From: Escherichia coli
GTDB taxonomy: Bacteria > Pseudomonadota > Gammaproteobacteria > Enterobacterales > Enterobacteriaceae
Assembly: GCF_048403405.1 (NCBI RefSeq)
Contig: NZ_CP183129.1
Strand: one strand, 5' to 3'
DNA: 64,000 nucleotides
Under the pieces are notes generated by a model. That model had not been told where the DNA came from. It saw only the letters and a program-made list of their open reading frames with translations, and searched no databases. The position numbers and the translations under genes were made by a program. Positions 1-64,000 of this stretch are shown here, piece by piece (positions within the stretch are counted from its first letter, which is position 1; every line of letters starts with the position of its first letter).

Positions 1-883
1 ATTTGTCTTCGCTCGCCTCTACGGTACGGGTATCAGTCTGACGCGGCATCGGCGCAGGTGCCCACTCCACCAGACCATCCAGCATATGATCGACGCCGAA
101 GTTACCCAGCGCAGTACCAAAGAATACCGGAGTGATTTCGCCCGCAAGGAACAATTCTTTGTCGAACTCGTTAGACGCGCCTTTCACCAGCTCCAGTTCA
201 TCACGCAGCTGCTGCGCCAGATCTTCACCAACCGCAGCGTCGAGATCCGGGTTATTCAGCCCTTTAACAATACGGACTTCCTGAATGGTGTGGCCTTTAC
301 CGCTCTGATAAAGATAGGTTTCATCTTTATAAAGGTGGTAAACGCCTTTAAACAGCTTGCCGCAGCCAATCGGCCAGGTGATCGGTGCGCAGCCGATTTT
401 CAGCTCGTTCTCAACTTCATCGAGCAGTTCCATCGGGTCGCGGATATCACGGTCAAGTTTGTTCATAAAGGTGAGGATCGGCGTATCGCGCAGACGGGTA
501 ACTTCCATCAGCTTGCGGGTACGATCTTCAACACCTTTTGCGGCGTCGATAACCATCAGGCAGCAGTCCACCGCCGTCAGGGTACGATAGGTATCTTCCG
601 AGAAGTCTTCGTGCCCCGGGGTGTCGAGCAGGTTAACCAGGCAATCGTGATACGGAAACTGCATCACAGACGTAGTAATGGAGATCCCACGCTGCTTTTC
701 CATCTCCATCCAGTCCGACTTAGCGTGCTGGTTGGAACCACGGCCTTTTACTGTACCGGCGGTCTGAATGGCCTGTCCGAACAGCAGCACCTTCTCGGTG
801 ATGGTAGTCTTACCGGCGTCTGGGTGAGAAATAATTGCAAAGGTTCTTCTTTTCGCTACCTCTGCGGCCAAAAGGCTTGTCAT
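1..883 (-). CDS. prfC: Peptide chain release factor 3 (RF3), 5' part; gene runs off the window start
   Basis: My own minus-strand translation from the ATG at 883-881 gives [49 protein letters not shown]...DTPGHEDF (GTPase motifs). It is absent from the ORF track because it is open at the window edge. The 86-988 + ORF is its antisense shadow. Confidence 0.93.
822..835. repeat. att core copy (prfC-body side)
   Basis: GGGTGAGAAATAAT is identical to 49057-49070. Flanking bases diverge on both sides. Confidence 0.85.
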
Positions 884-1041
884 AATTGTTGTCTCTTTGA
901 TTATGTACAATCATATGTACAAAGAAAAATTCATGCCGCTGATTGTACATTTTGGAGGTATCAGAGCATAGCAGAACATGATCAGTAGGTGTATTTGTAG
1001 CCAAAGAACATTTGTACATGCAGCAATCTTTGTTCCATTGA

Positions 1042-1061
1042 CACTGTTTATTCATACAGTT
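1042..1061. promoter_or_regulatory. LexA (SOS) box 1
   Basis: CTGT-tttattcat-ACAG: CTGT at 1044-1047, 8-nt spacer, ACAG at 1056-1059. This fits the CTGT-N8-ACAG consensus. Confidence 0.7.
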
Positions 1062-1069
1062 AAAAATAA

Positions 1070-1089
1070 CACTGTATACAAACACAGTG
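1070..1089. promoter_or_regulatory. LexA (SOS) box 2
   Basis: CTGT-atacaaac-ACAG: CTGT at 1072-1075 and ACAG at 1084-1087. It ends 16 nt before the dinI-like ATG. Confidence 0.75.
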
Positions 1090-1102
1090 TAGAGGGATTT
1101 TT

Positions 1103-1351
1103 ATGCGTATTGAGATCTGCATAGCCAAAGAGAAAATGACTAAAATGCCAAACGGTGCTGTGGATGCGTTAAAGGAAGAATTAACTCGACGCATCAGTAA
1201 GCGTTATGACGATGTAGAGGTGATCGTAAAAGCCACCAGCAACGATGGCCTTTCTGTTACGCGCACCGCCGATAAAGATTCAGCTAAAACTTTTGTTCAG
1301 GAAACTCTGAAAGATACCTGGGAGTCTGCTGACGAGTGGTTTGTTCACTAA
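1103..1351 (+). CDS. DinI-family DNA-damage-inducible protein (prophage copy)
   Basis: 82 aa. MRIE.CIAK...WESADEWFV matches the remembered DinI pattern (MRIEVTIAK...ETWESADDWFV). An AGAGGG RBS is upstream and LexA boxes precede it. Confidence 0.85.
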
Positions 1352-1419
1352 TTAACACGTAAAATCGGTAACGGCTGGAAATCATTCAATACTCGCACTA
1401 TCGGAAGTTCACCAGCCAA

Positions 1420-1458
1420 CCGCAGCACGTTCTTGCATACGACGTGTCTGCGGTTTTT
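1420..1458 (+). terminator. Rho-independent terminator after the dinI-like gene
   Basis: Stem CCGCAGCACGT...ACGTG(T)CTGCGG followed by TTTTT. Confidence 0.6.
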
Positions 1459-1777
1459 CAACCATTCAGATACAGCACTCTCATCACATTCATTCTTCCG
1501 CATTAAAGTATATATGACCATATCACCTTAATATTTTTCTTCTTCAGATAAAAATTGTTATCTATGTATACTTTTAAACCGAATCCGTGTAGAGTCTCTA
1601 CCTAAGTTAGTTCACAGCTACCCCTTCAGTTTGCGCCATTAACTTCCTGACTTTTGCCGCTATCTGTAAGCATTCCTGTATACCTGAAACTACAGGGTTC
1701 ATCTACGAACTTTAAGAACACCCAGGATAAAAATTGTCAACTATATTATATATAACACCATACTAATTCGAGGCTAT

Positions 1778-1891
1778 ATGGACAGCATACTGATAATCAC
1801 TTCACTACTTATCATATTCAGCATTTTTAGTCATGCTCTAATAAAATTAGGGGTTGGCATATCCAATAACCCGGACAAAACCGATGTATAA
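1778..1891 (+). CDS. Candidate 37-aa hydrophobic small protein
   Basis: ATG preceded by GAGG with a 4-nt spacer. Translation is [37 protein letters not shown], giving one predicted TM helix. It is below the ORF-track size cutoff. Confidence 0.3.
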
Positions 1892-1959
1892 GTCAACATA
1901 TCCTGAATCAGACATACAATATTGCAATGAAAACCAATAATATTTTAAGGAATATCTTC

Positions 1960-2193
1960 ATGAAATCAAATGACACCCTAAAGTGGTTCCCCGCGCAGCT
2001 TCCTGAAGTCAGAATTATCCTGGGAGATGCTGTCGTGGAAGTGGCAAAACAGGGAAGACCTATCAATACCAGAACATTGCTTGATTACATTGAAGGAAAC
2101 ATAAAGAAAAAGTCATGGCTGGATAACAAAGAATTATTACAAACAGCGATATCAGTTCTTAAAGACAACCAAAATTTAAATGGTAAAGTGTAA
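1960..2193 (+). CDS. YdfK/YnaE-family cold-shock-induced prophage protein
   Basis: The internal Met of the 88-aa ORF gives a 77-aa product. MKSNDTLKWFPAQLPEVRIILGDAVVEVAKQGRPINTRTLLDYIEGNIKKKSW... matches remembered YdfK (Qin) and YnaE (Rac). Confidence 0.8.
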   Translation: MKSNDTLKWFPAQLPEVRIILGDAVVEVAKQGRPINTRTLLDYIEGNIKKKSWLDNKELLQTAISVLKDNQNLNGKV

Positions 2194-2573
2194 TAAACAC
2201 CCCCTGAAAAATAATTTTTCAATGCATTAAAAAATATCAACAACTACGTTATTCCGCAACAACCTACTTTTTTTACCATTTTTCCACTTTAACAACTTTT
2301 TGCTCCACTTTTCCAAGACCAAACAAATTGAAATCTGGCTAAAACAACATACAACACTATTATTCGTCTTTCTCGAGTCCGCCCGGAGTTCGAAAAACAA
2401 ACCGAGTTAAAGCCATTTTTCAAAAAATCGATTTTAGGTTACACCAAAATTACGGGACTGCATCCAAATTTGTTTATTTTCGAACGTATACATACAAATA
2501 TGTGCAATAATAAGCGAAATAATTTTTGGATATGCATTATGATATGTACACCAATTTCGTATAGAGTCTCACT

Positions 2574-3164
2574 ATGTCTCGAATTTTTGCTTACTGTCGG
2601 ATATCAACTCTGGATCAGACCACCGAAAATCAACGCCGGGAAATCGAAAGTGCAGGCTTTAAAATCAAACCTCAGCAAATAATCGAAGAACACATTAGCG
2701 GCTCAGCAGCAACCAGTGAGCGTCCTGGTTTTAACCGGTTGCTTGCTCGCCTGAAATGTGGTGATCAATTGATTGTGACAAAACTGGATCGCCTTGGTTG
2801 TAATGCAATGGATATCAGGAAAACAGTGGAACAACTGACCGAAACAGGTATCAGAGTGCATTGCTTAGCATTGGGGGGCATTGACCTGACCAGTCCAACA
2901 GGAAAAATGATGATGCAAGTAATTTCAGCAGTCGCTGAATTTGAACGAGACCTTTTACTTGAACGCACTCATTCCGGGATAGTAAGAGCCCGGGGCGCAG
3001 GGAAACGTTTTGGTCGACCACCTGTGTTAAATGAAGAACAGAAACAGGTGGTATTCGAACGAATTAAGTCAGGTGTAAGTATAAGTGCCATTGCCCGGGA
3101 ATTCAAAACCTCGCGGCAAACCATTTTAAGAGCCAAAGCAAAACTTCAGACACCTGACATATAA
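2574..3164 (+). CDS. Serine recombinase, PinQ/PinR type (resolvase/invertase family)
   Basis: 196 aa. The N-terminal catalytic-Ser motif is [11 protein letters not shown] and there is a C-terminal HTH. It sits next to ydfK-like and the tail fibres, as in Qin and Rac. Confidence 0.85.
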
Positions 3165-3391
3165 AAAATAATCTCGGTGTGAGATGCTTTACGTCTTCCA
3201 AGCCCCCTTCCTTGCCGTAAATGGAAAGATACATCTAATTATAGAATTTATATGTTTTACCCTACGGCAGTGCTGGCCATTCAATATCCTGTGCAGTTGA
3301 CGTATCAACACGGTTCAGCAACACCCGATACTTTTTCCAGGCTTCCAGCAACGGGGTTTCTTCCTCCGTTGCATATACAGCTCACCTTTTT

Positions 3392-3691
3392 TCACCCACG
3401 ATTAACCAACAGCCAGACCAGCAGACACGCCACCACCGGCACAGCAAAATCCATCAGGCTTGCCACATCCCACACGCGCGGATCAAAACCGCCCCACCAC
3501 GGCATGTTAATCCTCTTGCCATGCCCAAACATTTCAATCCAGCGATATTCCGCCTGGGTGTGTTCACGCGCAATGAAGAACGTACAACCGGCTATCGCCC
3601 CGTAAGCCCAGTTCCCGGTAAAAAGACCAACCAGTAGCTGCGCAGCCACAGCACAAAGCGCATGAAGGAAAGGTGTTATATCCATTTTCAT
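3392..3691 (-). CDS. Small inner-membrane protein of unknown function (three hydrophobic segments)
   Basis: The 102-aa ORF starts at TTG 3700. ATGs at 3691 and 3685 are more likely starts, with AGGA 5 nt before 3685. Hydrophobic stretches are FLHALCAVAAQLLVGLF, AYGAIAGCTFFIA and FAVPVVACLLVWLLV. Confidence 0.5.
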   Translation of the reverse strand: MKMDITPFLHALCAVAAQLLVGLFTGNWAYGAIAGCTFFIAREHTQAEYRWIEMFGHGKRINMPWWGGFDPRVWDVASLMDFAVPVVACLLVWLLVNRG

Positions 3692-3727
3692 CCTACCCAA
3701 TAAAACGGGGCGCTCGGCCCCTTGATA

Positions 3728-4768
3728 TTATTTAGACGCAAGCGCCGCCTCAATTGCAGATAATCTTTGTCTTAATTCTGCGTTTTCTTCTTCCAGTGCT
3801 GTTATTCTGTCGTCTGACTCTCTGGCTACCTGAACAAGCAAGCCAGTAACACCAGAATAATCTACTGTGTAATAACGTTCACCTTCTTCACCTTCCGATC
3901 CGCTTGCGCCGTCCTGATATTTCATTGCGGAACCTACAACTTCTGGGATTGCTTCCAGAGCTTCCTGTGCAATGACACCAGCATAGGGCATACCGTTTTC
4001 TTTAAGCGTGTATGTATAGCCGTTCATTTTACGGATGCGGTCGGTTGCATTATCGATCACCTGAATGTTGTCTTTCAGATCCCGGTCGGAATGCTGGTTA
4101 AATGCGGTGGCATGACATGCACCATTAACGCTTAACATATAGGTGTTATCGGTATTTTTTTGCGCATAGAACATATAAGCGCCACCATCAACACCGACTT
4201 CATAAACAACAGGACGGCTGGAGTTGCCCCACAATTGAGCAGTAACACCAGCATAAGCGGTTCCCTGTGTGTTTAATGTCATGGTTGACCCATGATTGGC
4301 ATATTTGATCTGTAATGTGTCGGTGTAATCAAATTTAATAAGCGCGTTACTTCCACGCTTGCTGTATGACATAAGGCAGTTACCCATTTTGAGGTATCCG
4401 CTGTCACCGGGAAAAATCATCGTACCGCCATAAAGGTTGGTAAAGTCCCAGCAAATGTTTGTCCCGTTATCGTTCAGGTTAAGGCGCGCCATTGCGTTAC
4501 CTGGACTGTCTATCCATTTTTTGAGGTATAGTTCGCAATACGCATCCTCAACACCTGCCGTCCTGTGAGTTGAGCGGAGTTTTCTCCCAAATATAGCTCC
4601 GCTAGTTGGCAATACCTGCTGATACCATGAAGCAGACCAGTCACCAACGATTTCATCTTTGCTGTCTACATATAATTTTGTTGCGTAGCTTCCTTGATCG
4701 TTTTTTAATTTGCTAACGTCGGATTTTAGCGTTTTGATGTCATCAGGAATTACTGTCGATGTAGCCAT
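3728..4768 (-). CDS. Tail fibre/spike protein with C-terminal intramolecular-chaperone (S74-type) domain
   Basis: 346 aa. The C-terminal ...SDRDLKDNIQVIDNATDRIRKMNGYTYTLKENG...GVIAQE... followed by a coiled-coil tail is the pattern of the endosialidase-type auto-cleaving chaperone domain. Confidence 0.7.
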   Translation of the reverse strand: MATSTVIPDDIKTLKSDVSKLKNDQGSYATKLYVDSKDEIVGDWSASWYQQVLPTSGAIFGRKLRSTHRTAGVEDAYCELYLKKWIDSPGNAMARLNLNDNGTNICWDFTNLYGGTMIFPGDSGYLKMGNCLMSYSKRGSNALIKFDYTDTLQIKYANHGSTMTLNTQGTAYAGVTAQLWGNSSRPVVYEVGVDGGAYMFYAQKNTDNTYMLSVNGACHATAFNQHSDRDLKDNIQVIDNATDRIRKMNGYTYTLKENGMPYAGVIAQEALEAIPEVVGSAMKYQDGASGSEGEEGERYYTVDYSGVTGLLVQVARESDDRITALEEENAELRQRLSAIEAALASK

Positions 4769-4777
4769 TTTTCTTCC

Positions 4778-5059
4778 TCACATCCAGCCACGAAGTTGAT
4801 GCTCAACAGCAACCACGTATTCATCGAATAATGACGATATTTGCGAATCATTAATGATGCGCACGTTTACAAAATATCCGTCTTCCTTAACACATACCGG
4901 TTCGCCATCTTCAGTCAGTTCTCCGGTTTCTTTGTACACGTTACCTATCACGTCAATAAGAATATCATCCTGCATCAACTCGTCATCATAATAGCCAATG
5001 CTCTCCATAAAGGCCGAAAAGTCGGCCCTGTCGGGAAATTTGAGTGTTAAATCTTTCAT
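4778..5059 (-). CDS. Hypothetical protein between the two fibre genes
   Basis: 93-aa acidic ORF. Its ATG overlaps the stf stop (TAATG), which suggests translational coupling. It may be a fibre accessory or assembly factor. Confidence 0.5.
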   Translation of the reverse strand: MKDLTLKFPDRADFSAFMESIGYYDDELMQDDILIDVIGNVYKETGELTEDGEPVCVKEDGYFVNVRIINDSQISSLFDEYVVAVEHQLRGWM

Positions 5060-7434
5060 TAGATTGACTCCCCCACCTGAGCATCAGTCAATGCCTTGTG
5101 CCATATTCTGAAATTCCTTACATGACCAAATAAATGACGTAACCCGGCTGTAGTCTGGCCTCCAATACGGATAATTGCGGTGTTCTGAATACAGGACCAT
5201 GTGGTTTTTGTTTCGCTGGATATACGCCCGTTACTTACTGCGCATGTAGACTGATCAGACTTTACACGCATCCCCATAACCATTTTTTCAAGTGATGCAT
5301 TTTCGTTTATCCGTCTGTTAGACCCACCAATATCGCAATAAGGAAATCCGTCGTAATCTGCTGAAGAACCGAAGCCAAGAATAATAGCCGCTCCGGTTTG
5401 ATGACCGCCGGTATCAAAAACACGCGGTGCTGCATTTGGCGTTTTATACCAGTTCTTATGTACCTCACAAAGAACCGTAAAAGGAAGATTATAAAGATTA
5501 TTCTTAATGGGAACTGTGACTATATCGCTTGCGCGGGTCGCCGCCGTCGTTCCTGATATAATAAAAGATGATACACAAGGCCCATTTTCTACTTGTGGGG
5601 TGGCCAGATAAATATAGTCACCAGATACGGTTGCCCCGCCCTGCTTAGGAGAATACTGTATCTGAGAACCTATTTTTAACTCCCCATCAATTGCCTGAAT
5701 TGTTGCCTCTGCAAAAATCCATCCGATAACTTCGTCCTTTCTGACTCTCGCTGTAATCCTTGAGGCAGCGCCGCCTGTCATATTAATTTCAAGCGTTTGT
5801 GTATCAATATACACATCACCAAGAAAAGTTGTTGCGCTACCGTCATATTTATCAAATCGGATACGCAACCTTACCTGCAGTTCTGTTTTAAAACGACATG
5901 AGGTTGTCACGTATTTATTATCGCCTGAGACATCAACTGACTTTGTTGCAGCAATTGATGCCATATTAATGGCTGAGGTTTGCCCAATCAGAGAATCGTT
6001 ACAGACAAACTTTCCATAGGTAAAACCAAAACTATCCGTCCCGGTTTCGGGAACATCCATATTTGACGATCGCCCCCAACTGGCAGGGCTTTCCGAATTG
6101 AGCATGTAGTTCGTTCTTTGCCCCTCAATAAGCAGGCCATCACGTTCAAACCGTGGCTCGTCAATGGCAGCCTCTGTCAGCACACCAGATTTATTAATAT
6201 AGGTTGCTTTCGATGCGCGTTTAAACTTAACAACCTTGTCGCCAGGCATCGTTATTTCATCATCACCAATAACAATCTTTTTATATGACGGCGAAAAGCC
6301 CGTAATCATATCCAGCGAATCGTTAAATGGTATCCACACATCAGGCAGCGGCTGTAAGACATATTTATACGGCTCCGCAGCCTGGCTTGCGTACTCTCTG
6401 GCTGCATCTTCGCTTGCTTTAGCTGCCGTCTGGCTTGCTGCCGATGCTTTCGCTGAGTTCGCAGCCGCTGTTTCGCTCACCTTTGCGTTGGTTTCACTGG
6501 TTTTTGCTGCTTTTTGACTGTTAGCTGATGCAGTGGCAGAAGCAGCAGCCGCGCTTGCAGAACCAGCTGCAGCACTCTCGCTTTCGGCTGCTGCATCCTG
6601 ACTGCTTTTCGCCGCAGTTTCGCTGGCTTTGGCATTCGTTTCGCTGGTCTTCGCTGCCGTCTGGCTGGACTTTGCGTTAGTTTCACTCGTCTTCGCTGCT
6701 TTCTGACTGTTAGCCGCAGCAGTTGCTGATCCAGCAGCTGAAGTCGCAGAACCGGCTGCCGCGCTCTCGCTTTCGGCTGCTGCATCCTGACTGCTTTTCG
6801 CCGCAGTTTCACTGGCTTTGGCATTCGTTTCGCTGGTTTTCGCTGCCGTCTGGCTGGACTTTGCGTTGGTTTCGCTCGTCTTTGCGGCTGTCTCGCTATT
6901 TTTCGCGTTGGTTTCTGATTTTTTGGCTGCTGTCGCGGAGTTTTCTGATGCAGTCTGTGAGGTCGCTGCCGCCTGTGCACTATTAGCTGCATTCGTTTCT
7001 GAGGTTTTCGCCGCGTTCTTCGATGATGCCGCTGCAGTTTCGGATTTCTTTGCCGCCGCTGCGCTCTGAGAGGCGGCTTCGGCGTTGCGTGCCGCTTCTT
7101 CCACCATTTCCTCAAAACGACGCAATGCCTCCGGCATGACATCATCTTCCGTCATGGCACCGAGAAAATCATTCAGCGTACCTGGTCTGGAACCTTCATA
7201 GACGGTAATGGTTCCGGCATGTGAAGGCGGAAAACCTTCAACAAGCAGGATAACGCTGTACTGGCCATACTCAACATCCATGCTGTAACGCCCGGCTTCA
7301 TCCGGATTTTCAGAGGCCACCGTGTTCACCAGTACCGTGGTGCTGTTACGCTTTGCCTTCAGTTGAATAGTGCAGTTCTGTATTGGTTTTCCCGCACCAT
7401 CTTTCAGCACACCTGAGATTTTTACTGCTGCCAT
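5059..7434 (-). CDS. stf: Side tail fibre (lambda Stf-like N-terminus, divergent C-terminal receptor-binding part)
   Basis: The N-terminus MAAVKISGVLKDGAGKPIQNCTIQLKAKRNSTTV...GRYSMDVEYGQYSVIL matches remembered lambda Stf. The ATG at 7434 follows GGAG; the track ORF starts 2 codons earlier at GTG. There is an Ala/Ser/Thr repeat shaft. The C-terminus ends ...RNFRIWHKALTDAQV, typical of LamG/concanavalin-like domains. Confidence 0.85.
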   Translation of the reverse strand: MAAVKISGVLKDGAGKPIQNCTIQLKAKRNSTTVLVNTVASENPDEAGRYSMDVEYGQYSVILLVEGFPPSHAGTITVYEGSRPGTLNDFLGAMTEDDVMPEALRRFEEMVEEAARNAEAASQSAAAAKKSETAAASSKNAAKTSETNAANSAQAAATSQTASENSATAAKKSETNAKNSETAAKTSETNAKSSQTAAKTSETNAKASETAAKSSQDAAAESESAAAGSATSAAGSATAAANSQKAAKTSETNAKSSQTAAKTSETNAKASETAAKSSQDAAAESESAAAGSASAAAASATASANSQKAAKTSETNAKVSETAAANSAKASAASQTAAKASEDAAREYASQAAEPYKYVLQPLPDVWIPFNDSLDMITGFSPSYKKIVIGDDEITMPGDKVVKFKRASKATYINKSGVLTEAAIDEPRFERDGLLIEGQRTNYMLNSESPASWGRSSNMDVPETGTDSFGFTYGKFVCNDSLIGQTSAINMASIAATKSVDVSGDNKYVTTSCRFKTELQVRLRIRFDKYDGSATTFLGDVYIDTQTLEINMTGGAASRITARVRKDEVIGWIFAEATIQAIDGELKIGSQIQYSPKQGGATVSGDYIYLATPQVENGPCVSSFIISGTTAATRASDIVTVPIKNNLYNLPFTVLCEVHKNWYKTPNAAPRVFDTGGHQTGAAIILGFGSSADYDGFPYCDIGGSNRRINENASLEKMVMGMRVKSDQSTCAVSNGRISSETKTTWSCIQNTAIIRIGGQTTAGLRHLFGHVRNFRIWHKALTDAQVGESI
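6470..6888. repeat. 189-bp (63-codon) in-frame tandem repeat inside stf, 2 full copies plus a partial third
   Basis: Units start at 6888, 6699 and 6510 on the minus strand, each beginning AAKTSETNAK. The 20-mer ctttcggctgctgcatcctg recurs at 6581 and 6770. Confidence 0.85.
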
Positions 7435-7444
7435 ATCCACTCCA

Positions 7445-7473
7445 CAAAAAAGCCCGCCTGAACCGGCGGGCTG
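7445..7473 (-). terminator. Rho-independent terminator after lom
   Basis: Minus strand: AGCCCGCCggttcaGGCGGGCT followed by TTTTTT. Confidence 0.75.
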
Positions 7474-7498
7474 TCATAACACTGTGTTACCTGGCTAA

Positions 7499-8098
7499 TC
7501 AGAATTTATAACCGACACCCACGATGAAACCGTCAGTGCGCCAGTCACCACTGCCGGAACCTTCATAAGCAAGGTCAATGGCCACGGATTCGGTCGGGTT
7601 AAACTGCACGCCAGCCCCCCACGCCAGAGACGTGTTGCTGTGGCGACCGTCATCACTTCCGGTCAGCACATCGTGCGTTTTCCCCTTGTTGTCAGTTACG
7701 CGGAGATAATCCCCGGAGAAGGTCGACACACGGCTGTAAGCCATACCCGCCATCGCATAAGCACTGAACCATTCATTCACGCGTACAGATGGCCCCGCCA
7801 TCATGCTGAACCAGCGGTTACGCACGGAATCTTCATGCCAGCGGGTATCGCTGTAATGCGTTTTTTGCTCATCTTTGGCATTGGCATAACTGAATGACGT
7901 CACCAGCCCCAGCGTGTCCGTAAATTCATAACGGTATTTCACGTTAATGCCCTTCAGGTCATCACTGCCTGGCATATCAGTATGGGTCTGAAGATACCCG
8001 GCGCTTAGTGTGGACTGATGCTCTGCTGCGCTCGCTGGCGTACCAGCGGCAACCAGCCAGACTACTGCGGACAGAATAACAGCACATAATTTACGCAT
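7499..8098 (-). CDS. lom: Lom outer-membrane protein (Ail/Lom family)
   Basis: 199 aa with a signal peptide. The C-terminus ...YEGSGSGDWRTDGFIVGVGYKF is identical to remembered lambda Lom. Confidence 0.9.
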   Translation of the reverse strand: MRKLCAVILSAVVWLVAAGTPASAAEHQSTLSAGYLQTHTDMPGSDDLKGINVKYRYEFTDTLGLVTSFSYANAKDEQKTHYSDTRWHEDSVRNRWFSMMAGPSVRVNEWFSAYAMAGMAYSRVSTFSGDYLRVTDNKGKTHDVLTGSDDGRHSNTSLAWGAGVQFNPTESVAIDLAYEGSGSGDWRTDGFIVGVGYKF

Positions 8099-8122
8099 AA
8101 TTACCTCTCGCTTTTCTGCAAT

Positions 8123-8147
8123 AAAAAAGGCGTCATTTCTGACGCCC
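8123..8147 (-). terminator. Rho-independent terminator after J
   Basis: Minus strand: GGCGTCAgaaaTGACGCC followed by TTTTTT. Confidence 0.7.
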
Positions 8148-8165
8148 GTATTGGGGTTATAAAAT

Positions 8166-11100
8166 TCAGCTGATACTGATGCCTGCGGTGGCTTTCTTCA
8201 TCACCACAACCAGCAAATCGCTGATACTTGCTGTGGGATACCAGTCATTTACCAGCCATGCTGACACCGAAAACTCCAGCGTCATGTGACCGTGACCGGC
8301 AGGCATATCAATAACGCCACTGTAAATCAGCGTATTATCCAGCGCGGTACGGTTATAAATTTCAGCACCGTTTTTCCGCACTATCAGACGGCATGAGGAG
8401 TAAATATCAGTATGCTCTCTCTCATGTTTAGCGCCGCTGAATGCCACCGCCGGAATAACAATCTGCCGGTCAAACGGCTGATCGTCATAAATCCTGACGG
8501 TAATGGTCCCTGATGGCCACCGTTCCGGTGCACGGGAGTCCCGGGGGAAAGCTTTGCCCACTGTTTTAACGAGATCGCCTTCAATCTGGTTCGCGGACAG
8601 TTTTCCCAGAACCCGGCAGTTCTCGTTAATCGTGACGTTGTTGAGCGTCCCGGAGTTCGCATTCACGTTACCGCTGATATCGGCATTTTTCGCCGTCAGC
8701 CGCCCGTCCGGTGTCAGGGAAAATGCCGGAGGATTACCGCCGCTGGTAATGGTGGGAGCCGTCAGATATTTCAGGAACACTTCATTCATAAATATCTGAT
8801 CGCCCTGACCAACAAACATCGGCTTTGTGTTGCCATTCGCAGGATTAACCATCGCAATCCTGTCCGCCGCCAGCAGCACCTGACTCTGCATACCGTCAGG
8901 AGTATTCTCAATACCGGCACCAATACCCGCGATATAAAGGCGTCCGTCCTGCATCTGCTGCAGCTTCACAGCCCACATGCTGTTCAGGTTATTATTTGTA
9001 TCAACCTGAACCTTCTGTATCTGCTGAATTACCGCACTCTGGTCTTCCAGTTTATTATTGACGGTCTGCGTGATTTCATTGCTGACATCCGTAATGGACG
9101 TCCTGATTTCAGCCAGGTCAGGCGCAAGCTGACCGTTATCAATCTGCGTCCACAGCTCCTGAGCCAGATGGCTTTTCCCTATCTCGCCTTTGAAAAAATC
9201 CAGATAGCCGGATGCATCATCACTCGGCTGGCCAACAGCCTCCACAAATGCCGATTTGCCAACGGTGTTCACACTGCGGATGTAAAAATAATAATCATGG
9301 CCCGGTTTGATATTGATACTGGTGGCTATCCAGTACAGCGCCGTGCCAAGATAGCGGGCTGTGGTTTCAACCTGCCTGATATCGGTAATCCGCGTTTCCG
9401 AGAACCAGAACTCAAACTGTACCGTCGGATCATAAACCGCAAGATGCGGCGTGGCAGTTATCTGAAAATAGCCCGGCGTCAGCTCAATCCGCGACGGCGC
9501 TGCCGGTGCGGCAATCCGGAACGATACCGATGCCGGATCGCCCTGCTGTCCCCACGCATTTACCGCCCGGACCGTCAGCGTGTAACGCCCCAGCGCCAGT
9601 TGCCTGAAGCGGTATGTGGTTTCCGTCGTCCTGGCCGTGCTGACCAGCCGCTCACTGCCGTCGTCCGCTGCCACGGTCAGGCGAAGCAGGAAGCTCACGC
9701 CCTTCACCACCTTCGGCGTGTCCCAGCGGGCCAGTACCTGATACTCCCCGCTGTCTGCGGTGACTTCGGCAGTCAGGTGCTGCACCGCTGGCGGCGTGAC
9801 ACCATTCACCGTGCCGCTCTGGTCACCGTCAAAGTGCGCCCCGTTATCCACGATGGCTTCTTTCTCCGGTACATGCTGCACGGCGGTGATGGCATACGTG
9901 CCATCGTCGTTCTCACGGATACTCACACAGCGGAACAGGCGCTGGCGCAGCGTCGGCAGCTTCAGCCCCCATACGCTGTATTCAGCAACACTGTCAGGAA
10001 CACGGCTCACTTTTACCTTCACGCCGTCGGTGACGGACTGAACCTCCACGCTGACCGGATTGCCACTTCCGTCAACCAGGCTTATCAGCGTGGTACCGGA
10101 GGATGGCAGCGTGATTTCACGGTCGAGCGTCAGCGTCCGGGTCTGGCTGTTCACCGCCAGTACACGACCACCGGTGCTGATACCGGCATAGTCATCATCA
10201 CAGATTTCAATAACATCGCCCGGTACATGGCGAAGCCCTTCTGCGCCGACGCTGAAATCCACGGTCTGCGTTTCCAGCAGTTCCGTTTTAATCAGCCACA
10301 GCCCGGCGCGGTGTGCCTGCCCCCGGCTGGTACAGCCAAAGGCATCCATCTTCGTGACGTTACGACCGTAACGGGCAATGGCCTGCGTGTCCTCCACAAG
10401 CTCTGTCGCCGTCTCCCAGCCGTTGTTCGGGTCAATCCAGTTCACCTCAACGGCATTATGGCGGTCCTTCAGGGCGCTGAAGCTGTAGCGGAACGGCGCG
10501 CCATCATCCGGCATCACCACATTACTGCGGTTATAGGTCCACACCTTATCCGACGGTCGGTCCTGCACGAATGTCAGCGTCTGCCCGTTCCATACCGGCA
10601 TACAGCGCATCGCCGAGCAGAAATCACTGAGCACATCCCACGCCTTGCGCTGTGTGGCCAGGTACGCATTACAGGTGATGCGCGGCTCCGTGCCGCCAAA
10701 ACCATCCGGCACCGACTGGTCGCAATACTGGCTGATGACATACAGCGCCCATTTATCCACATCTGCCGCACCAAGACGTTTCCCCATGCCGTAGCGCGGA
10801 TGGGTCAGCATATCCCACAGACACCAGGCCATGTTGTTGCTGTATGCTGGCTTAAACGTTCCGTCCCAGATACCGCTGTATTGCCGCGTCTGCGGGTTAT
10901 AGTTCGACGGCACCTGCAGAATGCGCCCGCGAAGATGATAATTACGGCTCACCTGCTGGCTGCCGAACTGCTCCGAATCCACCTGCACGCCGACCAGTGC
11001 CGTGTTCGGGTAGCACTGTTTCACATCGATGATTTCGGTGTATGACGACCAGAGCGTTTTGTTCTGCAGCTGGTCTGTGGTGCTGTCCGGCGTCATTCTG

Positions 11101-11645
11101 CGCATCCGGATATTAAACGGGCGCGGCGGCAGGTTATCCACCACCACCGAGGCCAGATACTGTGAGGTGGTTTTGCCCTTAATGGTGATGTCTTTTTCCG
11201 TCACCCAGCCACCATTACGCTGTATCTGAACCAGCAGGCGAACTTCCGACAGATTCCGGTCCCCCTTTGAGGTGGTTTCCACCAGTGCCTGCACACCGAA
11301 GGTAAAGCGCAGACGGTCGATGTTTGCAGACGTGATGGTCCGGGTAATCGGCGTGTCGTACTTCACTTCCGTACCCAGCACCGTCTCGGAGCCGGAGGAT
11401 TCAAATCCCTCCGGCGGTGTCTGCTCCTGCTCACCTGCCCGGAACACCACCGTGACACCGGAGATATTGGTATTCCCCTCACTGTCCAGCACTGGCGTAC
11501 TGTTCAGCAGCACACTTTTTAATCCGTCCACCGGACCTTCAACCGGCCCTTCACTGATGGCGTCTATCACGCTCAGCATCTGGGATGATTTCAGGTTGTC
11601 CTTCGCTTCGCGCGGGGTATGCCCCTTACTGCTGCCTTTACCCAT
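8166..11645 (-). CDS. J: Tail tip / host-specificity protein J
   Basis: 1159 aa. [20 protein letters not shown]... and the fibronectin-like repeats match lambda J. Confidence 0.95.
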
Positions 11646-11705
11646 TCGTCATGATCCATAAACGATAAAACCGCCCGGAGGCGGTTTCACATAAAACATT
11701 TTGCA

Positions 11706-12377
11706 TCAGCGACCAATCACCACAACCTGACCACCATCCCCTTCGTCTGCCGTGCTGATCTCCTGAGAAATCACGCGTGACCCCACGCGCATTTCACCGT
11801 ACAGAACGGGCAGAACATTCCCCTGGGCAACCATGTTATCCAGTGAGGAGAAATAGGTGTTCTGCTTACCGTTATCCGTTGTCTGTGTGCGGGGAGTTCT
11901 GGCTTTCGGTGCCAGCATCTGAGCCACACCACCGAGCACCATACTGGCACCGAGAGAAAACAGAATGCCGGTCATACCACCGGCACCAATGGCTGCCCCC
12001 CATGCTGCAAGGGTGGCTCCGGCGGTAAAGAATGATCCGGCAATGGCGGCTGCTCCCAGGACAATCTGGAATACACCACCTGACTTGGCCCCGGCGACTC
12101 TGGGAACAATATGAATCACAGCGCCATCAGGCAGAGTCTCATGTAACTGCGCCGTTAATCCGGACGTGCTGACGTCCCGCCCGGCAATCCGTACCTGATA
12201 CCAGCCGTCGCTCAGTTTCTGACGAAACGCCGGGAGCTGTGTGGCCAGTGCGCGGATGGCTTCAGCCCCCGTTTTCACACGAAGGTCGATGCGGCGGCCA
12301 AATCGTTGCAAATCCCCGTAAAGGCAGATGCGTGCCATTCCCGGTGACGCCAGAGGGAGTGTGTGCGTCGCTGCCAT
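11706..12377 (-). CDS. I: Tail tip assembly protein I
   Basis: 223 aa. MAATHTLPLASPGMARICLYGDLQRFGRR... matches remembered lambda I. Confidence 0.93.
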   Translation of the reverse strand: MAATHTLPLASPGMARICLYGDLQRFGRRIDLRVKTGAEAIRALATQLPAFRQKLSDGWYQVRIAGRDVSTSGLTAQLHETLPDGAVIHIVPRVAGAKSGGVFQIVLGAAAIAGSFFTAGATLAAWGAAIGAGGMTGILFSLGASMVLGGVAQMLAPKARTPRTQTTDNGKQNTYFSSLDNMVAQGNVLPVLYGEMRVGSRVISQEISTADEGDGGQVVVIGR

Positions 12378-13018
12378 TTGTCGGTATACCTCTCTCGTTT
12401 GCTCAGTTGTTCAGGAATATGGTGCAGCAGCTCGCCGTCACCACAGTAAATGGCGGCATGATTCGGCACCGATGAACCAAAGCAGCACAGCAGCACGTCG
12501 CCAGGCTGCGCCTCTGTCAGTGCGACACGGTAAAAACCAGTCGCCTCCATATTGTCAAGATAGAGATTCTGACCGTTACGCCACCAGTCATCCCCGCGAT
12601 GAAAATCCGGCATCTCAATCCCCGCCAGATGATAAGCATCCCGGAACAGCGTGTAACAGTCCGTCACCCCGTGCTCAAAGCGACGCCCGGTGAGATGCGG
12701 CACACAGCGGAACTTGTGAATCGCCCCCCGGCAGACCAGCCACCACGGCAAATCACTCTGCACCTGCAGCCGCCGGTCAGCCTCACTCAGCCAGGGCAGA
12801 CCACCGGGATGACTGTGGACCAGTGCCACAATCTCACCCTGCATCTCTGCCTGCAGCCAGTCCTCCGGAGCCATCCGGAAATAATCCTCCGGCTCACCGG
12901 AGATATTCACGCAGGGAAAATATCTTTCCCCCTCCGGCGTGCTTACCACGAAGCCGCACGACTCCGCTGGCGCACATCGCCGGGCGTGCGCCAGAATCGC
13001 TGATTCTGTCTCTGTCAT
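12275..13018 (-). CDS. K: Tail tip assembly protein K (JAB/MPN + NlpC/P60)
   Basis: The start is at the internal ATG 13018 (MTETESAILAHARRCAPAESCGF...), 5 nt after the L stop. It has an HSHPGG JAMM-like motif, ends ...AASTFV, and overlaps I by 103 nt. Confidence 0.88.
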   Translation of the reverse strand: MTETESAILAHARRCAPAESCGFVVSTPEGERYFPCVNISGEPEDYFRMAPEDWLQAEMQGEIVALVHSHPGGLPWLSEADRRLQVQSDLPWWLVCRGAIHKFRCVPHLTGRRFEHGVTDCYTLFRDAYHLAGIEMPDFHRGDDWWRNGQNLYLDNMEATGFYRVALTEAQPGDVLLCCFGSSVPNHAAIYCGDGELLHHIPEQLSKRERYTDKWQRRTHSLWRHREWHASAFTGICNDLAAASTFV

Positions 13019-13022
13019 GGGA

Positions 13023-13721
13023 TTACTGCGAAAGTTTGTTAATGGAAAGGAAGCCGCCAAAGTTGCCGACGTTATTGCGGAACTTACAGCCACTCAGGCA
13101 TTTGCTGCATTTATCCTTCGTGATATCGAACGTCGGCTGGTCATATTCATCCGCGACCGCCGGACCGCTATAACCGCACTCATCACCGCGATAGGTCCAG
13201 GTGCAGGTGTTGGCCAGCATGATGCGCCCCGGAAAAACAGCACCATCCGTTTCCGTCGGCGTGGACAACACAAAGGAGGCACTGACCGCGCTCAGTTCGC
13301 TGCACTGCTCGACGCGCCAGCGGCTGATCACCTCCTGCTCCGGATCGGCATCGCTGTTTCCGTTGACGAAATTCACCGCATCCAGAAAACGGGCGTAAAC
13401 CTTACGCCTGACCACCGTTCCGCCGACCAGACTCTGCAGATCTTCCACCATCCCGGTGACCATACCGTACAGGTTAGAAACCGTCAGCGTGGGGCGCGTA
13501 CTGGCGCCTTTGCCATTCAGTTCAAAACCGCTCCCCTGAATGGGATACGGCTGATACTGTCGCCCCTGCCAGGTGACCGGCTCACCTTTTTCGTTCTGCT
13601 CATTACAGAAAAAATAACGCTCTCCACCGACCTCTGTCAGATCGATTTCCCAGAGCACCACGCTGGCCGACTGCTCCGCACGGGTGCATTCATTCAGTGT
13701 TTCCTGTTGGATATCCTGCAT
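13023..13721 (-). CDS. L: Minor tail protein L
   Basis: 232 aa. MQDIQQETLNECTRAEQSASVVLWEIDL... is lambda L-like. Confidence 0.93.
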   Translation of the reverse strand: MQDIQQETLNECTRAEQSASVVLWEIDLTEVGGERYFFCNEQNEKGEPVTWQGRQYQPYPIQGSGFELNGKGASTRPTLTVSNLYGMVTGMVEDLQSLVGGTVVRRKVYARFLDAVNFVNGNSDADPEQEVISRWRVEQCSELSAVSASFVLSTPTETDGAVFPGRIMLANTCTWTYRGDECGYSGPAVADEYDQPTFDITKDKCSKCLSGCKFRNNVGNFGGFLSINKLSQ

Positions 13722-14050
13722 CAGTTCACCACCTGTTCAAACTCTGCGCTGAACTCAACACGCAACATACTGACCCGCGACGACCATTTTGCGCAGGTCA
13801 CCTTTATCTGCCGGTAGCCATAAGGCGGCGTCCACAGAAAGGCCTTCCAGCCCCCGTGCTCAGCCAGAAACGACTCCAGCGCCGCGGCCTCCCAACGGGG
13901 AACAGAAAGCGTCACGCTGTACGTTTTCAGGTCAGTGTTCAGCCCGGCAGGCGCTCGCTGGGAATAGCCATCACCAAAGCGCACCTTTCTTACGGAAGGG
14001 GCCGAAGCCACATCCATACCGGGTTTCACTTTCCAGCGGAAGGTTTTCAT
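13721..14050 (-). CDS. M: Minor tail protein M
   Basis: 109 aa, located between H and L, with overlapping start and stop codons as in lambda. Confidence 0.9.
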   Translation of the reverse strand: MKTFRWKVKPGMDVASAPSVRKVRFGDGYSQRAPAGLNTDLKTYSVTLSVPRWEAAALESFLAEHGGWKAFLWTPPYGYRQIKVTCAKWSSRVSMLRVEFSAEFEQVVN

Positions 14051-16608
14051 CGTCCACCTCCGGAGAACAGACCACCATCGCGCATCTGCCCGGTCACAAC
14101 ATCCATTGCCGCCTTACGGGCTACGTCATAAACAGCCTTCAGCGCCTGTGGCCCTATCTGACCGTTCGTGCCGTCGTTGTTAATCACCACATGGTTATTC
14201 TGCTCAAACGTCCCGGACGCCTGCGACCGGCTGTCCGCCATGCTGCCCGGTGTACCGACATAACCACCGGTGGCATAGCCGCGCATCAGCCGGTAGAGAT
14301 TCCCCACGCCAATCCGGCTGGTTGCCTCCTTCGTGAAGACAAATTCACCACGGTGAACAATCCCCGCAGGCTCATATTTGCCGCCGGTTCCCGTAAATCC
14401 CCCGGTCGCAAAATGGAATTTCGCCGCAGCTGCCTGAATGGCTGTACCGCCTGACGCTGATGCGTCACCACCGACAGCACCGCCAATGACACTGCCCACA
14501 CTCCCGACGATCCCCACCATTGCCTGCTTAAGCAGAATTTCTGTCATCATGGACAGCACGGAACGGGTGAAGCTGCGCCAGTTCTGCTCACTGCCGGTCA
14601 GCATCGCCGCCATATTCTGCGCAATACCATCAAAGGTCTGCGTGGCTGCACTTTTAACCTGCGACATACTGTCCGTGGCACTCTCTTTCCACTCGCTCCA
14701 GCCGGACCTGAGGCCTGCCATCCAGTTCCCGCGAAGCAGGTCTTCAGCCGCCCAGGTCTTTTTCTGCTCTGACATGACGTTATTCAGCGCCAGAGGATTA
14801 TCGCCATACTGTTCCTTCAGGCGCTGTTCTGTGGCTTCCCGTTCTGCCTGCCGGTCAGTCAGCCCCCGGCTTTTCGCATCAATGGCGGCCCGTTTTGCCC
14901 GTTGCTGCTGTGCGAATTTATCCGCCTGCTGCGCCAGCGCGTTCAGGCGCTCCTGATACGTAACCTTGTCGCCAAGTGCAGCAAGCTGGCGTTTGTACTC
15001 CAGCGTCTCATCTTTATGCGCCAGCAGGGATTTCTCCTGTGCAGACAGCTGGCGACGTTGCGCCGCCTCCTCCAGTACCGCGAACTGACTCTCCGCCTTC
15101 CACAAATCCCGGCGCTGCTGGCTGATTTTCTCATTTGCTCCGGCATGCTTCTCCAGCGTCCGGAGTTCTGCCTGAAGCGTCAGCAGGGCAGCATGAGCAC
15201 TGTCTTCCTGACGATCGCCCGCAGACACCTTCACGCCGGACTGTTTCGGCTTTTTCAGCGTCGCTTCATAATCCTTTTTCGCCGCCGCCATCAGCGTGTT
15301 GTAATCCGCCTGCAGGATTTTCCCGTCTTTCAGTGCCTTGTTCAGTTCTTCCTGACGGGCGGTATATTTCTCCAGCGGCGTCTGCAGCCGTTCGTAAGCC
15401 TTCTGCGCCTCTTCGGTATATTTCAGCCGTGACGCTTCGGTATCGCTCTGCTGCTGCGCATTTTTGTCCTGTTGAGTCTGCTGCTCAGCCTTCTTTCGGG
15501 CGGCTTCAAGCGCAAGACGGGCCTTTTCACGATCATCCCAGTAACGCGCCCGCGCTTCATCGTTAACAAAATAATCATCCTTGCGCAGATTCCAGATGTC
15601 GTCTGCTTTCTTAAACGCAGCCTCTGCCTTAATCAGCATCTCCTGCGCGGTATCAGGACGACCAATATCCAGCACCGCATCCCACATGGATTTGAATGCC
15701 CGCGCAGTCCTGTCTGCCCAGGTCTCCAGCGTGCCCATGTTCTCTTTCAGGCGGCGGGTCTGGTCATCAAACCCTTTCGTTGCGGCCTCGTTCGCCGCCT
15801 GCAATGCCCCGGCTTCATCGCCGGAACGCTGCAACTGAGCAACATACGCAATCTGCTCCGCCGTCACGTTATGGAACTGGCGTGCCATCGCCGTCAGCCC
15901 CGACGTCGGGTCTGTGGTCAGCTTCCCGAAGGCTTCAGCGACCTTGTCCACCTCCACGCCGGATGCAGAGGAGAAACGCGCCACACTCTGGCTGATGGAC
16001 GCAATCTGAGCCTCACCGCTTACCCCCGCCTTAACCAGTGCGCTGAGTGACTCGCTGGTCTGGTTAAACGTCAGCCCTGCCGCCTGCCCGGCTCTGGACA
16101 GGACCAGCATACGATCTGCCGTCAGTCCCGCCTGATTGCCGGAAAGGACCAGCGTTTTGTTGAAATCGGACAGGGTTGAGTTGCCCTGATACCAGGCATA
16201 CGCCAGTGCACCGGTCGCCACCGCCAGCGAGGTGGCCCCCACCATCGGCAGGGTGATCGCACCGGCAAGCCCCCTGAACATGGGGATCATCCCGCCGAAG
16301 GAGTCCTTCACCTGCCCCCCCTGTTGCAGCAGGATGAGCCACGGATTCTGCCCCCCTGCAAGCTGCGTGGCCACGTCGGTGAACTGTGCAGGCAGCATAC
16401 GCATGGCGGCTTTATACTGCCCGACGGAAATCCCCGCTTTCTGTGCAGCCAGCGCCTGTCGGCTCAGCGACTGTTCAACGACTGCCGCTGTTTTTTTCGC
16501 ATCACTTTCCGTACCGGAAAAATGACGCCTGACTCTGGCCATCTGCTCGTCAAATCTGGCCGCATCCAGACTCAAATCAACGACCAGATCGCCTACCGGT
16601 TCAGCCAT
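14047..16608 (-). CDS. H: Tail tape-measure protein H
   Basis: 853 aa, the same length as lambda H. It is a long coiled-coil protein with Gly-rich hydrophobic segments. Confidence 0.93.
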   Translation of the reverse strand: MAEPVGDLVVDLSLDAARFDEQMARVRRHFSGTESDAKKTAAVVEQSLSRQALAAQKAGISVGQYKAAMRMLPAQFTDVATQLAGGQNPWLILLQQGGQVKDSFGGMIPMFRGLAGAITLPMVGATSLAVATGALAYAWYQGNSTLSDFNKTLVLSGNQAGLTADRMLVLSRAGQAAGLTFNQTSESLSALVKAGVSGEAQIASISQSVARFSSASGVEVDKVAEAFGKLTTDPTSGLTAMARQFHNVTAEQIAYVAQLQRSGDEAGALQAANEAATKGFDDQTRRLKENMGTLETWADRTARAFKSMWDAVLDIGRPDTAQEMLIKAEAAFKKADDIWNLRKDDYFVNDEARARYWDDREKARLALEAARKKAEQQTQQDKNAQQQSDTEASRLKYTEEAQKAYERLQTPLEKYTARQEELNKALKDGKILQADYNTLMAAAKKDYEATLKKPKQSGVKVSAGDRQEDSAHAALLTLQAELRTLEKHAGANEKISQQRRDLWKAESQFAVLEEAAQRRQLSAQEKSLLAHKDETLEYKRQLAALGDKVTYQERLNALAQQADKFAQQQRAKRAAIDAKSRGLTDRQAEREATEQRLKEQYGDNPLALNNVMSEQKKTWAAEDLLRGNWMAGLRSGWSEWKESATDSMSQVKSAATQTFDGIAQNMAAMLTGSEQNWRSFTRSVLSMMTEILLKQAMVGIVGSVGSVIGGAVGGDASASGGTAIQAAAAKFHFATGGFTGTGGKYEPAGIVHRGEFVFTKEATSRIGVGNLYRLMRGYATGGYVGTPGSMADSRSQASGTFEQNNHVVINNDGTNGQIGPQALKAVYDVARKAAMDVVTGQMRDGGLFSGGGR

Positions 16609-17439
16609 ACCGGACTCCTCCTGCGATCCCTTCTGATACTGTCATCAGCATTACGTCATCCTCCGTCATGTCCGCCACATCCGGGGAAGCGGAGATAACT
16701 TCATTCCCGTCCGGGCCAAAGCGGACACCTCCGGCAAGCCCTGCCGCTTTCTGCATCAGCACATCATCTTCAGGCTCTTCGTCAGCCTCGCGCCGGTTCA
16801 GCAGACTGAAATCCAGCGGATGCATATCCGGATCGCTGAAAAACAGGCTGAGCACGGTGTACGTCAGCCCGGAAAAGTGCATATCCAGCAGAACATCATG
16901 AAAATAATGGGTACTGTAAAAACGGTGCCAGTCGGCATACTCCGTGGATGACATCCCGGCAAGCATGGCACGCCAGTCGGGTCGCCCCATCTCACGCGCC
17001 AGTTTCAGGGCAAAACTCAGCTCACCGTCGAACACTTTCCCGCAGAAACAGGCTCTGCGGGCCCGGCGTCCTCTGTCTGTTCAGGGGCATTATTCACAAC
17101 AAACTCATACATACCGGACAGCCGGTACACCACGTTTTCAGCATGAGAAATTGCCTCTGTAGGCCAGGTGGTAAGCACTTCCTGCTCAATCTGTTTAACG
17201 GCTTCATTCATGGAAGGCATCTGCGTCTTCTGCGGATGGTTATGCCACAGGGACATCGCTACCACAAAAGCACCGGTTCTGATGGCGTCTTCCACAGTAA
17301 ACTTCCGGTTGCTGTCTGACTCCGCCTGTTCTGCCTGCCGTTTCATCAGGGCGAGATGCTCAATACGCTGCAGGGCTGACAGTTCAGAAAGCGTGACGGT
17401 CACACCGTTATGTTCAAATGATTCGGTTTTCAGGAACAT
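16601..17439 (-). CDS. T: Tail assembly chaperone G-T (-1 programmed frameshift fusion)
   Basis: The T-frame ORF 16601-17035 overlaps the end of G. The slippery heptamer G GGA AAG lies at the junction. Confidence 0.85.
17017..17439 (-). CDS. G: Tail assembly chaperone G
   Basis: 140 aa. MFLKTESFEHNGVTVTLSELSALQRIEHLALMKRQ... matches remembered lambda G. Confidence 0.93.
   Translation of the reverse strand: MFLKTESFEHNGVTVTLSELSALQRIEHLALMKRQAEQAESDSNRKFTVEDAIRTGAFVVAMSLWHNHPQKTQMPSMNEAVKQIEQEVLTTWPTEAISHAENVVYRLSGMYEFVVNNAPEQTEDAGPAEPVSAGKCSTVS
17035..17041 (-). promoter_or_regulatory. G/G-T -1 frameshift slippery site GGGAAAG
   Basis: The plus strand reads ctttccc, so the minus strand reads GGGAAAG. 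This is the same heptamer as in lambda. Confidence 0.85.
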
Positions 17440-17454
17440 CTCTGACTCTCCGGA

Positions 17455-18195
17455 TTAACTGGCGGTGACGGTGATTTCTGCAACCGCAGCAAACTCACCA
17501 TTACCGGATACGACCGGAATGTTGACCTTACCTGCAGCAACGCCATTCACGGTGATGGTCATACCACTGACCGACACGGTGGCTTTTGTTTTATCCGCTG
17601 ACACCGCACGGAAGCTCTTGTCGGTTGCGCCTTCCGGCTGGAATGCCACGGTCAGCGTGGTGCTCTTCCCTTTCACTACGGAAGCGCTGGCTGGCGTCAC
17701 GGTCATACCGGTTGCCGCTGTTACCGTGCTGCGTTCTTCTGCCATCGACGGACGTCCCACATTGGTGACTTTCACCGTGCGGGTGATCACTTCCTTCGCC
17801 GTCACCGCCTTACCGATACTGCTGACCCAGCCACGGAACACATCGACCGTGCCGTTCGGGAAGCGGATTTTATAGGCACGGGTATCGCCTTCATTAAACC
17901 ACGCCAGCAGCGCCTGCTGCCCCTGCTCTCCGGGCATCCACGCCAGCGTGAAGCTGGTATCTCCGGCAGATTTCTGCCCCTGCCCGGTCGCGGTCCAGTC
18001 TGCATCTTCATCATCGAGATAGCTGTCGTCATAGGACTCAGCGGTCAGTTCGCCGGGCGTCAGGTCTTTAACTTTAGCCAGACGCGACCAGTCAACGTCT
18101 GAAAGCGGGTTCGCATAAGGGTCACCGTTCCCCTTATAAACCCACAGGGTGGTCCCGGCCCCTTTCACCGGCATTACTGGATTTGGTACAGGCAT
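17455..18195 (-). CDS. V: Major tail protein V (with C-terminal Ig-like domain)
   Basis: 246 aa. [22 protein letters not shown]... is lambda V-like. A GAGGA RBS is retained between the ATG and the IS1 end. Confidence 0.93.
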
Positions 18196-18203
18196 ATCGT
18201 CCT

Positions 18204-18212
18204 CACATTTCA
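18204..18212. repeat. IS1 target-site duplication, left copy
   Basis: CACATTTCA immediately abuts the IS1 end and is identical to 18981-18989. Confidence 0.9.
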
Positions 18213-18267
18213 GGTGATGCTGCCAACTTACTGATTTAGTGTATGATGGTGTTTTTGAGGTGCTCCA

Positions 18268-18543
18268 GTGGCTTCTGTTTCTATCAGCTGTCCCTCCTGT
18301 TCAGCTACTGACGGGGTGGTGCGTAACGGCAAAAGCACCGCCGGACATCAGCGCTATCTCTGCTCTCACTGCCGTAAAACATGGCAACTGCAGTTCACTT
18401 ACACCGCTTCTCAACCCGGTACGCACCAGAAAATCATTGATATGGCCATGAATGGCGTTGGATGCCGGGCAACCGCCCGCATTATGGGCGTTGGCCTCAA
18501 CACGATTTTCCGCCATTTAAAAAACTCAGGCCGCAGTCGGTAA
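18268..18543 (+). CDS. insA: IS1 InsA
   Basis: 91 aa. [40 protein letters not shown]... is the canonical InsA sequence. Confidence 0.95.
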
Positions 18544-18965
18544 CCTCGCGCATACAGCCGGGCAGTGACGTCATCGTCTGCGCGGAAATGGACGAACAGT
18601 GGGGATACGTCGGGGCTAAATCGCGCCAGCGCTGGCTGTTTTACGCGTATGACAGGCTCCGGAAGACGGTTGTTGCGCACGTATTCGGTGAACGCACTCT
18701 GGCCACACTGGAGCGTCTTCTAAGCCTGCTGTCGGCCTTTGAGGTCGTGGTATGGATGACGGATGGCTGGCCGCTGTATGAATCCCGCCTGAAGGGAAAG
18801 CTGCACGTAATCAGCAAGCGTTACACTCAGCGAATTGAGCGGCATAACCTGAATCTGAGACAACATCTGGCAAGGCTGGGACGGAAGTCACTGTCGTTCT
18901 CAAAATCGGTGGAGCTGCATGACAAGGTCATCGGGCATTATCTGAACATAAAACACTATCAGTAA
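18462..18965 (+). CDS. insB: IS1 InsB frame (expressed as the InsAB' transposase by a -1 frameshift at A6C, 18519-18525)
   Basis: 167-aa ORF in the -1 frame relative to insA. The AAAAAAC slippery run lies in the overlap. Confidence 0.9.
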
Positions 18966-19375
18966 GTTGGAGTCATTACCCACATTTCATAGGTAATGAC
19001 ATAAGTCAGATCGGCTGAACTCCACAGGCCCGCATCATCGTCGCGCCGGTAGTCATAGCCGCTGGCCACCATACTGGTGATCAAATCTGACAGTGCCGGG
19101 ATATCACTCATCACCGGATAAATCCGGGACTCCATCCACTCATCCAGCTCTGAATCCGGCACCTGAGCAGGCAGGAAAACTTCGATATGCAGCTCCGCCT
19201 GCCAGGTATCGCTGTCCAGCTCTTCGCCCGTGTATTCAGCGCCGGTGAGATAAACGGCAACTGCCGGAAAATCCGCCTCATCAAAAACAGCGGGGCGACC
19301 ATCAAAAAACGTCGCCCCGGTGTCATGCTTCTCCAGTGCATCCAGTACGGCTGCACGGAGTTCAGTATGTTTCAT
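18959..19375 (-). CDS. U: Tail terminator protein U, C-terminally extended by 7 IS1-encoded residues
   Basis: [37 protein letters not shown]...[10 protein letters not shown] matches the 131-aa lambda U. Here the reading frame continues as WVMTPTY into the IS1 end because the insertion split the TGA stop. Confidence 0.88.
18981..18989. repeat. IS1 target-site duplication, right copy
   Basis: CACATTTCA directly follows the IS1 end. Confidence 0.9.
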
Positions 19376-19950
19376 CGCTTTATTACCATTCTCAGTTGAT
19401 GCTGCAGCGCATAGCCCAGCTCTTTCGGAAGACGCTCACGCCGTATCCGCTCAATATTTTGTTTAAACGCCGTGGTCAGCGGCACCGCCATCGGGATTTT
19501 CACTACATCAATGGGGTAACGGTTTTTCCCGGCCACACGCTGCATGACATGCCAGCGGCCATTTTTCAGTTGCTGAATAAACGCGCCGGGAATACGACGG
19601 TTTCCCACCACAAGCACGCTGCCGCCACCTTTCAGGGCTGAACGCTGCCCCTTTTTACGACGCCTGCGTCGGGACAGGACAATCCGCGCGTTACCCAGCT
19701 TGATTACGGGCAAATCCCCCCGGTTAACCTTGATTCTGGCCTGCGGATTTTTAACCGTAGCCCTTTTCAGCCTGGCCCTTTCCTTTACCAGTTTCCGGCG
19801 TACCTTTGTCTCACGGGCAACCTGTGACGCCGACTGCGATATCGCGGATGAAGCAACGCGGTTAATGGCCATTGCGGCGGCACCAGGCACCGCCGTTTTG
19901 CTGATACGGCTGAGGTTTTCAACGGCCTGCTCAAGACCTTTTATGGCCAT
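19372..19950 (-). CDS. Z: Tail completion protein Z
   Basis: 192 aa. MAIKGLEQAVENLSRISKTAVPGAAAMAINRVASS... is lambda Z-like. Confidence 0.92.
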   Translation of the reverse strand: MAIKGLEQAVENLSRISKTAVPGAAAMAINRVASSAISQSASQVARETKVRRKLVKERARLKRATVKNPQARIKVNRGDLPVIKLGNARIVLSRRRRRKKGQRSALKGGGSVLVVGNRRIPGAFIQQLKNGRWHVMQRVAGKNRYPIDVVKIPMAVPLTTAFKQNIERIRRERLPKELGYALQHQLRMVIKR

Positions 19951-19961
19951 ACATCCCCCTT

Positions 19962-20315
19962 TCAGCGGCGACGGTTAACGGCAGGCGGTACGCCCCGCCC
20001 AAGCCAGAGATGACAGCTTCCGCCATCATCCGGCGAAACACGATCTATCCAGAAGTTTTCCTCACCGATGGTCAGCGTGTCTCCACGCCGCAGTTGCCGC
20101 ACATCATCAGTCCGGACAAACAGGGACGGGCTGGAGCCTTCAACGCGCACGCCCTGTCCGGCATAGCTGATATTTTCAGGGTCATCAAAAACACCACGTA
20201 TCACAGCACCGGACTGCTCACCGGATGTCATGGTGGCTGACGTTCCCATGTACCCGCGTATCGTTTCATCAGCGCGGGCAATGGCAGCATCGAACAGGTT
20301 ATCGAAATCAGCCAC
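19962..20315 (-). CDS. FII: Head-tail joining protein FII
   Basis: 117 aa. MADFDNLFDAAIARADETIRGYMGTSA... is lambda FII-like. Confidence 0.92.
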   Translation of the reverse strand: MADFDNLFDAAIARADETIRGYMGTSATMTSGEQSGAVIRGVFDDPENISYAGQGVRVEGSSPSLFVRTDDVRQLRRGDTLTIGEENFWIDRVSPDDGGSCHLWLGRGVPPAVNRRR

Positions 20316-20326
20316 AGCGCCTCCCG

Positions 20327-20725
20327 TTATTGCATTCTGGCCAGGCCACGTTCTGTCATTTCGGCTGCCACACCGGCAGAGACACGAAACGCCGTTCCCG
20401 GCAGCACAAATGCCACAGGTTTATCCCGCGTGGCGTGAAGTGCATCAGTATGCAGCGTCACCAGTGCCACGACCGTGACCAGTTCAGCCGTATCCTGAAT
20501 CACGGTATCCGGCTGCGCTGATACAGCCTCATTTTCATGCCCGGTCAGCACATTTTCCGGGCTGAGAGGGGTGTCCTGACCGGCAGTGTCACCCGTGTCA
20601 TCAAGCTCTTCTTCCAGCTCTGCCACACGGAGCGCCAGTTCTTCTTTCGTCCCCGTCAGGCTGACATCACGGTTCAGTTGTTCACCCAGCGAGCGGAGAC
20701 GGGCAATCAGTTCATCTTTCGTCAT
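20327..20725 (-). CDS. FI: DNA packaging / head completion protein FI
   Basis: The start is at internal ATG 20725 (MTKDELIARLRSLGEQLNRDVSLTGTKEELA...), giving 132 aa as in lambda. Confidence 0.9.
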   Translation of the reverse strand: MTKDELIARLRSLGEQLNRDVSLTGTKEELALRVAELEEELDDTGDTAGQDTPLSPENVLTGHENEAVSAQPDTVIQDTAELVTVVALVTLHTDALHATRDKPVAFVLPGTAFRVSAGVAAEMTERGLARMQ

Positions 20726-20766
20726 GGACTTCTCCACAGAGAGACAATGGCCCCGAAGGGCCATGA

Positions 20767-21792
20767 TTACGCCAGTTGTACGGACACGAACTCATCAGGA
20801 TCAGCCAGCAGCATCAGCGGTGCTGACTGAATCATGGTGAACTCACGCGCCGGATCGCCGGTGGTCACCCAGTTTTTCGGGTAACGGGCAGAGGCGTTAA
20901 TGCCTTCGCGCTGTGCGTCCGCATCCTGAATGCAGCCATAGGTGCGCAGACCGCGAGCCTGAGTGTTCCCCAGCACCATCGTGTTGTCCGGCAGGAAGTT
21001 CTTTTTGACGCCGTTTTCCACGTACTGTCCGGAATACACGACGATGGCCACATCGCCATACATTCCCTTATAGGACACCGCTTTGCCCAGGTCTTTTACC
21101 GCTGTCTCCAGCTCGGAATGAGAGCCGCGACGGGTATCCAGCTTCTCCTTGACGGCTTTGAAGGAACGGAACAGCGCCCAGCCTTTCGGGTCAAACACGA
21201 TGATATTCACCACACCGCTGGCGTTCAGCGCGTAGGCTTCGATATCGTCGGTCGGGTCATACGTGGACTTGTCACGCTTGCTCCACTCCGTGCCGCCGGA
21301 CTGCGTGATGTTATTCGCCTCACTGCGGCCCATATCCACCTCAACCGGATCGAAGGCTTCACCGGTCATGGTATATTTGCCCTTAAGCACGGCAGAAACT
21401 GCCTGCATCTCTTCGACCTGGGCAATCGCCAGATTTTCATCCAGCATATTCTGCCGAATAATACGGCGACGACGGTAAGCCGGGTCAGCCAGGTTCTGCG
21501 GATCTTCATCCGGCAGGCGACGCAGGGTCATCTGCGGATTCACCTCATGCTTGGGTTTGACATAACCCGGCGTAAATTCAGAGGTGGAGCCGCCACGGGA
21601 TCGGATAACCTCACCGGAAACAATCGGCGAAACGTACAGCGCCATGTTTACCAGTCCCGGAATTTGTGAGAGATAGACTTTTTCCGTGGTGAAAGGATAG
21701 GTTTCACGGAAAAACAGGCGCAGAAACAGCGGATCGAACTTAAAGTGATGCTGGGTCGATGCCAGTAATTCTGCAGTTGTATATACAGACAT
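20767..21792 (-). CDS. E: Major capsid protein E
   Basis: 341 aa. ...FKFDPLFLRLFFRE.YPFTTEKVYLSQIPGLVNMALYVSPIVSGEV... is lambda E-like. Confidence 0.95.
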   Translation of the reverse strand: MSVYTTAELLASTQHHFKFDPLFLRLFFRETYPFTTEKVYLSQIPGLVNMALYVSPIVSGEVIRSRGGSTSEFTPGYVKPKHEVNPQMTLRRLPDEDPQNLADPAYRRRRIIRQNMLDENLAIAQVEEMQAVSAVLKGKYTMTGEAFDPVEVDMGRSEANNITQSGGTEWSKRDKSTYDPTDDIEAYALNASGVVNIIVFDPKGWALFRSFKAVKEKLDTRRGSHSELETAVKDLGKAVSYKGMYGDVAIVVYSGQYVENGVKKNFLPDNTMVLGNTQARGLRTYGCIQDADAQREGINASARYPKNWVTTGDPAREFTMIQSAPLMLLADPDEFVSVQLA

Positions 21793-21847
21793 AAATTATT
21801 TCCATAAAAAAAGCCGCACAGGCGGCCTTTGTTGATGAAGGGGAAGA

Positions 21848-22180
21848 TTAAACGATGCTGATTGCCGTTCCGGCAAACGCGGTCCGTTTTTTCGTCTCGT
21901 CGCTGGCAGCCTCCGGCCAGAGCACATCCTCATAACGGAACGTGCCGGACTTGTAGAACGTCAGTGTGGTGCTGGTCTGGTCAACAGCAACCGCCAGAAT
22001 GCCAACGGCTGCACCGTCGGTGGTGCCATCCCACACAACCAGCTTACGGGTAGTGCCATCCAGCATCAGTGGGGTCATTGCAGGCGTTTTCGCACTCAAT
22101 CCGCCAGGCGCAATTGCTGTATGAGCCGGATCACTGTTACCCAGCGGCTGGTAATGGTTAAACTCTTCTTTTGTCGCCAT
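21848..22180 (-). CDS. D: Head decoration protein D
   Basis: 110 aa. ...[30 protein letters not shown]...[11 protein letters not shown] is lambda D-like. Confidence 0.93.
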
Positions 22181-22189
22181 AACTGCCTC

Positions 22190-22807
22190 TTATACCGGTA
22201 AAGCTTCAGGTGTATTAAGTAATTCTTTATTGGTATCAGATGCCAGGTTACCTGCAGCCAGCGGTGCCGCTGCACCCTGCATCAGACGATCCAGCGCAGT
22301 GTCACTGCGCGCCTGTGCACTCTGTGGTGCTGCGGCCAGAATGCGGCGGGCCGTTTCCACGGTCATTCCGGGGGTTTCTGCCAGAACGCGCGCCTGTTCT
22401 TCGCGTCCGTGAGCCTCCTCACAGTTGAGGATCCCCATAATGCGGCTGTTTTCTGCCGCAACCGCTGCGGTGATCTGTGCGTTCACATCCGGCTGCGCCG
22501 CGCTGGCGTTTTCGCCCTCCTTCGCAGGCTCCACGGTGGTGATGTCAGCCTGCGAAGCAGTGGCTGAAACAGTTGTTGATTGAGTCTCTTTGGTCATTCG
22601 CCCTCCTGAGAGACGGGATTTACGTGCATCCAGTGCATCACGCATGACGGTGATCGCATCGGTGCTGTTAACAAGTTCATCAGCCAGTCCGGCATCAATG
22701 GCCTCCTGACCGCTGTACACTGCAGCCTCGGTATCCAGCACAGCCTGCACAGACAGGCCGGTATATGCCGACACCTTCTGCGCAAACATCTGGCGGGTTG
22801 CATCCAT
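22190..22807 (-). CDS. Nu3: Scaffold protein Nu3 (in-frame internal start within C)
   Basis: The internal ATG at 22807 (MDATRQMFAQKV...) is at the same relative position as lambda Nu3 (residue 239 of C). Confidence 0.7.
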   Translation of the reverse strand: MDATRQMFAQKVSAYTGLSVQAVLDTEAAVYSGQEAIDAGLADELVNSTDAITVMRDALDARKSRLSGGRMTKETQSTTVSATASQADITTVEPAKEGENASAAQPDVNAQITAAVAAENSRIMGILNCEEAHGREEQARVLAETPGMTVETARRILAAAPQSAQARSDTALDRLMQGAAAPLAAGNLASDTNKELLNTPEALPV

Positions 22808-23501
22808 CCGGGACTGCAGTGTTTCCCGGACGTCATCCGGAAGATGGCTGTAGGGGTTGCCATCCACCTTATGGCTGCCGCTGTAAATCAGCGTGATTTC
22901 CACGCCCTGTTTCTCCAGCGCAGCACCGTAATTGCTGTGAGCCATCATGACGCCGATGGAGCCTGTCCGGGCGGTCTGCGTGACCAGGCGCCGGGAAGCG
23001 GCACTGGCAAGCAACTGACCTGCACTGCAGTTCATGTCGTTGGCAAGCGCCCATACCGGTTTTATGTCACGCACACGGGCGATGATGTCAGCGCAGTCAA
23101 ATGCCCCCGCCACCATCCCGCCGGGCGTGTCCATATCGAGCAGAATGCCGTCCACCATCGGATCGCTGGCAGCCTGTTGCAGACGGGCGATAATGCCGTT
23201 GTAACCGGTCATCCCCGAATACGGCTGCAGCGCCCGCGTCCGGCTGACCAGCGTGCCGGAAACCGGCAGCACGGCGATGCCGTTCATGACCTGATAACTG
23301 CGGGCCTGTCGTGGCCCGCCATCATCACCGGATAACGCCAGCGTCGCGGGTGCCTCTCCGGCAGCCAAGCTGTCACCGGACACCGCATCCGTCAGGCGGC
23401 TGATCCCAAGCTGACCTGCAAGTGCACAAAAGAAAACCCGCGCATAGGCGGGTTCAAGCATCAGCGGCTCATTAAAGGCCATGCTGGCAATATGCGGGAG
23501 A

Positions 23502-23521
<20 letters not shown>
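22190..23521 (-). CDS. C: Head maturation protease C (S49/ClpP-like)
   Basis: The GTG start at 23521 gives (M)TAELRNLPHIASMAFNEPLMLEPAYARVFF..., as in lambda C. The longer track ORF is an upstream extension that overlaps B. Confidence 0.88.
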
Positions 23522-27202
<3,681 letters not shown>

Positions 27203-27228
<26 letters not shown>

Positions 27229-27748
27229 TCAGCAACCCCGGTATCAGTTCATCCAGCGCGGCTGCTTTGTTCATGGCTTTGATGATATCCCGTTTCAGGA
27301 AATCAACATGTCGGTTTTCCAGTTCCGGAAAACGCCGCTGCACCGACAGGGGGATCCCGTCGAGAATACTGGCAATTTCACCTGCGATCCGCGACAGCAC
27401 GAAAGTACAGAATGCGGTTTCCACCACTTCAGCGGAGTCTCTGGCATTTTTCAGCTCCTGTGCGTCGGCCTGCGCACGCGTAAGTCGATGGCGTTCGTAC
27501 TCAATAGTCCCTGGCTGGAGATCTGTCTCGCTGGCCTGCCGCAGTTCTTCAACTTCCCGGCGCAGCTTTTCGTTCTCAATTTCAGCATCCCTTTCGGCAT
27601 ACCATTTTATGACGGCGGCAGAGTCATAAAGCACCTCATTACCCTTGCCACCGCCTCGCAGAACGGGCATTCCCTGTTCCTGCCAGTTCTGAATGGTACG
27701 GATACTCGCACCGAAAATGTCAGCCAGCTGCTTTTTGTTGACTTCCAT
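27203..27748 (-). CDS. Nu1: Terminase small subunit Nu1
   Basis: 181 aa. MEVNKKQLADIFGASIRTIQNWQEQGMPV... is lambda Nu1. Confidence 0.95.
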
Positions 27749-27749
27749 T

Positions 27750-27960
27750 GTTCATTCCACGGACAAAAACAGAGAAAGGAAACGACAGAGGCCAAAAAGC
27801 TCGCTTTCAGCACCTGTCGTTTCCTTTCTTTTCAGAGGGTATTTTAAATAAAAACATTAAGTTATGACGAAGAAGAACGGAAACGCCTTAAACCGGAAAA
27901 TTTTCATAAATAGCGAAAACCCGCGAGGTCGCCGCCCCGTAACCTGTCGGATCGCCGGAA
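27750..27960 (-). other. cos region; the cosN 12-nt cohesive-end sequence is at 27926-27937
   Basis: The minus strand reads ...CCGACAGGTTACG|GGGCGGCGACCT|CGCGGGTTTTCGCTATTTATGAAAATTTTCCGG.... This is the remembered lambda right end, cohesive end and left end (cosB) sequence, just upstream of Nu1. Confidence 0.9.
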
Positions 27961-28136
27961 AGGACCCGAAAAATGATAATAATTATCATCTACATATCAC
28001 AACGTGCGTGTACGCCATCAAACCACGTCAAATAATCAATTATGACGCAGGTATCGTATTAATTGATCCGCATCAACTTAACGTAAAAACAACTTCAGAC
28101 AATACAAATCAGCAACACAGAATACGGGACAACCTC

Positions 28137-28331
28137 ATGTCAACGAAGAACAGAACCCGCAGAACAACAACCCGCAACATCCGCTTTCCTAACCAAATGA
28201 TTGAACAAATTAACATCGCTCTTGATCAAAAAGGGTCCGGGAATTTCTCAGCCTGGGTCATTGAAGCCTGCCGTCGGAGACTAACGTCAGAAAAGAGAGC
28301 ATATACATCAATCAAAAGTGATGAAGAATGA
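28137..28331 (+). CDS. Small ribbon-helix-helix-like protein (homologue of the lambda right-end ORF; YlcI/YnfO-like)
   Basis: The internal ATG 28137 gives MSTKNRTRRTTTRNIRFPNQMIEQINIALDQKGSGNFSAWVIEACRRRL.... The 5' part of the 155-aa track ORF crosses cosN and is rejected. Confidence 0.6.
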   Translation: MSTKNRTRRTTTRNIRFPNQMIEQINIALDQKGSGNFSAWVIEACRRRLTSEKRAYTSIKSDEE

Positions 28332-28581
28332 ATATCCCGGTTTCTTTACCTCCCCTCCCACCCCGCACAGGACTGGCGAGCGTGTGGGACAAATATGTGA
28401 GTCATAAACGCCTTATCCTCAGAAATGCAGTTGGCATCCGAACAGGACGATATTGTAAATTCACCTAATTACGAGGCATTGCAGTAGTTGAATTGTAGTT
28501 CTGTATTAGCCTGACAGTGACAGAATGCGATATTGACTCTGTCACAGGTGAAATAGTTTGAATGGTTAGCAGTTATGGTGA

Positions 28582-28788
28582 TCAGTCAACCACCAAGGAA
28601 TAATCCTTCGAATTCTTATCGTGCTTCACCAACGCTGCCTCAATTGCCCTGAATGCTTCCAGAGACACTTGATGTTCTATACATGCAATTACAACATCCG
28701 GGTAACCCATCGAAATGGTGCTATTAAGCATAGTTTTTACACGAATCTGCTCCTGGGAGGGGGCATCAGTGTATTGATCTTTATGCAT
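28582..28788 (-). CDS. Hypothetical protein conserved at the lambda right end
   Basis: 68 aa. ...[49 protein letters not shown] matches an ORF I remember from the lambda right arm. Confidence 0.6.
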
Positions 28789-29083
28789 TTTGTCGCTCCA
28801 TGCGTTTGCTCTTCACTTGCGGCTAAAAATATAACGTCAAATCACTCAGCATGAAAGAGTGAAAGTTTCAGCGCGTTTCCCTTACATAATCTGTCATTTG
28901 TATTCTCTTCAGGCATACCGGAAAGACTAGGTATTGTCACACAACCAATACCATCGACAATCGAGATTTATATCTATTCGGTAATGTTTAAATATAACAA
29001 AACCCCGTAAAAACGAGGTTTATGGGTAATTTGTATTGTTGAATAGCATCTGATGAGAAATTGATGCTAATACTATAAACATA

Positions 29084-29257
29084 CTAGATTAAATCAATCT
29101 TGATATCATAGCTTTCAAGACCAGTCATTTTTTCCCGTGCAGTAAACTGGATACTGGTAACTTCTTTCCCGGTCTTTTTCTTAAGCTCAATGATTTTTTT
29201 TGTTATATATTCAGAAATATCTGCTTCTGTTTTTGTTTTTAACTCTTCAATGTTCAT
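29084..29257 (-). CDS. GnsA/GnsB-family protein
   Basis: The internal ATG gives a 57-aa product. MNIEELKTKTEADISEYITKKIIELKKKTGKEVTSIQFTAREKMTGLESYDIKIDLI resembles remembered GnsB. Confidence 0.8.
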   Translation of the reverse strand: MNIEELKTKTEADISEYITKKIIELKKKTGKEVTSIQFTAREKMTGLESYDIKIDLI

Positions 29258-29429
29258 CATTTCCTCTTTTAGTCTGTTATGACTTTCCTGGTACACAGTA
29301 GTGTCAATTATATGGAGCAAACGTATAAAAGATAAGATGAAACATCGCAATAATCAACATACGACGGTCTAAATTTCACACAAACAGATAAAGATGATTA
29401 TCATTTATTATCAATGCATTAGAATCAAA

Positions 29430-29660
29430 TCAATTCAAGAGTCTCATTGCTGCTTCCAGAATTTCTTCTGAAGTTACATGTCGATCCGCTGCTACATAAA
29501 TGACTTTATGATCTCCGGTCAGAGATGGAAACCCTGCAGCCATTACAGTGAGGTGTGTTGTTTCGCCATTTGGATATTCACGCATGATGGTGTTAACTCC
29601 GGTCATCACTGGCACTACCATTGCTGGTTCAGAGTTAAAAAAAACTATTATTTTTTTCAT
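29430..29660 (-). CDS. YnfN-family cold-shock-induced protein (longer N-terminus than K-12 YnfN)
   Basis: The C-terminal 51 aa, MREYPNGETTHLTVMAAGFPSLTGDHKVIYVAADRHVTSEEILEAAMRLLN, match remembered YnfN. The ATG at 29660 (MKKIIVFF...) gives 76 aa. Confidence 0.7.
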   Translation of the reverse strand: MKKIIVFFNSEPAMVVPVMTGVNTIMREYPNGETTHLTVMAAGFPSLTGDHKVIYVAADRHVTSEEILEAAMRLLN

Positions 29661-29931
29661 AATGTTACCGTAATATGTGAGTATCCATCGACTAGACACT
29701 AAGCAAAAAAGCTCCCGAAGGAGCCTTCATTTTCACTTTCTTAAATCTAACGACAGACGGCTAACATTTAAGTATTGTGAAATATTATCAAATGTAATCA
29801 TCATTGATTTACAAAAGATACATTTTGCCCCGAAAGGATTCCTGTCAGAAACATCAAAAGATGATGTTCTATACTGAGAACCATGGCAACACGGGCATCT
29901 AAAGTGAATATGGTTTGTAATATTTTCTACC

Positions 29932-30144
29932 TCAAAGTGCCACTACATGAACAGCCGCGGGGCCTTTAGGTCCGTTCTCAATACCAAATTCGACTTCCTG
30001 ATTCTCAGTTAACGTTTTGAAATCGTTGCTCTGAATAGCTGAGAAATGGACAAACACATCTTTGCTACCATCTTTCGGCGTGATGAAACCAAAACCTTTT
30101 TCAGGGTTAAACCATTTCACTAAACCAGTCATTTTGTTAGACAT
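29932..30144 (-). CDS. cspI: Cold-shock protein CspI
   Basis: [70 protein letters not shown] contains the CSD RNP1 and RNP2 motifs. Confidence 0.92.
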
Positions 30145-30508
30145 CATTATTACCTTTTGAAGAAGTTAGCCCTTGGGCAGAATGGTCCGAAAAAAAAATA
30201 TCAGAGAGAAAAACCAACAAGGAAATCTCAAGAGGTACAAATAATAAATTTATAACAATGACTGCTTCAGATAATTTTGTAACAAACCAGAACACCATTA
30301 ACGCATGATTAACCAACCATAGCAAGGATTACTTTTGTAAAGAAAAACACACGAATGAAACAATAGCTTTATTTATTAATAAAACGTGTCATTCTGTCTA
30401 ATGACCTTTTATCTTACCCTTAAGATTTCAAGGATTTTGACTCATGGAAGAGTCCTTTTTATTTAAATTTCACATTCAGCGCTAAAAATAATCCGATTTA
30501 ATATTAAT

Positions 30509-31536
<1,028 letters not shown>

Positions 31537-31649
31537 GGATATTTATCAGGATTTATCGGCTTCAAATCCCTGGATATGTTAAATCTTACCTCACCAGTGA
31601 TGGGCACTGGCGGGAGGAGGATGTCAATCTGATAAACACAGAGGTGACT

Positions 31650-31910
31650 ATGGATTACACAAATCTACCAAAACAAACTTTTGCTGATTTAATCGCACTC
31701 AGGCAAGCAGTCGTAGCCCTAATCAACTTGTTGCCGGAGAAGGAAAAGGAATTAGTTAAAGCGCTTCTTAACAGAACTGCCGCCGATTTTTCATCATATC
31801 CACTGACAGATGACCTTGCGGACCTTCCTGAATTAATTGCAGCGTCCGCCATTAAGCTTACTGAAGAGATTTACCCTCCTCAAAAATCTTCACAAAATTC
31901 CTGCGAGTAA
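31650..31910 (+). CDS. Hypothetical protein encoded antisense to the lysis cassette
   Basis: The ATG at 31650 follows AGAGG with a 5-nt spacer. It fills the 320-bp gap between the DUF1327-like gene and the endolysin, and overlaps the 3' end of the former by 53 nt. Confidence 0.4.
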   Translation: MDYTNLPKQTFADLIALRQAVVALINLLPEKEKELVKALLNRTAADFSSYPLTDDLADLPELIAASAIKLTEEIYPPQKSSQNSCE

Positions 31911-32409
31911 CTTCAATGCAATAATCGTAAAACGCCGCAAACTGCTCATCGCGGCGTTTTTTTTCATCTTCAGAAGGAATCAGCACCGACAATTTTTTAT
32001 TCAGATCAGCGACGCTGCCCTCCAGTTTTTCAATGGGCGATTCAATATCATCTTTTTCTGACCGCAATGCCGTCGGTGGCGTCTTCAGAGAACCAGTAAT
32101 TCTTCCCGGTAGCTTTCCTTTGTAGGTTATCCACACATTCTGCGCCTCTAAAATTATGGGGCGCTTTTCCGGCGACTGCTCATCCCCTTCACATAACCCG
32201 GCTGCAACTTCCAGGAAGACCTGTCTGATGCTCCTTCTGGCTGCTGCCTCATAAAACTCCAGCGCGGCACCTTCAACACGGTCCAGCGAGATGTCCAGGT
32301 CAAAAATTTCACCGTCAAAGCGTTTTTTGTCCCTTAATGCTACAGTTACCGCAACTTTATTCTCAAAATTGCGGATCCCTTTCACAATCAGTTCATAGTT
32401 TTGTGTCAT
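31858..32409 (-). CDS. DUF1327 (YdfR-like) protein with divergent C-terminal half
   Basis: The ATG at 32409 follows GGGAGAG. MTQNYELIVKGIRNFENKVAVTVALRDKKRFDGEIFDLDISLDRVEGAALEFYEAAARRSIRQVFLEVA matches remembered K-12 YdfR (103 aa). This protein is 183 aa. Confidence 0.75.
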   Translation of the reverse strand: MTQNYELIVKGIRNFENKVAVTVALRDKKRFDGEIFDLDISLDRVEGAALEFYEAAARRSIRQVFLEVAAGLCEGDEQSPEKRPIILEAQNVWITYKGKLPGRITGSLKTPPTALRSEKDDIESPIEKLEGSVADLNKKLSVLIPSEDEKKRRDEQFAAFYDYCIEVTRRNFVKIFEEGKSLQ

Positions 32410-32413
32410 TGAA

Positions 32414-32629
32414 TTACTCTCCCCGTGCAACCTTACGCTTGTCTTCTTTAATCTTGAAATAAAGGTTTGTCAGGTACGTCAGCAAGCCAAATACCAGACT
32501 ACCCAGCACACCGATTGCAGCCCACTGTGACGGAGTTACTTTATCGAGTAACTGCAATGCCCAGAAACCAGCATTACCAGCCGATGTGCCATAGGCGATA
32601 CCTGTTGTTAACTTATCCATTGATTTCAT
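32414..32629 (-). CDS. Class II holin / pinholin (S21, EssQ/EssD type) with a dual-start MKSM motif
   Basis: 71 aa. [66 protein letters not shown] matches remembered S21. Confidence 0.9.
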
Positions 32630-32847
32630 ATCCTCACCCCGATGTACACAGATGGTGCAATATGTTTGAAAAGATCGGAGTCTATGGGGTAGTTTTTATA
32701 GCAAACGTTGTTCTCAACGGCGCTAAAAAACAGACACATTAAAAATGTGGGTAATTATTTTAAAAGAAAATCATATGTTAAATAATAATACGAGATATGT
32801 TTTCATATTTAGTGTACTGTATACGGCCATTTATACAGGAAAAGCCT

Positions 32848-33018
32848 ATGTCAGAACGTAAAGACTCAAAATCACGCCGTAATTATCTCGTTAAATGTTC
32901 CTGCCCAAACTGCACCCAAGAGTCAGAACACAGTTTTTCAAGAATACAAAAAGGTGCCCTTTTGATCTGCCCTCATTGCAACAAAGTATTCCAGACAAAT
33001 CTTAAAGCTGTAGCTTGA
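32848..33018 (+). CDS. Small zinc-ribbon protein (YnfU-like)
   Basis: The internal ATG follows AGGA. The 56-aa product MSERKDSKSRRNYLVKCSCPNCTQ...ICPHCNKVFQ has two CxxC pairs. Confidence 0.65.
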   Translation: MSERKDSKSRRNYLVKCSCPNCTQESEHSFSRIQKGALLICPHCNKVFQTNLKAVA

Positions 33019-33080
33019 TTGATTTTATTCGTAACAAGTATTTTTTATATTTTAATAACATATTTAAAGCAGATAATAAA

Positions 33081-33100
33081 AAACCCGCCTGAGCGGGTTT
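33081..33100. terminator. Bidirectional hairpin terminator between the ynfU-like gene and cspB
   Basis: AAACCCGCctgaGCGGGTTT is flanked by A and T runs. Confidence 0.65.
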
Positions 33101-33381
33101 AATATTGTGGTACTTTTTGTGGGAGTCATCCACTTACGCACTTTGTTTTGCTATGCCAGCAGTTAGCTTCTGCTGTAAAACTATTCATGCAGCAAACCTG
33201 CACTTCACCACAATGGTTAGCATACTTTTCCTGATTAAGTTATTGCCAAATATGCTGGCCATTGTTTCATGTATTGGACCTCCTTACTATTTATTAAAGA
33301 GATCCAATATTCACCACTCTGTCTGTATCTCCACTCAGGCATCAGCCTTCTTCGTTATCGTATACAGACAAACTATGAATT

Positions 33382-33597
33382 TTAATCAGTAATTATGACA
33401 TTTGCTGCTGCAGGACCTTTAGCACCACTCTCTACAGAGAAGGTAACCTTTTGACCTTCAAATAAGGTTCGATAATTATCATTCTGAATCGCAGAAAAAT
33501 GCACAAACACATCTTTACTACCATCAACAGGAGAAATAAAGCCAAAACCTTTATCAGCGTTAAACCATTTTACTAAACCAGTCATTTTATTTGACAT
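33382..33597 (-). CDS. cspB: Cold-shock protein CspB
   Basis: [71 protein letters not shown]. Confidence 0.92.
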
Positions 33598-33896
33598 TCT
33601 ACATTCCTTAACTTGAGCCTTTCGGCATAAATGGCTTGTATAACAGAAACGACTTCGTACTTAATTGGAGAGACTCAAAGAAGGAATAAGTGAATAACAC
33701 CTGAAATGAGAACTGCTTTAGTAAACTACTTCGTATATCGTCTGTTCTTCAAACCGACGCAATCATTAACGCATAGTTGAACATATGAAGCAATGTTTAT
33801 TTTAGACATCCAGCCATCTTCAACCCCATCAAAAAACTATAGCTTTCTTCAGGAACGTGTGTATAGTGCGCCAAGTTATCAGTATTAAGGAATTTT

Positions 33897-34109
33897 TTGT
33901 CCCGTAAAATGACAGGAATTCTCAAAACCTTTGACGGCAAAAGCGGCAAAGGTCTTATAACCCCATCCGATGGTCGTATCGATGTCCAGCTTCATGTTTC
34001 AGCGCTCAATCTCCGCGATGCAGAAGAAATTACCACCGGATTACGCGTGGAATTTTGCCGGATAAATGGTCTGCGTGGACCATCAGCTGCCAATGTTTAC
34101 CTTTCATGA
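33897..34109 (+). CDS. cspF: Cold-shock-domain protein CspF/CspH type
   Basis: (M)[69 protein letters not shown]. The annotated start codon here is TTG, and an in-frame ATG lies 4 codons downstream. Confidence 0.8.
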
Positions 34110-34163
34110 GCTATATTAAAGCTTTAACTTCAAGCCCCATCGAATCAAACATGGAGAGTTTTC

Positions 34164-34253
34164 ATGAATAAACCCGTCTGTCTTGATGACTGGTTGATTG
34201 GCTTTAAAAGCTTATGCTGTACTTTGACCTTAATAGCTCTGCTAATAATGTAA
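34164..34253 (+). CDS. Candidate 29-aa hydrophobic, Cys-rich small protein
   Basis: A GGAGAG RBS lies 5 nt before the ATG. Translation is [29 protein letters not shown]. It is below the ORF-track cutoff. Confidence 0.3.
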
Positions 34254-34400
34254 TAAGCAAACTCATTGTATCTATGGACATTGTACTGGAAGAAAACATT
34301 TTAAACATCAGGCAAAAAACAAAGTCACCCGATAAATAATAAGTAAACTAACATGAATCCCGTAATGAGATTCAACATCTCTATTACCCTATTTAAAGCA

Positions 34401-34426
34401 CAAAAACCCGCTCATCAGCGGGTTTT
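34401..34426 (-). terminator. tR'-like terminator downstream of pR'
   Basis: Minus strand: AAAACCCGCtgatgaGCGGGTTTTTG, about 50 nt downstream of the pR' -10 element. Confidence 0.75.
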
Positions 34427-34471
34427 CTACTTTTTCTTAACTTCGGGTATACAAAGCCCATCGTTGAAAAA

Positions 34472-34500
34472 ATTTTATCCATATTTTTTGAAAAATGCAA
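34472..34500 (-). promoter_or_regulatory. Late promoter pR' (site of Q action)
   Basis: Minus strand: TTGCAT, 17 nt, TAAAAT. It lies immediately downstream of the Q stop. Confidence 0.7.
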
Positions 34501-34531
34501 GCATCACGTCGCCATCTTCGGCGAAAATCAC

Positions 34532-35284
34532 TTATCTCGTCACCTTTCTCAATTGTGCTTCAGCGTAAGATTCCTCCTGCCAGCACTTTGTAACCAGTTT
34601 ATCAATGACATTTGCATATCCTTTATACCACTGATAATCACTCAGGTCCGGTACCAGCTTCTGGACATGATACCGCGCCAGTGTGGTTGGTAAACGACTA
34701 AACCGTTTTCCATTGCAACGCCCACAAATCTTATAAACAGGTGTGCCATGAAGCCGGGTCCTTTTTTCATCCAGGACAATACCTTTACCCTTACACCCTC
34801 TGCACGCTGTGCTGACTTCTCCCTTACCATGGCAATGCTGACATAGTTCCTTCACCCACTCTTCTTTGATAACAGATTCCCCGCTTCTGGAGTGTTTCAC
34901 CACTTCGCGCAATACATTATGAAATCCAGTACCAGCACAATGCTCACAACGAGCCTTACTTGCCGCAGACCTGGAATAATCAGCAAAGGCAAAATTCACA
35001 AGGTAAGGAATAATCTGTAGCCGGGTTTCTTCACTCAATTTATTCAATGTCGGGTTATCCAGTGCCATCGCGTAATTGAGCAGACCTTCAATCGCAAACT
35101 GAGGATCCTGAACACCAACTTTTGCCAGGAATAAGGCAAACCCAAGCGGTGCTTTCGATTGCACCATCCCCTGCGCAGCCATCACATCCGTAATCGTTAA
35201 ACCACCAGAGCCTGTCGCCGGTGCGTCATCACTCAATTTTGGAGATTTTGGGGAGTAATATTTTGGTAAGGCTTCAAGGTTCAT
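34532..35284 (-). CDS. Late antiterminator Q (QuuQ type)
   Basis: 250 aa. MNLEALPKYYSPKSPKLSDDAPATG... has multiple CxxC zinc motifs and matches remembered QuuQ. Confidence 0.88.
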   Translation of the reverse strand: MNLEALPKYYSPKSPKLSDDAPATGSGGLTITDVMAAQGMVQSKAPLGFALFLAKVGVQDPQFAIEGLLNYAMALDNPTLNKLSEETRLQIIPYLVNFAFADYSRSAASKARCEHCAGTGFHNVLREVVKHSRSGESVIKEEWVKELCQHCHGKGEVSTACRGCKGKGIVLDEKRTRLHGTPVYKICGRCNGKRFSRLPTTLARYHVQKLVPDLSDYQWYKGYANVIDKLVTKCWQEESYAEAQLRKVTR

Positions 35285-35297
35285 GCTCGTTCTCCAC

Positions 35298-36293
35298 TTA
35301 CGCCAGTACGCCTATTGCCAGCGCACGATCGATAAAACGAAATATCAGCTCCAGCTGGGAGCCATACTTCTCTTCAAATGCCACGGTATCCGCATGCAGC
35401 TCGTCGTGATGCTTTCTGCACAAAGGCAACACAAAAAGGTCATGCGCTTTTGTACCCATTCCCCCCTGACCGTGGCCTATCAGGTGGTGGGGATCATCAG
35501 CAGGTTTTCCACAACATGCGCACGGCTGCGTCTTAACCCAGCGCGTGTACTTTTCATTAACCCAGCGGTGACGTTTTGGGCGTAACATAAAAGACTCCGG
35601 CGACTCCGGATCCACTTTCAGCGCCAGCACCTTTTTCGCCTTATCCTGGATGATGCTGGTGGCAGGAACCGAAGGCACAAGGTCACTTTCCCGGGTAACA
35701 GACGGCACAACAGGCTTCGGTAATCTCAGTGCCTTACGGGCTGCACTTTCCGGTAAGGCATCCGCCAGATCATTACGAATCAGCCACCAGCACAGTTCCG
35801 GCATTGTCACAACATGACTGTCATCAAAACCGAGATCCCGACGCACAACAGACAACACCCAGCGGGCACAGTTATCCGTTGCCATTGATTCCAGCCGTTC
35901 CGTGAACTGATCGCGCAGCTGGTTATCGCAGTGCCAGCACAGACGGATTGCGCCCGGAGCGTGTCGCATTGTTGTCATATTCTCGCTGTGCCAGTCGGAA
36001 TGAGGCCACTGGCAGCCTTTTTCACGAAGTAACCAGCTTTCAAGACATTCCACGCCACCAGCACGACGGATCACTGCCTCATTGCGGAACACGGCCCGAA
36101 CGGCAGGATCATCCGCCAGCGGTTGTGATGCCGCCGGAACGGCACCACTGGCGAAAGATGAATAACGTTCCGGCTCAGGCTCCAGCAGGACACGCCCCTG
36201 CATAAACAAGGGCATCAGCTCTGAACCTGGTCTGAACAATACGATCCCCATACGCGGGGCAATTTCAGGGGTCAGTAGTGCTCTCACGGTCAC
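35298..36293 (-). CDS. DUF968 (YdfU-like) protein
   Basis: 331 aa. The C-terminal CACCGKPADDPHHLIGHGQGGMGTKAHDLFVLPLCRKHHDELH is an HNH-like DUF968 signature. Confidence 0.75.
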   Translation of the reverse strand: MTVRALLTPEIAPRMGIVLFRPGSELMPLFMQGRVLLEPEPERYSSFASGAVPAASQPLADDPAVRAVFRNEAVIRRAGGVECLESWLLREKGCQWPHSDWHSENMTTMRHAPGAIRLCWHCDNQLRDQFTERLESMATDNCARWVLSVVRRDLGFDDSHVVTMPELCWWLIRNDLADALPESAARKALRLPKPVVPSVTRESDLVPSVPATSIIQDKAKKVLALKVDPESPESFMLRPKRHRWVNEKYTRWVKTQPCACCGKPADDPHHLIGHGQGGMGTKAHDLFVLPLCRKHHDELHADTVAFEEKYGSQLELIFRFIDRALAIGVLA

Positions 36294-36294
36294 C

Positions 36295-37110
36295 TCAATG
36301 AACGGTATCGAGCAGCTTTAACAGCTCAGGGAATCGGGATTCGAAGAAATGCGGCTGCGTCTCGCGCGGATTTGCAGGACTGGTGATGTTCTTGCCGAAC
36401 ATGCAGCCTTTCGCGGTCAGCGACCAGAATTTTTTGATGTTGTTAATCGCGGTACGACTGTATCGTTCGCGTTGTTCAACGATCCCCAGCTTCGCCATCT
36501 GGTGATATGCCTGATTAGCCGTCAGGCGGATACCATACTGCTTCAGCAGTGCACTCAGCGACAGCGTAGGGCGGCTTGAACCATCTGGCGCATCAGCAGG
36601 TGCATCAATGGCATAGATCGGCATAAGTTCAGGAAGACCAGCTACCTTTGATAATTTCTGGTATGCACCAAGTTTCGAGGAGTTTGACAGATTTAGAGTC
36701 TTTGCTGCTGATTCAAGCAGAATGACCCCGGATTTAATTTTGTCGGATGTGGTTTCTTCTGGTGATGAATTATGAAGCGCATCAAAAGTACGTATCACTT
36801 TTAAGCTGAATGCCGGGCTGATCCACATTGCATATGCATAGACCAGCTCTTTACAGACATACGTCCCACCATTGCGCCCCTGAATGGTGATGACAGGAAT
36901 ACTACGGGAATCTCCCGTAGTTTCTTCTTCCAATAATTCCACAAGAGCCTTCGTTTCAGGACGACGCATAAACTCGTGAACTTCCAGCGAACGGGAGGAG
37001 CGATTCTCACCAGCGGCAAGAAGAGCAGCTTTCTGAAGGTCGTTAAGACAGTAGTTAGATTCGAAGTACTGGCGCACAGAAACGCCATCAATTACAAGCA
37101 ACTGATTCAT
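36295..37110 (-). CDS. KilA-N domain protein (antirepressor-like)
   Basis: The ATG at 37110 follows GGAGAA. The N-terminal pattern ...GGTYVCKELVYAYAMWISPAFSLKVIRTFD is typical of KilA-N. Confidence 0.65.
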   Translation of the reverse strand: MNQLLVIDGVSVRQYFESNYCLNDLQKAALLAAGENRSSRSLEVHEFMRRPETKALVELLEEETTGDSRSIPVITIQGRNGGTYVCKELVYAYAMWISPAFSLKVIRTFDALHNSSPEETTSDKIKSGVILLESAAKTLNLSNSSKLGAYQKLSKVAGLPELMPIYAIDAPADAPDGSSRPTLSLSALLKQYGIRLTANQAYHQMAKLGIVEQRERYSRTAINNIKKFWSLTAKGCMFGKNITSPANPRETQPHFFESRFPELLKLLDTVH

Positions 37111-37272
37111 TGGTTTCTCCACAAATTTTTATCCACGAGCGGGACTGCACTCCCTTTTCGTTGATGCAGGATGAACTTACTGCGATTTTTAATAGTTATC
37201 AAGGATACACTGTTCATAAATACAGTATCTTTAACGAGGTAATACCCAAATTTAGGGTGTTGCTCAATTCCG

Positions 37273-37668
37273 TTACCGAGTTGCTAATTTGCAACTCGCT
37301 TTTTCGTACTTACTGATAGTGATCTCGACCTTCCCCTCCGGGATAACCGGTCCCCACTCCACCAGCATTCTTTTCACCTGACTGTCGTCTTCCCACACAC
37401 CCGCGTGGGTCAGGGCGTCAAACAGCGCCTTGTTATAGTTGTCCAGATCGCGGATCCGGTTATCCGGAGGAAACAACACGATCTCCACTGAAGCAGGTGC
37501 CGACGTTGGTTTTGGCAGACGACGTAACTGCTCAACTATTGCTGCACACGCCGCGCTCTGGAATTTTCGCCCCGCCGCGCTTATCAGGCTCTTACCAGCA
37601 AACGCCCCTTTGTTGGGGTGTCGCCAGTACGTGTTCACGCTGGTCGGAAAAGGCAGGATCAGCTTCAT
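37273..37668 (-). CDS. rusA: RusA-family Holliday-junction resolvase
   Basis: 131 aa. ...PFPTSVNTYWRH...RDLDNYNKALFDALTHAGVWEDDSQV... carries the RusA catalytic Asp motif. Confidence 0.85.
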   Translation of the reverse strand: MKLILPFPTSVNTYWRHPNKGAFAGKSLISAAGRKFQSAACAAIVEQLRRLPKPTSAPASVEIVLFPPDNRIRDLDNYNKALFDALTHAGVWEDDSQVKRMLVEWGPVIPEGKVEITISKYEKASCKLATR

Positions 37669-37991
37669 ACTTTCAGGCCCCTCTCATGTAACCAGTGGGC
37701 TGCACGCAGCCTGGCGTTTTCCTCACCGGCAAGCAGTGAGCGGATAATCCCGACCGCCTCGCTGTCGTCGTCCTTCACCACGGTATGAAGCGTGATCCCC
37801 CGGGCCACACCACGCTTTATCGTGATGACGCCTTTTTTCTCCAGTGCGCGAAGATGCTCCACCGCTGCATTCACTGAACGGTATCCCAGCATGGTTGCCA
37901 CCTCCTGATTGGTTGGCGGGAAGCCACGTTCTTTCTGATAAGAAATCAGCATATCCAGCACCTGCTGCTGGCATTGAGTTAAAGTCGTCAT
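37665..37991 (-). CDS. LexA N-terminal DNA-binding-domain protein lacking the S24 peptidase domain
   Basis: 108 aa. LTQCQQQVLDMLISYQKERGFPPTNQEVATMLGYRSVNAAVEHLRALEKKGVITIKRGVARGI parallels the LexA N-terminal wHTH. There is no Ser/Lys protease part. Confidence 0.75.
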   Translation of the reverse strand: MTTLTQCQQQVLDMLISYQKERGFPPTNQEVATMLGYRSVNAAVEHLRALEKKGVITIKRGVARGITLHTVVKDDDSEAVGIIRSLLAGEENARLRAAHWLHERGLKV

Positions 37992-38641
37992 GCCGCCATC
38001 TCCCTGACCAGTTTTTCCGCCTGCTGGCGAACCTGCGCCAGAAACGCCTCACCACATGCCTCAAGTTCATCGCGCCCGATGTAGCTGATTGCCGGTCCCT
38101 TCCAGGTCTTGTCGAAAACAGCAATAGCACCAGCGAAGAAAGCGCCTGTCGGCACCTGCTTCTCATCTTTCGGGATAAACCAGGCAGGCAGTTCAAAACC
38201 AATACGCCCGCGAATAAAAGCAATATGATCTGCATCTTCCGGCCACCACACTTCGCTGGTGGCAGCTTTGATCAGGAAAACATAGCGCCCGCCTTTATCA
38301 CGCATGGCACTGGCATGTTTCATGATGTAACGCATGCCGGTGATGTATTGCCCCTCATGCTGACTGGCGCGGCTGTATGGGGGATTACCAAAGGCAGCAC
38401 CTTTAAGCTCCGCAAGACGTTCTGACCAGTCATGCGCCAGCGCGTTGTCTTCCGCCGTGTAATACGCGGTACATTTGGCGTTATCACCGTCAGTAAACAG
38501 ATCCAGGACAAACGGGCCAAACAGGGTGTTAATTCCCCAGAAAATGTTATCCGGCGTGCGCCACTGATCGCCCACTTCCTTCAGTTCATGGGCTGGTTTG
38601 TTCCGCAGCTCCACCAGCTCCTGGCAATATTTATTACTCAT
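37988..38641 (-). CDS. Phage N6-adenine DNA methyltransferase (Dam-like, PF05869 type)
   Basis: It has an NPPY catalytic motif (FGNPPYS). The start at ATG 38641 overlaps the upstream stop (TAATG). Confidence 0.8.
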   Translation of the reverse strand: MSNKYCQELVELRNKPAHELKEVGDQWRTPDNIFWGINTLFGPFVLDLFTDGDNAKCTAYYTAEDNALAHDWSERLAELKGAAFGNPPYSRASQHEGQYITGMRYIMKHASAMRDKGGRYVFLIKAATSEVWWPEDADHIAFIRGRIGFELPAWFIPKDEKQVPTGAFFAGAIAVFDKTWKGPAISYIGRDELEACGEAFLAQVRQQAEKLVREMAA

Positions 38642-39129
38642 TAAGCCCCCACGTAATTCCCTGACAGATACCACTCATCACCCGATACAGCGCGCTTGCT
38701 GCTTTTCCGTAAGCACCGCTCACGACGTGCCAGAAAATTGTTTCGTTCTGGCTGGGAGTGGCTTTCACGGAATGCCGCCATCCACACGGTTGCAGCACGA
38801 CGGTATAAGCCCCTGGACTCCAGTTCTTCAGCCTGGCGGGTCAGGCACAAAATCACCCGGGGATCGTTAGTGCCGACATAGAAATTGCGCACAGGTCTGG
38901 TTTCACGAACTGGTTGTGGTTCCGGCTCCTGCGCTCTCTCAGTCAGGCGCGGGAAATGTCTGCGTGTATATCCTTCACAACGGTGAGCCACACGCCCACT
39001 CTGACGTAACTTGCTTGCAGACTGCAGAACGCGCTGCCGTGAGTAACCTGCAAAAGCATCCGCAATGTCTCCGGAAGTACACCCCGGATGGGCTTCAATG
39101 AATTTCTGAACTTCATTCAAAAGACTCAT
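38641..39129 (-). CDS. Putative regulator with a PerC/Pch-like C-terminal domain
   Basis: 162 aa. ...AEELESRGLYRRAATVWMAAF...FLARRERCLRK resembles the PerC-family motif (LE.KGL(W/Y)RRAA.RW...RRR..C). Confidence 0.55.
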   Translation of the reverse strand: MSLLNEVQKFIEAHPGCTSGDIADAFAGYSRQRVLQSASKLRQSGRVAHRCEGYTRRHFPRLTERAQEPEPQPVRETRPVRNFYVGTNDPRVILCLTRQAEELESRGLYRRAATVWMAAFRESHSQPERNNFLARRERCLRKSSKRAVSGDEWYLSGNYVGA

Positions 39130-39131
39130 GA

Positions 39132-39950
39132 TTATCCCCTGAATCCTGCCGGGATCTGGCTGTAGTCCACGTTGTCGTAACTGGCTTTGAAGTACGGGTC
39201 CTCGCGTCTGGCTGCAGATACCGCAGGAACTTCCCAGGATTCTTCGAAATGACGATCCGGACCAAAGAACGTGACAGCCTGTTTCACAAATTGTGTGCCG
39301 CTGTTACCCATCGCAGATACCCAGCCCGCGTAGCGTTTCACACCTTCCAGCATGGTTTCGGGTTTTACCCCCTCATTCAAACGGGCTTTCCAGGCTTTGA
39401 AGGCTGCAGATTTTGAATTGCCACCAGCACGTTTGGGGTATGCCAGCCATGCCTGCTCAAACTCCGGAGAGTATTCCGGTCGGTTTGAACGAACTCGCAC
39501 AGACTCATCAGCAGATGCACCAACAGCTATTGGTTCATTGACTGGTTCTTTGACTGGTTCAAAAGAGTGACTGGTTCTGGGTGAATCTCCTGCACCACCC
39601 CCTGGTGCAACTCCTGCACTACCTGGTGAATTTGCTGCACCAGATAGTGAATTATTTGCACTACCCCCTAGTGAATCTCCTGCACCATCAAGATGAAGGA
39701 GATAGATATTACTTGAGTTACCTTTTTCACCTTTCCGGGTGACTTTTTTTACCAGCCCGGAATCACAAAGGGCCGCAATATGATTCATCACAGAACGTTT
39801 GCTAATCTCGCACTGGTCAGCAATATGCTGGTAGCTGGGCCAGCACTCACCCTGATCGCTGGCATTATCAGCCAGCTTGATCAGAACCAGTTTTCGCAAT
39901 GGATTACCCACTCGAATTTTCATCGCTTTAACCATCAGCTCCATACTCAT
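39132..39950 (-). CDS. Replication initiator (O-like; N-terminal wHTH, internal iterons, DnaT-like C-terminal tail)
   Basis: The ATG at 39950 follows GGAGG and overlaps the upstream stop (ATGA). The wHTH is ...LVLIKLADNASDQGECWPSYQHIADQCEISKRSVMNHIAAL.... The protein ends ...DYSQIPAGFRG. Confidence 0.7.
   Translation of the reverse strand: MSMELMVKAMKIRVGNPLRKLVLIKLADNASDQGECWPSYQHIADQCEISKRSVMNHIAALCDSGLVKKVTRKGEKGNSSNIYLLHLDGAGDSLGGSANNSLSGAANSPGSAGVAPGGGAGDSPRTSHSFEPVKEPVNEPIAVGASADESVRVRSNRPEYSPEFEQAWLAYPKRAGGNSKSAAFKAWKARLNEGVKPETMLEGVKRYAGWVSAMGNSGTQFVKQAVTFFGPDRHFEESWEVPAVSAARREDPYFKASYDNVDYSQIPAGFRG
39580..39687. repeat. Five ~18-bp iterons (candidate ori) inside the O-like gene
   Basis: (G/A)GTG(A/C)A(A/T)NT(C/T/A)(C/G/T)(T/C)TGCAC(C/T)A occurs at 39580, 39604, 39625, 39646 and 39670, spaced 21-24 bp. 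Three GACTGGTTC repeats precede it at 39535-39578. Confidence 0.65.
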
Positions 39951-40183
39951 GCTGCACCTCCGAGATGCTTCATGTTTTTTCCGGAGCAAAAGGCTATAAG
40001 CGGCATACTGATGCGGTAATTACGGCCCAGCGGTTCACAAATCACCTTCTGACATTCACGGTCAACCAGGCTAACACGTAGAACATGCCCTGCAGGCGTG
40101 GTGTACCACTGCCCAACTGTAGGAATTGATGTTTTTTTACGCTGAAGCAAACGGCAAATATTGAGGATCAACGGATTAAGCAT
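39947..40183 (-). CDS. Hypothetical protein (78 aa)
   Basis: Both ends overlap neighbouring genes (8 nt upstream, ATGA downstream). I recognise no family. Confidence 0.5.
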   Translation of the reverse strand: MLNPLILNICRLLQRKKTSIPTVGQWYTTPAGHVLRVSLVDRECQKVICEPLGRNYRISMPLIAFCSGKNMKHLGGAA

Positions 40184-41012
40184 GACGATGCCCTCCGCTG
40201 ATATTCAGGAGACGGTGAATATGAAAATTAGCCTTATCCGCCAGACGAATACGTTCAGCCTGCAAGTTAAGAAGGGTTTCTACCAAAACCTGATGCGCCT
40301 GCGGATCCGAAAGAGTTACCTTGCGCAGAGCACGTAGTGCAGTTGTTACATAACTGAGTTTATGTAAGTCTTCATCATTCAGACGAGTGAGGGCTGGGAC
40401 AGTAGCCATGATGGCAGCCTCCGATAACAGTGAATTACCTTCACCACCGGAAACGCCAATTTCGCTGGTGGTGAACTGAACGGGGTTGGCGTAACCGGCG
40501 TTATCGGAAACCGGCGCACCTTTCGGTGCCCCCGTCCAGCCCACCATAATTTGGGTGTGCACAGACGCAGACGATAAAAAAGACGCTGGCGCGTCATATA
40601 TCGCCGATAACATTTCCAGGACGCCAATCCCGTCACCCGCTTTATAAGGTGCCTGAACAGTGTAACGTCCCGGAATGGCAGAATCAATGTGCTGGTGGTC
40701 CTTCACACTCAACAAAATCACGCCTGAATTTCCACAAAGGACTAAAGCACTCATGCGGGTAGTCTTTGCGAAGATAGATAACGCGCTGTGTTTCTGGTTC
40801 CCAACGAATAACATGGACATAAAGCCCTCTTCCGTCACGAAACCAGCGGTTAAGTTCCCGCACAACTCGCCCCCCACAGTCAGGTAAAGTTCTCTGTGGT
40901 TACTTACAGCCAGGTAATTTGGTAATCTGCATTCATGCCGTAACAACAGGTGTTCAGCGACACTGACCACCAGCTGTTGCGACAAACGGTTATTTGCCGT
41001 TAAACTGTTCAT
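40176..41012 (-). CDS. Hypothetical protein (278 aa)
   Basis: The start overlaps the cII-like stop (ATGA). I recognise no family. Confidence 0.6.
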   Translation of the reverse strand: MNSLTANNRLSQQLVVSVAEHLLLRHECRLPNYLAVSNHRELYLTVGGELCGNLTAGFVTEEGFMSMLFVGNQKHSALSIFAKTTRMSALVLCGNSGVILLSVKDHQHIDSAIPGRYTVQAPYKAGDGIGVLEMLSAIYDAPASFLSSASVHTQIMVGWTGAPKGAPVSDNAGYANPVQFTTSEIGVSGGEGNSLLSEAAIMATVPALTRLNDEDLHKLSYVTTALRALRKVTLSDPQAHQVLVETLLNLQAERIRLADKANFHIHRLLNISGGHRHA

Positions 41013-41572
41013 GCGTTAGTTTCTCCACAGACACAAAACGCCACGACGCCCGGAGCTGCACACTCGCGGGCGTCACTCTTTTCTGGAGCGCAAAAGATTT
41101 TGTAGACCAGTGCTGCATGCTCTTGGAGCTTCGAAATTGACAGATACAACTCATCATTAATTGCTGTCTGCTCGTGTGGCTCCACGACCCCATCTTCGAT
41201 TGCCGAACGAATCTGCTTTGAGTAATTCCCGATCTGTTCGATGACTTCCAGCAGGCGCTGGTTTATATCGGCGTTCTCTACTTCCTCAATTTCAGGAAGC
41301 GATACGAACACCCCACCAGCAGACTGTGCGACAGCATCCGCAATGTAGTGAGTGCCAGCCGCGCGCTGTAAAACCATTGCCCATCCCAGCGGGAAAATCT
41401 GATCGCCATCGGCACGAAGGCGGTTAAATAATGCGTTCTCTGTTACATCCAGCCAGTCAGCTGCTTCAGCGTAACCACCCGGCAACGCTGCGATAGTTTT
41501 TCTGACAGCTTTCACGTACCACTCAGGCTGTTTTTCTACTTTCCAGTGATACTTACCCACGGTTAGCCTCAT
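41009..41572 (-). CDS. Phage regulatory CII-family protein (CP76 type)
   Basis: 187 aa, immediately downstream of cro-like. ...YAEAADWLDVTENALFNRLRADGDQIFPLGWAMVLQRAAG... is as I remember for the PF06892 family. Confidence 0.6.
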   Translation of the reverse strand: MRLTVGKYHWKVEKQPEWYVKAVRKTIAALPGGYAEAADWLDVTENALFNRLRADGDQIFPLGWAMVLQRAAGTHYIADAVAQSAGGVFVSLPEIEEVENADINQRLLEVIEQIGNYSKQIRSAIEDGVVEPHEQTAINDELYLSISKLQEHAALVYKIFCAPEKSDARECAAPGVVAFCVCGETNA

Positions 41573-41603
41573 CGTTCTGTGGTTAAAAATTGAAGGTGTT
41601 CTG

Positions 41604-41804
41604 TTAATCTTTCGGATAGATATCCGGTCTTAAGTCAGATTTCGTAATTGCACCTGACGTGCATTGCTCAAGTTTTTTCGCCAGCACAAAACTGGCTTTT
41701 TTATAACCATTGAAAACCAGCCGTAAGTAGCCAGGTGTTGAGCCAACTTTTCCGGCCAACTCGCCCTGCTGTTCTTTGGTTAAAGAGTCCCAATACGCTT
41801 TCAT
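41604..41804 (-). CDS. Cro-like HTH regulator
   Basis: The internal ATG at 41804 follows GGAGG. The 66-aa product MKAYWDSLTKEQQGELAGKVGSTPGYLRLVFNGYKKAS... is divergent from cI. Confidence 0.75.
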   Translation of the reverse strand: MKAYWDSLTKEQQGELAGKVGSTPGYLRLVFNGYKKASFVLAKKLEQCTSGAITKSDLRPDIYPKD

Positions 41805-41894
41805 ACAATATGTACCTCCGGTATACATATTACATGATTGAAATGAACCTTCAAGATACTTGTACCTTATCGGTACAAAGGTTTTAATTTCGTT
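41805..41894. promoter_or_regulatory. Divergent immunity control region (pR / pRM-like, two 19-bp operator-like palindromes)
   Basis: ATGTACCtccggTATACAT lies at 41810-41828 and TTGTACCttatcGGTACAA at 41860-41878. The minus strand has TTGAAG, 16 nt, TAATAT (41854-41827) reading towards cro. The cI ATG has almost no leader. Confidence 0.6.
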
Positions 41895-42569
41895 ATGAAA
41901 ACAATCCATGACATCCGGCGGTCTAACGCCAGAAAACTGAGAGATGGTGTTGGCGGAAATTCATCCTTTGCCACCATGATTGATCGCGAGCCAACCCAAA
42001 CCAGCAGGTTTATGGGGGATGGCGCTACTAAAAATATCGGTGACAGCATGGCACGGCACATCGAAAAATGTTTCGACCTGCCTGTCGGATGGCTTGATCA
42101 AGAACACCAGACAACGAACATCACAAAAAAACCTGATGTTTCAATCACTAACAAACAAATAACGTTAGTCCCTGTCATATCATGGGTACAGGCCGGAGCA
42201 TGGAAAGAAGTTGGCTATTCTGAGGTTGATTTGAGCACAGCAGAAACGTATCCCTGCCCTGTACCCTGTGGCGAAATGACTTATATCTTGCGGGTGATTG
42301 GTGATTCAATGATTGATGAGTACCGCCCTGGAGACATGATTTTTGTTGATCCCGAAGTCCCTGCCTGCCACGGTGACGACGTTATTGCATTGATGCACGA
42401 TACAGGCGAAACCACCTTCAAGCGATTGATAGAAGATGGAACACAGCGTTATCTCAAAGCATTAAACCCAAACTGGCCTGAGCCTTACATTAAGATTAAC
42501 GGTAATTGCTCTATAATTGGTACAGTGATTTTCTCGGGAAAACCAAGAAGATACACAATAAAGGCCTAA
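41895..42569 (+). CDS. cI: CI-type repressor (HTH + S24 LexA-like autopeptidase domain)
   Basis: 224 aa. It has an Ala-Gly cleavage-site context (VQAGAW), a catalytic Ser (VIGDSM) and a Lys (TFKRL). Confidence 0.88.
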   Translation: MKTIHDIRRSNARKLRDGVGGNSSFATMIDREPTQTSRFMGDGATKNIGDSMARHIEKCFDLPVGWLDQEHQTTNITKKPDVSITNKQITLVPVISWVQAGAWKEVGYSEVDLSTAETYPCPVPCGEMTYILRVIGDSMIDEYRPGDMIFVDPEVPACHGDDVIALMHDTGETTFKRLIEDGTQRYLKALNPNWPEPYIKINGNCSIIGTVIFSGKPRRYTIKA

Positions 42570-42581
42570 TCAATATTTATG

Positions 42582-42605
42582 AACCTGCTTCGGCAGGTTT
42601 TTTTA
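42582..42605 (+). terminator. Rho-independent terminator after cI
   Basis: AACCTGCttcgGCAGGTT followed by TTTTT. Confidence 0.8.
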
Positions 42606-42608
42606 TAC

Positions 42609-42637
42609 TTGACAATGTACCCATGAGATACATAATG
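42609..42637 (+). promoter_or_regulatory. pL-like early-left promoter with overlapping operator
   Basis: TTGACA, 17 nt, ATAATG. The spacer holds the 19-bp palindrome ATGTACCcatgaGATACAT (42615-42633), which shares its half-site with the cI/cro operators. Confidence 0.65.
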
Positions 42638-42639
42638 TA

Positions 42640-43054
42640 TCCAAAAGAAACATGAGGCAGGCAAGATTCAAACAAAATTTGGTTGTAACACGGCGTATGG
42701 CACATGCGTCGTTAGCGGTCTGGGGACGTTAAAGGGGACAATCCACTTCTTGCTCGGGCAAACAAACCAGGTAGTCGGAATGTGCAAGTCAATGATGATG
42801 CTGATAAGACGCCTAACCAGCGTGGCGATCCGGTTTGACGCCTGGGAAGAGACCAGGGTGCAACGATGAGGGCATTTATGGAGCCGCGACAAAGTGTGGT
42901 GCCGTAACTGGCTAAGTGCTCTCAGCGTTGTGGTAATCCGCGAAATGGCGCGGCGGTAAGTATGGCGGGGTTACTCTTTCCCCGTTGAGGACACCGGATT
43001 GTCAGGTTGACCATACGCCTGAGTGACAACCCCACCACAACAGCCACTGCTTTG
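42640..43054 (+). other. ORF-free, hairpin-rich leader of the early-left transcript (candidate cis-acting or non-coding RNA)
   Basis: There is no ORF of 60 aa or more with an RBS; only ORFs of 30 codons or fewer. Short GC stems occur at 42841-42857, 42938-42953 and 42966-42984. Confidence 0.4.
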
Positions 43055-43100
43055 GCGGTACCAGTTTGTACACTTGCTTCCGGCTGGTACCGCTCTTTTT
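43055..43100 (+). terminator. Strong rho-independent terminator inside the early-left leader
   Basis: A perfect 10-bp stem GCGGTACCAG...CTGGTACCGC is followed by TCTTTTT. Confidence 0.8.
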
Positions 43101-43189
43101 ACAAAACAGAGAAGAGCATCACCGGACGACAGGCTCATAACCCAATCCATCCGGGCGGCTGCCACCGCAGGTGTTCTTCTCTGTTTTGT
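43101..43189 (+). other. Long hairpin (15 perfect bp, extendable to ~20 bp) just upstream of the first early-left gene
   Basis: ACAAAACAGAGAAGA at 43101-43115 pairs with TCTTCTCTGTTTTGT at 43175-43189. An inner GCGGctgccaCCGC hairpin is also present. Confidence 0.6.
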
Positions 43190-43237
43190 GGAGAAACCAA
43201 CCGACCTTGCAGGGTCGATATGATGAGGAGCAGCAAA

Positions 43238-43600
43238 ATGGCTAGCGAACGCAGTACTGATGTGCAGGCATTTATCGGGGAGCTGGACGGCGGCGTATTT
43301 GAAACCAAAATCGGCGCAGTTCTCAGTGAAGTCGCTTCCGGTGTGATGAACACGAAAACCAAAGGTAAGGTCTCACTCAACCTGGAAATCGAACCATTTG
43401 ATGAGAACCGTGTGAAAATCAAACACAAACTCTCATATGTTCGCCCGACTAACCGCGGGAAAATTTCCGAAGAAGACACCACCGAAACGCCGATGTATGT
43501 CAATCGCGGTGGTCGCCTGACTATTCTGCAGGAAGACCAGGGACAATTACTGACTCTTGCCGGTGAACCTGACGGAAAACTACGCGCAGCAGGTCATTAA
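43238..43600 (+). CDS. YfdP-like protein
   Basis: The ATG at 43238 follows GAGGAG with a 7-nt spacer. The product is 120 aa, in the position and size of CPS-53 yfdP. The track ORF's 5' extension lacks coding support. Confidence 0.65.
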   Translation: MASERSTDVQAFIGELDGGVFETKIGAVLSEVASGVMNTKTKGKVSLNLEIEPFDENRVKIKHKLSYVRPTNRGKISEEDTTETPMYVNRGGRLTILQEDQGQLLTLAGEPDGKLRAAGH

Positions 43601-43665
43601 TATCGTTCTTAATTAACTGATTATTTATCTCATCACTGAATATCTTTATATAGTGAGGACTTATT

Positions 43666-44490
43666 ATGTCTCAGAACTTAGACGCAACCGCAATTAATCA
43701 AATCCATGCCCTTATTTCTGCTCAGGGTGTTAATGAAATTATCAGTAATATTGGTGCCGATGCTGTGGCATTGCCTGAGAATTTCCGCATTCATGATCTG
43801 GAAAAATTTAATTTAAATCGCTTCCGTTTCCGTGGTGCGCTTTCCACTGCCAGCATCGATGACTTTACCCGTTATTCTAAAGATCTTGCAGATGAAGGCA
43901 CCCGCTGCTTTATCGATGCTGATAATATGCGTGCCGTCAGTGTACTTAACCTGGGTACTATTGATGAACCAGGTCACGCAGATAACACCGCCACTCTCAA
44001 ACTGAAAAAGACAGCACCGTTCTCTGCCCTGTTGTCTGTTAACGGCGAGCGTAACTCCCAGAAGTCACTGGCAGAATGGATTGAAGACTGGGCCGACTAC
44101 CTTGTGGGCTTTGATGCTAATGGTGACACCATTCAGGCAACAAAAGCGGCTGCGGCAGTCCGTAAAATCACGATTGAAGCAAACCAGACCGCTGATTTTG
44201 AAGATAATGACTTCAGCGGCAAACGCTCCCTGATGGAATCTGTCGAAGCGAAGACCAAAGACATTATGCCAGTGGCATTTGAATTTAAATGCGTTCCGTT
44301 TGAAGGTCTGAAAGAACGTCCGTTTAAATTACGCCTCAGCATTATCACTGGCGATCGTCCTGTACTGGTTCTGCGCATTATTCAGCTGGAAGCGGTGCAG
44401 GAAGATATGGCTAACGAATTTCGTGATCTGCTTGTTGAGAAATTCAAAGACAGCAAAGTAGAAACCTTTATTGGTACTTTCACCGCCTGA
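43666..44490 (+). CDS. YfdQ-like protein (DUF2303)
   Basis: 274 aa, the same length and gene order as remembered CPS-53 yfdQ. Confidence 0.7.
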
Positions 44491-44617
44491 TTTCATTACT
44501 GCAAATGCCCCTGCGGGGGCATTTATGGAAACGTAATTAACTCAATAATCACCGGATGGTGAGGGCTTCCTTTTACCCAAACTCAGCGCGGTGCAGCGCA
44601 TATACGTGGAGAACAAA

Positions 44618-45154
44618 ATGTCATTTATTAAAACTTTTTCCGGGAAGCATTTTTATTATGACAAGATAAATAAAGACGACATCGTGATTAACGATATCGC
44701 GGTTTCCCTTTCAAATATCTGCCGCTTTGCCGGTCATCTTTCTCACTTCTACAGTGTCGCCCAACATGCGGTGCTTTGCAGCCAGCTGGTGCCGCAGGAA
44801 TTTGCTTTTGAAGCGTTAATGCATGATGCAACAGAAGCGTATTGCCAGGATATTCCCGCTCCACTGAAACGCCTTCTTCCTGACTATAAACGGATGGAAG
44901 AAAAAATTGACGCCGTAATCCGTGAGAAATACGGGTTACCCCCAGTTATGAGTACGCCCGTGAAATATGCCGATCTTATCATGCTGGCAACCGAACGCCG
45001 CGATCTCGGGCTTGATGATGGCTCTTTCTGGCCTGTACTGGAAGGCATCCCGGCAACAGAGATGTTCAACGTGATTCCACTGGCACCTAGCCATGCCTAC
45101 GGGATGTTTATGGAACGTTTTAACGAGTTATCGGAGTTACGCAAATGCGCATGA
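44618..45154 (+). CDS. HD-domain phosphohydrolase (YfdR-like 5'-deoxynucleotidase)
   Basis: The ATG at 44618 follows GGAGA. The product is 178 aa with HD-motif residues (...SVAQHAV...ALMHDATEAY...). Confidence 0.75.
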   Translation: MSFIKTFSGKHFYYDKINKDDIVINDIAVSLSNICRFAGHLSHFYSVAQHAVLCSQLVPQEFAFEALMHDATEAYCQDIPAPLKRLLPDYKRMEEKIDAVIREKYGLPPVMSTPVKYADLIMLATERRDLGLDDGSFWPVLEGIPATEMFNVIPLAPSHAYGMFMERFNELSELRKCA

Positions 45155-45507
45155 ATGTTTTCGAAATGGAAGGGTTTCTTCGCGGGAAATGTGTACCGCG
45201 AGATCTGAAAGTGAACGAAACAAATGCTGAGTACCTGGTACGTAAATTCGACGCGCTTGAAGCTAAATGTGCGGCACTGGAAAACAAAATAATACCAGTG
45301 TCAGCTGAACTGCCACCAGCAAATGAAAGTGTTCTGTTATTTGATGCTAACGGAGAAGGCTGGCTGATTGGCTGGCGTTCTCTCTGGTACACCTGGGGAC
45401 AAAAAGAAACCGGAGAATGGCAGTGGACATTTCAGGTCGGGGACCTTGAAAACTTCAATATCACTCACTGGGCAGTAATGCCAAAAGCGCCGGAGGCTGG
45501 AGCATAA
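45145..45507 (+). CDS. YfdS-like protein (DUF551-type C-terminus)
   Basis: 120 aa. It ends ...THWAVMPKAPE, which is typical of DUF551. Confidence 0.6.
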   Translation: MRMNVFEMEGFLRGKCVPRDLKVNETNAEYLVRKFDALEAKCAALENKIIPVSAELPPANESVLLFDANGEGWLIGWRSLWYTWGQKETGEWQWTFQVGDLENFNITHWAVMPKAPEAGA

Positions 45508-46127
45508 TGACCACATTTACCAATAAAGAACTGATTAAAGAAATCAAAGAACGAATCAGCAGCCTAGAGGTTCGAGACGATATTGAGCGCCGTGCTTATG
45601 AAATTGCTCTGGCATCGCTAGAAGAGGAGCCGGTGGCATGGCTGCATTCAGAAAATGGCTTAGGTATTCCGGCAATAACGAGGAGTAAAAACATTGCTGA
45701 CAGTTGGTTATCAAAGGGCTGGTATGTTCAGCCGCTATATATAGCCAAGCCAGTGCCGATGGTGCCAGATGCTCGTCCGTCTTTAAATAATGGCATAGTC
45801 GGCTTTGATGAAGGCTGGAACGCCTGCCGCGCCTCCATGCTTAATGGTGCCGAACCTGTAAGCCAGACTTATAAGTTGAACGAGCTGTCGGGCAACTCTC
45901 CGGTAACTCCGGATGGTTGGATAAGCTGTAGTGAGCGAATGCCGAACGATAAACAGTATGTTTGGTGTTGGGGTAAGTCTTACGGCTGGACTGAGTGCGA
46001 TACCTTCGAAGGGTATTACGATTGTTCGAGAAACAAATGGTGGGCAGTTACTGACAATGGGGAAGAACCGGCATCGAAAGTAACCCACTGGATGCCGCTA
46101 CCGGAGCCGCCGCAGGAGGTGAAGTAA
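45507..46127 (+). CDS. DUF551 domain protein
   Basis: 206 aa. The C-terminal WISCSERMPNDKQYVWCW...VTHWMPLPEPP is a DUF551 signature. Confidence 0.6.
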   Translation: MTTFTNKELIKEIKERISSLEVRDDIERRAYEIALASLEEEPVAWLHSENGLGIPAITRSKNIADSWLSKGWYVQPLYIAKPVPMVPDARPSLNNGIVGFDEGWNACRASMLNGAEPVSQTYKLNELSGNSPVTPDGWISCSERMPNDKQYVWCWGKSYGWTECDTFEGYYDCSRNKWWAVTDNGEEPASKVTHWMPLPEPPQEVK

Positions 46128-46321
46128 TGAACAACTTAATGACAACTAAACAAGTCGCCGATTTCTGTGGTGTTTCAGTATCGACAGTTCTTCGCTGGAA
46201 CAGCGTAAACAGGAGAACTGGCCAGAAATACAGGCCTGACTTTCCAGATCCTGATATTAAATCCTGCCCAAATAAATGGGCATCACACAAGATTTACAGA
46301 TTTGCGGGAGTGATTGATTAA
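46127..46321 (+). CDS. AlpA/Xis-type small HTH protein (candidate excisionase)
   Basis: 64 aa. LMTTKQVADFCGVSVSTVLRWN is an MerR/AlpA-like HTH. It is the last gene of the early-left operon and faces int. Confidence 0.65.
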   Translation: MNNLMTTKQVADFCGVSVSTVLRWNSVNRRTGQKYRPDFPDPDIKSCPNKWASHKIYRFAGVID

Positions 46322-46597
46322 TATGTATTAGCTTAGATGTGAGCTGACACATCTATGATTAGATGCCAAACCTAATCTGAGCGTCCACTCTTTACCAAGA
46401 GCGGACGTTACCAATGACCATATGACATGAATCGATAAGATCAAAACATTATCGCCAAGAAATGTATTGATACAAATAAAATTGATTACCCCCTTACTCT
46501 TGTTGAAAAGTTAGTCGTAGAGTACCTATCGCAATGTAATCAGCTTTAATCATCTGAAAATTACTCCTTAAAAATTAGCTTTTATATACTGAACAAA

Positions 46598-47317
46598 TTA
46601 AATCTCTGTTTCTTTTCCTGTTCGGCTCAACCAATACTCCATTGTTTGAGTATGAATCTTTTCAGCGTATATTTTTTCAATTAATTTATCTCGTTTTTCT
46701 TTAATGACTTTACGCAGTGAATCATATAACATAAAAAAACGTTCATCATCTTCCTCATTATTACCGTAATTTATTTGATTGAGTTCTGAAAAAATATGAT
46801 AGCACCTTTTTTTCTTGGTCCCCGGCAATATTAAAACCAAGCCGCATTGATCATATTCAAATTCACCTTTATGGGCAGCAAAGTTATGTCTAACATTCAT
46901 AATAGAATCATGTAAATCTCTGTATTTTTCTGGCACATGCTTTCTCTGCAATGTGAATCGACGCCCTTTCGCCTCTGTAAAACACTTACCGTAAGTAACA
47001 ACTTTTGATATAAATAAAGACTTTAATATTAGATTCTTTTCTAAATCAGGATAAATAAAGTGTTGTTCTCTATTAATGTTATTACAAATGTTTTTTATTA
47101 TATTCTCCCAACCAATAACATTCCGAAGATCTTTATCCAGCAACTGTAAGGCCACATATTGTTCTACAAAGCGGCCTTTTAAAGGTATTCGTGGTAATAT
47201 TACACCTTTCTGCTTATAAACTCTTTCTATCGTATTATCTGGATATTGGATCTTCCTTATTTCTATTCCGTCTTCTTCTGATACCCTTACTAATGGTTCA
47301 TTTTTTAACTTTGACAT
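46598..47317 (-). CDS. Orphan AT-rich gene downstream of int; unknown function (Rx5H HEPN-like motif)
   Basis: 239 aa, visibly AT-rich compared with its neighbours. The motif is NVRHNFAAHKG. I recognise no family. Confidence 0.6.
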   Translation of the reverse strand: MSKLKNEPLVRVSEEDGIEIRKIQYPDNTIERVYKQKGVILPRIPLKGRFVEQYVALQLLDKDLRNVIGWENIIKNICNNINREQHFIYPDLEKNLILKSLFISKVVTYGKCFTEAKGRRFTLQRKHVPEKYRDLHDSIMNVRHNFAAHKGEFEYDQCGLVLILPGTKKKRCYHIFSELNQINYGNNEEDDERFFMLYDSLRKVIKEKRDKLIEKIYAEKIHTQTMEYWLSRTGKETEI

Positions 47318-47602
47318 GTTAACCCTCTTAAATAAAAAACTAACTTTATCCAGATAGTGTCCGTTAAGAAGTTTTCGTTACAACTAAGTTTCTAGGTAAA
47401 TCATGAATCAACCTATAGTATCAAAAACATTTGGTGGTAAACATCTGCATTTATCAAATAGCAGGAGCGATTTAGGGGCATAGGGATAGTGATGATATCT
47501 ATACCCGTGCCCTCTTATGTCAACACAATGGCGTAAACTTAACGCTCACATCTCGCTCAAAGTGTGCTAGGAGATTTGGTTATGTTCAGGTGATACAAAC
47601 CG

Positions 47603-48826
47603 TCAGTTTGAATCAGAGATAGTACAATTAACAATCGATTCAACCCTCTTCCACCATGCCAGGTAAGCTTTACGCTGTTCTTCTAGATAATCGCTCTTAT
47701 CATAAACTTGCCATACCCCTGGCAGCTTATGACCAAGCATAATTTCTGCGATATGAGGCGCAGTAAGATCAGAAAAATTTGTTCGTGCTGTCCGTCTCAA
47801 GTCATGAAGAGACCAATGAGGGAATTGATATCCTAAACGCCGCCACGCGTACTGCATTAAATTGTAAGGCAGCGACTGTAATGATGTCCTACCGACTGGC
47901 TCCCTGCTTCCTTCCTTAGTAAAAAGCATATCGGAACCGTTGTTCATAGAGATAACGTATTTTATAAGCTCTTCAACCGGTTCAATAATGGGCCGCTTTA
48001 GCGGTTCGCCTGTTATGTCCCCTGTCTTATGTCGTTCAGGTGGTACAGTCCATACCTTATTTATGAAATCAAAATCACCCACCCTAGCAGTAATTAGCTC
48101 CGAACTACGGCAACCAAAATGCAGTAATAGTTTAATGAAGGCCCTGTATTTGGGAACCATTCTAGAGCCATCGATCGCAGCATAAAGAATTTTAATTTCA
48201 TCGTGTGTCAGAAACCGTTTCTTCTGACCTTTACGGATATCCATATCTTTACCCGTGATATCCGACAGCGGGCGAGTTTCAATAAGCTTTCTCTTATACG
48301 CCCAGACATGGGCCTGCTTTGCGTTAATTAGCAATCGGTCTGCTATTGCTGGAGTCTTAGTGCTAAGAGGCTCCAGGACTTCTAACCAATCATGCAATGT
48401 AGCTGCATCGTGAGGGATATTCCCGATTTTAGAGAACAGGTGCAGCTCAAACGAGCGGAGTATCTGTTCAGAACTCTTTTTATTTTTTACACAATATGCT
48501 TCATACCAGGCACGGATCACAGACTCTACCGTCATGGCTTCAGTAGCTTTTCGTTTTTCAGCCTGCTTGACCAATCGTGGATTACGGTTTGACTCGAGTT
48601 CACCACGGAGACGGATAACTTCTTCTCTGGCCTCTTTTAATCCAGTTGCCGGGTAAGTTCCGATATCAAGACGCTCACCTTTCCCTGCCCATTGATAACG
48701 ATATTGGAACACTACGCGACCTTTCGGTGATACTCTGACAGACAGACCATCACGATCGGATTTAACCAAAACCTTATCACGTTCCTTTCCAACGACTGAA
48801 CGCAACCACGCATCAGACAGCGCCAT
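47603..48826 (-). CDS. int: Tyrosine integrase (P4-type, DUF4102-like N-terminal arm-binding domain)
   Basis: 407 aa. It has a catalytic-region HDLRRTARTN...LGH...Y pattern. The 5' end faces the att core 230 bp away. Confidence 0.92.
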   Translation of the reverse strand: MALSDAWLRSVVGKERDKVLVKSDRDGLSVRVSPKGRVVFQYRYQWAGKGERLDIGTYPATGLKEAREEVIRLRGELESNRNPRLVKQAEKRKATEAMTVESVIRAWYEAYCVKNKKSSEQILRSFELHLFSKIGNIPHDAATLHDWLEVLEPLSTKTPAIADRLLINAKQAHVWAYKRKLIETRPLSDITGKDMDIRKGQKKRFLTHDEIKILYAAIDGSRMVPKYRAFIKLLLHFGCRSSELITARVGDFDFINKVWTVPPERHKTGDITGEPLKRPIIEPVEELIKYVISMNNGSDMLFTKEGSREPVGRTSLQSLPYNLMQYAWRRLGYQFPHWSLHDLRRTARTNFSDLTAPHIAEIMLGHKLPGVWQVYDKSDYLEEQRKAYLAWWKRVESIVNCTISDSN

Positions 48827-49046
48827 TACTCACCTTGTACAAATCGCAAAACACCTCTGCTGCTTTGTACATTATGTACAAGCATATGTACAGATTTTTG
48901 ATGAAAGCAACCTGATCGATTTAAAGTTACATGAAAGAATTTTCAATTAAAGAAGCCACATAACCATATGTATTTAAATGAGTTATATAACCAGACCTCA
49001 ATTAACTGAAAGGATTTTGAAAGAGTAAAAGAGCTTTAATTTGGGA

Positions 49047-49121
49047 TTAATTATTGGGGTGAGAAATAATGGCAAAAGTGCGGCGCTTCGCCACCTCTTG
49101 CAAATAAGGAGACAACGTCAT
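49047..49121 (-). pseudogene. prfC: Displaced native 5' end of prfC (24-codon stub)
   Basis: The minus strand from ATG 49121 reads [22 protein letters not shown] then NN-stop. This is the K-12-type RF3 N-terminus up to the att core, followed by phage sequence. Confidence 0.85.
49057..49070. repeat. att core copy (yjjG side)
   Basis: GGGTGAGAAATAAT is identical to 822-835. Confidence 0.85.
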
Positions 49122-49210
49122 AATTCTTTCTTCTTGAGTAAGCGGCATCGCGCCGCGCTTGTTGAAAACGAAAAATTGCGGCTATTTTACCCATCAACGG
49201 GGGGAGGCAA

Positions 49211-49888
49211 TCAGTGTTTACACAGGAGCTGCTCCAGTTCGTGCAACGAAGAAACGGTCCAGGTGGGCGCGATGCCTTCTGGTTGCTCGCGATTGTGCGC
49301 ATTCAGCCAGCAGGTCGCAAGCCCGGCGTTGATGCCACCGAGAATATCGGACTCGGCAGTGTCGCCAACCATCAGCACGCGTGAACGGTCAGGATTGCCC
49401 GCCTGTTCCAGCGCATAATCGAAAATTTTCTTATTCGGTTTGGCAACGCCAACTTCTTCGGAAATCACCAGCAAATCGAAATAATCACGCAGGCCCGTGC
49501 GTTCCAGACGCACTTGCTGCAAGGCGCTAAAGCCGTTGGTGATGATGCCAATTTTAGCGTTGCCACGAATGGCGTTAAGCAGAGAAACCGCGCCCGGCAG
49601 CGGCGTACAGATTTCCGCCATCGCATTAATAAAGGCTTCGTTGAGTTTACCCGGCTCGACGTTCAGCCGTTCGGCCCAGCTCTCAAACCGCCCGTGCTGA
49701 AGCTGTAATGAAGTGATCGCGCCGTTTTGATAATCCACCCACAGTGGCTTGTTAACGGCCTGATAGTCCTGAAAATCTTCAGCGGTAAAGGTGACGCTGT
49801 AATCAAGAAACATCCGCTGCAGGCCGGTGAATGAGTCAAAGGTAAACAGCGTTTCATCGGCATCAAAGAAAATCCAGTCCCACTTCAT
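49211..49888 (-). CDS. yjjG: Pyrimidine 5'-nucleotidase YjjG (HAD family)
   Basis: 225 aa. [20 protein letters not shown]... carries the HAD motif DxDxT. Confidence 0.92.
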
Positions 49889-49902
49889 TATTCCACCTTG
49901 TC

Positions 49903-50349
49903 TTACATACTGATTGGCAACGCCATGATGATGGCGTCTTCGCGACCGTCCGTGGTGGGGTAGTAATTGCGGCGAATTGTCGCCTCGTTAAAGCCTAAAC
50001 TTTCGTACAGGGCAATGGCGGCAGCGTTTGAAGCACGGACTTCCAGCCATAGTGTCGCCACGCCGCGTTTTTCCAGTTCGTCGATCAGATGTTCCAGCAG
50101 CGCCCTTCCCAATCCCTGACGCTGATAGTCAGGATCGACCGCAATATTGAACAATGTAGCTTCATCCAGCACCACTTGCGTAATCGCAAACGCCGCCATT
50201 TTGCCGTTTTGCGTTAACTGAAAGTTGAGATAACGCTCGCCCTGGTTGCTGGCAAAGGTTTTTTCACTCCACGGAAAGGCGTGGGCGCGTTGTTCAATGT
50301 GGTAAGCCGCTGGTAAATCAGTCGTTTCGAGGGAAGAAATCGTGTTCAT
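49903..50349 (-). CDS. rimI: Ribosomal protein S18 alanine N-acetyltransferase
   Basis: 148-aa GNAT fold ([13 protein letters not shown]), located between yjjG and holD. Confidence 0.92.
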
Positions 50350-50731
50350 ATGTGCAAATTTGTTGCCATAACGCGGCGCGTGCCGTTGGGTTTGCCCGTA
50401 ATTCGGTGAGCGCCGGTGATGCCACCTGAGCGCCTTCCAGTGATAGCGGTTCGTCAGTACCCAACCGCCAGCTGTTGCAGCGACTGCCTTGTGGCAGCAT
50501 CGCGATTTTTTCTGGCGTCAGTTGCAGCACTTGATCGGGGCTGACGGTTAATGCGCGCAGAACATCGCTCACCAGAGGATCGGTCAGGGCGGGAAGATCG
50601 TTTGCCACCATCACCAGACGGACGTGTGCCGGGATCGCAATCGCAATCTCCCCCTGCAACGCGCCAGGGCGACGCAGCGACCACTGGGTAATGCCCAGTT
50701 GCTGTAACTGCCAGTCTCGTCGGGATGTCAT
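50318..50731 (-). CDS. holD: DNA polymerase III psi subunit
   Basis: 137 aa. MTSRRDWQLQQLGITQWSLRRP.... It overlaps rimI as in K-12. Confidence 0.92.
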   Translation of the reverse strand: MTSRRDWQLQQLGITQWSLRRPGALQGEIAIAIPAHVRLVMVANDLPALTDPLVSDVLRALTVSPDQVLQLTPEKIAMLPQGSRCNSWRLGTDEPLSLEGAQVASPALTELRANPTARAALWQQICTYEHDFFPRND

Positions 50732-50833
50732 AGCGAATCGCTCCTGTTGTCAGGGGCGCAAATATAGCAAATTCGTCGATACCGCGCCAACATATGGCTA
50801 TAATCGCCGCCAGTATCAATTGAGGAGCATTCC

Positions 50834-51865
50834 ATGTCTGCATTTACCCCGGCAAGTGAAGTCTTGCTGCGTCACAGTGATGATTTCGAACAAAGCCGTA
50901 TTCTGTTTGCCGGAGACTTACAGGATGACCTGCCCGCGCGTTTAGATACCGCGGCCAGCCGTGCTCATACCCAGCAATTCCACCACTGGCAGGTATTAAG
51001 CCGCCAGATGGGGGATAACGCCCGTTTCAGTCTGGTCGCCACGGCGGATGATGTCGCAGATTGCAATACGCTGATTTACTACTGGCCGAAGAACAAACCG
51101 GAAGCCCAGTTCCAGTTGATGAATTTACTTTCTCTACTGCCGGTGGGCACGGATATTTTTGTCGTTGGCGAGAACCGCAGCGGCGTGCGCAGCGCCGAAC
51201 AGATGCTGGCAGATTATGCGCCGTTGAATAAAGTCGATAGCGCCCGTCGCTGTGGCCTCTATTTTGGTCGTCTGGAAAAACAACCGGAATTTGATGCCGA
51301 TAAATTCTGGGGCGAATACAGCGTCGATGGCCTGACAGTCAAAACGCTGCCTGGCGTGTTTAGCCGCGACGGTCTGGATGTCGGTAGCCAGTTGCTGCTC
51401 TCGACGTTAACTCCGCACACGAAAGGTAAAGTGCTGGATGTCGGCTGCGGCGCGGGCGTGCTTTCGGTTGCCTTTGCGCGCCATTCACCGAAAATTCGTC
51501 TCACTCTGTGCGATGTCTCTGCACCAGCGGTAGAAGCCAGCCGCGCAACACTTGCGGCCAACGGTGTTGAAGGTGAAGTCTTTGCCAGTAACGTCTTTTC
51601 CGAGGTGAAAGGTCGTTTTGATATGATCATCTCCAACCCGCCGTTCCACGATGGGATGCAAACCAGCCTCGATGCGGCGCAAACGCTGATTCGCGGCGCG
51701 GTGCGTCATCTTAATAGCGGCGGCGAGCTGCGAATTGTAGCGAACGCCTTCCTGCCTTACCCGGACGTGCTGGATGAGACATTTGGCTTCCACGAAGTGA
51801 TCGCGCAAACCGGGCGCTTCAAGGTGTATCGCGCCATTATGACCCGCCAGGCGAAGAAAGGTTGA
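50834..51865 (+). CDS. rsmC: 16S rRNA m2G1207 methyltransferase
   Basis: 343 aa with a SAM motif ([11 protein letters not shown]) and NPPFH. It is divergent from holD. Confidence 0.92.
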
Positions 51866-51995
51866 GTATCTGATATCTGTCGCCGCATACCGTGTCGGAT
51901 GCGGCGTACACGCCTTCTCTGACCGACAAACGAATTATCCACAATCCGCTGATGGACATTTTTCCAGCAATTACACCTCCGGCGATAATTAACTA

Positions 51996-52023
51996 TTGAC
52001 GAAAAGCTGAAAACCACTAGAAT
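51996..52023 (+). promoter_or_regulatory. leuQPV promoter
   Basis: TTGACG, 16 nt, TAGAAT, followed by the GC-rich discriminator GCGCCTCC. It lies 40 nt upstream of the first tRNA. Confidence 0.7.
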
Positions 52024-52064
52024 GCGCCTCCGTGGTAGCAATTCTTTTTAAGAATTGATGGTAT

Positions 52065-52150
52065 GCGAAGGTGGCGGAATTGGTAGACGCGCTAGCTTCA
52101 GGTGTTAGTGTCCTTACGGACGTGGGGGTTCAAGTCCCCCCCTCGCACCA
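52065..52150 (+). tRNA. leuQ: tRNA-Leu (anticodon CAG), copy 1
   Basis: GCGAAGGTGGCGGAATTGGTAGACGCGCTAGCTTCAGGTGTTAG...GGGGGTTCAAGTCCCCC...TCGCACCA has a long variable arm. It is 86 nt with a 7-C run. The name is assigned by position next to rsmC. Confidence 0.9.
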
Positions 52151-52178
52151 AAAACCACGTTGATATTGCTCGCACTGG

Positions 52179-52264
52179 GCGAAGGTGGCGGAATTGGTAG
52201 ACGCGCTAGCTTCAGGTGTTAGTGTTCTTACGGACGTGGGGGTTCAAGTCCCCCCCTCGCACCA
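52179..52264 (+). tRNA. leuP: tRNA-Leu (CAG), copy 2
   Basis: Same sequence as copy 1 except for a C-to-T change in the variable arm (GTGTTCTTAC). 86 nt with a 7-C run. Confidence 0.9.
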
Positions 52265-52298
52265 AACGAGGCGATATCAAAAAAAGTAAGATGACTGT

Positions 52299-52385
52299 GC
52301 GAAGGTGGCGGAATTGGTAGACGCGCTAGCTTCAGGTGTTAGTGTCCTTACGGACGTGGGGGTTCAAGTCCCCCCCCTCGCACCA
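52299..52385 (+). tRNA. leuV: tRNA-Leu (CAG), copy 3
   Basis: 87 nt with an 8-C run. It matches the remembered canonical tRNA-Leu1 sequence. Confidence 0.9.
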
Positions 52386-52423
52386 ATTATCTTTACTTCC
52401 TTTCTTGTTTCTTCCCTGTTTTA

Positions 52424-52660
52424 TCATCCCTGATTCAAATTCATTAGCATCAGCATGATGCCAGCACTAAGCGCCAGGCACGATGGCAGCAAAACGTAAT
52501 GCCGCAACTGTTTGTGATACAACATCACCGGCGTCAATATTAATCCCATCAGAATGACAATCCGCCACTGATCCGGCGATAAATCCGCATACATCAGCCC
52601 TGCAATCAGCAATCCCGGCAGCAACACTCCCCAGCCACTGCCCAGCGTACGTTGCAACAT
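52424..52660 (-). CDS. yjjZ: Small membrane protein YjjZ
   Basis: The internal ATG at 52660 gives 78 aa. MLQRTLGSGWGVLLPGLLIAGLMYADLSPDQW.... Confidence 0.8.
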   Translation of the reverse strand: MLQRTLGSGWGVLLPGLLIAGLMYADLSPDQWRIVILMGLILTPVMLYHKQLRHYVLLPSCLALSAGIMLMLMNLNQG

Positions 52661-52675
52661 GGTTTCATCTCTTTC

Positions 52676-52783
52676 ATTGATAATGATAACTAATATCATA
52701 TGATAATTTTTATCATTTGCAAGCCAGAGAAATCCCTTGCTATCGGGTAAACCTATCGCTAGGATTAGCAATCATTATCATTT
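52676..52783. promoter_or_regulatory. Fur-box cluster in the yjjZ-fhuF divergent region
   Basis: Fur-consensus-like sequences are ATTGATAATGATAACTAATATC (52676-52697), ATGATAATTTTTATCATT (52700-52717) and GCAATCATTATCATTT (52768-52783). The consensus is GATAATGATAATCATTATC. Confidence 0.7.
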
Positions 52784-52800
52784 AGATTACTATCACGATT

Positions 52801-53589
52801 ATGGCCTATCGTTCCGCACCGCTCTATGAAGATGTTATCTGGCGAACGCATCTCCAGCCGCAGGATGCTGGGCTTGCACAAGCCGTACGGGCGACGATCG
52901 CCGAACATCGTGAACATTTGCTCGAGTTTATCCGCCTGGATGAACCCGCTCCGCTTAACGCCATGACGCTGGCGCAATGGTCATCACCGAATACGCTAAG
53001 TTCTCTACTGGCGGTCTATTCCGATCATATCTACCGCAACCAACCCTTGATGATCCGCGAGAACAAACCGCTGATCTCACTATGGGCGCAATGGTATATC
53101 GGCCTGATGGTGCCACCATTAATGTTGGCGCTGCTGACGCAGGAAAAAGCATTAGATGTGTCGCCGGAACATTTCCACGTTGAGTTTCACGAAACCGGAC
53201 GCGCCGCCTGTTTCTGGGTCGATGTGTGTGAAGATAAAAACGCAACACTACATTCGCCGCAGCAGCGAATGGAAACGTTAATCAGTCAGGCGCTTGTTCC
53301 GGTAGTGCAGGCATTAGAAGCAACGGGAGAGATCAACGGCAAACTTATCTGGAGCAATACCGGTTATTTGATCAACTGGTATCTGACTGAGATGAAACAG
53401 CTGCTCGGCGAGGCGACGGTTGAATCGCTGCGCCATGCCCTCTTTTTTGAGAAAATGCTCACGAACGGTGAAGATAATCCACTCTGGCGTACCGTGGTAC
53501 TGCGCGACGGCCTGCTGGTGCGCCGCACTTGCTGTCAGCGTTATCGCTTACCGGATGTGCAGCAATGTGGCGATTGTACGCTGAAATGA
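52801..53589 (+). CDS. fhuF: Ferric-siderophore reductase FhuF (2Fe-2S)
   Basis: 262 aa with the C-terminal motif CCQRYRLPDVQQCGDC. Confidence 0.92.
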   Translation: MAYRSAPLYEDVIWRTHLQPQDAGLAQAVRATIAEHREHLLEFIRLDEPAPLNAMTLAQWSSPNTLSSLLAVYSDHIYRNQPLMIRENKPLISLWAQWYIGLMVPPLMLALLTQEKALDVSPEHFHVEFHETGRAACFWVDVCEDKNATLHSPQQRMETLISQALVPVVQALEATGEINGKLIWSNTGYLINWYLTEMKQLLGEATVESLRHALFFEKMLTNGEDNPLWRTVVLRDGLLVRRTCCQRYRLPDVQQCGDCTLK

Positions 53590-53626
53590 AAGCACTGCCG
53601 GGGAAGTAAACCCGGCATCATGCGGA

Positions 53627-54304
53627 TTAATAGGGATGCAACACATTACTTGCTTCGCAATGCCGCATACATAACAGAATATCTGCGGCCTCCAACAACC
53701 CTGCATCAGAACTGACGCCCAGTTTCGACATCACATTAAATTTATGTGCACGGATCGTTTTGATATTGCGTTTAAGCTGCTCGGCAATTTGTGTCATTGA
53801 GTAGCCACGCGACATAAAGCGCAATATTTCTCTCTCCGTCGGGCTTAGCGTTCGGCTTTGATTAATGTACCACTGATTGTTCAGTCGGTCGGTCGCCTGA
53901 CGTACACCATTTAATGACAAAAAGAGTTCCTGATGAAAAATCTCCAGCGTTGACGCTTTACTTAATACACCGTCCAACGGTGATGGCGACAAAGAACCAA
54001 TCAGCCGAGCTTCAATATCATCATCCGCAATAACTAAACGCCGGGTACGCGGAAACTTAATCGCCAGTTCAGTCAGGCAAGATAATCCCTCTCTGCGCTC
54101 ACTTCTCATGGCAGAAAAAGAAAAAATGACCGCCGCAAACGAGATCCGCGACATGGCATCCTGAAATGACTCCTGACTGGTATAGGTATGGAGCTTATAA
54201 GGGTTACCCGCAAACTTTCTGAATAAACTCTCAATACCGATACTACTCATGACGCATTTTTCTATGAGTGCGACATTTCTCTTCTTAATTCGGCTGTGTT
54301 CCAT
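53627..54304 (-). CDS. bglJ: LuxR-family transcriptional activator BglJ
   Basis: 225 aa with a C-terminal LuxR HTH ([25 protein letters not shown]). It overlaps yjjQ. Confidence 0.9.
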
Positions 54305-54987
54305 TCTGCGGCATCTCCATAAACAGAAGGCAAGTTAAGTTCTCTTGCACCCTGCGCGCTATTTATCCATGCATACATTTCAGCGTTGCTGTGAATTGCC
54401 AGTCGACGCATCGCACTGTTTTTTTGGGCGCTGATAGTTTTATTACTTTTCTTAAGCAATGAAGCTATCTGGTTGATGCCCCATCCTTTACCTAATAGCC
54501 GCAGTACCTTGCGCTCTGAAAGAGTGAGAATGACGGAGCGATAGCTAAAATCATGAGTTTCAGTCATTGCCGGAGAGGTCAGCATGGCGCTGATACGCTC
54601 TGCGTGCGTATTGCCGGAACGTACGGTCTTGACCAGATTCTCAATGGGTTCAACATCAGACAATAACGTCGCCGTAGGGCACATGAGCAATTCTACTGCC
54701 TGGGAATACCAGGAGCGTGACACCATGAAAACCCAGTGAATTTCCCGATATTGCGAGATTAAAGAATAATAATGTTCACAAACAGAACGTGGATCTTCAC
54801 TTTCACCGGCTAAATCAGCAATGACTAATCCGGAACGACGTAATTGTAATAAGGTAAGGTCCTCCGCAGAGGCGCTGGATATTATTTCATATTCAGGGAA
54901 GTGAGTCCTCATGACCTCTTTTAACCCTGCTTGCATAACAGGTATTTTACTGATAACAATTCCATTTTTGCAGCATCCTGGCAACAT
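54262..54987 (-). CDS. yjjQ: LuxR-family regulator YjjQ
   Basis: 241 aa with a C-terminal LuxR HTH ([23 protein letters not shown]). Confidence 0.9.
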
Positions 54988-55605
54988 ATTTCCTCCACAT
55001 CCACTGTCTAAAAATCATGATGGTTTATTCAGGATATTCATTCCTTAAATGTTTCCAGCAAATTAATAGATTAAGCGAATAAATTATCCTTAGCATTCAC
55101 TTTCATATCAGCATACTCCTGCTGCACAACAACTCCACTGCATGTGTCAGAAGGTTAGCATCAAATGATAACCTGGTGAAATAGCCTGGAGACATTTAAA
55201 ATATCTACATTAAGTTGTTAGAAATACTTAATGAAAAACAGAATTCTCATTCATTTAATTTATAATTAACTGATATCCCTTCCTGCAGAATACAAAATCA
55301 CACAATCAATATTTATTCAATAAAATCTGATAGTTTTAACTTGTAAAAATTAAAAAACGCGCCCAGTTATCTTTTATCCTGATTCGTAAAGGCTAAACAA
55401 TAAATTCATTATAGTGATAATATTCATGTGATAATTTGTTTGCGACGAGAGATAATTCGCTTTTTATCACCGAGCTTCTCCTGATAACCAGGATTAATCA
55501 GCGCAATTTTGATCTTAACCTACCGCAAAACAACCGTGCTTCATGATACAAATGGATTCTCATTATCTGAACAATACGCAGCACGTCTATGACAAAGGGC
55601 GAGTT

Positions 55606-56376
55606 ATGCAAACTGAGCAACAGCGAGCCGTAACACGGCTTTGTATCCAGTGTGGATTATTTCTTTTGCAACATGGTGCGGAAAGCGCGTTGGTTGATGA
55701 GCTTTCCTCACGACTGGGTCGGGCGTTGGGAATGGACAGCGTCGAAAGTTCTATCTCTTCGAACGCCATAGTGCTGACAACCATCAAAGATGGGCAATGC
55801 CTGACATCGACACGAAAAAATCACGATCGCGGCATTAATATGCATGTGGTGACTGAAGTCCAGCACATTGTGATTCTGGCGGAGCATCATCTGCTGGATT
55901 ACAAAGGTGTAGAGAAACGATTTAGCCAAATTCAGCCATTACGTTACCCGAGATGGCTGGTAGCCTTAATGGTCGGCCTTTCTTGCGCCTGTTTCTGTAA
56001 ACTCAATAAAGGTGGCTGGGATGGTGCCGTCATCACCTTCTTTGCCAGTACGGTCGCGATGTATATCCGCCAGCTGCTGGCACAACGTCATCTTCATCCA
56101 CAGATCAACTTTTGCCTCACCGCTTTCGCCGCCACCACCATTTCCGGTTTGCTTTTGCAACTTCCCACTTTCAGCAATACACCCACTATCGCGATGGCCG
56201 CCAGCGTTCTGCTGCTGGTGCCGGGTTTTCCGTTGATTAATGCCGTCGCCGATATGTTTAAAGGCCACATCAATACCGGACTGGCACGCTGGGCGATCGC
56301 CAGTCTGCTGACACTGGCTACCTGCGTCGGCGTAGTAATGGCACTGACGATTTGGGGGCTACGCGGATGGGTGTGA
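55606..56376 (+). CDS. yjjP: Inner-membrane protein YjjP (YjjPB exporter subunit)
   Basis: The internal ATG ([21 protein letters not shown]...) gives 256 aa as in K-12. Confidence 0.88.
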
Positions 56377-56840
56377 TCGAATTTCTGTTAGCGTTGGCGC
56401 AGGATATGATCCTCGCCGCCATTCCTGCGGTCGGCTTTGCGATGGTGTTCAACGTTCCCGTGCGGGCGTTACGCTGGTGTGCGCTGCTTGGCTCGATAGG
56501 TCATGGTTCCCGAATGATCTTAATGACCAGCGGGCTGAATATTGAGTGGTCAACTTTTATGGCTTCTATGCTGGTCGGCACCATTGGTATTCAATGGTCG
56601 CGCTGGTATCTGGCGCATCCGAAAGTGTTTACCGTGGCGGCTGTTATTCCTATGTTCCCTGGCATATCGGCTTATACCGCAATGATTTCGGCGGTAAAAA
56701 TCAGCCAGCTAGGTTACAGCGAACCGTTGATGATTACCCTGTTAACCAACTTTCTTACAGCTTCATCAATTGTTGGTGCGTTATCCATCGGTCTTTCCAT
56801 TCCTGGATTATGGTTGTACCGCAAGCGCCCTCGCGTATAA
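56367..56840 (+). CDS. yjjB: Inner-membrane protein YjjB
   Basis: [28 protein letters not shown]..., 157 aa. It overlaps the yjjP end. Confidence 0.88.
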
Positions 56841-56946
56841 AATTGCCTCGCTTAAGCACACGGATGAGAGACAGCCTCCTCTCCTCCGTGTGTTACTATA
56901 AAAGTTATCTCCCTTCTCGTTCATCGTTCCATATTTGAGAAACAGT

Positions 56947-57486
56947 ATGTCTTCCAGAGTTTTGACCCCGGACGTCGTTGGTATTGACGCCCTGGTACAC
57001 GATCACCAAACCGTTCTGGCAAAAGCTGAAGGCGGTGTGGTTGCCGTATTTGCTAACAATGCCCCGGCGTTTTATGCCGTCACGCCTGCACGCCTGGCTG
57101 AACTGCTAGCGCTGGAAGAAAAGCTGGCGCGTCCGGGAAGCGATGTCGCTCTGGACGATCAACTCTATCAGGAACCGCAAGTTGCTCCCGTTGCTGTACC
57201 CATGGGGAAATTCGCCATGTATCCGGACTGGCAACCCGATGCCGACTTTATCCGCCTGGCGGCGCTATGGGGCGTGGCACTAAGAGAGCCGGTGACCACC
57301 GAAGAACTGGCCTCATTCATTGCCTACTGGCAGGCGGAAGGTAAAGTCTTTCACCATGTGCAGTGGCAACAAAAACTGGCGCGCAGCCTGCAAATCGGTC
57401 GTGCCAGCAACGGCGGACTGCCGAAACGAGATGTGAATACGGTCAGTGAACCTGACAGCCAAATTCCACCAGGATTCAGAGGGTAA
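56947..57486 (+). CDS. dnaT: Primosomal protein DnaT
   Basis: [30 protein letters not shown]..., 179 aa. It ends ...[13 protein letters not shown], 2 nt before dnaC. Confidence 0.92.
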
Positions 57487-57488
57487 CG

Positions 57489-58226
57489 ATGAAAAACGTT
57501 GGCGACCTGATGCAACGCCTGCAAAAAATGATGCCTGCCCATATCAAACCTGCGTTCAAAACGGGTGAAGAACTACTGGCCTGGCAGAAAGAACAAGGGG
57601 CGATCCGCTCCGCCGCTCTCGAACGTGAAAATCGGGCGATGAAAATGCAGCGCACCTTTAACCGCTCCGGTATTCGTCCACTGCATCAGAACTGCTCCTT
57701 TGAGAACTATCGCGTTGAGTGTGAAGGGCAGATGAATGCGTTAAGCAAAGCGCGCCAGTATGTCGAAGAGTTTGACGGCAACATCGCCAGCTTCATCTTT
57801 TCTGGTAAGCCAGGAACCGGCAAAAACCATCTGGCGGCGGCAATCTGCAACGAGCTGCTGCTACGCGGTAAATCCGTATTGATTATCACCGTGGCCGATA
57901 TTATGTCGGCGATGAAAGATACCTTCAGGAATAGCGGTACCAGCGAAGAACAACTGCTTAACGATCTGAGCAATGTTGATCTGCTGGTGATCGATGAGAT
58001 CGGCGTGCAAACCGAATCGAAATACGAAAAAGTGATCATCAACCAGATCGTCGATCGCCGCTCTTCTTCCAAACGCCCAACCGGGATGCTGACCAACAGT
58101 AATATGGAAGAGATGACCAAGTTGCTGGGCGAACGCGTGATGGACCGTATGCGCCTGGGTAACAGTTTGTGGGTGATCTTCAACTGGGATAGCTACCGTA
58201 GCCGGGTAACGGGTAAAGAGTATTAA
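57489..58226 (+). CDS. dnaC: Replicative helicase loader DnaC
   Basis: 245 aa with a Walker A motif (GKPGTGKNHL). Confidence 0.93.
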   Translation: MKNVGDLMQRLQKMMPAHIKPAFKTGEELLAWQKEQGAIRSAALERENRAMKMQRTFNRSGIRPLHQNCSFENYRVECEGQMNALSKARQYVEEFDGNIASFIFSGKPGTGKNHLAAAICNELLLRGKSVLIITVADIMSAMKDTFRNSGTSEEQLLNDLSNVDLLVIDEIGVQTESKYEKVIINQIVDRRSSSKRPTGMLTNSNMEEMTKLLGERVMDRMRLGNSLWVIFNWDSYRSRVTGKEY

Positions 58227-58271
58227 TCCCCGTTTCTGGCGGTATACTGCGACACAATTCCACCTTGAGTA

Positions 58272-58769
58272 ATGATGATGAAAACTGTTAAACATCTTCT
58301 GTGCTGTGCCATTGCCGCCAGCGCATTAATTTCCACCGGGGTGCATGCTGCGTCCTGGAAAGATGCGCTCTCCAGCGCCGCCAGCGAACTTGGCAACCAA
58401 AACAGCACGACACAGGAAGGCGGTTGGTCGCTCGCGTCATTAACTAACTTGCTTAGCAGCGGAAACCAGGCCTTAAGCGCAGATAACATGAACAATGCCG
58501 CAGGCATTCTGCAATACTGCGCGAAGCAAAAGCTGGCTTCGGTAACCGATGCCGAAAACATCAAGAATCAGGTACTGGAAAAACTGGGCCTGAACAGTGA
58601 AGAGCAAAAAGAAGACACCAACTATCTGGATGGCATTCAGGGTTTGCTGAAAACTAAAGATGGTCAGCAACTCAATCTGGATAATATCGGAACGACTCCG
58701 CTGGCAGAAAAGGTGAAAACCAAAGCCTGCGATCTGGTGTTAAAGCAGGGGCTGAACTTCATTTCCTGA
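58272..58769 (+). CDS. yjjA: Secreted protein of unknown function YjjA
   Basis: 165-aa ORF with a signal peptide (KHLLCCAIAASALISTGVHA). The first of three Met codons is taken as the start. Confidence 0.8.
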   Translation: MMMKTVKHLLCCAIAASALISTGVHAASWKDALSSAASELGNQNSTTQEGGWSLASLTNLLSSGNQALSADNMNNAAGILQYCAKQKLASVTDAENIKNQVLEKLGLNSEEQKEDTNYLDGIQGLLKTKDGQQLNLDNIGTTPLAEKVKTKACDLVLKQGLNFIS

Positions 58770-59022
58770 ACCGCGAAACGCCGCGTTTTAGCTGTTACCC
58801 GGCTGACGCGGCTCTCTCCTGCCCTTTTCCCTGCTCCTGGACGGTTTTCCCCCTGTTACACGGGAAGCGACCGTAATCAAAAAAGTCTGTTTATAAACTA
58901 ATTCCTAACAACATCGCATTTTTTTGACACTAGAATTGCAGCAATATGGCGACGCCATTACATTGTGCTTCTCAAAAAGCTTAAACGTTGGCTAAACGGC
59001 CCGGTTTAGTGAGGATCGCCCG

Positions 59023-61314
59023 TTGTCAGAACTACTCTCTTTCGCCCTTTTTCTCGCCTCTGTGCTGATTTACGCATGGAAAGCGGGACGTAACACCTGG
59101 TGGTTTGCAGCCACATTAACGGTACTGGGGCTATTTGTCGTTTTAAATATCACCCTGTTTGCCAGCGACTATTTTACTGGCGATGGTATTAACGACGCGG
59201 TTCTCTATACCTTAACCAACAGCCTGACCGGTGCTGGTGTCAGTAAATACATCCTGCCTGGTATCGGCATTGTGCTGGGGCTGACGGCGGTGTTCGGTGC
59301 GCTGGGCTGGATCCTGCGCCGTCGTCGCCATCATCCGCACCATTTTGGTTACAGCCTGCTGGCACTCTTACTGGCGCTGGGCTCAGTGGATGCCAGCCCG
59401 GCATTTCGTCAGATAACGGAACTGGTGAAATCCCAGTCACGCGACGGCGACCCGGACTTTGCGGCTTATTATAAAGAGCCGTCGAAAACTATCCCTGACC
59501 CGAAACTCAACCTGGTTTATATCTACGGCGAAAGTCTCGAGCGGACCTATTTTGATAACGAGGCTTTCCCGGATCTCACGCCTGAACTGGGCGCGTTGAA
59601 AAATGAAGGCCTGGATTTCAGCCACACGCAGCAGCTGCCGGGAACAGATTACACGATTGCGGGCATGGTGGCTTCTCAGTGTGGCATTCCGCTTTTTGCC
59701 CCCTTTGAAGGCAACGCCTCCGCTTCTGTCTCCAGCTTCTTCCCGCAGAACATCTGTCTGGGCGATATCCTGAAAAACTCGGGTTATCAGAACTATTTCG
59801 TGCAGGGCGCGAATCTGCGTTTTGCCGGTAAAGATGTGTTCCTGAAGTCGCATGGCTTCGACCACTTATACGGCTCAGAAGAGCTGAAAAGCGTGGTGGC
59901 CGACCCGCACTATCGCAACGACTGGGGATTCTACGACGATACCGTTCTCGATGAAGCGTGGAAAAAGTTTGAAGAGCTTTCCCGCTCAGGTCAGCGATTC
60001 TCACTGTTTACCCTGACAGTCGATACCCATCACCCGGATGGTTTTATCTCGCGTACCTGTAACCGCAAAAAATATGATTTTGACGGTAAGCCGAATCAGT
60101 CATTCAGCGCGGTAAGTTGCAGCCAGGAGAATATCGCGACGTTTATCAACAAAATCAAAGCGTCACCGTGGTTTAAAGATACTGTTATCGTCGTCTCTTC
60201 TGACCATTTAGCGATGAACAACACGGCGTGGAAATACCTTAATAAGCAGGATCGCAATAACCTGTTTTTTGTCATCCGTGGCGACAAGCCGCAGCAAGAG
60301 ACGCTGGCAGTGAAGCGTAACACGATGGATAACGGCGCGACGGTGCTGGACATTCTCGGTGGCGATAACTATCTCGGACTTGGTCGTAGCAGTTTATCCG
60401 GGCAGTCGATGTCGGAAATCTTCCTCAATATCAAAGAGAAAACATTGGCGTGGAAGCCGGATATCATCCGCCTGTGGAAATTCCCTAAAGAGATGAAAGA
60501 GTTCACCATCGACCAGCAGAAAAACATGATTGCCTTCTCGGGTAGCCATTTCCGTTTGCCGCTGCTGTTGCGGGTTTCAGACAAACGCGTGGAACCGCTG
60601 CCGGAAAGTGAATACTCAGCACCGCTGCGTTTCCAGCTGGCCGATTTCGCTCCACGCGACAATTTCGTCTGGGTTGACCGTTGCTACAAGATGGCACAAC
60701 TTTGGGCTCCGGAACTGGCACTCTCCACCGACTGGTGTGTCTCGCAAGGGCAGCTTGGCGGTCAGCAAATTGTCCAGCATGTTGACAAAACAACATGGAA
60801 GGGCAAAACGGCATTTAAAGATACGGTCATCGACATGGCGCGTTACAAAGGCAATGTCGATACGCTGAAGATTGTTGATAACGATATTCGCTACAAAGCC
60901 GACAGTTTCATCTTTAACGTCGCTGGTGCGCCAGAAGAGGTGAAACAGTTTAGCGGGATTTCTCGTCCAGAGTCGTGGGGCCGCTGGTCCAACGCACAGC
61001 TGGGCGATGAAGTAAAAATCGAGTACAAGCATCCGCTGCCGAAGAAATTTGACCTGGTGATTACCGCCAAAGCATACGGCAATAACGCCAGCCGTCCTAT
61101 TCCGGTACGCGTAGGCAATGAAGAACAAACCCTTGTGCTGGGCAATGAAGTGACCACCACCACACTGCATTTCGATAACCCAACCGATGCAGACACACTG
61201 GTAATTGTGCCGCCGGAACCTGTCTCAACCAACGAAGGGAATATCCTCGGACACTCGCCGCGTAAGCTCGGGATCGGCATGGTGGAAATTAAAGTGGTAG
61301 AACGTGAAGGGTAA
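59023..61314 (+). CDS. opgB: Phosphoglycerol transferase I (OPG biosynthesis)
   Basis: 763 aa with a TTG start, N-terminal TM helices and a sulfatase-like domain. Confidence 0.92.
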
Positions 61315-61326
61315 TTCCTGACTGAT

Positions 61327-61375
61327 GTGTAGGTCGCATAAGGTGCGACCTACACACCTTCTCCGGCCTACAAAA
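61327..61375. repeat. REP-like palindromic element / convergent terminator between opgB and lgoD
   Basis: GTGTAGGTCGCAtaagGTGCGACCTACAC is followed by ...CCGGCCTACA. Confidence 0.5.
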
Positions 61376-61452
61376 CATCATTGAGAAACAGAAAAAAACA
61401 GCGCCCAACACTTCCCCGGACGCTGCATGGCAACTTTAATAATCTCGCCTTA

Positions 61453-62475
61453 TCAGAAAGTAATTACACCCTTAATCAACTCACGATTGTTAATCACATC
61501 GCGCTCGTAGGTTTCTGCCAGCGTGGCGAACGGATAGCGATGGGTTAACATCATGTCGGCAGTGATTTTCCCTTCCGCCATCAGTCGACCGACTTTAGCG
61601 AAATCTTCCGGCGTGGCGTTGCGGCTGCCCATCATCGTCGTTTCTTTTTTATGGAATTCCGGATCGGAGAACTGCAACTCACCTTTAAACAGGCCGACAA
61701 ATACCACCGTGCCGCCGTGACGAATCAGATTCACGGTGTTATTCATCGCATGTTGATTACCTGTCGCGTCGATCACTTTCTGCGCCAGAGAACCACCAAA
61801 CTGCGCCCGCAGCTGCGCGTCAAAATCTTCGGCTGACGGGTCCAGTACAGGTAATTCCAGACGTGTTGCCACATGTTCACGGCGCGCCGGACTGGTATCC
61901 GCCACCACCACCTGTGCGCCATCGGCTTTAGCGATTGCCGCCGCGCCCAGACCGATTGGCCCCGCCCCGACCACCAGCACCTGCTCGCCGGGAGCAATGG
62001 CTGCGCGACGCACCGCATGAGCGCTAATAGCGAAAGGTTCAATCAATGCTGCCGCCTGCGGGTCAATACCATCTGCGGGCAAAATGTTCGCCACCGGCAC
62101 GCTCAAATACTCACTAAAACCGCCATCCTGATGCACGCCAATGACTGAAATTTTTTCACAGCAATTGGTACGCCCGCTTTTACACGCCGGGCATTGCTGA
62201 CAGGCAACATAAGGGATCACCGCTACTTGCTGTCCATTTTTAAGATTTGCAATATTTTTACCCAGCCCAACAATCTCCCCACATATTTCATGGCCTAAAA
62301 CGCGTGGATAACTAAAAAATGGTTGATTTCCACCCCAGGCATGAATATCGGTACCGCAAATCCCGACAGACTTAATTTTTATTAATGCTTCATTGTCACC
62401 CGGAATAGGTATCTCGCGTTGTTTCCAGACTAATTCTTTCGGCTGCTGGCAAATTAAAACATTCATCGTAGACAT
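61453..62475 (-). CDS. lgoD: L-galactonate-5-dehydrogenase (Zn-dependent MDR family)
   Basis: The internal ATG (MSTMNVLICQQPKELVWKQ...) gives 340 aa. It has GHE and GxGxxG motifs. Confidence 0.88.
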   Translation of the reverse strand: MSTMNVLICQQPKELVWKQREIPIPGDNEALIKIKSVGICGTDIHAWGGNQPFFSYPRVLGHEICGEIVGLGKNIANLKNGQQVAVIPYVACQQCPACKSGRTNCCEKISVIGVHQDGGFSEYLSVPVANILPADGIDPQAAALIEPFAISAHAVRRAAIAPGEQVLVVGAGPIGLGAAAIAKADGAQVVVADTSPARREHVATRLELPVLDPSAEDFDAQLRAQFGGSLAQKVIDATGNQHAMNNTVNLIRHGGTVVFVGLFKGELQFSDPEFHKKETTMMGSRNATPEDFAKVGRLMAEGKITADMMLTHRYPFATLAETYERDVINNRELIKGVITF

Positions 62476-62613
62476 GATTCGGCTCTCCATTTTTTGTTGC
62501 CTTAGATATCAATGAAAATGAAAAATGGCAGCGGAACGGAAAATCTGTTTTGTGAAAACACACGCATAAAAATGTTTTAAATCGGGTTTTAATGGACTCA
62601 CAAGGAGGAAAAT

Positions 62614-63528
62614 ATGAGTCGTTCACAAAATTTACGCCACAATGTGATTAACCAGGTCATTGATGATATGGCGCGGGGTCATATCCCTTCCCCACTTCCA
62701 TCGCAAAGTGCGCTGGCGGAAATGTACAACATCAGCCGCACTACAGTGCGTCATATTCTCAGCCACTTACGCGAATGCGGCGTCTTAACGCAGGTTGGAA
62801 ACGACTATGTTATTGCGCGTAAACCTGACCATGATGACGGTTTCGCCTGTACTACCGCTTCAATGAGTGAACAAAACAAAGTGTTTGAGCAGGCTTTTTT
62901 CACGATGATAAACCAGCGCCAGTTACGCCCTGGGGAAACTTTTTCTGAACTGCAACTGGCTCGGGCCGCGGGTGTCAGCCCGGTTGTAGTAAGAGAATAT
63001 CTTTTAAAATTCGGCCGTTATAATCTTATTCAAAGCGAAAAGCGCGGCCAGTGGAGCATGAAGCAATTCGATCAATCCTACGCCGAGCAGCTGTTTGAAC
63101 TACGCGAAATGCTCGAAACACATTCACTTCAGCACTTTCTCAACCTGCCTGATCATGATCCCCGCTGGCTGCAGGCGAAAACCATGCTCGAACGTCATCG
63201 GCTACTGCGTGACAACATCGGCAATAGCTTTCGCATGTTCTCGCAACTTGACAGAGATTTTCACTCCTTACTGCTTTCAGCTGCCGACAATATCTTTTTT
63301 GATCAATCTCTTGAGATCATCTCAGTCATCTTTCATTTTCACTATCAATGGGACGAAAGCGATCTTAAACAGCGCAATATCATTGCCGTTGATGAGCATA
63401 TGACCATTCTCAGCGCTCTGATTTGCCGCAGTGACCTTGATGCCACCCTTGCGCTCCGTAACCATTTGAATTCAGCTAAACAATCAATGATTCGATCCAT
63501 TAATGAGAACACGCGTTATGCTCATTAA
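62614..63528 (+). CDS. lgoR: GntR/FadR-type regulator of L-galactonate utilisation
   Basis: 304 aa with an N-terminal GntR wHTH (LPSQSALAEMYNISRTTVRHIL). Confidence 0.85.
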   Translation: MSRSQNLRHNVINQVIDDMARGHIPSPLPSQSALAEMYNISRTTVRHILSHLRECGVLTQVGNDYVIARKPDHDDGFACTTASMSEQNKVFEQAFFTMINQRQLRPGETFSELQLARAAGVSPVVVREYLLKFGRYNLIQSEKRGQWSMKQFDQSYAEQLFELREMLETHSLQHFLNLPDHDPRWLQAKTMLERHRLLRDNIGNSFRMFSQLDRDFHSLLLSAADNIFFDQSLEIISVIFHFHYQWDESDLKQRNIIAVDEHMTILSALICRSDLDATLALRNHLNSAKQSMIRSINENTRYAH

Positions 63529-63742
63529 GTACGGATTAAAAACAGCAAACTATTAGCGGGTGCACGGTTTTATCAAAAGATAAATACCGGGAAATTCCCG
63601 CTTACCTATGCTCACAATCAGTCGACTAAAAATGTTTTTGTGAGCGGTAGTAAAGTCCTAAAACTTTAACCTGCCGTTAATGTCAACCTTGCGTAATGCA
63701 CAATTACGTAAACAATTAAAATTATAAATACAGGAGTCCGGC

Positions 63743-64000
63743 GTGGAAAAAGAAAATATCACCCTCGATCCGCGTTCTTCATTTACTCCATCTTCGTCGG
63801 CAGATATTCCCGTGCCACCAGATGGATTAGTTCAACGCAGTACCCGAATTAAACGCATTCAAACCACCGCCATGTTGTTATTATTTTTTGCGGCGGTAAT
63901 CAATTATCTCGACCGCAGTTCGCTGTCGGTAGCAAATTTAACGATTCGTGAAGAATTGGGATTAAGTGCCACCGAAATCGGCGCTTTGCTCTCCGTGTTT
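63743..64000 (+). CDS. lgoT: L-galactonate:H+ symporter (MFS), 5' part; runs off the window end
   Basis: The GTG at 63743 follows AGGAG. ...RIQTTAMLLLFFAAVINYLDRSSLSVANLTIREELGLS is an ACS-family MFS N-terminus. Confidence 0.8.
   Translation, partial: MEKENITLDPRSSFTPSSSADIPVPPDGLVQRSTRIKRIQTTAMLLLFFAAVINYLDRSSLSVANLTIREELGLSATEIGALLSVF

Follow-up and report, generated by a model that had tools for sequence, protein, structure and literature searches.

At one edge of a lambdoid prophage, in the 64-kb stretch of Escherichia coli DNA analysed here (the window), positions 1038-1459 form what is probably, with a rough probability of 0.75, a LexA-repressed and self-contained cassette, from which a DinI paralogue acting on RecA filaments would be made during the SOS response. 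The properties shown by the DNA and its comparison with related loci are site quality, promoter geometry, the boundaries of the cassette, conservation and family membership. The features of the locus are the following:

822..835, no strand assigned: att core GGGTGAGAAATAAT, located within the prfC 5′ end; no longer string is common to both prophage ends.
1038..1043, plus strand: -35 hexamer TTGACA of the cassette promoter, from a promoter scan; the conserved mobile block has its left boundary here.
1042..1061 (core 1044-1059), no strand assigned: predicted distal LexA operator, 20-mer CACTGTTTATTCATACAGTT, filling the -35/-10 spacer.
1061..1067, plus strand: -10 region, either TAAAAA at a 17-nt spacer or AAAAAT at an 18-nt spacer.
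1070..1089 (core 1072-1087), no strand assigned: predicted proximal LexA operator, 20-mer CACTGTATACAAACACAGTG, covering the predicted start at about 1074.
1092..1096, plus strand: Shine-Dalgarno motif GAGGG, read from the sequence, 6 nt 5′ of the ATG.
1103..1351, plus strand: DinI-like gene, 82 aa, WP_001217539.1 in RefSeq, identified by Pfam, PHROG and PDB matches.
1352..1458, plus strand: 3′UTR with a structured RNA, here called element X (about 1366-1458), recognized by fold energy, covariation and a covariance model.
1373-1378 and 1412-1417, plus strand: arms of hairpin 1 of element X, with the conserved loop CATTCAATACTCGCACTATCG at 1383-1403.
1420-1453, plus strand: hairpin 2 of element X, with the loop TTCTTGCATACGA, followed by U5 at 1454-1458.

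In the first-pass annotation, two sites of the form CTGT-N8-ACAG had been placed in front of the DinI-like gene. Exact matches are indeed present, CTGTTTATTCATACAG at 1044-1059 and CTGTATACAAACACAG at 1072-1087, and both fit the E. coli-type SOS box, that is, a 16-bp palindrome CTGT-N8-ACAG with an A/T-rich centre; the proposed spacing of 12 nt holds, while the second box ends 15 nt, and not 16, before the ATG (1103). In the 64-kb window the pattern is seen 6 times against 0.67 expected, a count reached in none of 100 shuffles. Scores were also obtained from a weight matrix made of 25 E. coli LexA operators, whose training range is 12.8-26.6 bits with a median of 19.5. Only three 20-mers of the window fall within the range of operators, namely those at 1042-1061 (22.3 bits), 1070-1089 (18.7 bits) and 37208-37227 (21.4 bits), and a score of 18 bits was never attained by this matrix in shuffled sequence. 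In particular, the distal operator lies above the median of the known operators.

Both boxes overlap the predicted promoter of the gene. The best candidate of the promoter scan is TTGACA-18-AAAAAT, a near-consensus sigma-70 promoter with 10 of 12 consensus matches, and the elements follow one another in the order TTGACA, box 1, -10, box 2. Beside the third LexA box (37208-37227), the consensus scan found no sigma-70 promoter. The distance between the centres of the two boxes is 28 bp, and in relatives it ranges over 24-28 bp; as helical phasing is not fixed, cooperative binding is not implied. Reading both sites as real LexA operators placed on a promoter is supported at the sequence level.

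The two-operator layout is conserved well beyond this prophage. In close relatives, the CTGT/ACAG arms of box 1 are fixed and its spacer is variable. Across genera, 14 of the 18 subfamily loci have a distal box near -58, and 61 of 63 MFVE-type cassettes have one as well. For the proximal box, the CTGT...CAG columns are invariant in a cross-genus alignment of 17 sequences, and 76 of 80 DinI-family loci have a box there. The TTGACA -35 hexamer is nearly invariant across genera, relatives also have an A/T-rich hexamer at the -10 position, and an AGGAG/AGGG Shine-Dalgarno motif is conserved in the cross-genus alignment A2. The layout was found in Escherichia, Shigella, Pantoea, Trabulsiella, Mixta and Erwinia, and in phages 1720a-02, PhiR12_2 and BP-4795. 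It is shared, moreover, with a DinI subfamily of just 31% protein identity: the MFVELVYDKRN-type prophage genes, which we take to be the MsgA type and to which the phi80 'dinL' is related, have the same design, with TTGACA, one box near -57, another near -33, and an ORF of the DinI family (about 80 aa) followed by element X. Only one box, near -37, is seen at the chromosomal loci and at other distant loci of the DinI family.

That the 82-aa ORF encodes a DinI-family protein, as the first-pass annotation had it, is borne out by a match to Pfam PF06183 with E 1.2e-19 (70.8 bits against a cut-off of 24.2, covering positions 1-63 of the 63 in the profile). Further matches are to PHROG 189, 'RecA filament binding protein DinI', with E 4e-31 (profile positions 71-149 of 151), and to the PDB entries 1GHH/7YWA with E 8e-13. 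The residues by which E. coli DinI contacts RecA, L13, L21, E24 and E69 together with W71, D76, W77 and F78, correspond to M15, L23, E26 and D71 and to W73, E78, W79 and F80, so that all eight positions are identical or conservative. The score of 72.5 bits is below the cut-off of 111 for the chromosomal-DinI equivalog (NCBIfam NF007893), hence a biochemistry identical to that of chromosomal DinI is not guaranteed. By these matches the protein is a DinI paralogue, in line with its RefSeq name, 'DinI-like family protein', and it would be expected to bind or stabilise RecA filaments and to modulate their coprotease function.

The cassette moves as a unit. Among 64 related loci, the block of homology has its left ends at 1035-1038 and its right ends at 1445-1462, boundaries that coincide with the -35 hexamer and the terminator and between which the cassette, from promoter to terminator, spans 1038-1459. 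It was found in at least 5 different flanking (upstream) contexts. Of 5,426 complete E. coli genomes, about 1,500 carry it, as do many lambdoid and Stx phages; the number of matching places per genome has a median of 2 and rises to 9, partial matches counted. Its GC content is 42.7%, against 49.8% for the prophage, and the DinI-like gene is oriented opposite to the late operon. In other words, the same unit, with its own predicted promoter and its own terminator, recurs in varied contexts, and the best explanation is that 1038-1459 is a self-contained accessory cassette ('moron') at the att-proximal end of lambdoid prophages. The position of the prophage edge was rightly recognized: the att core, which marks the end of the prophage 202 bp left of the cassette, is repeated at 49057-49070, and prfC has been rebuilt, its N-terminus here differing from the displaced original 5′ end at the far end of the prophage.

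Element X occupies most of the 3′UTR, whose fold energy is -31.9 kcal/mol (z -3.3). Its covariation is extensive: 92.5% of the cells are paired, both partners have changed in 12 of 19 pairs, and none of 500 shuffles did as well; 122 G-U cells favour the plus strand. The covariance model, in which the sequence of the window is included, gives 113 bits on the plus strand and 9 bits on the minus strand. The loops CAAUACUCGC... and UGCAUACG are conserved, though the way of collecting sequences accounts in part for the invariance of loop 1 in the alignment A4. Hairpin 2 and the U5 that follows it would act here as an intrinsic terminator, as predicted from the sequence; in most copies of the element the U-tract after hairpin 2 is missing. 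In enterobacterial prophages, element X trails at least two DinI subfamilies, those of 31% protein identity, each at a fixed distance from the stop codon, as it starts 34 nt past the stop in the present type and 53 nt past it in the MFVELVYDKRN type. The full element is present in 59 of 80 loci picked by protein alone, a DinI ORF lies upstream of it in 87 of 101 cases, and nearly all E. coli have, in the spacer of ecpE and ykgJ, an orphan copy with no dinI ORF.

A search of Rfam with both strands of the 3′UTR returned no family, the only match being a sub-threshold one to CssrB on the minus strand with 24 and 22 bits against a gathering threshold of 76, and a literature search with the loop sequence of the element found no paper. 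Element X does not seem to have been described before, and it is not in Rfam. It is not a homologue of the Klebsiella RNA DinR, or of the 3′UTR of chromosomal dinI, as the covariance model found nothing in Klebsiella and other chromosomal dinI loci. A conserved structured RNA is found at the 3′ end of a dinI-family mRNA with predicted LexA control. We suggest, tentatively and with rather little confidence, that the SOS-gated transcript delivers this undescribed RNA of two covarying hairpins, possibly as a regulator, and that the LexA operators would gate the RNA too.

Several known systems resemble the cassette in part. Chromosomal dinI of E. coli and other enterobacteria (1GHH, 7YWA) shares fold family, length and RecA contacts with the 82-aa protein, and both genes, that of the cassette by prediction, are monocistronic, with a LexA box by the Shine-Dalgarno motif or start site and a terminator of their own. 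The two proteins, however, are 49% identical, the cassette has a further box, located in the spacer of its promoter, its 3′UTR is different, and it is phage-borne and mobile. In the Salmonella Gifsy-1, -2 and -3 prophages, a DinI homologue likewise lies behind a LexA box, with the gfoA/gftA antirepressor operon, and mitomycin C leads to accumulation of the protein in the case of Gifsy-2 (Lemire et al. 2011, PMC3121763). It is part of the Salmonella SOS regulon, and nalidixic acid raises the expression of prophage dinI homologues 4.6- to 23-fold (PMC8072944). The Gifsy arrangement differs in having one box (in Gifsy-1, TACTGTGTTTATATACAGTG at -37) instead of two, in its location in the early region rather than at the att end, and in a protein identity of 42.5%; the repressor CI, moreover, is of the S24 type here, and the cassette has no downstream ORF. 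Specifically, the 105-nt stretch from the stop codon (1351) to the terminator (1420-1458) has no plus-strand ORF, so that a Gifsy-like small antirepressor downstream was discarded.

In phage 186 Tum, PSP3 and Fels-2, a LexA-controlled antirepressor is fused or adjacent to a DinI-like half, and PHROG 189 spans both; the 82-aa protein is the DinI module alone, with no antirepressor half. Being DinI-only, it sets the cassette apart from LexA-controlled antirepressor operons of the type of Gifsy gfoA/gftA, 186 tum and N15 antC. Two LexA sites on one promoter are common to the cassette, the colicin genes, lexA, recN and GIL01 P3, but the boxes overlap or abut in those systems and are separated here by the -10 region (12 nt); the spacing in relatives of the cassette is 24-28 bp, and no co-repressor is known for it. 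Tandem LexA boxes in colicin genes go together with tight repression and a late onset of induction. As to Klebsiella, the start site of dinI is covered by a LexA box, LexA binding to this gene was seen by ChIP, and the dinI transcript gives rise to DinR, an Hfq sRNA derived from the 3′UTR that represses ftsZ (PMC10907235). Both dinI-family transcripts thus have a structured conserved 3′ RNA, LexA control being predicted in the present case, although the two RNAs have no homology in sequence or structure and most copies of element X have no U-tail.

The mechanism that we propose starts from an undamaged lysogen, in which host LexA would sit on both operators. With one operator in the -35/-10 spacer and the other over the start site, LexA would block both the binding of RNA polymerase and initiation. 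Following DNA damage, RecA filaments would trigger LexA self-cleavage and the cassette would be derepressed, yielding a monocistronic RNA of about 385 nt that ends at the hairpin-U5 of 1420-1458. We infer LexA binding and SOS inducibility from the quality and placement of the sites; two strong operators would probably give tight silencing and late expression, deep in the SOS response. The DinI paralogue, which keeps the residues for the RecA filament groove, a site also used by LexA, UmuD and lambda-type CI, would then accumulate, stabilise RecA filaments and compete with slowly cleaved substrates such as UmuD and CI-type repressors. As a result, mutagenesis and prophage induction may be damped in the lysogen, for its own phage and for co-resident ones alike. 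Since the 3′ RNA element is highly conserved, the protein may not be the sole payload.

What this activity is for can be read in more than one way. One possibility, tentative as it is, holds that the cassette specifically sets the induction threshold of its own phage, with the SOS-made protein slowing the cleavage of the resident CI through RecA. The repressor is suited to this role: the view of CI as a RecA-stimulated self-cleaver agrees with its sequence, since it carries a Peptidase_S24 domain with the Ala-Gly cleavage site, the GDSM serine and the KR lysine, and would not be a non-cleaving repressor. The idea is physically plausible, because elements of the RecA groove are common to DinI and lambda CI, and a phage DinI limiting induction has already been proposed for Stx2a phages (PMC8456039). 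Strong double operators would also postpone expression to deep SOS, when CI would be cleaved. The statement that the cassette is next to CI, on the other hand, does not hold, as the S24-type CI lies at 41895-42569; the distance is about 40.5 kb in the prophage and, measured across attP, about 6.7 kb in the circular phage, and the gene is outside the wiring of the immunity region. An effect on RecA would act in trans on all RecA substrates and not on this CI alone. The one published genetic test of prophage dinI homologues, by non-polar deletion in Gifsy-1 and Gifsy-3, gave no significant change in induction (PMC3121763); as the Gifsy repressors do not undergo cleavage, however, it does not bear on the cleavage of CI. 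The cassette is also mosaic and common to many phages and contexts, not special to this phage, and, given how widespread it is, a general accessory (moron) function fits at least as well as phage-specific tuning. Such a function could be a benefit to the host, which is conceivable but far from assured: an extra dose of DinI would aid the lysogen after DNA damage, as RecA filaments would be made more stable and UmuD cleavage, mutagenesis and a prolonged SOS response would be kept in check, with any effect on prophage induction incidental. The moron architecture with its lower GC and the high copy number speak for a host benefit, together with the presence of a viral-region DinI-like gene among the groups tied to the emergence of quinolone resistance in E. 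coli (PMC10575684) and with a dinI-like locus of CFT073 that co-varied with SOS genes on microarrays (PMC2817434). These association studies are correlative, however, and chromosomal dinI already provides the function.

Other alternatives concern the RNA and the reading of the boxes. That the two-hairpin 3′ element is the main or an additional payload, regulatory or stabilising in the manner of Klebsiella DinR, is rather unlikely, yet it has substance in the occurrence of the element at fixed distances behind two divergent subfamilies, in covarying stems with many G-U pairs and conserved loops, in the persistence of the orphan copy and in the precedent of DinR (PMC10907235). The general lack of a U-tract is, however, atypical for the 3′ end of an Hfq-type sRNA, homology to chromosomal dinI 3′UTRs is absent, part of the loop-1 invariance is a collection artefact, and the element could be a simple structure for stability or termination, or else a module boundary prone to recombination. 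Quite improbable is a private circuit that host RecA cannot switch off, in which the boxes are read, perhaps in addition to LexA, by a phage protein of 108 aa encoded at 37665-37991. This protein consists of a LexA DNA-binding domain with no cleavage domain and is 43% identical to LexA residues 1-86; in its recognition region, S39, N41, A42, E45, R64 and G65 are kept, these being presumably the residues by which LexA contacts DNA. It is found together with the cassette in cdtI, 2H10, mEp460, 1720a-02, PhiR63_1 and Stx2c phages, and there is a precedent in gp6 of GIL01, a truncated LexA homologue at a phage promoter with tandem LexA boxes (PMC6182141). Co-occurrence is nonetheless partial, since the protein is also present in SfII, SfIV and SfV and many Stx1a/Stx2a phages with the cassette are absent from its list of matches; besides, it has the change E44V and no known dimerisation domain. 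Most improbable by far is that the palindromes are not LexA sites and represent chance repeats, a leftward terminator, integrase-arm sites or a control element of prfC. Box 2 and a T-run were in fact flagged as a terminator-like hairpin on the minus strand (-10.6 kcal/mol), and the boxes are 159-202 bp from the prfC ATG, in agreement with the earlier estimate of about 160-200. Chance, however, is ruled out by the shuffles and by operator-grade scores far beyond it, and the CTGT/CAG arms are kept across genera while the spacers vary. Integrase-arm sites are rejected because the arm-type repeats, present at both prophage ends, are of another motif, TGTACA, and the boxes move with the cassette into contexts with neither prfC nor this att arm; for the same reason, and with no consensus-like minus-strand promoter near the boxes in the promoter scan, control of prfC is unlikely. 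The reading of 1038-1459 as a LexA-repressed cassette for a DinI paralogue is the one we retain.

As a LexA-controlled prophage DinI homologue, the cassette adds little to what is known, as such genes are already published for the Salmonella Gifsy phages and the gene of the cassette is annotated in thousands of genomes. Its value is comparative and lies in a fixed design (strong promoter, spacer operator, start-site operator, DinI-family ORF, structured 3′ RNA) that is maintained across lambdoid/Stx phages and other enterobacterial prophages. Several copies are common in E. coli strains, and this bears on poly-lysogens, including Shiga-toxin producers, in which the cassette may affect the thresholds, dependent on RecA, at which induction, toxin release and mutagenesis set in under antibiotic stress. 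In addition, it draws attention to an uncharacterised RNA element whose regulation is predicted to be shared with the SOS response. If this were a regulatory RNA, be it a 3′UTR-derived sRNA, a sponge or a cis stabiliser, the tandem LexA operators would gate an RNA as much as a DinI-like protein, and prophages would inject an RNA regulator into the SOS response of their host.

The cassette at window 1038-1459 is, as judged from its sequence, a LexA-operated DinI-family moron, that is, an autonomous phage accessory unit of a known kind, whose promoter and LexA control are predicted. The two CTGT-N8-ACAG sites indicated by the first-pass annotation are present at 1044-1059 and 1072-1087, separated by 12 nt, with 15 nt between the end of the second site and the start codon (ATG) of an 82-aa ORF. 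Six matches to this pattern occur in the window against 0.67 expected. When scored with an approximate 20-bp weight matrix derived from 25 E. coli LexA operators, only three sites in 64 kb fall in the operator range, namely 1042-1061 (box 1, 22.3 bits), 1070-1089 (box 2, 18.7 bits) and 37208-37227 (21.4 bits), the remaining three matches to the pattern having poor scores and G/C-rich centres. No site of at least 18 bits was found in dinucleotide shuffles of the window, and the observation of LexA sites is confirmed as far beyond chance. The third operator-grade box, CACTGTTCATAAATACAGTA, is flanked by rusA and by a gene with a KilA-N domain (36295-37122, minus strand); it lies upstream of the gene for the Q antiterminator and is kept in a related prophage (L001, 47216-47235); a consensus promoter sought beside it was not detected.

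Features of the cassette and of the surrounding prophage
822-835 and 49057-49070: att core GGGTGAGAAATAAT, 14 bp, inside the prfC coding sequence
1038-1043, plus strand: -35 hexamer TTGACA of the predicted promoter (consensus scan)
Ending at 1067: predicted -10 element, AAAAAT with an 18-nt spacer or, equally, TAAAAA with a 17-nt spacer (consensus scan)
Near 1074: predicted transcription start
1092-1096: SD sequence GAGGG, upstream of the ATG
1103-1351, plus strand: DinI-like ORF, 82 aa (Pfam DinI, RefSeq)
1420-1453: G/C-rich hairpin (-20 kcal/mol), followed by U5 at 1454-1458, at the end of the 3'UTR
37665-37991, minus strand: LexA DNA-binding-domain-only protein, 108 aa (LexA comparison)
41895-42569: CI repressor, 224 aa, with a Peptidase_S24 domain and the QAG, GDSM and FKRL motifs

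From the positions of the hexamers in the consensus scan, box 1 fills the entire -35/-10 spacer of the predicted promoter, and box 2 begins 3-5 nt past the -10 element and overlies the predicted start site. The stop codon is followed by an untranslated stretch of 105 nt, no ORF being found between it and the terminator hairpin, and transcription is predicted to yield a monocistronic RNA of about 385 nt. Assignment of the encoded protein to the DinI family is well founded: it matches Pfam DinI over its full length (E 1.2e-19), PHROG 189 ('RecA filament binding protein DinI') and, in the PDB, both E. coli DinI (1GHH) and the RecA-DinI complex (7YWA; E 8e-13), and RefSeq names it 'DinI-like family protein'. 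Its identity to E. coli DinI is 49%. Cryo-EM work has identified L13, L21, W71, W77, F78, E24, E69 and D76 as the DinI residues required to stabilise the RecA filament (PMC9926225). In an alignment to solved DinI, their counterparts are M15, L23, W73, W79, F80, E26, D71 and E78, all eight identical or conservative. Because its score of 72.5 bits falls below the 111-bit equivalog cut-off for chromosomal DinI, the protein is, at the level of sequence, a DinI paralogue and not chromosomal DinI itself.

The cassette belongs to a lambdoid prophage of about 48 kb inserted into the 5' end of prfC in E. coli. As had been proposed, prfC is rebuilt, phage DNA supplying a new N-terminus and the original being left at the far end beside the integrase gene. 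Specifically, phage DNA (836-885) takes the place of prfC's promoter and first 14 codons, the original 5' end lying at about 49071-49125 on the minus strand. The cassette also lies at the prophage edge, beginning 202 bp inside it, and the late genes occupy the opposite strand. TGTACA-type repeats lie in the gap between cassette and prfC and occur again at the integrase end, so that they are probably arm-type sites at which the integrase binds attP; TGTACA-containing 8-9-mers (TATGTACAA, TTGTACAT) are seen at 902-922, 943-950, 1012-1019 and about 48840-48900, in both orientations and in both prophage arms.

Among 5,426 complete E. coli genomes, 472 have the junction of prfC and cassette, and 1,512 contain 80% or more of the cassette. 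An identical DinI-like protein is encoded by phages cdtI, 2H10 and PhiR63_1, and proteins 94-99% identical by mEp460 and many Stx1a, Stx2a, Stx2c and Stx2d phages. In 80 IMG/VR loci, a highly redundant set, and in other genomic loci, the region homologous to the window starts at 1035-1038, at the -35 hexamer, and stops at 1445-1462, at the terminator; these are classic moron boundaries, and they hold in at least five unrelated upstream contexts. At 42.7%, the GC content of the cassette is lower than the 49.8% of the remaining prophage. Three loci (L086, L090 and L131), under the titles Chryseobacterium sp., Candidatus Saccharibacteria MAG and Vagococcus sp., also contain DinI-like cassettes of enterobacterial type together with LexA boxes of E. 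coli type, most likely through assembly or bin contamination.

Close relatives share fixed CTGT and ACAG arms but differ in the centre of box 1. Of 80 DinI-family loci from a collection of species-level genomes, 76 are preceded by one or more operator-grade boxes. Where identity to the window protein is 51% or lower, a single box at about -37 is nearly always seen; in the subfamily with an identity of 56% or higher, 14 of 18 loci, spanning Escherichia, Shigella, Pantoea, Trabulsiella, Mixta and Erwinia, have two, at about -58 and -32. Both boxes are likewise present in phages 1720a-02, PhiR12_2 and BP-4795 (protein identity 60-79%), whereas Klebsiella phage P18-100 and Gifsy-1 have one each. 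The same two-box promoter is found in 61 of 63 cassettes of the MFVE-type DinI subfamily, whose proteins begin MFVELVYDKRN and are only 31% identical. As the layout recurs across genera, phages and so distant a subfamily, it is old, has been selected and typifies DinI-family cassettes of prophages, and is no peculiarity of this phage. In some prophages, for example one from IMG/VR (L169, 10842-12851), an MFVE-type cassette and a pair of umuD-like and umuC-like genes (the latter of the Y-family polymerase kind) stand back-to-back, which links two RecA-filament clients in one accessory region.

Operator quality, promoter geometry, autonomy of the unit and family membership are thus established for the cassette. 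In a lysogen, host LexA would sit on both operators, and occupancy of either should block RNA polymerase; RecA-stimulated cleavage of LexA would then derepress the cassette. Two strong operators would be expected to give little leakage and late induction, and GIL01 P3, a phage promoter with tandem LexA boxes, shows delayed expression (PMC6182141). Related genes are under similar control: Gifsy prophage dinI homologues lie behind a LexA box, the Gifsy-2 protein accumulating upon mitomycin C (PMC3121763), the Salmonella SOS regulon includes prophage dinI homologues whose box lies 19 bp from the ATG (PMC8072944), and Klebsiella dinI, where a LexA box overlies the start site, is LexA-bound in ChIP (PMC10907235). 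Once made, the 82-aa protein would bind the RecA filament groove, stabilising filaments and competing with substrates that are cleaved slowly, the groove bound by DinI being also used by LexA, UmuD and lambda CI (PMC9926225).

The first-pass annotation went further, suggesting that the phage tunes its own induction threshold through a DinI-like gene next to CI, an idea stated earlier for Stx2a phages (PMC8456039). The adjacency is incorrect, as CI is located at 41895-42569. The interpretation itself is partly supported: it is plausible on physical grounds and this CI belongs to the cleavable class, but the module is shared and would act in trans on all RecA substrates. Moreover, in the only genetic test in prophages, non-polar deletions of the dinI homologues carried by Gifsy-1 and Gifsy-3 did not significantly affect induction, although the repressors of Gifsy phages do not undergo cleavage (PMC3121763).

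Outside the interval first annotated, and within the DinI-like transcript, lies a conserved two-hairpin RNA element (1366-1458, plus strand), whose stems covary and whose loops are conserved. In an alignment of 48 sequences its structure is 92.5% paired, with 12 of 19 pairs changed on both sides; none of 500 shuffles equals this, and slid controls pair at 25-60%. The folding strand is the dinI strand, because 122 G-U cells would be mismatches on the other, where pairing drops to 81.4%. A 22-nt loop pattern used as an IMG/VR search key matched 117 prophage stretches. Sufficient sequence upstream is available for 101 of them, and 87 of these have a DinI-family ORF whose end lies exactly 53 nt upstream (81 loci) or 34 nt upstream (5 loci). 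As these sequences were gathered via the loop, its invariance in the alignment is partly by construction, and 80 loci selected by protein alone were therefore taken as a control: 59 have the full element, 8 a partial or diverged copy (hairpin 2 alone, or loop 1 changed to CACCCAATACTCGCTATATTG) and 13 none. The element accompanies two divergent DinI subfamilies in prophages and is also found 3' of diverged DinI-like genes in Pantoea and Trabulsiella; a covariance model of the element, which included the window sequence and gives rough E-values, did not find it in chromosomal dinI 3'UTRs, including that of Klebsiella. In phages HK446 and mEp234 the element-containing part of the query matches at or after the tail-fibre gene with no dinI matched there, so that the element can occur without a DinI-family ORF.

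The cassette search also gave some match in 5,382 of the 5,426 complete E. coli genomes. Mostly this is a piece of 152 bp, corresponding to window 1294-1445, that sits without annotation in the ecpE-ykgJ spacer; K-12 C600 (L162, 2501-2652) is one example. This orphan copy combines a decayed coding part, about 75% identical, with a 3'UTR that is 92% identical and has compensatory changes in hairpin 2; it is a fossil of the cassette's 3' end. It lies directly downstream of the ecp fimbrial operon. For the element, an Rfam 15 search returned no matching family, and the loop sequence was not found in the searchable literature. Sub-threshold matches to CssrB, a Shigella chromosomal sRNA, fall on the strand opposite the terminator region (window 1421-1558 and L162 2628-2696, both minus; 24 and 22 bits versus a gathering threshold of 76), and reflect either a distant relative or chance. 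The U-tract after hairpin 2 is missing in most copies. The element could serve as a stabiliser or terminator, be processed to a product that acts in regulation, or mark a conserved joint between modules.

The 108-aa protein is 43% identical to LexA residues 1-86, with a nearly unchanged recognition helix (SVNAAVEHL versus SPNAAEEHL in LexA), and an S24/cleavage domain is absent from it. It occurs in 61 phage records, among them SfII, SfIV, SfV, mEp460, cdtI and Stx2c phages, many of which also carry the cassette. A possibility is that it acts as an uncleavable LexA mimic; phage GIL01 offers a precedent in gp6, a LexA homologue that is likewise truncated (PMC6182141).

The two-operator design is documented here across DinI subfamilies, and the leads worth following are the undescribed 3' RNA element and the protein reduced to the LexA DNA-binding domain.

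Follow-up and report, generated by a model that had tools for sequence, protein, structure and literature searches.

What becomes of a temperate phage when an insertion sequence settles exactly on the stop codon of one of its tail genes? The question is posed by a lambda-like prophage in the DNA studied here, a 64-kb window of Escherichia coli chromosome ("the window" denotes the whole stretch that we analyzed, 64,000 nucleotides), in which an IS1 element parts the tail terminator gene U from the major tail tube gene V. An earlier reading of the same letters, made without database searches (hereafter the sequence-only reading), had described this arrangement and proposed that the prophage may be tail defective through polarity or dependent on read-through by the late antiterminator Q. 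Our comparison with related genomes makes it very probable that one recent IS1 transposition onto the U stop codon of this prophage in prfC, with a phenotype that we infer, was followed by IS1-anchored deletions in sibling genomes.

A lambda-type prophage in prfC

The prophage spans positions ∼864 to 49056, or 48.2 kb including IS1, and is integrated in the 5′ end of prfC. Its limits were set by comparison with K-12, where yjjG and prfC adjoin; a repeat search gave no exact att repeats of at least 12 bp, and the two att copies were then placed via the K-12 comparison. The features that frame the insertion are as follows.

822 to 863: att copy in the 5′ end of prfC, one prophage boundary
8166 to 17439, − strand: tail genes G, T, H, M, L, K, I, and J, all downstream of IS1; T has a GGGAAAG slippery site at 17035
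19372 to 27748, − strand: Nu1, A, W, B, C/Nu3, D, E, FI, FII, and Z, upstream of IS1, all full length
27926 to 27937, − strand: cosN GGGCGGCGACCT
34532 to 35284, − strand: late antiterminator Q, 250 aa, lambda-Q family
41604 to 41804, − strand: cro-like (YdaS-family) gene
47603 to 48826, − strand: tyrosine integrase gene int
49057 to 49098: second att copy, beside int, which agrees with the first at 34 of 42 positions and shares with it an exact 14-bp core, GGGTGAGAAATAAT

From Nu1 to I, the lambda orthologues are collinear, full length, and 89 to 100% identical to lambda in amino acid sequence, and with J included, the order Nu1-A-W-B-C-D-E-FI-FII-Z-U-V-G-T-H-M-L-K-I-J is kept at 83 to 100% identity. 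Gene order, gene lengths, and a cosN and G-T slippery site identical to those of lambda thus identify a lambda-type head-tail module. The sequence-only reading held that all other morphogenetic open reading frames have their normal length, and we can confirm this for Nu1, A, W, B, D, E, FI, FII, Z, V, G, T, H, M, L, K, and I; J, at 1159 aa compared to 1132 aa in lambda (27 aa longer, 82.7% identical), has a form common to the siblings and is a natural variant, not a lesion.

Outside this module, the likeness to lambda fades. Divergence is seen in lom and the side-fibre genes, the regions for early functions, immunity, and lysis are not those of lambda, Qin-type morons are present, and the integration site is prfC and not attB-lambda. 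The nonlambda half encodes Q, an S24-type repressor, cro-like and CII-like genes, a replication initiator, a holin (class II according to PGAP), a lysozyme, a DUF2514 protein, and the tyrosine integrase, and across 91% of its length, this nonstructural half shares 98.2% identity with 2H10, a temperate phage that has been isolated. Q matches PF03589 (Antiterm) with an E value of 3.8e-53 and is 34% identical to lambda Q over its full length, which assigns it to the Q family. A search for inverted repeats of at least 20 bp around the invertase gene found none. With IS1 included, the prophage is close in size to lambda (48.5 kb), and, judged by sequence, IS1 is its sole obvious lesion.

IS1 on the stop codon of U

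The late operon runs on the − strand, opposite to the genes of IS1, and the insertion is composed as follows.

17455 to 18195, − strand: major tail tube gene V, 246 aa, 97.6% identical to lambda V, with start codon and ribosome-binding site intact
18196 to 18958, − strand: untranslated part of the late transcript that follows the new stop of U and precedes the start of V, 763 nt of C>G-rich IS1 antisense RNA
18204 to 18212: left copy of the 9-bp target duplication CACATTTCA; its first base (G on the − strand) belongs to the V Shine-Dalgarno sequence GAGGA (18204 to 18200)
18213 to 18980, + strand: complete IS1, 768 bp, with an intact InsA of 91 aa and an InsAB′ of 232 aa made via −1 frameshifting
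18213 to 18235, + strand: left inverted repeat IRL, GGTGATGCTGCCAACTTACTGAT; IS1's own inward-facing promoter-like site lies at 18220 to 18247
18268 to 18543, + strand: insA, 91 aa, opposed to the late operon
18462 to 18965, + strand: insB frame, opposed to the late operon
18517 to 18527, + strand: programmed −1 frameshift motif of the A6C type, TTAAAAAACTC
18958 to 18980, + strand: right inverted repeat IRR (reverse complement, GGTAATGACTCCAACTTACTGAT); read on the − strand, it supplies U with seven additional codons and a new TGA stop, and both sibling deletions start from it
18959 to 19375, − strand: tail terminator U, lengthened at its C terminus by IS-encoded residues to 138 aa (131 native residues followed by WVMTPTY), whose TGA stop lies inside IRR
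18981 to 18989: right copy of CACATTTCA; the final codons of U (GAA ATG) fall within it, as do the first two letters of the original TGA

As far as can be judged from its letters, the element has every testable feature that defines IS1. Its length is that of the family (∼768 bp), its ends begin GGTGATG and GGTAATG, its imperfect inverted repeats of roughly 23 bp agree at 19 of 23 positions, and insA and insB′ overlap in such a way that the 232-aa InsAB′ fusion contains no internal stops. In all of this, as in the A6C frameshift and the 9-bp duplication, it resembles the IS1A reference. The precomputed Pfam matches on the identical element in L007 are PF03400, PF03811, and PF12759 (DDE_Tnp_IS1, Zn_ribbon_InsA, and HTH_Tnp_IS1 types), and PGAP labels the element in TUM1226 "IS1 family transposase, programmed frameshift." Nucleotide identity is 96.4% to K-12 IS1A (28 differences) and 92.7% to IS1F (56 differences), and the element is an isoform distinct from both.

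The two copies of CACATTTCA match exactly and are the only occurrences of this 9-mer on the + strand of the window, where the chance of a 9-bp match at a fixed position is ∼4e-6. IS1-family elements duplicate 9 bp, occasionally 8 to 11 bp, and the empty site in the sibling YDC107 has a single copy. Removing IS1 and one repeat copy in silico restores ...ACCTATGAAATGTGAGGACGATATGCCT on the late (−) strand, that is, the U stop, the V Shine-Dalgarno sequence, and the V start, in the reading ...ACC TAT GAA ATG TGA GGACGAT ATG CCT; V then begins seven bases after U, and the restored U has 131 aa and is 99.2% identical to lambda U. With IS1 in place, U is instead the 138-aa protein annotated in TUM1226 as WP_200968074.1 (PGAP). 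The anatomy given by the sequence-only reading is therefore accurate: a complete 768-bp IS1 with an exact 9-bp duplication, excision that restores the U stop together with the V ribosome-binding site and start, read-through of U by WVMTPTY into the IS end, and an element whose insA and insB face against the late transcript. The predicted accessibility of the V ribosome-binding site is unchanged (0.38 with IS1 versus 0.30 without it); a possible translational coupling of U to V, by termination-reinitiation, is gone.

A single, recent event

Among 5,426 complete E. coli genomes, the junction between V and IS1 occurs in three (TUM1226, MS 69-1, and the isolate OX030728) and that between IS1 and U in one (TUM1226). 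The uninterrupted lambda-type U-V junction is present in 3,503 of these genomes, in about 5,170 copies. We rejected the idea that this junction is a hotspot for IS1, the occupied copies forming one lineage with identical junctions against these 3,503 uninterrupted genomes. The occupied site was found in TUM1226 and in at least four other assemblies, including GCA_015472125, GCA_015472085, and GCA_026009815, and a wider set of public assemblies has the extended U, used as a marker protein, on five contigs, including a short-read contig that breaks at the IS. No phage in a collection of 50,697 records carries IS1 at the U-V position.

Siblings that lack IS1, a comparison suggested along with the sequence-only reading, were found in three genomes (YDC107, OU701452, and 097H6), whose precise empty site is 100% identical and exactly 777 bp shorter. 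All compared loci lie at the same chromosomal site between prfC and yjjG. The window has 0 differences to the empty-site genome YDC107 over positions 18981 to 39700 (20.7 kb) and 0 differences to MS 69-1 over positions 1 to 18981, so the insertion is recent; the identical junctions and the one chromosomal locus of the occupied copies in turn indicate a single event. The earlier proposal of a recent single hit thus finds support in the perfect duplication, in the identity of the flank to empty-site genomes over 20.7 kb, and in a junction seen in only 3 of 5,426 genomes. TUM1226 differs from the window by 262 substitutions, all of which fall within positions 3000 to 15500 (the side-fibre, lom, J, and H region), a pattern suggesting that the host-range module was replaced by recombination.

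An IS1 at this position might also be produced by assembly or scaffolding, through a collapsed or misplaced repeat, since IS1 is a multicopy element at which short-read assemblies break, as contig BRRU01000120 does by ending at the IS. This explanation is effectively refuted, and we give it next to no credence, because an exact 9-bp duplication flanks the element, both junctions are present in the independent long-contig assemblies TUM1226, BNIT01000001, and BNIR01000001, the V-side junction recurs in MS 69-1 and OX030728, and the occupied site as a whole is shared by TUM1226 and at least four further assemblies.

Transcription through IS1

IS1 is classically polar in either orientation, and lambda-type late operons are transcribed by a Q-modified RNA polymerase that resists both intrinsic and Rho-dependent terminators. 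In a strong form of the tail defect proposed by the sequence-only reading, IS1 would be strongly polar on V-G-T-H-M-L-K-I-J, and induction would yield DNA-filled heads and no tails. Several features speak for this outcome. The 763-nt antisense RNA is untranslated and C rich, which makes Rho loading plausible; C exceeds G in 63% of its 78-nt windows, as opposed to 17% elsewhere in the late operon. The late strand also has a weak site at 18353 to 18339, a hairpin with a T tract, and U-V coupling is lost, as noted above. Against it, no convincing intrinsic terminator was found on the late strand inside IS1, where terminator-like sites are no more numerous than in shuffled sequence, and the V ribosome-binding site is intact and equally accessible. 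Moreover, a passage of PMC12360218 that cites Forbes & Herskowitz 1982 documents lambda Q as a polarity suppressor, and in vitro, the Q82 complex is shielded from Rho (PMC12360218). By homology to lambda Q, the Q of this prophage would be expected to suppress polarity on its own late transcript.

Because the late operon is Q antiterminated, lambda Q suppresses polarity, and a convincing terminator is missing, we expect the polarity of IS1 on V to J to be partial rather than absolute. It could exceed this level, given the C>G-rich RNA, the classical polarity of IS1, and a Q that is only 34% identical to that of lambda; on balance, we regard a strongly polar, tailless outcome as rather unlikely. 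The proposal of a tail defect through polarity thus keeps its Rho-prone RNA but is weakened by Q antitermination, the lack of a convincing terminator, and the unchanged V ribosome-binding site. The alternative proposal, dependence on Q-mediated read-through, is right in that the late operon depends on Q, but IS1 creates no new dependency, since the whole late operon already needs Q. A search for an outward-facing promoter at the V-side end of IS1 found none, the sole promoter-like site being the element's own inward-facing one.

The extended tail terminator

The sequence-only reading gave too little weight to a second consequence of the insertion, the seven residues added to the tail terminator. 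The position at which U ends is nearly invariant: 106 of 108 cluster representatives of the family, 67 to 98% identical and drawn from many enterobacterial genera, stop at exactly the aligned position. In the virion, all 131 residues of gpU are ordered (PMC10721106). In the tail terminator of phage T5, whose C terminus lies in the subunit interface, a C-terminal His tag causes aberrant polymerization, while an N-terminal tag has no effect (PMC11784142); the analogy with the extended U rests on similarity of fold, not of sequence, and suggests that an added C terminus may be harmful here as well. The gpU entries in the PDB do not bear on C-terminal tags, 1Z1Z being untagged and 3FZ2 and 3FZB carrying three extra N-terminal residues. 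We consider the hydrophobic seven-residue tail no less plausible than polarity as the source of a defect, and the altered U C terminus may be the more serious lesion of the two.

These observations also weigh on the opposite expectation, that the insertion is functionally silent, with infectious virions still forming and IS1 traveling as cargo, as it does in phage P1, where insA and insB are nonessential (PMC10695390). Every gene is physically intact, the prophage with IS1 is of a length similar to lambda, Q antitermination and the intact V ribosome-binding site would sustain V-J expression, and complementation in trans by a coresident lambda-like U is possible: the chromosome of YDC107 has three lambda-type U-V junctions, and a further U and V are encoded by its N15-like phage. 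Such coresident U and V genes in the lineage could complement a defect or repair it by recombination. On the other side stand the near invariance of the U C terminus, its order in the virion, the disruption of the T5 homologue by a C-terminal tag, the absence of IS1 at this position from the phage collection, and two descendants that lost most of the prophage without apparent barrier. A silent insertion therefore seems doubtful to us, though no more so than strong polarity.

We considered whether the IS1-free form of the prophage is YDC107_phage1, a separate 46.7-kb contig that is reported to be excised phage DNA (PMC6035167), and rejected this; it is an N15-like protelomerase phage (Ravinvirus) and hence provides no evidence for activity of the empty-site prophage.

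Deletions anchored at IS1

The main consequence of the insertion in relatives was invisible to the sequence-only reading, namely, IS1-anchored loss of most of the prophage. In OX030728, the final base of IRR adjoins window position 41604, exactly at the end of the cro-like gene, which corresponds to a 22.6-kb deletion; in MS 69-1, the same base is joined to position 48019, inside int, a deletion of 29 kb. Both deletions took out U and cos, the complete set of head genes, Q, and the genes for lysis and replication, and one of them also removed part of int; V through stf is retained, with 0 and 11 mismatches over 18.9 kb. The two deletions are independent, one-sided events, both anchored on IS1 at the U-V junction, and their signature fits either IS1-mediated adjacent deletion or recombination with a transient second copy, two routes that leave an identical product. 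Among IS-mediated deletions in E. coli mutation-accumulation lines, the dominant class joins an existing IS copy to a new one (PMC5009759), a class that the sibling deletions match. That both deletions are anchored at the terminal base of the element suggests, indirectly, that this IS1 is active in transposition.

The empty, inserted, and deleted states would then form a decay series in which the window holds the intermediate stage, an order that parsimony and the intact duplication suggest. A more far-reaching explanation is that insertion and deletions reflect domestication selected by the host, in which a lethal prophage is disarmed while V to J and the fibre module are kept, possibly on the way to a headless element resembling an F-type tailocin. 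The remnants do keep V to stf nearly unchanged, their gene content begins exactly at V, as in F-type pyocin clusters, and the MS 69-1 remnant runs in the same direction as holD, rimI, and yjjG of the host. Yet one-sided IS deletions keep one flank by mechanism alone, so retention of that flank is no evidence of selection, and a divergence near zero leaves purifying selection no time to show. F-type pyocin structural clusters, which lack a tail terminator, also carry regulator or antiterminator and lysis genes (bioRxiv 10.1101/2021.02.16.431561), whereas Q, holin, lysozyme, and the late promoter are gone from both remnants, and no outward promoter was found at the V-facing end of IS1; neither thus has a regulator or antiterminator of its own and a lysis cassette beside its V-to-J-like cluster. 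We accordingly find domestication highly improbable, and the same holds for the idea that the window captures the first step of a natural route from lambda-like prophage to tailocin-like element, which we rate low because the remnants are without antiterminator, lysis genes, and detectable promoter. In a less radical variant, the IS1-bearing phage may still be infectious and spread IS1 between hosts.

Discussion

In this study, we used comparison with related genomes and known proteins to ask what an IS1 on the U stop codon means for a lambda-like prophage. The reading that we prefer, a single recent transposition followed by decay in siblings, can be set out as a sequence of steps. An IS1 isoform would have transposed once, recently, into the 9-bp target TGAAATGTG, which comprises the last U codons and the stop, in an E. 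coli lineage related to TUM1226, MS 69-1, and YDC107, and this simple transposition with a 9-bp duplication left all phage genes physically intact. Its effects are that (i) seven IS-encoded residues take the place of the U stop; (ii) 763 nt of untranslated IS1 antisense RNA part U from V; and (iii) a transposase and a portable repeat are planted in the middle of the late operon. After induction, Q-modified polymerase probably reads through most of IS1, such that V to J would be transcribed, perhaps at a reduced level, and V would initiate at its own unchanged ribosome-binding site. If infectivity is lost, the likeliest causes would be the extended U, lower expression of V to J, or both, with absolute polarity less likely. 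The lasting consequence is evolutionary: IS1 anchored two independent deletions, of 22.6 and 29 kb, each of which turned a complete prophage into a tail-gene remnant.

The insertion of IS elements into prophage genes, followed by IS-anchored deletion, is a textbook path to the cryptic prophages of E. coli, and the polarity of IS elements and its relief by phage antiterminators are long established. To our knowledge, a three-stage series of this kind has rarely been documented for one IS element, and we found nothing specific in the literature on IS1 insertion in a lambda-type late operon. Compared to the classical polar IS mutations (IS1 and IS2 in gal and lac, and IS insertions in lambda that are relieved by N or Q), the present case is alike in that an untranslated, Rho-prone insert lies in an operon under antiterminated polymerase (PMC12360218). 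It differs in that it concerns a natural prophage in clinical isolates, is known from sequence, and sits on a stop codon, so that the upstream protein is altered. The parallel with IS-mediated prophage decay, as in the IS1A-IS1A deletion in K-12 CP4-6 and the IS-flanked loss of CP4-44, is that an IS inside a prophage anchors large deletions (PMC5009759), whereas the locus described here keeps the empty, the inserted, and two deleted states at one site in near-identical genomes.

The phenomenon itself, a first step in prophage decay, is thus ordinary and already known, and the locus is a tidy example of it that introduces no new principle. Its value lies in an unusually clean natural series at a single locus, in which the empty site, the inserted site with its duplication intact, and two deletion derivatives can be compared. 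Such a series could be used to measure how well a Q-type antiterminator suppresses the polarity of IS1 in a native late operon and to test whether the lambda tail terminator tolerates an extension of its C terminus, and the insertion could serve as a lineage marker for this clade of clinical E. coli.

IS1-anchored deletions in sibling prophages

Comparison of the junctions with the window showed that two sibling prophages carry deletions starting from the same nucleotide, the terminal base of the IS1 right inverted repeat (IRR). In OX030728, position 18980 is fused to 41604, with 22.6 kb gone, and in MS 69-1 the same base is fused to 48019, with 29 kb gone; these are independent events. The loss runs from U through the replication genes in one sibling and through part of int in the other, and both retain only V-J and the fibres. 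The chromosomal flank of MS 69-1 differs from the window at 15 positions, 12 of them grouped in a small, variable patch at ~52500, near a tRNA-Leu triplet and yjjZ; the remainder is near-identical. In another relative with an occupied site (GCA_015472125), Z, which adjoins the IS1-bearing U, is broken into two ORFs, one of 86 aa and one of 81 aa (locus L006, 2425-3004); this may be a real second lesion or an indel error from long-read sequencing.

In strain YDC107 (CP025712), which has an empty site, the chromosome holds three lambda-type U|V junctions, and an N15-like linear-plasmid prophage (Ravinvirus, with protelomerase) carries a further lambda-like U and V. Given these extra copies, the IS1 lesion could conceivably be complemented in trans or repaired by recombination in this lineage.

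Integration site and late-region cargo

The prophage is integrated within the 5' end of prfC, for which it provides a replacement N-terminal coding end, and is bounded by imperfect att copies:

822-863 and 49057-49098: att copies in which only 34 of 42 positions agree; the exact core is 14 bp long

Qin-type moron genes occupy two segments of the late region:

~28100-30400: between the Rz-like gene and Nu1
~32400-34300: between Q and the holin gene

They comprise cspB, cspF, cspI, ymcF, ynfN, a GnsA/GnsB-family gene, ynfU and ylcI, together with a truncated YdfR-family gene, so that the late transcript must traverse several foreign inserts even without IS1.

Tail fibers and host range

Beyond the side-fiber genes lie two adjoining features:

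2574-3164, + strand: Pin/Gin-like serine invertase (PF00239 plus HTH domain)
3265-3372: 36-residue fragment matching the C terminus of lambda tfa

This arrangement suggests an invertible tail-fiber segment, whether still active or already decayed. A search of window 2300-8200 found no inverted repeats of at least 20 bp.

TUM1226, which shares the IS1 insertion, has 262 substitutions relative to the window, all of them inside 3000-15500 (the side-fiber, lom, J and H region), and is identical to it elsewhere. This confinement points to a recombinational swap of the host-range module between prophages. Within that module, J is divergent from its lambda counterpart:

8166-11645, - strand: J, 1,159 aa compared to 1,132 aa in lambda, 82.7% identity

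The lom product, in turn, shares only 44% identity with lambda Lom. Judged from these sequences, the receptor specificity of the phage probably differs from that of lambda.

Follow-up and report, generated by a model that had tools for sequence, protein, structure and literature searches.

The segment between the cII-like gene and the replication initiator gene of an SfV/2H10-like lambdoid Escherichia coli prophage, located in the window (the whole 64,000-nucleotide stretch of DNA that was analysed), probably constitutes a P4-type RNA immunity/licensing module, placed in the early-right operon directly 5' of the initiator. The 278-codon frame that fills most of this segment is likewise probably the counterpart of P4 eta. 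The basis for this assignment includes the RNA genes, the covariation between loop and target, the nested and overlapping frames, the patterns of selection, and the conserved geometry. The features of the region are as follows.

41009..41572, minus strand: YmfL / CP76-type cII-like gene (Pfam PF06892, E value 1e-14; NCBIfam YmfL, E value 2e-50)
40176..41012, minus strand: 278-codon frame, proposed eta-like "conduit" ORF, with the YmfM homologue, the RNA region and ORF77 in one frame
40722..41012, minus strand: YmfM-homologous part, codons 1–97 of the long frame (e14 YmfM, BLASTP 32% identity, E value 2e-7)
40684..40863, minus strand: DUF4222 gene encoding 59 aa from a GTG start, -1 frame, within the YmfM part (Pfam PF13973, E value 1e-13)
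40659..40687, minus strand: predicted internal sigma-70 promoter, equivalent of PisrK / P4 PLE (read from the sequence)
40576..40652, minus strand: IsrK / P4-seqA-type sRNA (Rfam RF01394, 55.4 bits, gathering score 50, E value 2e-10)
40464..40551, minus strand: C4 / P4-CI-type antisense RNA (Rfam RF01695, 82.8 bits, gathering score 45, E value 6e-16)
40415..40463, minus strand: downstream target sites a2/b2, complementary to C4
40176..40409, minus strand: ORF77, 77 aa, an in-frame gene nested within the 3' end of the 278-codon frame, in the Kil/antirepressor slot
39947..40183, minus strand: ORF78, 78 codons (phrog_1153)
39132..39950, minus strand: replication initiator (rep), wHTH HTH_36/DnaD_N plus a DnaD-like C-terminal region (Pfam and PHROG matches)

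The two ORFs which the initial annotation placed between the cII-like and initiator genes are confirmed in both coordinates and strand, as are the positions of the overlaps of 4, 8 and 4 nt at the three junctions. The TGA of the cII-like gene overlaps the ATG of the long frame in an ATGA at 41009–41012, the 278-codon frame and ORF78 share the 8 nt ATGCTTAA at 40176–40183, and ORF78 and the initiator meet in a second ATGA at 39947–39950. The cII-like gene has a pN/pS of 0.14 (this and all other pN/pS values are sums of comparisons against one reference, without phylogenetic correction). Downstream of the initiator are genes for PerC, Dam, a LexA-like protein, RusA, KilA-N, DUF968 and Q and, as previously stated, none of the P, DnaC or DnaB type. 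At least 80% of the sequence is present in 584 of 5426 complete E. coli genomes, and it also occurs in SfV as well as in Stx2c-converting and cdt-converting phages. The chain of translational coupling that leads from the cII-like gene to the initiator is genuine; it is conserved and probably serves a function. It had been taken to impose stoichiometric co-expression; the coupling looks instead like a gate of the P4 eta/kil kind, rather than a fixed stoichiometry.

The 5' part of the long frame is homologous to YmfM of the K-12 element e14. The BLASTP alignment covers codons 1–89, and the junction with ymfL is also alike. The start M(N/T)SLT at the ATGA junction is kept in seven phage loci and in about 43 of 45 genomes representing a dozen genera. 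Over the N-terminal 56 codons the pN/pS is 0.32 in the frame itself versus 1.2 and 1.4 in the other two. The DUF4222 gene, which begins within this part, scores 50.9 bits with the Pfam HMM (gathering score 27) and is also called by PGAP in the RefSeq annotation of the identical sequence from E. coli YDC107. Read in the DUF4222 frame, its region has a pN/pS of 0.15, as opposed to 9.5 when read as ORF278, and its 51 homologues (57–95% identity) are of constant length; that of e14 is provided with an AAGGAG Shine-Dalgarno sequence. Over DUF4222, the YmfM frame lacks stops in 44 of 44 genes, where 2.6 would be expected, and at all 172 YmfM-frame codons over DUF4222 at which a stop could arise, NNT or NNC codons are used exclusively.

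Substitutions between the window and e14 fall at DUF4222 third positions, and this had suggested that the YmfM frame is a mis-annotated DUF4222 gene. The avoidance of stops, together with the pN/pS of the non-overlapping N-terminal codons, rules this out. A programmed -1 frameshift at G_GGG_GGC (about 40873–40867), which would join the two frames, was likewise rejected; the heptamer is absent from e14 and other loci, and DUF4222 starts at a conserved codon of its own, which is ATG in most genera. Both the YmfM and DUF4222 frames are kept, and together they make a statistically clean example of dual coding. The same evidence bears on the gene model that PGAP gives for the identical YDC107 sequence, in which there are just two genes, DUF4222 with 59 aa and an "ash family protein" with 181 aa from the GTG at 40721, and no translation from the ATG at 41012. 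We consider this model highly improbable, given the conservation of the ORF that begins at the ATGA junction, the constraint on its N-terminal part, and its strict avoidance of stops over DUF4222, as well as the position of the 181-aa start, which lies in a region devoid of protein-level constraint.

The middle of the 278-codon frame encodes two regulatory RNAs and not a protein. These are preceded by the predicted internal promoter, which consists of a -35 element TTGATT (40682–40687) overlapping the DUF4222 stop, a 17-nt spacer, and a -10 element TACACT (40659–40664), with the +1 at 40652. Only 8 of 12 positions agree with the consensus and the score falls below the threshold of the promoter scanner; over 120 viral contigs share this conserved block. 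By analogy with PisrK of Gifsy-1 (PMC4825925) and PLE of P4 (PMC10111431), this promoter would be active and constitutive. The IsrK-like RNA matches RF01394 over its full length (positions 1–77 of 77), and the same model matches the seqA region of P4 (P4 8615–8692). It contains two target copies, a1 at 40621–40628 (ATTGGCGT) and b1 at 40604–40612 (TGTTATCGG), and is closed, in mid-ORF, by an intrinsic terminator with a stem at 40582–40595 followed by a U-run. The RF01695 match spans model positions 1–87 of 87 on the coding strand inside the ORF, and includes the b' loop TTTCCGATAACG at 40499–40510 and the a' element ACGCCAA at 40486–40492.

Downstream of C4, the a2 site at 40453–40460 is again ATTGGCGT, and the b2 site at 40415–40429 is TGTTATCGGAGGCTG, which includes the Shine-Dalgarno sequence of ORF77, GGAGG, at 40418–40422. 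The C4 loop is complementary both to a site in the IsrK-like RNA and to the Shine-Dalgarno sequence located 8 nt upstream of the ATG at 40409. As expected of RF01695 members, the pairing sites flank C4 on both sides, with one covering the RBS of the next ORF. The loop, b1 and b2 co-vary among the window, mEp460 and ST64B. Over 15 alleles, the covariation of loop and target defines about nine specificity classes, cognate pairs scoring 9–11 and non-cognate pairs 4.5–7.5, with allele 3 being the sole class in which cognate pairs do not far outscore non-cognate ones.

These RNA genes coincide with the segment that has given the long frame its current name. Residues 117–210 match Pfam PF10554 (Phage_ASH) with 63.5 bits (gathering score 26; E value 3e-17), and the matching segment is composed of isrK, C4 and their targets. 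In P4, the corresponding Ash match falls on the obsolete cI ORF, which lies over the CI RNA. The Pfam "Ash" match is one of translated RNA genes. A 2022 survey of the regulatory regions of Stx phages lists the Ash domain with function unknown (PMC8951638), and in relatives the sequence is presently labelled "ash family protein", "transcriptional regulator" or "putative antirepressor". Reading the region as a P4-type RNA switch corrects these annotations. The contention that neither ORF resembles any family cannot be maintained, the 278-codon frame matching Phage_ASH and several PHROGs and the 78-aa ORF being phrog_1153, nor can the long ORF be treated as a single gene, overlapping as it does with a gene in another frame and with two same-strand Rfam RNA genes.

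A conventional reading would have a single 278-aa protein, an "Ash family" transcriptional regulator or antirepressor, with the RNA matches being incidental. The Pfam match, the matches to phrog_3960 and phrog_821 ("transcriptional regulator"), the annotation in SfV (orf37), 2H10 and the PHROGs, and a frame that is open in every allele are all in keeping with it. We nevertheless assign it very little probability. Read in the ORF278 frame, the Ash segment has a pN/pS of 2.15, with no constraint at the protein level; it coincides with two full-length, above-gathering Rfam matches and an intrinsic terminator; the P4 member of the Pfam family is the now obsolete cI ORF over the CI RNA; and the N-terminal third hosts the constrained DUF4222 gene in another frame. 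Within the 278-codon frame, protein-like evolution is confined to the first 56 to 97 or so and the last 77 codons. In 15 of 15 cassette alleles no stop interrupts the frame (frame 0), which stays in register with the downstream gene; this count overstates independence, since the alleles share recombined blocks. The other frames have 0–7 stops, and the probability of no stop is about 0.08 per cassette allele by dinucleotide shuffling. Because it is open in all of these alleles and in all 44 DUF4222 loci, the long open frame exceeds chance.

The last 77 codons, which can be read as ORF77 from the ATG at 40409, are the most strongly protein-like part of the frame, with a pN/pS of 0.04, and are intact in 61 of 61 unique relatives. 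A helical hairpin is predicted for the product (AlphaFold2, pLDDT 83), and the fold search returned only generic helical hairpins. The homologues found are solely near-identical copies in SfV-like phages. There was no Pfam or NCBIfam match, including to proteins of the Kil or Icd type, and BLASTP did not align it with the P4 eta/kil frame, the similarity to P4 Kil not extending beyond the first residues. In mEp460 and ST64B the same slot is filled by a Rha-type antirepressor.

In P4, according to the account of Forti et al. (1999, J Bacteriol 181:5225) as relayed in PMC10111431, ORF88 (alpA) and eta/kil, with PLE, seqA, the CI RNA and seqC, are located upstream of the genes from epsilon to alpha. 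Judged also from the P4 sequence itself, the correspondence with the window extends through the whole arrangement. In both, the long frame (199 codons in eta) is coupled by an ATGA to an upstream regulator gene and contains, on the same strand, RNAs that match the isrK model (seqA) and the C4 model (CI), with copies of the a and b targets on both sides of C4. In both there is a short in-frame nested gene (the 65-aa kil in P4, ORF77 here) at a distance of 54 nt from C4, and the GGAGGCTGCCATCATGGCTAC core/start context of kil and ORF77 is identical. An 8-nt overlap with the next gene follows, with replication genes downstream. The systems differ in that P4 is a satellite, whereas the CI/Cro/cII-like switch here belongs to a lambdoid prophage; in that the long ORF is here extended at its 5' end by the YmfM homologue carrying DUF4222; and in that isrK and C4 are separated by 107 nt in P4 but by 24 nt here. 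Moreover, ORF77 is not homologous to Kil, and the genes downstream are ORF78 and an O/DnaD-like initiator instead of epsilon and the alpha primase-helicase. Because the geometry matches that of P4 eta/kil–CI (ATGA, 54 nt, 8-nt overlap), the likely function of the region would be that of an RNA immunity gate.

For such a gate, homology with P4, P1 and Gifsy-1 would lead one to expect an active promoter, processing of the RNA, termination, and an effect of translating the frame. In a lysogen, PR would be off and the internal promoter alone would fire. We propose that its transcripts, having no upstream start codon, would for that reason fold, mostly end at the IsrK terminator, and give rise to processed C4. 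The a' and b' elements of C4 would pair with a1/b1 and a2/b2, thus masking the Shine-Dalgarno sequence of ORF77, and the pairing may also favour premature termination, as in P4. ORF77, ORF78 and the initiator would stay off, and a superinfecting phage of the same allele would be blocked in trans. Upon induction, ribosomes arriving from cro and ymfL would start again at 41012 and read on across the RNA genes, preventing both pairing and termination, and would reach ORF78 and the initiator by way of the overlaps of 8 and 4 nt.

The Gifsy-1 prophage of Salmonella offers a second model, since there the short IsrK RNA activates translation of downstream genes in trans (PMC4825925). The isrK-orf45-anrP module of Gifsy-1 likewise has an IsrK RNA that ends in a terminator, beyond which read-through leads into a translated frame covering a C4-type RNA (orf45/STnc1160) and, by translational coupling, into the next gene (PMC4825925), and the relatives mEp460 and ST64B have an antirepressor in the slot held here by ORF77. 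It differs in being located downstream of a Q-like gene, in that orf45 has its own stop (AUGA) in place of the in-frame fusion, and in that IsrK has been shown there to activate in trans; in the window, ORF77 occupies the slot and the chain runs on into the replication initiator. By this analogy, the IsrK-like RNA would open an otherwise inactive read-through transcript in trans, switching on ORF77 and then, through coupling, ORF78 and rep, and the module would be an induction trigger and not an immunity lock. The isrK match and the shared arrangement of isrK, "orf45" (that is, C4) and an SD-ATG are consistent with such positive control, the mechanism having been shown experimentally in Gifsy-1 (PMC4825925). 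We nevertheless regard it as rather unlikely, the same elements being an immunity system in P4 (PMC10111431). The many loop/target specificity alleles are also those expected of an immunity determinant.

The immI operon of P1 and P7, in the order c4 antisense RNA, icd and ant, speaks against positive control as well, c4 acting as a repressor in P1. There too C4 is processed from the operon transcript and its loops pair with flanking sites, one of which covers the RBS of a small first gene that couples the downstream genes, and heteroimmune alleles differ in both loop and target. The window differs in that homologues of ant1/2 and icd are absent, ORF77 having no Pfam or NCBIfam match, and in that regulation is exerted on a downstream replication initiator. 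The immunity and positive-control modes are not mutually exclusive. As IsrK is an activator in Gifsy-1 (PMC4825925), the sign of regulation here could differ or be mixed.

If the region is an RNA immunity gate, the prophage would have a second, allele-specific layer of immunity that would gate replication and, probably, the induction of Stx and Cdt phages. Such a layer would also explain the mosaic swapping of alleles between related phages. The kind of switch, P4-style, is already known. In the literature, we found no description of a P4-type switch at this position or of the overlapping ymfM/DUF4222 pair, and it is the dual coding of ymfM and DUF4222 and the position of a P4-type module ahead of a lambdoid rep gene that are new.

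The backbone into which the cassette is set, cI-cro-ymfL-ymfM/DUF4222-rep, is shared with e14 (ymfL-ymfM-oweE), as are the ATGA junction, the MNSLT start, and the nesting of DUF4222 in the same relative frame. In contrast, e14 and about 50 similar loci are without the isrK-C4-ORF77-ORF78 cassette; in loci of this type, some 10 nt separate the end of YmfM from the rep ATG, and it is the DUF4222 stop that overlaps this ATG. YmfM of e14 has been identified as the division inhibitor SfiC, and the block of the Z-ring and the filamentation attributed to it are known only for an e14 clone which includes the nested DUF4222 ORF (bioRxiv 10.1101/2020.11.19.390815). The nesting reopens the question of which product is SfiC. 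A host-takeover function, which had been entertained for the inserted genes, fits to the extent that part of the frame is homologous to this host cell-division inhibitor. We tentatively entertain, with less than even confidence, a reading that would join these elements. The 837-nt conduit frame, YmfM fused to a P4-type RNA immunity cassette and dual-coding with the -1-frame DUF4222 in its YmfM part, would license the initiator by being translated, whatever most of it encodes. The initiator and everything downstream, including Q, would need transcripts started at PR, and the SOS-inducible SfiC activity ascribed to YmfM would stem wholly or in part from DUF4222.

ORF78 is a genuine protein, a small beta-barrel. 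It matches phrog_1153 (E value 6e-42), its changes are concentrated at its own third codon positions (22 versus 11 and 7 at the others), and its pN/pS is 0.52. The predicted fold (AlphaFold2, pLDDT 82.5) consists of an N-terminal helix and a small SH3/KOW-like beta-barrel, for which fold searches retrieved only generic SH3/KOW/Tudor barrels with E values above 1e-3. A profile search of 1.84 billion representatives returned only a narrow family with no link to DUF4222, and the possibility that ORF78 is a diverged DUF4222 paralogue was rejected (hhalign E value 0.07, probability 0.8%, non-significant).

In the initial annotation, the two inserted genes were proposed to encode a pair of proteins for helicase recruitment or another accessory function in replication, and it might be argued that ORF78, at least, replaces a P/DnaC-type loader. 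ORF78 always lies immediately 5' of rep, with the ATGA overlap, and there is no loader gene downstream. However, ORF78 is found in 92 of 96 cassette-bearing loci versus 0 of 50 cassette-free DUF4222 loci, and in 36 of the latter, from other species, a rep of the same type directly follows DUF4222. ORF78 travels with the cassette and not with the initiator, which makes a role as replication accessory unlikely, and the 36 loci indicate that the initiator does not need it. Sequence and structure comparisons gave only generic folds for ORF77 and ORF78, and no significant sequence or structural relative of known function for the latter; the inserted genes had no Pfam, PHROG or NCBIfam match to a loader or helicase of the P, DnaC or DnaB type, and the middle of the long frame encodes RNAs. 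We thus hold an accessory-factor role to be improbable, all the more as the initiator itself has a DnaD-like C-terminal region. Within the initiator gene, at 39581–39685, there are iteron-like repeats of 21–24 nt.

A prophage of E. coli YDC107 matches the region at 100% identity, and the phages 2H10, Ayreon and SfV (orf36-orf39) do so at 97-99.8%. Of 5426 complete E. coli genomes, 584 carry 80% or more of the region. The genes are arranged as follows:

41895-42569, plus strand: cI (ymfK-like)
between cI and the cII-like gene, in minus-strand gene order: cro (ymfT-like)
41009-41572, minus strand: CP76/YmfL cII-like gene
40176-41012, minus strand: 278-codon ORF (ORF278)
39947-40183, minus strand: 78-codon ORF (ORF78; phrog_1153)
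39132-39950, minus strand: HTH_36/DnaD-like replication initiator (rep)
past the initiator, in order: PerC, Dam, LexA-like, RusA, KilA-N, DUF968, Q

The initial annotation regarded ORF278 and ORF78 as two coupled genes of no known family, possibly a replication accessory pair. Its bare observation is correct, since the gene order, the three overlapping junctions read from the sequence (41009-41012, 40176-40183 and 39947-39950) and the lack of a P-, DnaC- or DnaB-type gene among those downstream of the initiator are all as described. However, both ORFs have relatives; ORF278 matches Pfam Phage_ASH and several PHROGs, and ORF78 is a phrog_1153 member. Within the initiator gene, in the part that codes for the linker (39581-39685), there are 5-6 imperfect 21-24-nt direct repeats (CTGGTGAATyTsCTGCAC-like), which are probably iterons of an origin inside the gene, as in lambda O.

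On identical DNA, RefSeq places a 59-aa DUF4222 gene (40684-40863, other frame; Pfam DUF4222, E 1e-13) and a 181-aa "ash family protein". Rfam analysis revealed two full-length RNA genes within ORF278, both on its coding strand:

40576-40652, minus strand: isrK (55.4 bits; gathering score 50), ending with an intrinsic terminator
40464-40551, minus strand: C4 antisense RNA (82.8 bits; gathering score 45)

Within ORF278, the segment matching Pfam Ash (PF10554; aa 117-210) coincides exactly with isrK, C4 and the C4 target sites. In phage P4, used as a control (8168-8584 and 7888-8175 of its record), the Ash model falls on the obsolete "cI ORF" at the site of the CI RNA, which the C4 model locates; the isrK model matches the seqA region, and the genuine epsilon protein belongs to another Pfam family, PF25738. 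In a survey of P4-like satellites, PF10554 served to mark epsilon (bioRxiv 10.1101/2021.03.30.437493). Because this model falls on the cI ORF over the CI RNA and not on epsilon, what that survey picked up was probably the CI RNA locus.

Two sites are complementary to the hairpin loop of C4 (TTTCCGATAACG): b1 TGTTATCGG within isrK and b2 TGTTATCGGAGG 36 nt past C4. The GGAGG Shine-Dalgarno sequence, 8 nt ahead of ATG 40409, falls within b2. A second C4 element, ACGCCAA, pairs with ATTGGCGT, copies of which flank C4 on either side. Up to mid-isrK, and again from ORF78 codon 24, the window has 97% identity with phage mEp460 and 78% with ST64B; between these points both phages are unrelated to it except for the SD-ATG block. 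They carry other C4 alleles, each with a loop that fits the b1 and b2 sites of the same phage. Scanning viral contigs for the pattern yielded 125 modules comprising 15 sequence alleles and approximately 9 loop specificities. Pairing of a loop with its cognate b1 and b2 spans 9-12 bp in all specificity classes but one, and scores 9-11 versus 4.5-7.5 for non-cognate pairs. The exception, allele 3, pairs over just 7 bp and its score of 6.5 does not stand out. Covariation of loop, b1 and b2 provides direct comparative evidence for functional, allele-specific pairing, as should be seen for an immunity determinant. Compared with L084 and L085, 40114-40629 has abrupt mosaic borders at mid-isrK and ORF78 codon 24; the isrK-C4-ORF77-ORF78 cassette is swapped as one unit between phages that are elsewhere 97-98% identical, and the ORF78 N-terminus differs according to the gene upstream.

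The ORF278 frame runs without a stop across isrK (from its +1), the terminator, C4 and b2, and is in register with the downstream gene, in 15 of 15 alleles, which are incompletely independent because they have recombined blocks in common. The remaining five frames contain 0-7 stops, and the chance of an open frame is about 0.08 per allele (dinucleotide shuffles). On this comparison the open frame over the RNA genes is itself conserved. The downstream gene is either ORF77 (the last 77 codons of ORF278, from ATG 40409) or, more often, a Rha-type antirepressor.

Selection was compared by segment among 61 unique close relatives, using pN/pS values that are summed comparisons to the window sequence, descriptive and not phylogenetically corrected. 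In their own frames, ymfL, DUF4222 and ORF78 gave 0.14, 0.15 and 0.52, respectively. The ORF278 frame gave 9.5 over the DUF4222 region, 2.15 over the isrK-C4-target segment and 0.04 over ORF77, which is disrupted in none of the 61. Changes in ORF78 number 22 at its own third codon positions versus 11 and 7 at its other two positions.

Codons 1-97 of ORF278 are homologous to e14 YmfM. The e14 prophage and those of Klebsiella, Kosakonia and Kluyvera have the order cI-cro-CP76-[ymfM with nested DUF4222]-rep. Across about a dozen genera (45 unique loci), the YmfM-frame ORF opens with M(N/T)SLT at the CP76-gene junction, 55-59 codons upstream of the start of DUF4222, and finishes ~20 nt short of the DUF4222 stop. 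In 44 of 44 unique sequences, no YmfM-frame stop occurs within the first 153 nt of DUF4222 (2.6 expected from synonymous randomisation), and all 172 Leu/Val codons able to create a YmfM-frame stop are exclusively NNT/NNC. The non-overlapping N-terminal 56 codons have a pN/pS of 0.32 in the YmfM frame versus 1.2 and 1.4 in the others. Stop avoidance together with N-terminal constraint indicates that both genes are maintained. In K-12 RefSeq, ymfM is annotated and the DUF4222 ORF nested in the -1 frame is missing (e14 4823-5180; window counterpart 40684-40863); the e14 ORF starts at TTG, is served by an AAGGAG Shine-Dalgarno sequence, and overlaps the ATG of oweE with its stop codon. The ymfM clone reported to cause filamentation is the whole ORF with both ORFs inside and no frame control (bioRxiv 10.1101/2020.11.19.390815), so the SfiC filamentation activity could come from either product. 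Directly ahead of the DUF4222 GTG start, a G_GGG_GGC heptamer (40866-40873) is phased with the long frame as a slippery site would be. Slippage is disfavoured, since e14 and other loci lack the heptamer, which is more likely a G-rich Shine-Dalgarno sequence.

The system is of a known kind, a C4 RNA module of the P4/P1/Gifsy type whose translation is nested as in eta/kil. In P4, the TGA of ORF88 (alpA homologue) overlaps the ATG of eta, a 199-codon frame that passes through seqA and CI as the window frame passes through isrK and C4. P4 eta holds the nested 65-aa kil (start MATTLTP), whose start context GGAGGCTGCCATCATGGCTAC is identical to that of the window, as is the C4-to-ATG distance of 54 nt. 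Both stops overlap the next gene by 8 nt (P4 GTGCGTAA, window ATGCTTAA). According to the account of Forti et al. 1999 in PMC10111431, transcripts from a constitutive promoter within eta are soon terminated via CI/seqA interactions and give rise to the CI RNA, Kil being made only upon occasional read-through; full-length Eta requires an upstream promoter and is translationally coupled to the alpA homologue, and its translation blocks termination, turning on the downstream (replication) genes. In Gifsy-1, IsrK and translation of "orf45" over a C4-type RNA, coupled into the antirepressor gene, were demonstrated experimentally (PMC4825925).

The sequence comparisons establish the anatomy, covariation and selection patterns of the window module; by homology with P4, P1 and Gifsy-1, we infer a similar course of promoter use, RNA processing, termination and effect of translation. 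In the lysogen, a predicted internal promoter would fire:

40682-40687 (TTGATT), 17-nt spacer, 40659-40664 (TACACT), +1 at 40652, minus strand: predicted internal promoter

With the start at 41012 missing, transcripts from this promoter would fold, mostly stop at the terminator of IsrK and serve as the source of C4, which would cover the ORF77 ribosome-binding site and promote termination. ORF77, ORF78 and the initiator would be off, and a superinfecting phage of the same allele blocked. Upon induction, ribosomes from ymfL would traverse the entire 278-codon frame, melting the RNA structures, and then enter ORF78 and rep by way of the 8-nt and 4-nt overlaps. The module occurs in a widespread family of lambdoid prophages, where it is annotated as an Ash-family protein. 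We found no description of such a module immediately upstream of the replication initiator of a lambdoid phage, of its in-frame fusion to YmfM, of ymfM/DUF4222 dual coding, or of the ORF77 or ORF78 proteins.

ORF77 is predicted to form a confident helical hairpin (pLDDT 83). Homology searches found no homologues beyond SfV-like phages, the fold search gave no informative match, and there is no similarity to P4 Kil. Its slot is occupied by a Rha-type antirepressor in most relatives, and our best guess is a small antirepressor or Kil-like host effector. For ORF78, the predicted structure is an N-terminal helix with a five-stranded SH3/KOW-like barrel (pLDDT 82.5); fold searches gave generic matches only, and the family is narrow by profile search. 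ORF78 is present in 92 of 96 cassette-bearing loci and in none of 50 cassette-free DUF4222 loci, 36 of which have the same rep type right behind DUF4222. This co-occurrence with the cassette and not with rep places ORF78 in the cassette rather than the replication machinery, and argues against the accessory role first suggested. In some viral contigs (L121 6564-8787, also L130, L160 and L169), two isrK-C4-antirepressor modules with different C4 alleles stand in tandem ~865 nt apart, with ATGA overlaps chaining everything, and the second long ORF opens with an ORF78-like N-terminus.

Follow-up and report, generated by a model that had tools for sequence, protein, structure and literature searches.

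The replication initiator of a prophage in the window (the 64,000-nucleotide stretch of Escherichia coli DNA analysed here) ends in a short tail that also forms the C-terminus of the host DnaT protein. The tail motif is conserved, is exchanged as a module between phage initiators, and, across hundreds of phages, is tied exclusively to replication modules that lack a phage helicase. We read it, from sequence comparison, as a linear motif that would couple the origin-bound initiator to host DnaB/DnaC and make the initiator a modular replisome organizer, an interpretation to which we assign a probability of roughly 0.55. Because the tail is restricted to phages without a helicase of their own, it suggests a way in which initiator-only phages load the host helicase.

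Organization of the initiator gene

The features discussed are compiled in Table 1. The initiator is 98–99% identical to SfV orf39 and the mEp460 replication protein (tblastn against phages; 98.6% for SfV orf39), and its PHROG match is phrog_270, 'replication initiation protein' (E = 1.5e-88). A Pfam HTH_36 match (E = 2.9e-11) places it among the HTH_36 phage initiators (phrog_270; SfV orf39 type). Its body comprises a winged helix that may be DnaD-like, a linker region in which the five iterons lie, and a helical domain. The linker (aa 92–157) between the winged helix and the helical domain is disordered (AF2 pLDDT 27–38), and the tail is also predicted to be disordered (AF2 pLDDT 50–58).

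Table 1. Features of the prophage replication module and of the host dnaT-dnaC locus.
Feature	Position	Strand	Basis or remark
Replication initiator gene, 272 aa, WP_000061487.1	39132..39950	-	PGAP call
Longer ORF form of initiator	39132..39989	-	ORF list; C-terminus ...YDNVDYSQIPAGFRG, then stop
N-terminal winged helix-turn-helix, aa 1-88, presumed origin-binding domain	39687..39950	-	
Helical middle domain, aa 160-242, possibly DnaD-C-like, not DnaT domain	39225..39473	-	
C-terminal tail module REDPYFKASYDNVDYSQIPAGFRG, aa 249-272	39135..39206	-	Disorder prediction, homolog alignment, tail-only hhalign
Tail core SQIPAGFRG	39135-39161	-	C-terminal part of tail module
Five predicted iterons GTGAATnTCCTGCACyAC, ~18 nt	39581..39690		Repeat search, families D1-D3
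12-mer direct repeats (TGACTGGTTCT), lower-GC stretch adjoining iterons	39531..39578		Repeat families D4 and D8; GC 0.43-0.45
PerC-like gene, start overlaps initiator stop	38641..39135	-	Pfam PerC, E = 1.9e-9; PHROG 'transcriptional activator'
Conserved 74-78-aa ORF overlapping initiator start	39947..40183	-	phrog_1153
Host dnaT	56947..57486 (56935 alternative start)	+	Followed by dnaC
Host dnaC, immediately downstream of dnaT, candidate tail partner	57489..58226	+	Gene order

The tail shared with host DnaT

The C-terminus of the initiator (...NVDYSQIPAGFRG) is identical at 8 of 9 positions to the last nine residues of host DnaT (BLASTP, E = 0.01), and the BLASTP alignment of the two proteins is limited to these residues. 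When the 387 stop-to-stop frames that the window contains at a length of 60 aa or more were compared by their C-terminal 9-mers (74,691 pairs), this was the sole pair above 5/9, and the initiator and DnaT were the only frames that end in GF[RK]G. The shared tail of the original prediction is thus borne out. Profile comparison of the tails alone (hhalign), initiator type against DnaT, gave E = 3.5e-11 over 19 columns. Profile similarity to DnaT holds for the tail and fails for the initiator body, in which the three-helix ssDNA-binding domain of DnaT was absent when tested and no similarity to the N-terminal oligomerisation/PriB-linker region of DnaT was detected by BLASTP or phmmer. By sequence, the similarity is confined to the tail module. 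In DnaT itself, the tail (57424–57483) lies outside the Pfam DnaT domain, which covers positions 93–158 of the 183-aa ORF as scanned (~89–154 in standard numbering).

The initiator carries the conserved C-terminal IPxGF(R/K) motif of the DnaT family. Only 22 columns are invariant across 15 DnaT orthologs (30–80% identity), and P174, G176, and F177 are three of them; DnaT proteins of ~180 aa at 31–50% identity still keep the tail motif. The DnaT mimicry originally proposed is partly supported: the genuine DnaT-type motif stands, with P-x-G-F invariant down to 30% identity, but these data neither support nor rule out the accompanying PriA/PriB route. The fact that this pair aligns over nine residues only would be in keeping with coincidence, or with a neutral hitch-hiking remnant that has no function in the phage protein. 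This reading is strongly disfavoured by the uniqueness of the pair in the window, by the finding that all 240 of 240 pattern matches listed from viral contigs are in-frame C-termini, by the retention of the motif on many unrelated bodies, and by its perfect association with module type among the matches listed.

Two further candidates were set aside. The natural DnaT–DnaC fusion P0116 has an internal deletion that removes the motif, and dnaT822, considered as a tail allele, was ruled out, as it is a deletion of codons 87–92. For DnaT residues 160–179, the only function found in the literature was a modest effect on ssDNA binding.

Iterons and the probable phage origin

The five iterons are spaced by 24, 21, 21, and 24 nt within the coding region of the initiator. 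They lie mostly in the part encoding the disordered linker, and their upstream end (39678–39690) reaches into the last part of the sequence that encodes the winged helix. The number of repeats varies among initiator homologs. From its sequence features, the iteron array inside the initiator gene is the probable phage origin. A predicted iteron array within the initiator gene is also found in the lambda O family, and the likeness to lambda O/P extends to the adjacent lower-GC stretch, the position in the early-right operon after cII, and a C-terminal part that would couple to the helicase-loading step. However, the initiator differs from lambda O/P in having neither Phage_rep_O nor Phg_2220_C (PF04492, PF09524) and no P gene, and its coupling apparently relies on a short disordered tail that engages host factors, instead of a folded domain that engages phage P. 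The description 'O-like' fits the function of the protein and the gene layout, with its internal iterons; it does not fit the family, as Pfam gave no Phage_rep_O match. Other GFRG-tailed proteins do carry Phage_rep_O.

Genes surrounding the initiator

The initiator is preceded by the 78-aa ORF, an Ash-family protein gene, and a CII-like protein gene, and is followed by genes for the PerC-like protein, a Dam methylase, a LexA-DBD protein, and RusA, as had been described, and additionally for a KilA-N protein. The phrog_1153 ORF is also located upstream of initiators with GFRG tails and with the other two main tail types. No P-, DnaC-, or DnaB-like gene was found near the initiator (Pfam) or in the entire prophage (RefSeq annotation), which upholds the earlier statement that no helicase loader gene follows it. 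The viable phage mEp460 has the same module, and no helicase or loader is annotated anywhere in its genome.

Among the matches listed, a PerC-like ORF follows tails with DY before the motif, the type found in the window, in 104 of 118 loci (downstream-ORF clustering), typically overlapping the initiator stop and irrespective of the initiator body. It is conceivable, but very improbable, that the partner of the DY tail is this translationally coupled protein, which would serve, in the manner of lambda P, as an adaptor or loader that is not an ATPase: it resembles the PerC/Pch transcriptional activators, and phage LLS has a GFRG tail without a PerC gene. Moreover, the common IPxGFRG core cannot be explained by PerC, since no PerC gene neighbours dnaT or the initiators whose GFRG tail has PD before the motif.

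Tail exchange and helicase content among phages

Homologs 67–89% identical to the window initiator diverge only after ~aa 242, where they end either in GFRG or in ...KLTF/NLNF, ...NFNW, or ...NFLK. Locus L010 (GFRG) and loci L006 and L007 (NFNW) share their upstream genes but differ in the downstream ones. The same 24-aa tail module was found on at least 4–5 N-terminal and at least 3–4 middle domains. Homologs retrieved with the C-terminal fragment as query were for the most part partial proteins, which were informative for tails but not for gene context.

Gene context was obtained from four scans of viral contigs, restricted to proteins of 200 aa or more with 2.5 kb or more of downstream sequence; downstream genes located within 3.5 kb were classed by phmmer against a few reference proteins. 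Among the matches listed, in loci dominated by related enterobacterial prophages, a phage helicase was found downstream of GFRG tails in 0 of 143 loci (45 with a DnaC-clade loader and 98 with nothing) but downstream of the other tails (KLTF/NLNF and NFNW) in 156 of 156, i.e. 83/83 for ...KLTF/NLNF and 73/73 for ...NFNW. The listed loci with PD-type GFRG tails comprised 45 with a DnaC-clade loader, 33 with nothing, and none with its own helicase; the corresponding numbers for the DY type were 0 with a loader, 65 with nothing, and 0 with a helicase. A cognate P-like or DnaC/DnaB-like gene was likewise found downstream of DY tails in 0 of the 93 loci listed. Dereplication of the listed matches by initiator-body cluster left 28 GFRG combinations versus 15 others with no exceptions, and the body cluster of the window protein itself contained 20 GFRG members with nothing and 52 members with other tails and a helicase. 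The motif tracks dependence on host helicase loading among the listed matches, in support of the original interpretation, with GFRG tails never and sister tails always accompanied by a phage helicase. Because the tail is encoded at the very 3' end, adjacent to the downstream module, part of this co-segregation could be plain physical linkage. A paper on the Eru replication modules of Stx phages was also considered and set aside; it deals with other module types, all with helicases.

The loaders also differ between the tail types. Those that follow GFRG tails belong to the DnaC clade (~248 aa, 47–48% identical to host DnaC), and those that follow other tails make up a clade of their own, Cys-rich and DnaI-like (28–34% identical to DnaC), and are nearly always accompanied by a DnaB-like helicase. 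In one initiator cluster with an identical tail, the DnaC gene in cis is optional, being present in 14 of the 21 listed members; in the loader-less loci sampled from this cluster, a DUF977 gene directly follows the initiator. Viable phages without a loader include LLS, whose O protein ends in ...VDTKIPEGFRG and is followed by a methylase, and the epsilon15-like phage SPN1S, which has a GFRG-tailed initiator.

In the phage collection, all matches that included the tail came from phages that infect Escherichia, Shigella, Salmonella, or Klebsiella. For phages of Burkholderia, Vibrio, Ralstonia, and Oceanospirillum, the matches were limited to the middle domain; in the two of these that were examined, Burkholderia phage DC1 and Vibrio phage D77, the initiator ends in a different tail.

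A possible route of helicase loading

These data are consistent with a scheme in which the initiator, with its winged-helix domain presumably bound to the iterons inside its own gene, would present a disordered tail of ~24 residues whose C-terminal core, IPxGFRG, is the motif that ends host DnaT. The tail type would decide which helicase-loading machinery the origin complex uses, and a GFRG tail would couple the initiator to host DnaB and a DnaC-family loader, phage-encoded where one is present in cis and host DnaC where the phage has none, as in the window. If host DnaC serves as the loader, the window phage would need neither a loader nor a helicase gene. From the association of genes, we infer that the tail may contact DnaC and/or DnaB directly, and that the DnaT tail may do the same job in replication restart.

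In a contig scan of Enterobacteriaceae, dnaC directly follows dnaT in 79 of 80 species. The dnaT-dnaC order is the same as the organizer-loader order in phages. The very frequent occurrence of a DnaC-clade loader after the same tail, together with that of dnaC after dnaT, makes DnaC/DnaB a likelier partner than entry through PriA/PriB/DnaT. The latter route, in which the tail would recruit a part of the preprimosome (host DnaT via a copied filament contact, PriA, or PriB) and DnaB/DnaC would arrive through the restart pathway, is in our view unlikely. It would agree with the facts that the motif is DnaT's own, that DnaT residues 154–179 contribute to cooperative ssDNA binding (PMC4132743), that many phage initiators have the full DnaT C-terminal domain plus tail and could form mixed filaments with DnaT, and that PriA/DnaT are used by phage Mu and ColE1-type plasmids (PMC3325207). 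However, the tail is present on bodies without a DnaT domain, no phage keeps the N-terminal domain of DnaT alone, and 45 of the 78 PD-type loci listed have in cis a DnaC-clade loader, which is not required via PriA. In addition, by our own arithmetic from the residue totals in Table 2 of the cryo-EM preprimosome paper, the modelled part of DnaT can hardly include residues 160–179, and the text of that paper does not mention the tail.

DnaT lacking residues 154–179 shows mildly weaker cooperative ssDNA binding (Liu et al. 2014), so that an action of the tail on DNA or in filament formation is conceivable. A tail without a protein partner in helicase loading, which would serve in ssDNA binding, in self-assembly at the opened origin, or as a stability/degradation signal, seems improbable to us. 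The truncation raises the Kd for dT30 by ~2–3 fold and lowers the Hill coefficient, and the motif has one aromatic residue and an arginine, as such a role might call for; but a P-x-G-F that is strictly conserved at a disordered terminus is what one typically sees in a peptide-docking motif, and neither the exchange of the tail together with the helicase/loader module nor the restriction of tail-including matches to phages of enteric hosts in the phage collection would be explained.

Coupling of the initiator to host DnaB/DnaC remains our preferred reading. It can be tentatively extended to the host, in that the invariant C-terminal PxGF of DnaT may be the missing element with which the PriA/PriB/DnaT preprimosome engages DnaB/DnaC, and dnaT-dnaC a domesticated phage organizer-loader cassette, the same motif being used by initiator-only phages; we hold this broader proposal to be somewhat doubtful. 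On a point that counts against a role of the tail, Ducos et al. (2026) suggested that the N-terminal domain of DnaT, not the tail, recruits DnaB/DnaC.

Relation to known replication systems

E. coli DnaT (primosomal protein i; PF17948) and the initiator both have a C-terminus of the form S/x-x-P/D-D/Y-x-x-I-P-x-G-F-R-G outside the folded domain, and both act upstream of DnaB/DnaC loading. Unlike DnaT, the initiator has no N-terminal oligomerisation domain and no detectable three-helix ssDNA-binding domain, and it presumably binds an origin, whereas DnaT binds a PriA/PriB-marked fork. Firmicute DnaD and the replisome organizers of the phage SPP1 G39P type are also among the closest known systems. 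Initiators of the Rac-type YdaU-YdaV and epsilon15/phiV10-type 'primosomal protein' groups carry PD-type tails, with or without a DnaT domain, and use host DnaB; they mostly have a DnaC-clade loader in cis or a true DnaT domain, whereas the window type has neither and carries the DY variant.

Single-stranded DNA-binding protein (tip DDDIPF) and T7 gp2.5 (acidic tail) use disordered C-terminal peptides, acidic and with proline or aromatic residues, as docking hooks for replication partners. They may serve as a working analogy, although the sequence differs and the aromatic residue is not terminal in GFRG tails; the alternative tails ending in F or W are closer to SSB-type tips.

The fusion of an initiator with DnaT has already been noted at the domain level for DopC/DopE, in which an HTH_36 N-terminus is joined to a C-terminal DnaT element in an O-like protein (Brezellec et al. 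2017, PMC5509034). DopC has a DnaT domain and a P-like partner, unlike the window initiator. That study described neither a separable terminal motif nor a link to loader content.

Implications for initiator-only phages and replication restart

About 10% of the lambdoid phages of enterobacteria carry an O-type initiator gene alone (34 O-only phages are listed in PMC12315714, Genome Research), and their replication is described there as 'not yet understood'; the link from DnaT to DnaB/DnaC is likewise described as undefined (PMC11087952, PMC13377028, PMC5778457). The tail makes both helicase loading by O-only phages and the handover from DnaT to DnaB/DnaC in restart directly testable, since comparison has singled out a motif of ~10 residues and the swaps of tails have already been performed by nature. 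Stx2c-converting phages and serotype-converting ones (SfV) are among those concerned, and a peptide-sized interface at a step as essential as helicase loading could also be attractive as a lead for inhibitors. If the broader proposal is correct, mEp460, SfV, LLS, many Stx2c phages, and epsilon15-like phages would present the motif at their origins, where host DnaC would load host DnaB with no loader from the phage.

Shared C-terminal end of the initiator and DnaT

The prophage initiator ends in ...KASYDNVDYSQIPAGFRG directly before its stop codon, and its BLASTP alignment with host DnaT is limited to the final nine residues, eight of which are identical. Across the window's 387 stop-to-stop frames that encode 60 aa or more (74,691 pairs), the best other pair of C-terminal 9-mers shared at most five of nine residues, and only the initiator and DnaT frames ended in GF[RK]G; the common end described in the original prediction was thus borne out, and a chance match of the tails was excluded. 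The prophage (approximately 16000-47700) is integrated beside yjjG, with its integrase at approximately 47.6 kb, and the dnaT-dnaC operon (56947-58226) is no more than about 9 kb away. This proximity seems to be an accident of where the prophage integrated, not a functional link.

The Pfam DnaT domain spans only about residues 89-154 of DnaT (positions 93-158 of the scanned 183-aa ORF), and the shared tail therefore lies outside it. A profile combining the middle domain and tail of the phage proteins matched the DnaT profile with 95% probability (E=3e-8), but removal of the tails reduced the probability to 1% (E=0.054), indicating that the score is due to the tail; the tails alone matched those of DnaT with E=3.5e-11 over 19 columns (RDxNxxSxPDxxIPxGFRG). 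The likeness to DnaT, previously seen only as a nonapeptide, therefore reaches about 19 residues at the family level but does not include the folded DnaT domain. In Enterobacteriaceae, the DnaT tail reads [ILV]S[EQ]PDxxIPxGFRG. In an alignment of 15 orthologs (30-80% identity), only 22 columns of the whole protein are invariant, P174, G176, and F177 among them, and the motif is kept in DnaTs of about 180 aa at only 31-50% overall identity, many of which are lysine- and asparagine-rich. Judged from this conservation, the tail clearly appears to be functional in DnaT. These data show that a conserved disordered C-terminal motif is common to the initiator and DnaT.

Initiator protein, probable origin, and gene neighbourhood

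At 98-99% identity, the window protein matches the 'replication protein' of SfV (orf39), mEp460, 2H10, and Ayreon as well as many counterparts in Stx2c/Stx2a-converting phages, and it was assigned to phrog_270 ('replication initiation protein'; PHROGs, E=1.5e-88); one record of a near-identical protein is labelled 'primosomal protein I'. In an AlphaFold2 model built with a 38-sequence alignment, residues 1-88 form a confident winged helix-turn-helix (pLDDT about 90), residues 92-157 a disordered linker, residues 160-240 a confident helical domain (pLDDT about 95), and residues 245-272 an unstructured, low-confidence tail (pLDDT 50-58). Iterons lie mostly within the linker-encoding part of the gene, and the repeat region (39531-39690) probably represents the phage origin; initiator homologs of 268-302 aa vary in how many repeat units they contain. 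Lambda O likewise has iterons beside a lower-GC stretch inside its own gene, and this layout makes the window protein a functional analogue of lambda O, but the protein is not in the Phage_rep_O family. The label 'O-like' used in the original prediction therefore holds for function and origin layout, but not for family.

Features of the initiator region and the host dnaT-dnaC operon in the window
Feature	Position	Strand	Remarks
PerC-like gene	38641-39135	-	overlaps initiator stop codon
Initiator ORF	39132..39989	-	RefSeq: 272-aa WP_000061487.1, 39132..39950
12-mer repeats, lower-GC stretch	39531-39578		adjoin iterons
Five ~18-nt iterons, GTGAATnTCCTGCACyAC	39581-39690		inside initiator gene; spacing 24, 21, 21, 24 nt
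Conserved 74-78-aa ORF, phrog_1153	39947-40183	-	overlaps initiator start codon
Host dnaT	56947..57486	+	dnaC starts 57489, directly after
Host dnaC	57489-58226	+	3' neighbour of dnaT

The genes 3' of the initiator encode PerC-like, Dam methylase, LexA-DBD, RusA, and KilA-N proteins; 5' of it lie a 78-aa ORF and genes for Ash-family and CP76/cII-like proteins (Pfam). The RefSeq annotation, which covers the entire prophage between the integrase by yjjG and the tail genes, contains no helicase, loader, or primase, which confirms the earlier reading that no helicase or loader gene follows the initiator. The phrog_1153 ORF may belong to the replication module, since it lies upstream of GFRG-, ...KLTF-, and ...NFNW-tailed initiators alike.

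The tail as an exchangeable module

Homologs with window-type N-terminal and middle domains (67-89% identity) split only past ...FFGPDRHFEESWxxPA, at about residue 242, into four tail classes (A-D, see the table below). The 24-residue class A tail, in which DY precedes the motif, was found joined to four or more different N-terminal domains and to three or more middle domains. A PD-type tail closer to that of DnaT, N-x-[IV]-S-x-P-D-x-x-I-P-x-G-F-R-G before the stop codon, occurs in phage proteins whose N-termini match HTH_36, DUF1376 (YdaU), or Phage_rep_O or lack a Pfam match, and whose middle domains are DnaT, Phg_2220_C, window-type, and others. All tail-pattern matches listed in viral contigs (at least 120 plus at least 120) were in-frame C-termini. 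A DnaT search of 1.84 billion representative proteins returned many proteins of 269-538 aa ending in the DnaT C-terminal domain (CTD) plus tail, several of which end in MDYxIPEGFRG, the window's DY variant. Furthermore, loci L010 (class A) and L006/L007 (class C) have the same genes upstream, which places a recombination joint inside the initiator gene, approximately 30 codons before the stop. These results show that the GFRG tail is exchanged as a module.

The tail was also seen in prophage relics. Database protein P0004, a 122-aa 'replication protein' that we suspect to be K-12 CPS-53 YfdO, is a C-terminal fragment carrying the window's tail. Rac-type YdaU (DUF1376; H52 Rac-SA53 ydaU and locus L022) ends in ...VSLPDSAIPPGFRG, and the next gene is DnaC-like and presumably corresponds to ydaV.

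Association of tail type with downstream genes

In the assembly gene context, the genes immediately after classes B, C, and D encode a loader of the IstB_IS21 type (292-297 aa) and a DnaB_C helicase, and those after class A encode PerC, Dam, and other proteins. Four tail patterns were scanned in viral contigs, and ORFs up to 3.5 kb downstream were typed by phmmer against a handful of references, with Pfam spot checks on representatives; the matches listed are rich in related enterobacterial prophages. Strict and looser cut-offs gave the same outcome.

Tail types and downstream genes among the matches listed (strict, protein length 200 aa or more and 2.5 kb or more downstream; looser, 1.5 kb or more downstream for GFRG tails and 2.5 kb or more for classes B and C, any protein length)
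Tail type	C-terminal end	DnaC-clade loader, strict	Nothing, strict	Own helicase, strict	Looser
GFRG, PD type		45	33	0	99 loci: 59 DnaC-clade loader, 40 nothing, 0 helicase
GFRG, DY type (class A, window)	...REDPYFKASYDNVDYSQIPAGFRG	0	65	0	93 loci: loader or helicase 0/93
Class B	...GLGAMSDKFGKSSDKLTF or ...MSDDFGESGENLNF	0	0	83	96 loci: other loader type 96/96, DnaB-like helicase 95/96
Class C	...LPISGFSEQDYGSTNFNW	0	0	73	77 loci: DnaB-like helicase 77/77 (directly, without loader, in 15)
Class D	...DYRDQDYGDANPNFLK

Clustering of the initiator bodies at 70% identity, with the last 35 aa removed, gave 28 GFRG versus 15 B/C body-cluster combinations with zero exceptions among the matches listed; there, the window protein's own cluster contains 20 GFRG members with nothing downstream and 52 B/C members with their own helicase. 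Loaders after GFRG tails share 47-48% identity with host DnaC and 54% with one another. Those after B/C/D tails, which form a separate clade (28-34% identity to DnaC, 50-59% among themselves), have an N-terminal extension that is Cys-rich and DnaI-like. In one initiator cluster with an identical tail, the DnaC-like gene is present in 14 and absent in 7 of the 21 loci among the matches listed, and a DUF977 gene directly follows the initiator in sampled loader-less loci of several clusters. Tail sub-variants track loader sub-types, not the initiator body, and the gene after dnaT is dnaC in 79 of 80 Enterobacteriaceae species, the same organizer-loader order as in the phage cassettes.

Sister initiators (loci L002-L009, L011-L013, L019, and L344-L583) have acidic tails with an aromatic end, i.e. 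...KLTF, ...NLNF, or ...NFNW, after which a DnaB-like helicase, a Cys-rich, DnaI-like loader, or both are encoded. The 15 loci in which the helicase directly follows and a loader is absent suggest that the ...NFNW tail docks on the phage helicase.

These associations show that the GFRG tail is exclusive to modules using host DnaB and a DnaC-family loader, either in cis or the host's; part of this co-inheritance arises because the tail codons lie physically beside the next gene. The frequency of DnaC-clade loaders in cis makes phage entry through PriA, PriB, and host DnaT, the route of the original prediction, less economical. The PerC-like protein could also be the partner of the tail, its gene lying next to the DY tail in 104 of the 118 viral loci listed, whatever the initiator body, and usually overlapping the initiator stop codon. 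However, the protein matches transcriptional activators, and the gene is absent in phage LLS and beside DnaT and PD-type tails.

Isolated phages and host range

The isolated coliphage mEp460 carries the window's module, and no helicase or loader was found within 44.5 kb. LLS encodes an O homolog only and, among 314 enterobacterial lambdoid phages, 34 are O-only, with replication that 'is not yet understood' (Genome Research 2025, PMC12315714); the LLS O protein ends in ...PMKFGPVDTKIPEGFRG before its stop codon, and a methyltransferase gene follows. SPN1S (epsilon15-like) encodes an initiator with DnaT CTD plus tail, followed by DUF1064 without a loader, and an Aeromonas phage a DnaT-CTD-type initiator followed by a DnaC-like loader. 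In the phage collection, all matches reaching the tail were from Escherichia, Shigella, Salmonella, and Klebsiella phages; homologs in Burkholderia, Vibrio, Ralstonia, and Oceanospirillum phages matched in the middle domain only. The homolog of Burkholderia phage DC1 ends in ...DDYDDFFDHRRGFDR, and the initiator of Vibrio phage D77 (L585) in ...QEERGGSFIDLDNGDWSSK. The latter has an acidic C-terminal end with an EE(R/W)G core (e.g. ...QEERGGSFIDLDNGDW), and several long DnaT-domain proteins end similarly (P0289, P0294, P0295, P0306, and P0317). In hosts whose loading system differs, such an ending may be the equivalent of the GFRG tail.

Proposed role of the tail

The initiator family is already known; the fusion of an O-like N-terminus with a DnaT CTD was noted for DopC (PMC5509034), and 'primosomal protein I' annotations reflect such fusions. 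In the searchable literature, we found no account in which the C-terminal IPxGFRG peptide is recognised as a module that can be separated and swapped, in which its perfect anticorrelation with phage-encoded helicases is described, or in which it serves to explain initiator-only phages or is proposed as a candidate DnaT-DnaB/DnaC link.

Based on gene association and conservation, on which all functional conclusions here rest, we infer a direct contact of the GFRG tail with DnaC and/or DnaB. Deletion of DnaT residues 154-179 has a 2-3-fold effect (PMC4132743), which suggests a role in binding ssDNA or in self-assembly, but such a role would leave unexplained why tails are swapped together with the loader/helicase module. 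For direct docking, DnaC is a candidate contact favoured by the dnaT-dnaC and organizer-loader gene order, by the co-segregation of tail and loader sub-types, and by a clade-specific patch: a GQxxALSxA motif around A84 is common to host DnaC and the phage loaders after GFRG tails and is absent from the other loader clade (alignment A5). A84 is altered in dnaC1331 (A84Y), which blocks the PriA/PriB/DnaT pathway in vitro (PMC11087952), and this patch is a possible docking site. DnaB is likewise a candidate, favoured by the invariance of the motif core even though phage loaders are only 47-48% identical to DnaC while DnaB is constant, and by the class C tail tracking the helicase even without a loader. 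No interaction of DnaC with PriA, PriB, or DnaT has been demonstrated (PMC11087952), and one between DnaT and DnaC was considered 'tempting to speculate' (PMC5778457). A 2026 cryo-EM paper on the preprimosome suggested the DnaT N-terminal domain (NTD) as the recruiter and did not discuss the tail; judging from the residue totals in its Table 2, the DnaT model seems to comprise the CTD, NTD, and linker, and the tail is probably not resolved. Database protein P0116 is a 299-aa in-frame DnaT(1-173)-DnaC fusion that lacks the end of dnaT, including PPGFRG, and the first dnaC codons; it probably reflects an error of assembly or sequencing.

Through docking of its tail, the iteron-bound initiator would bring DnaB6-DnaC6 to the opened phage origin, and the DnaT tail would do the same job at restart sites.
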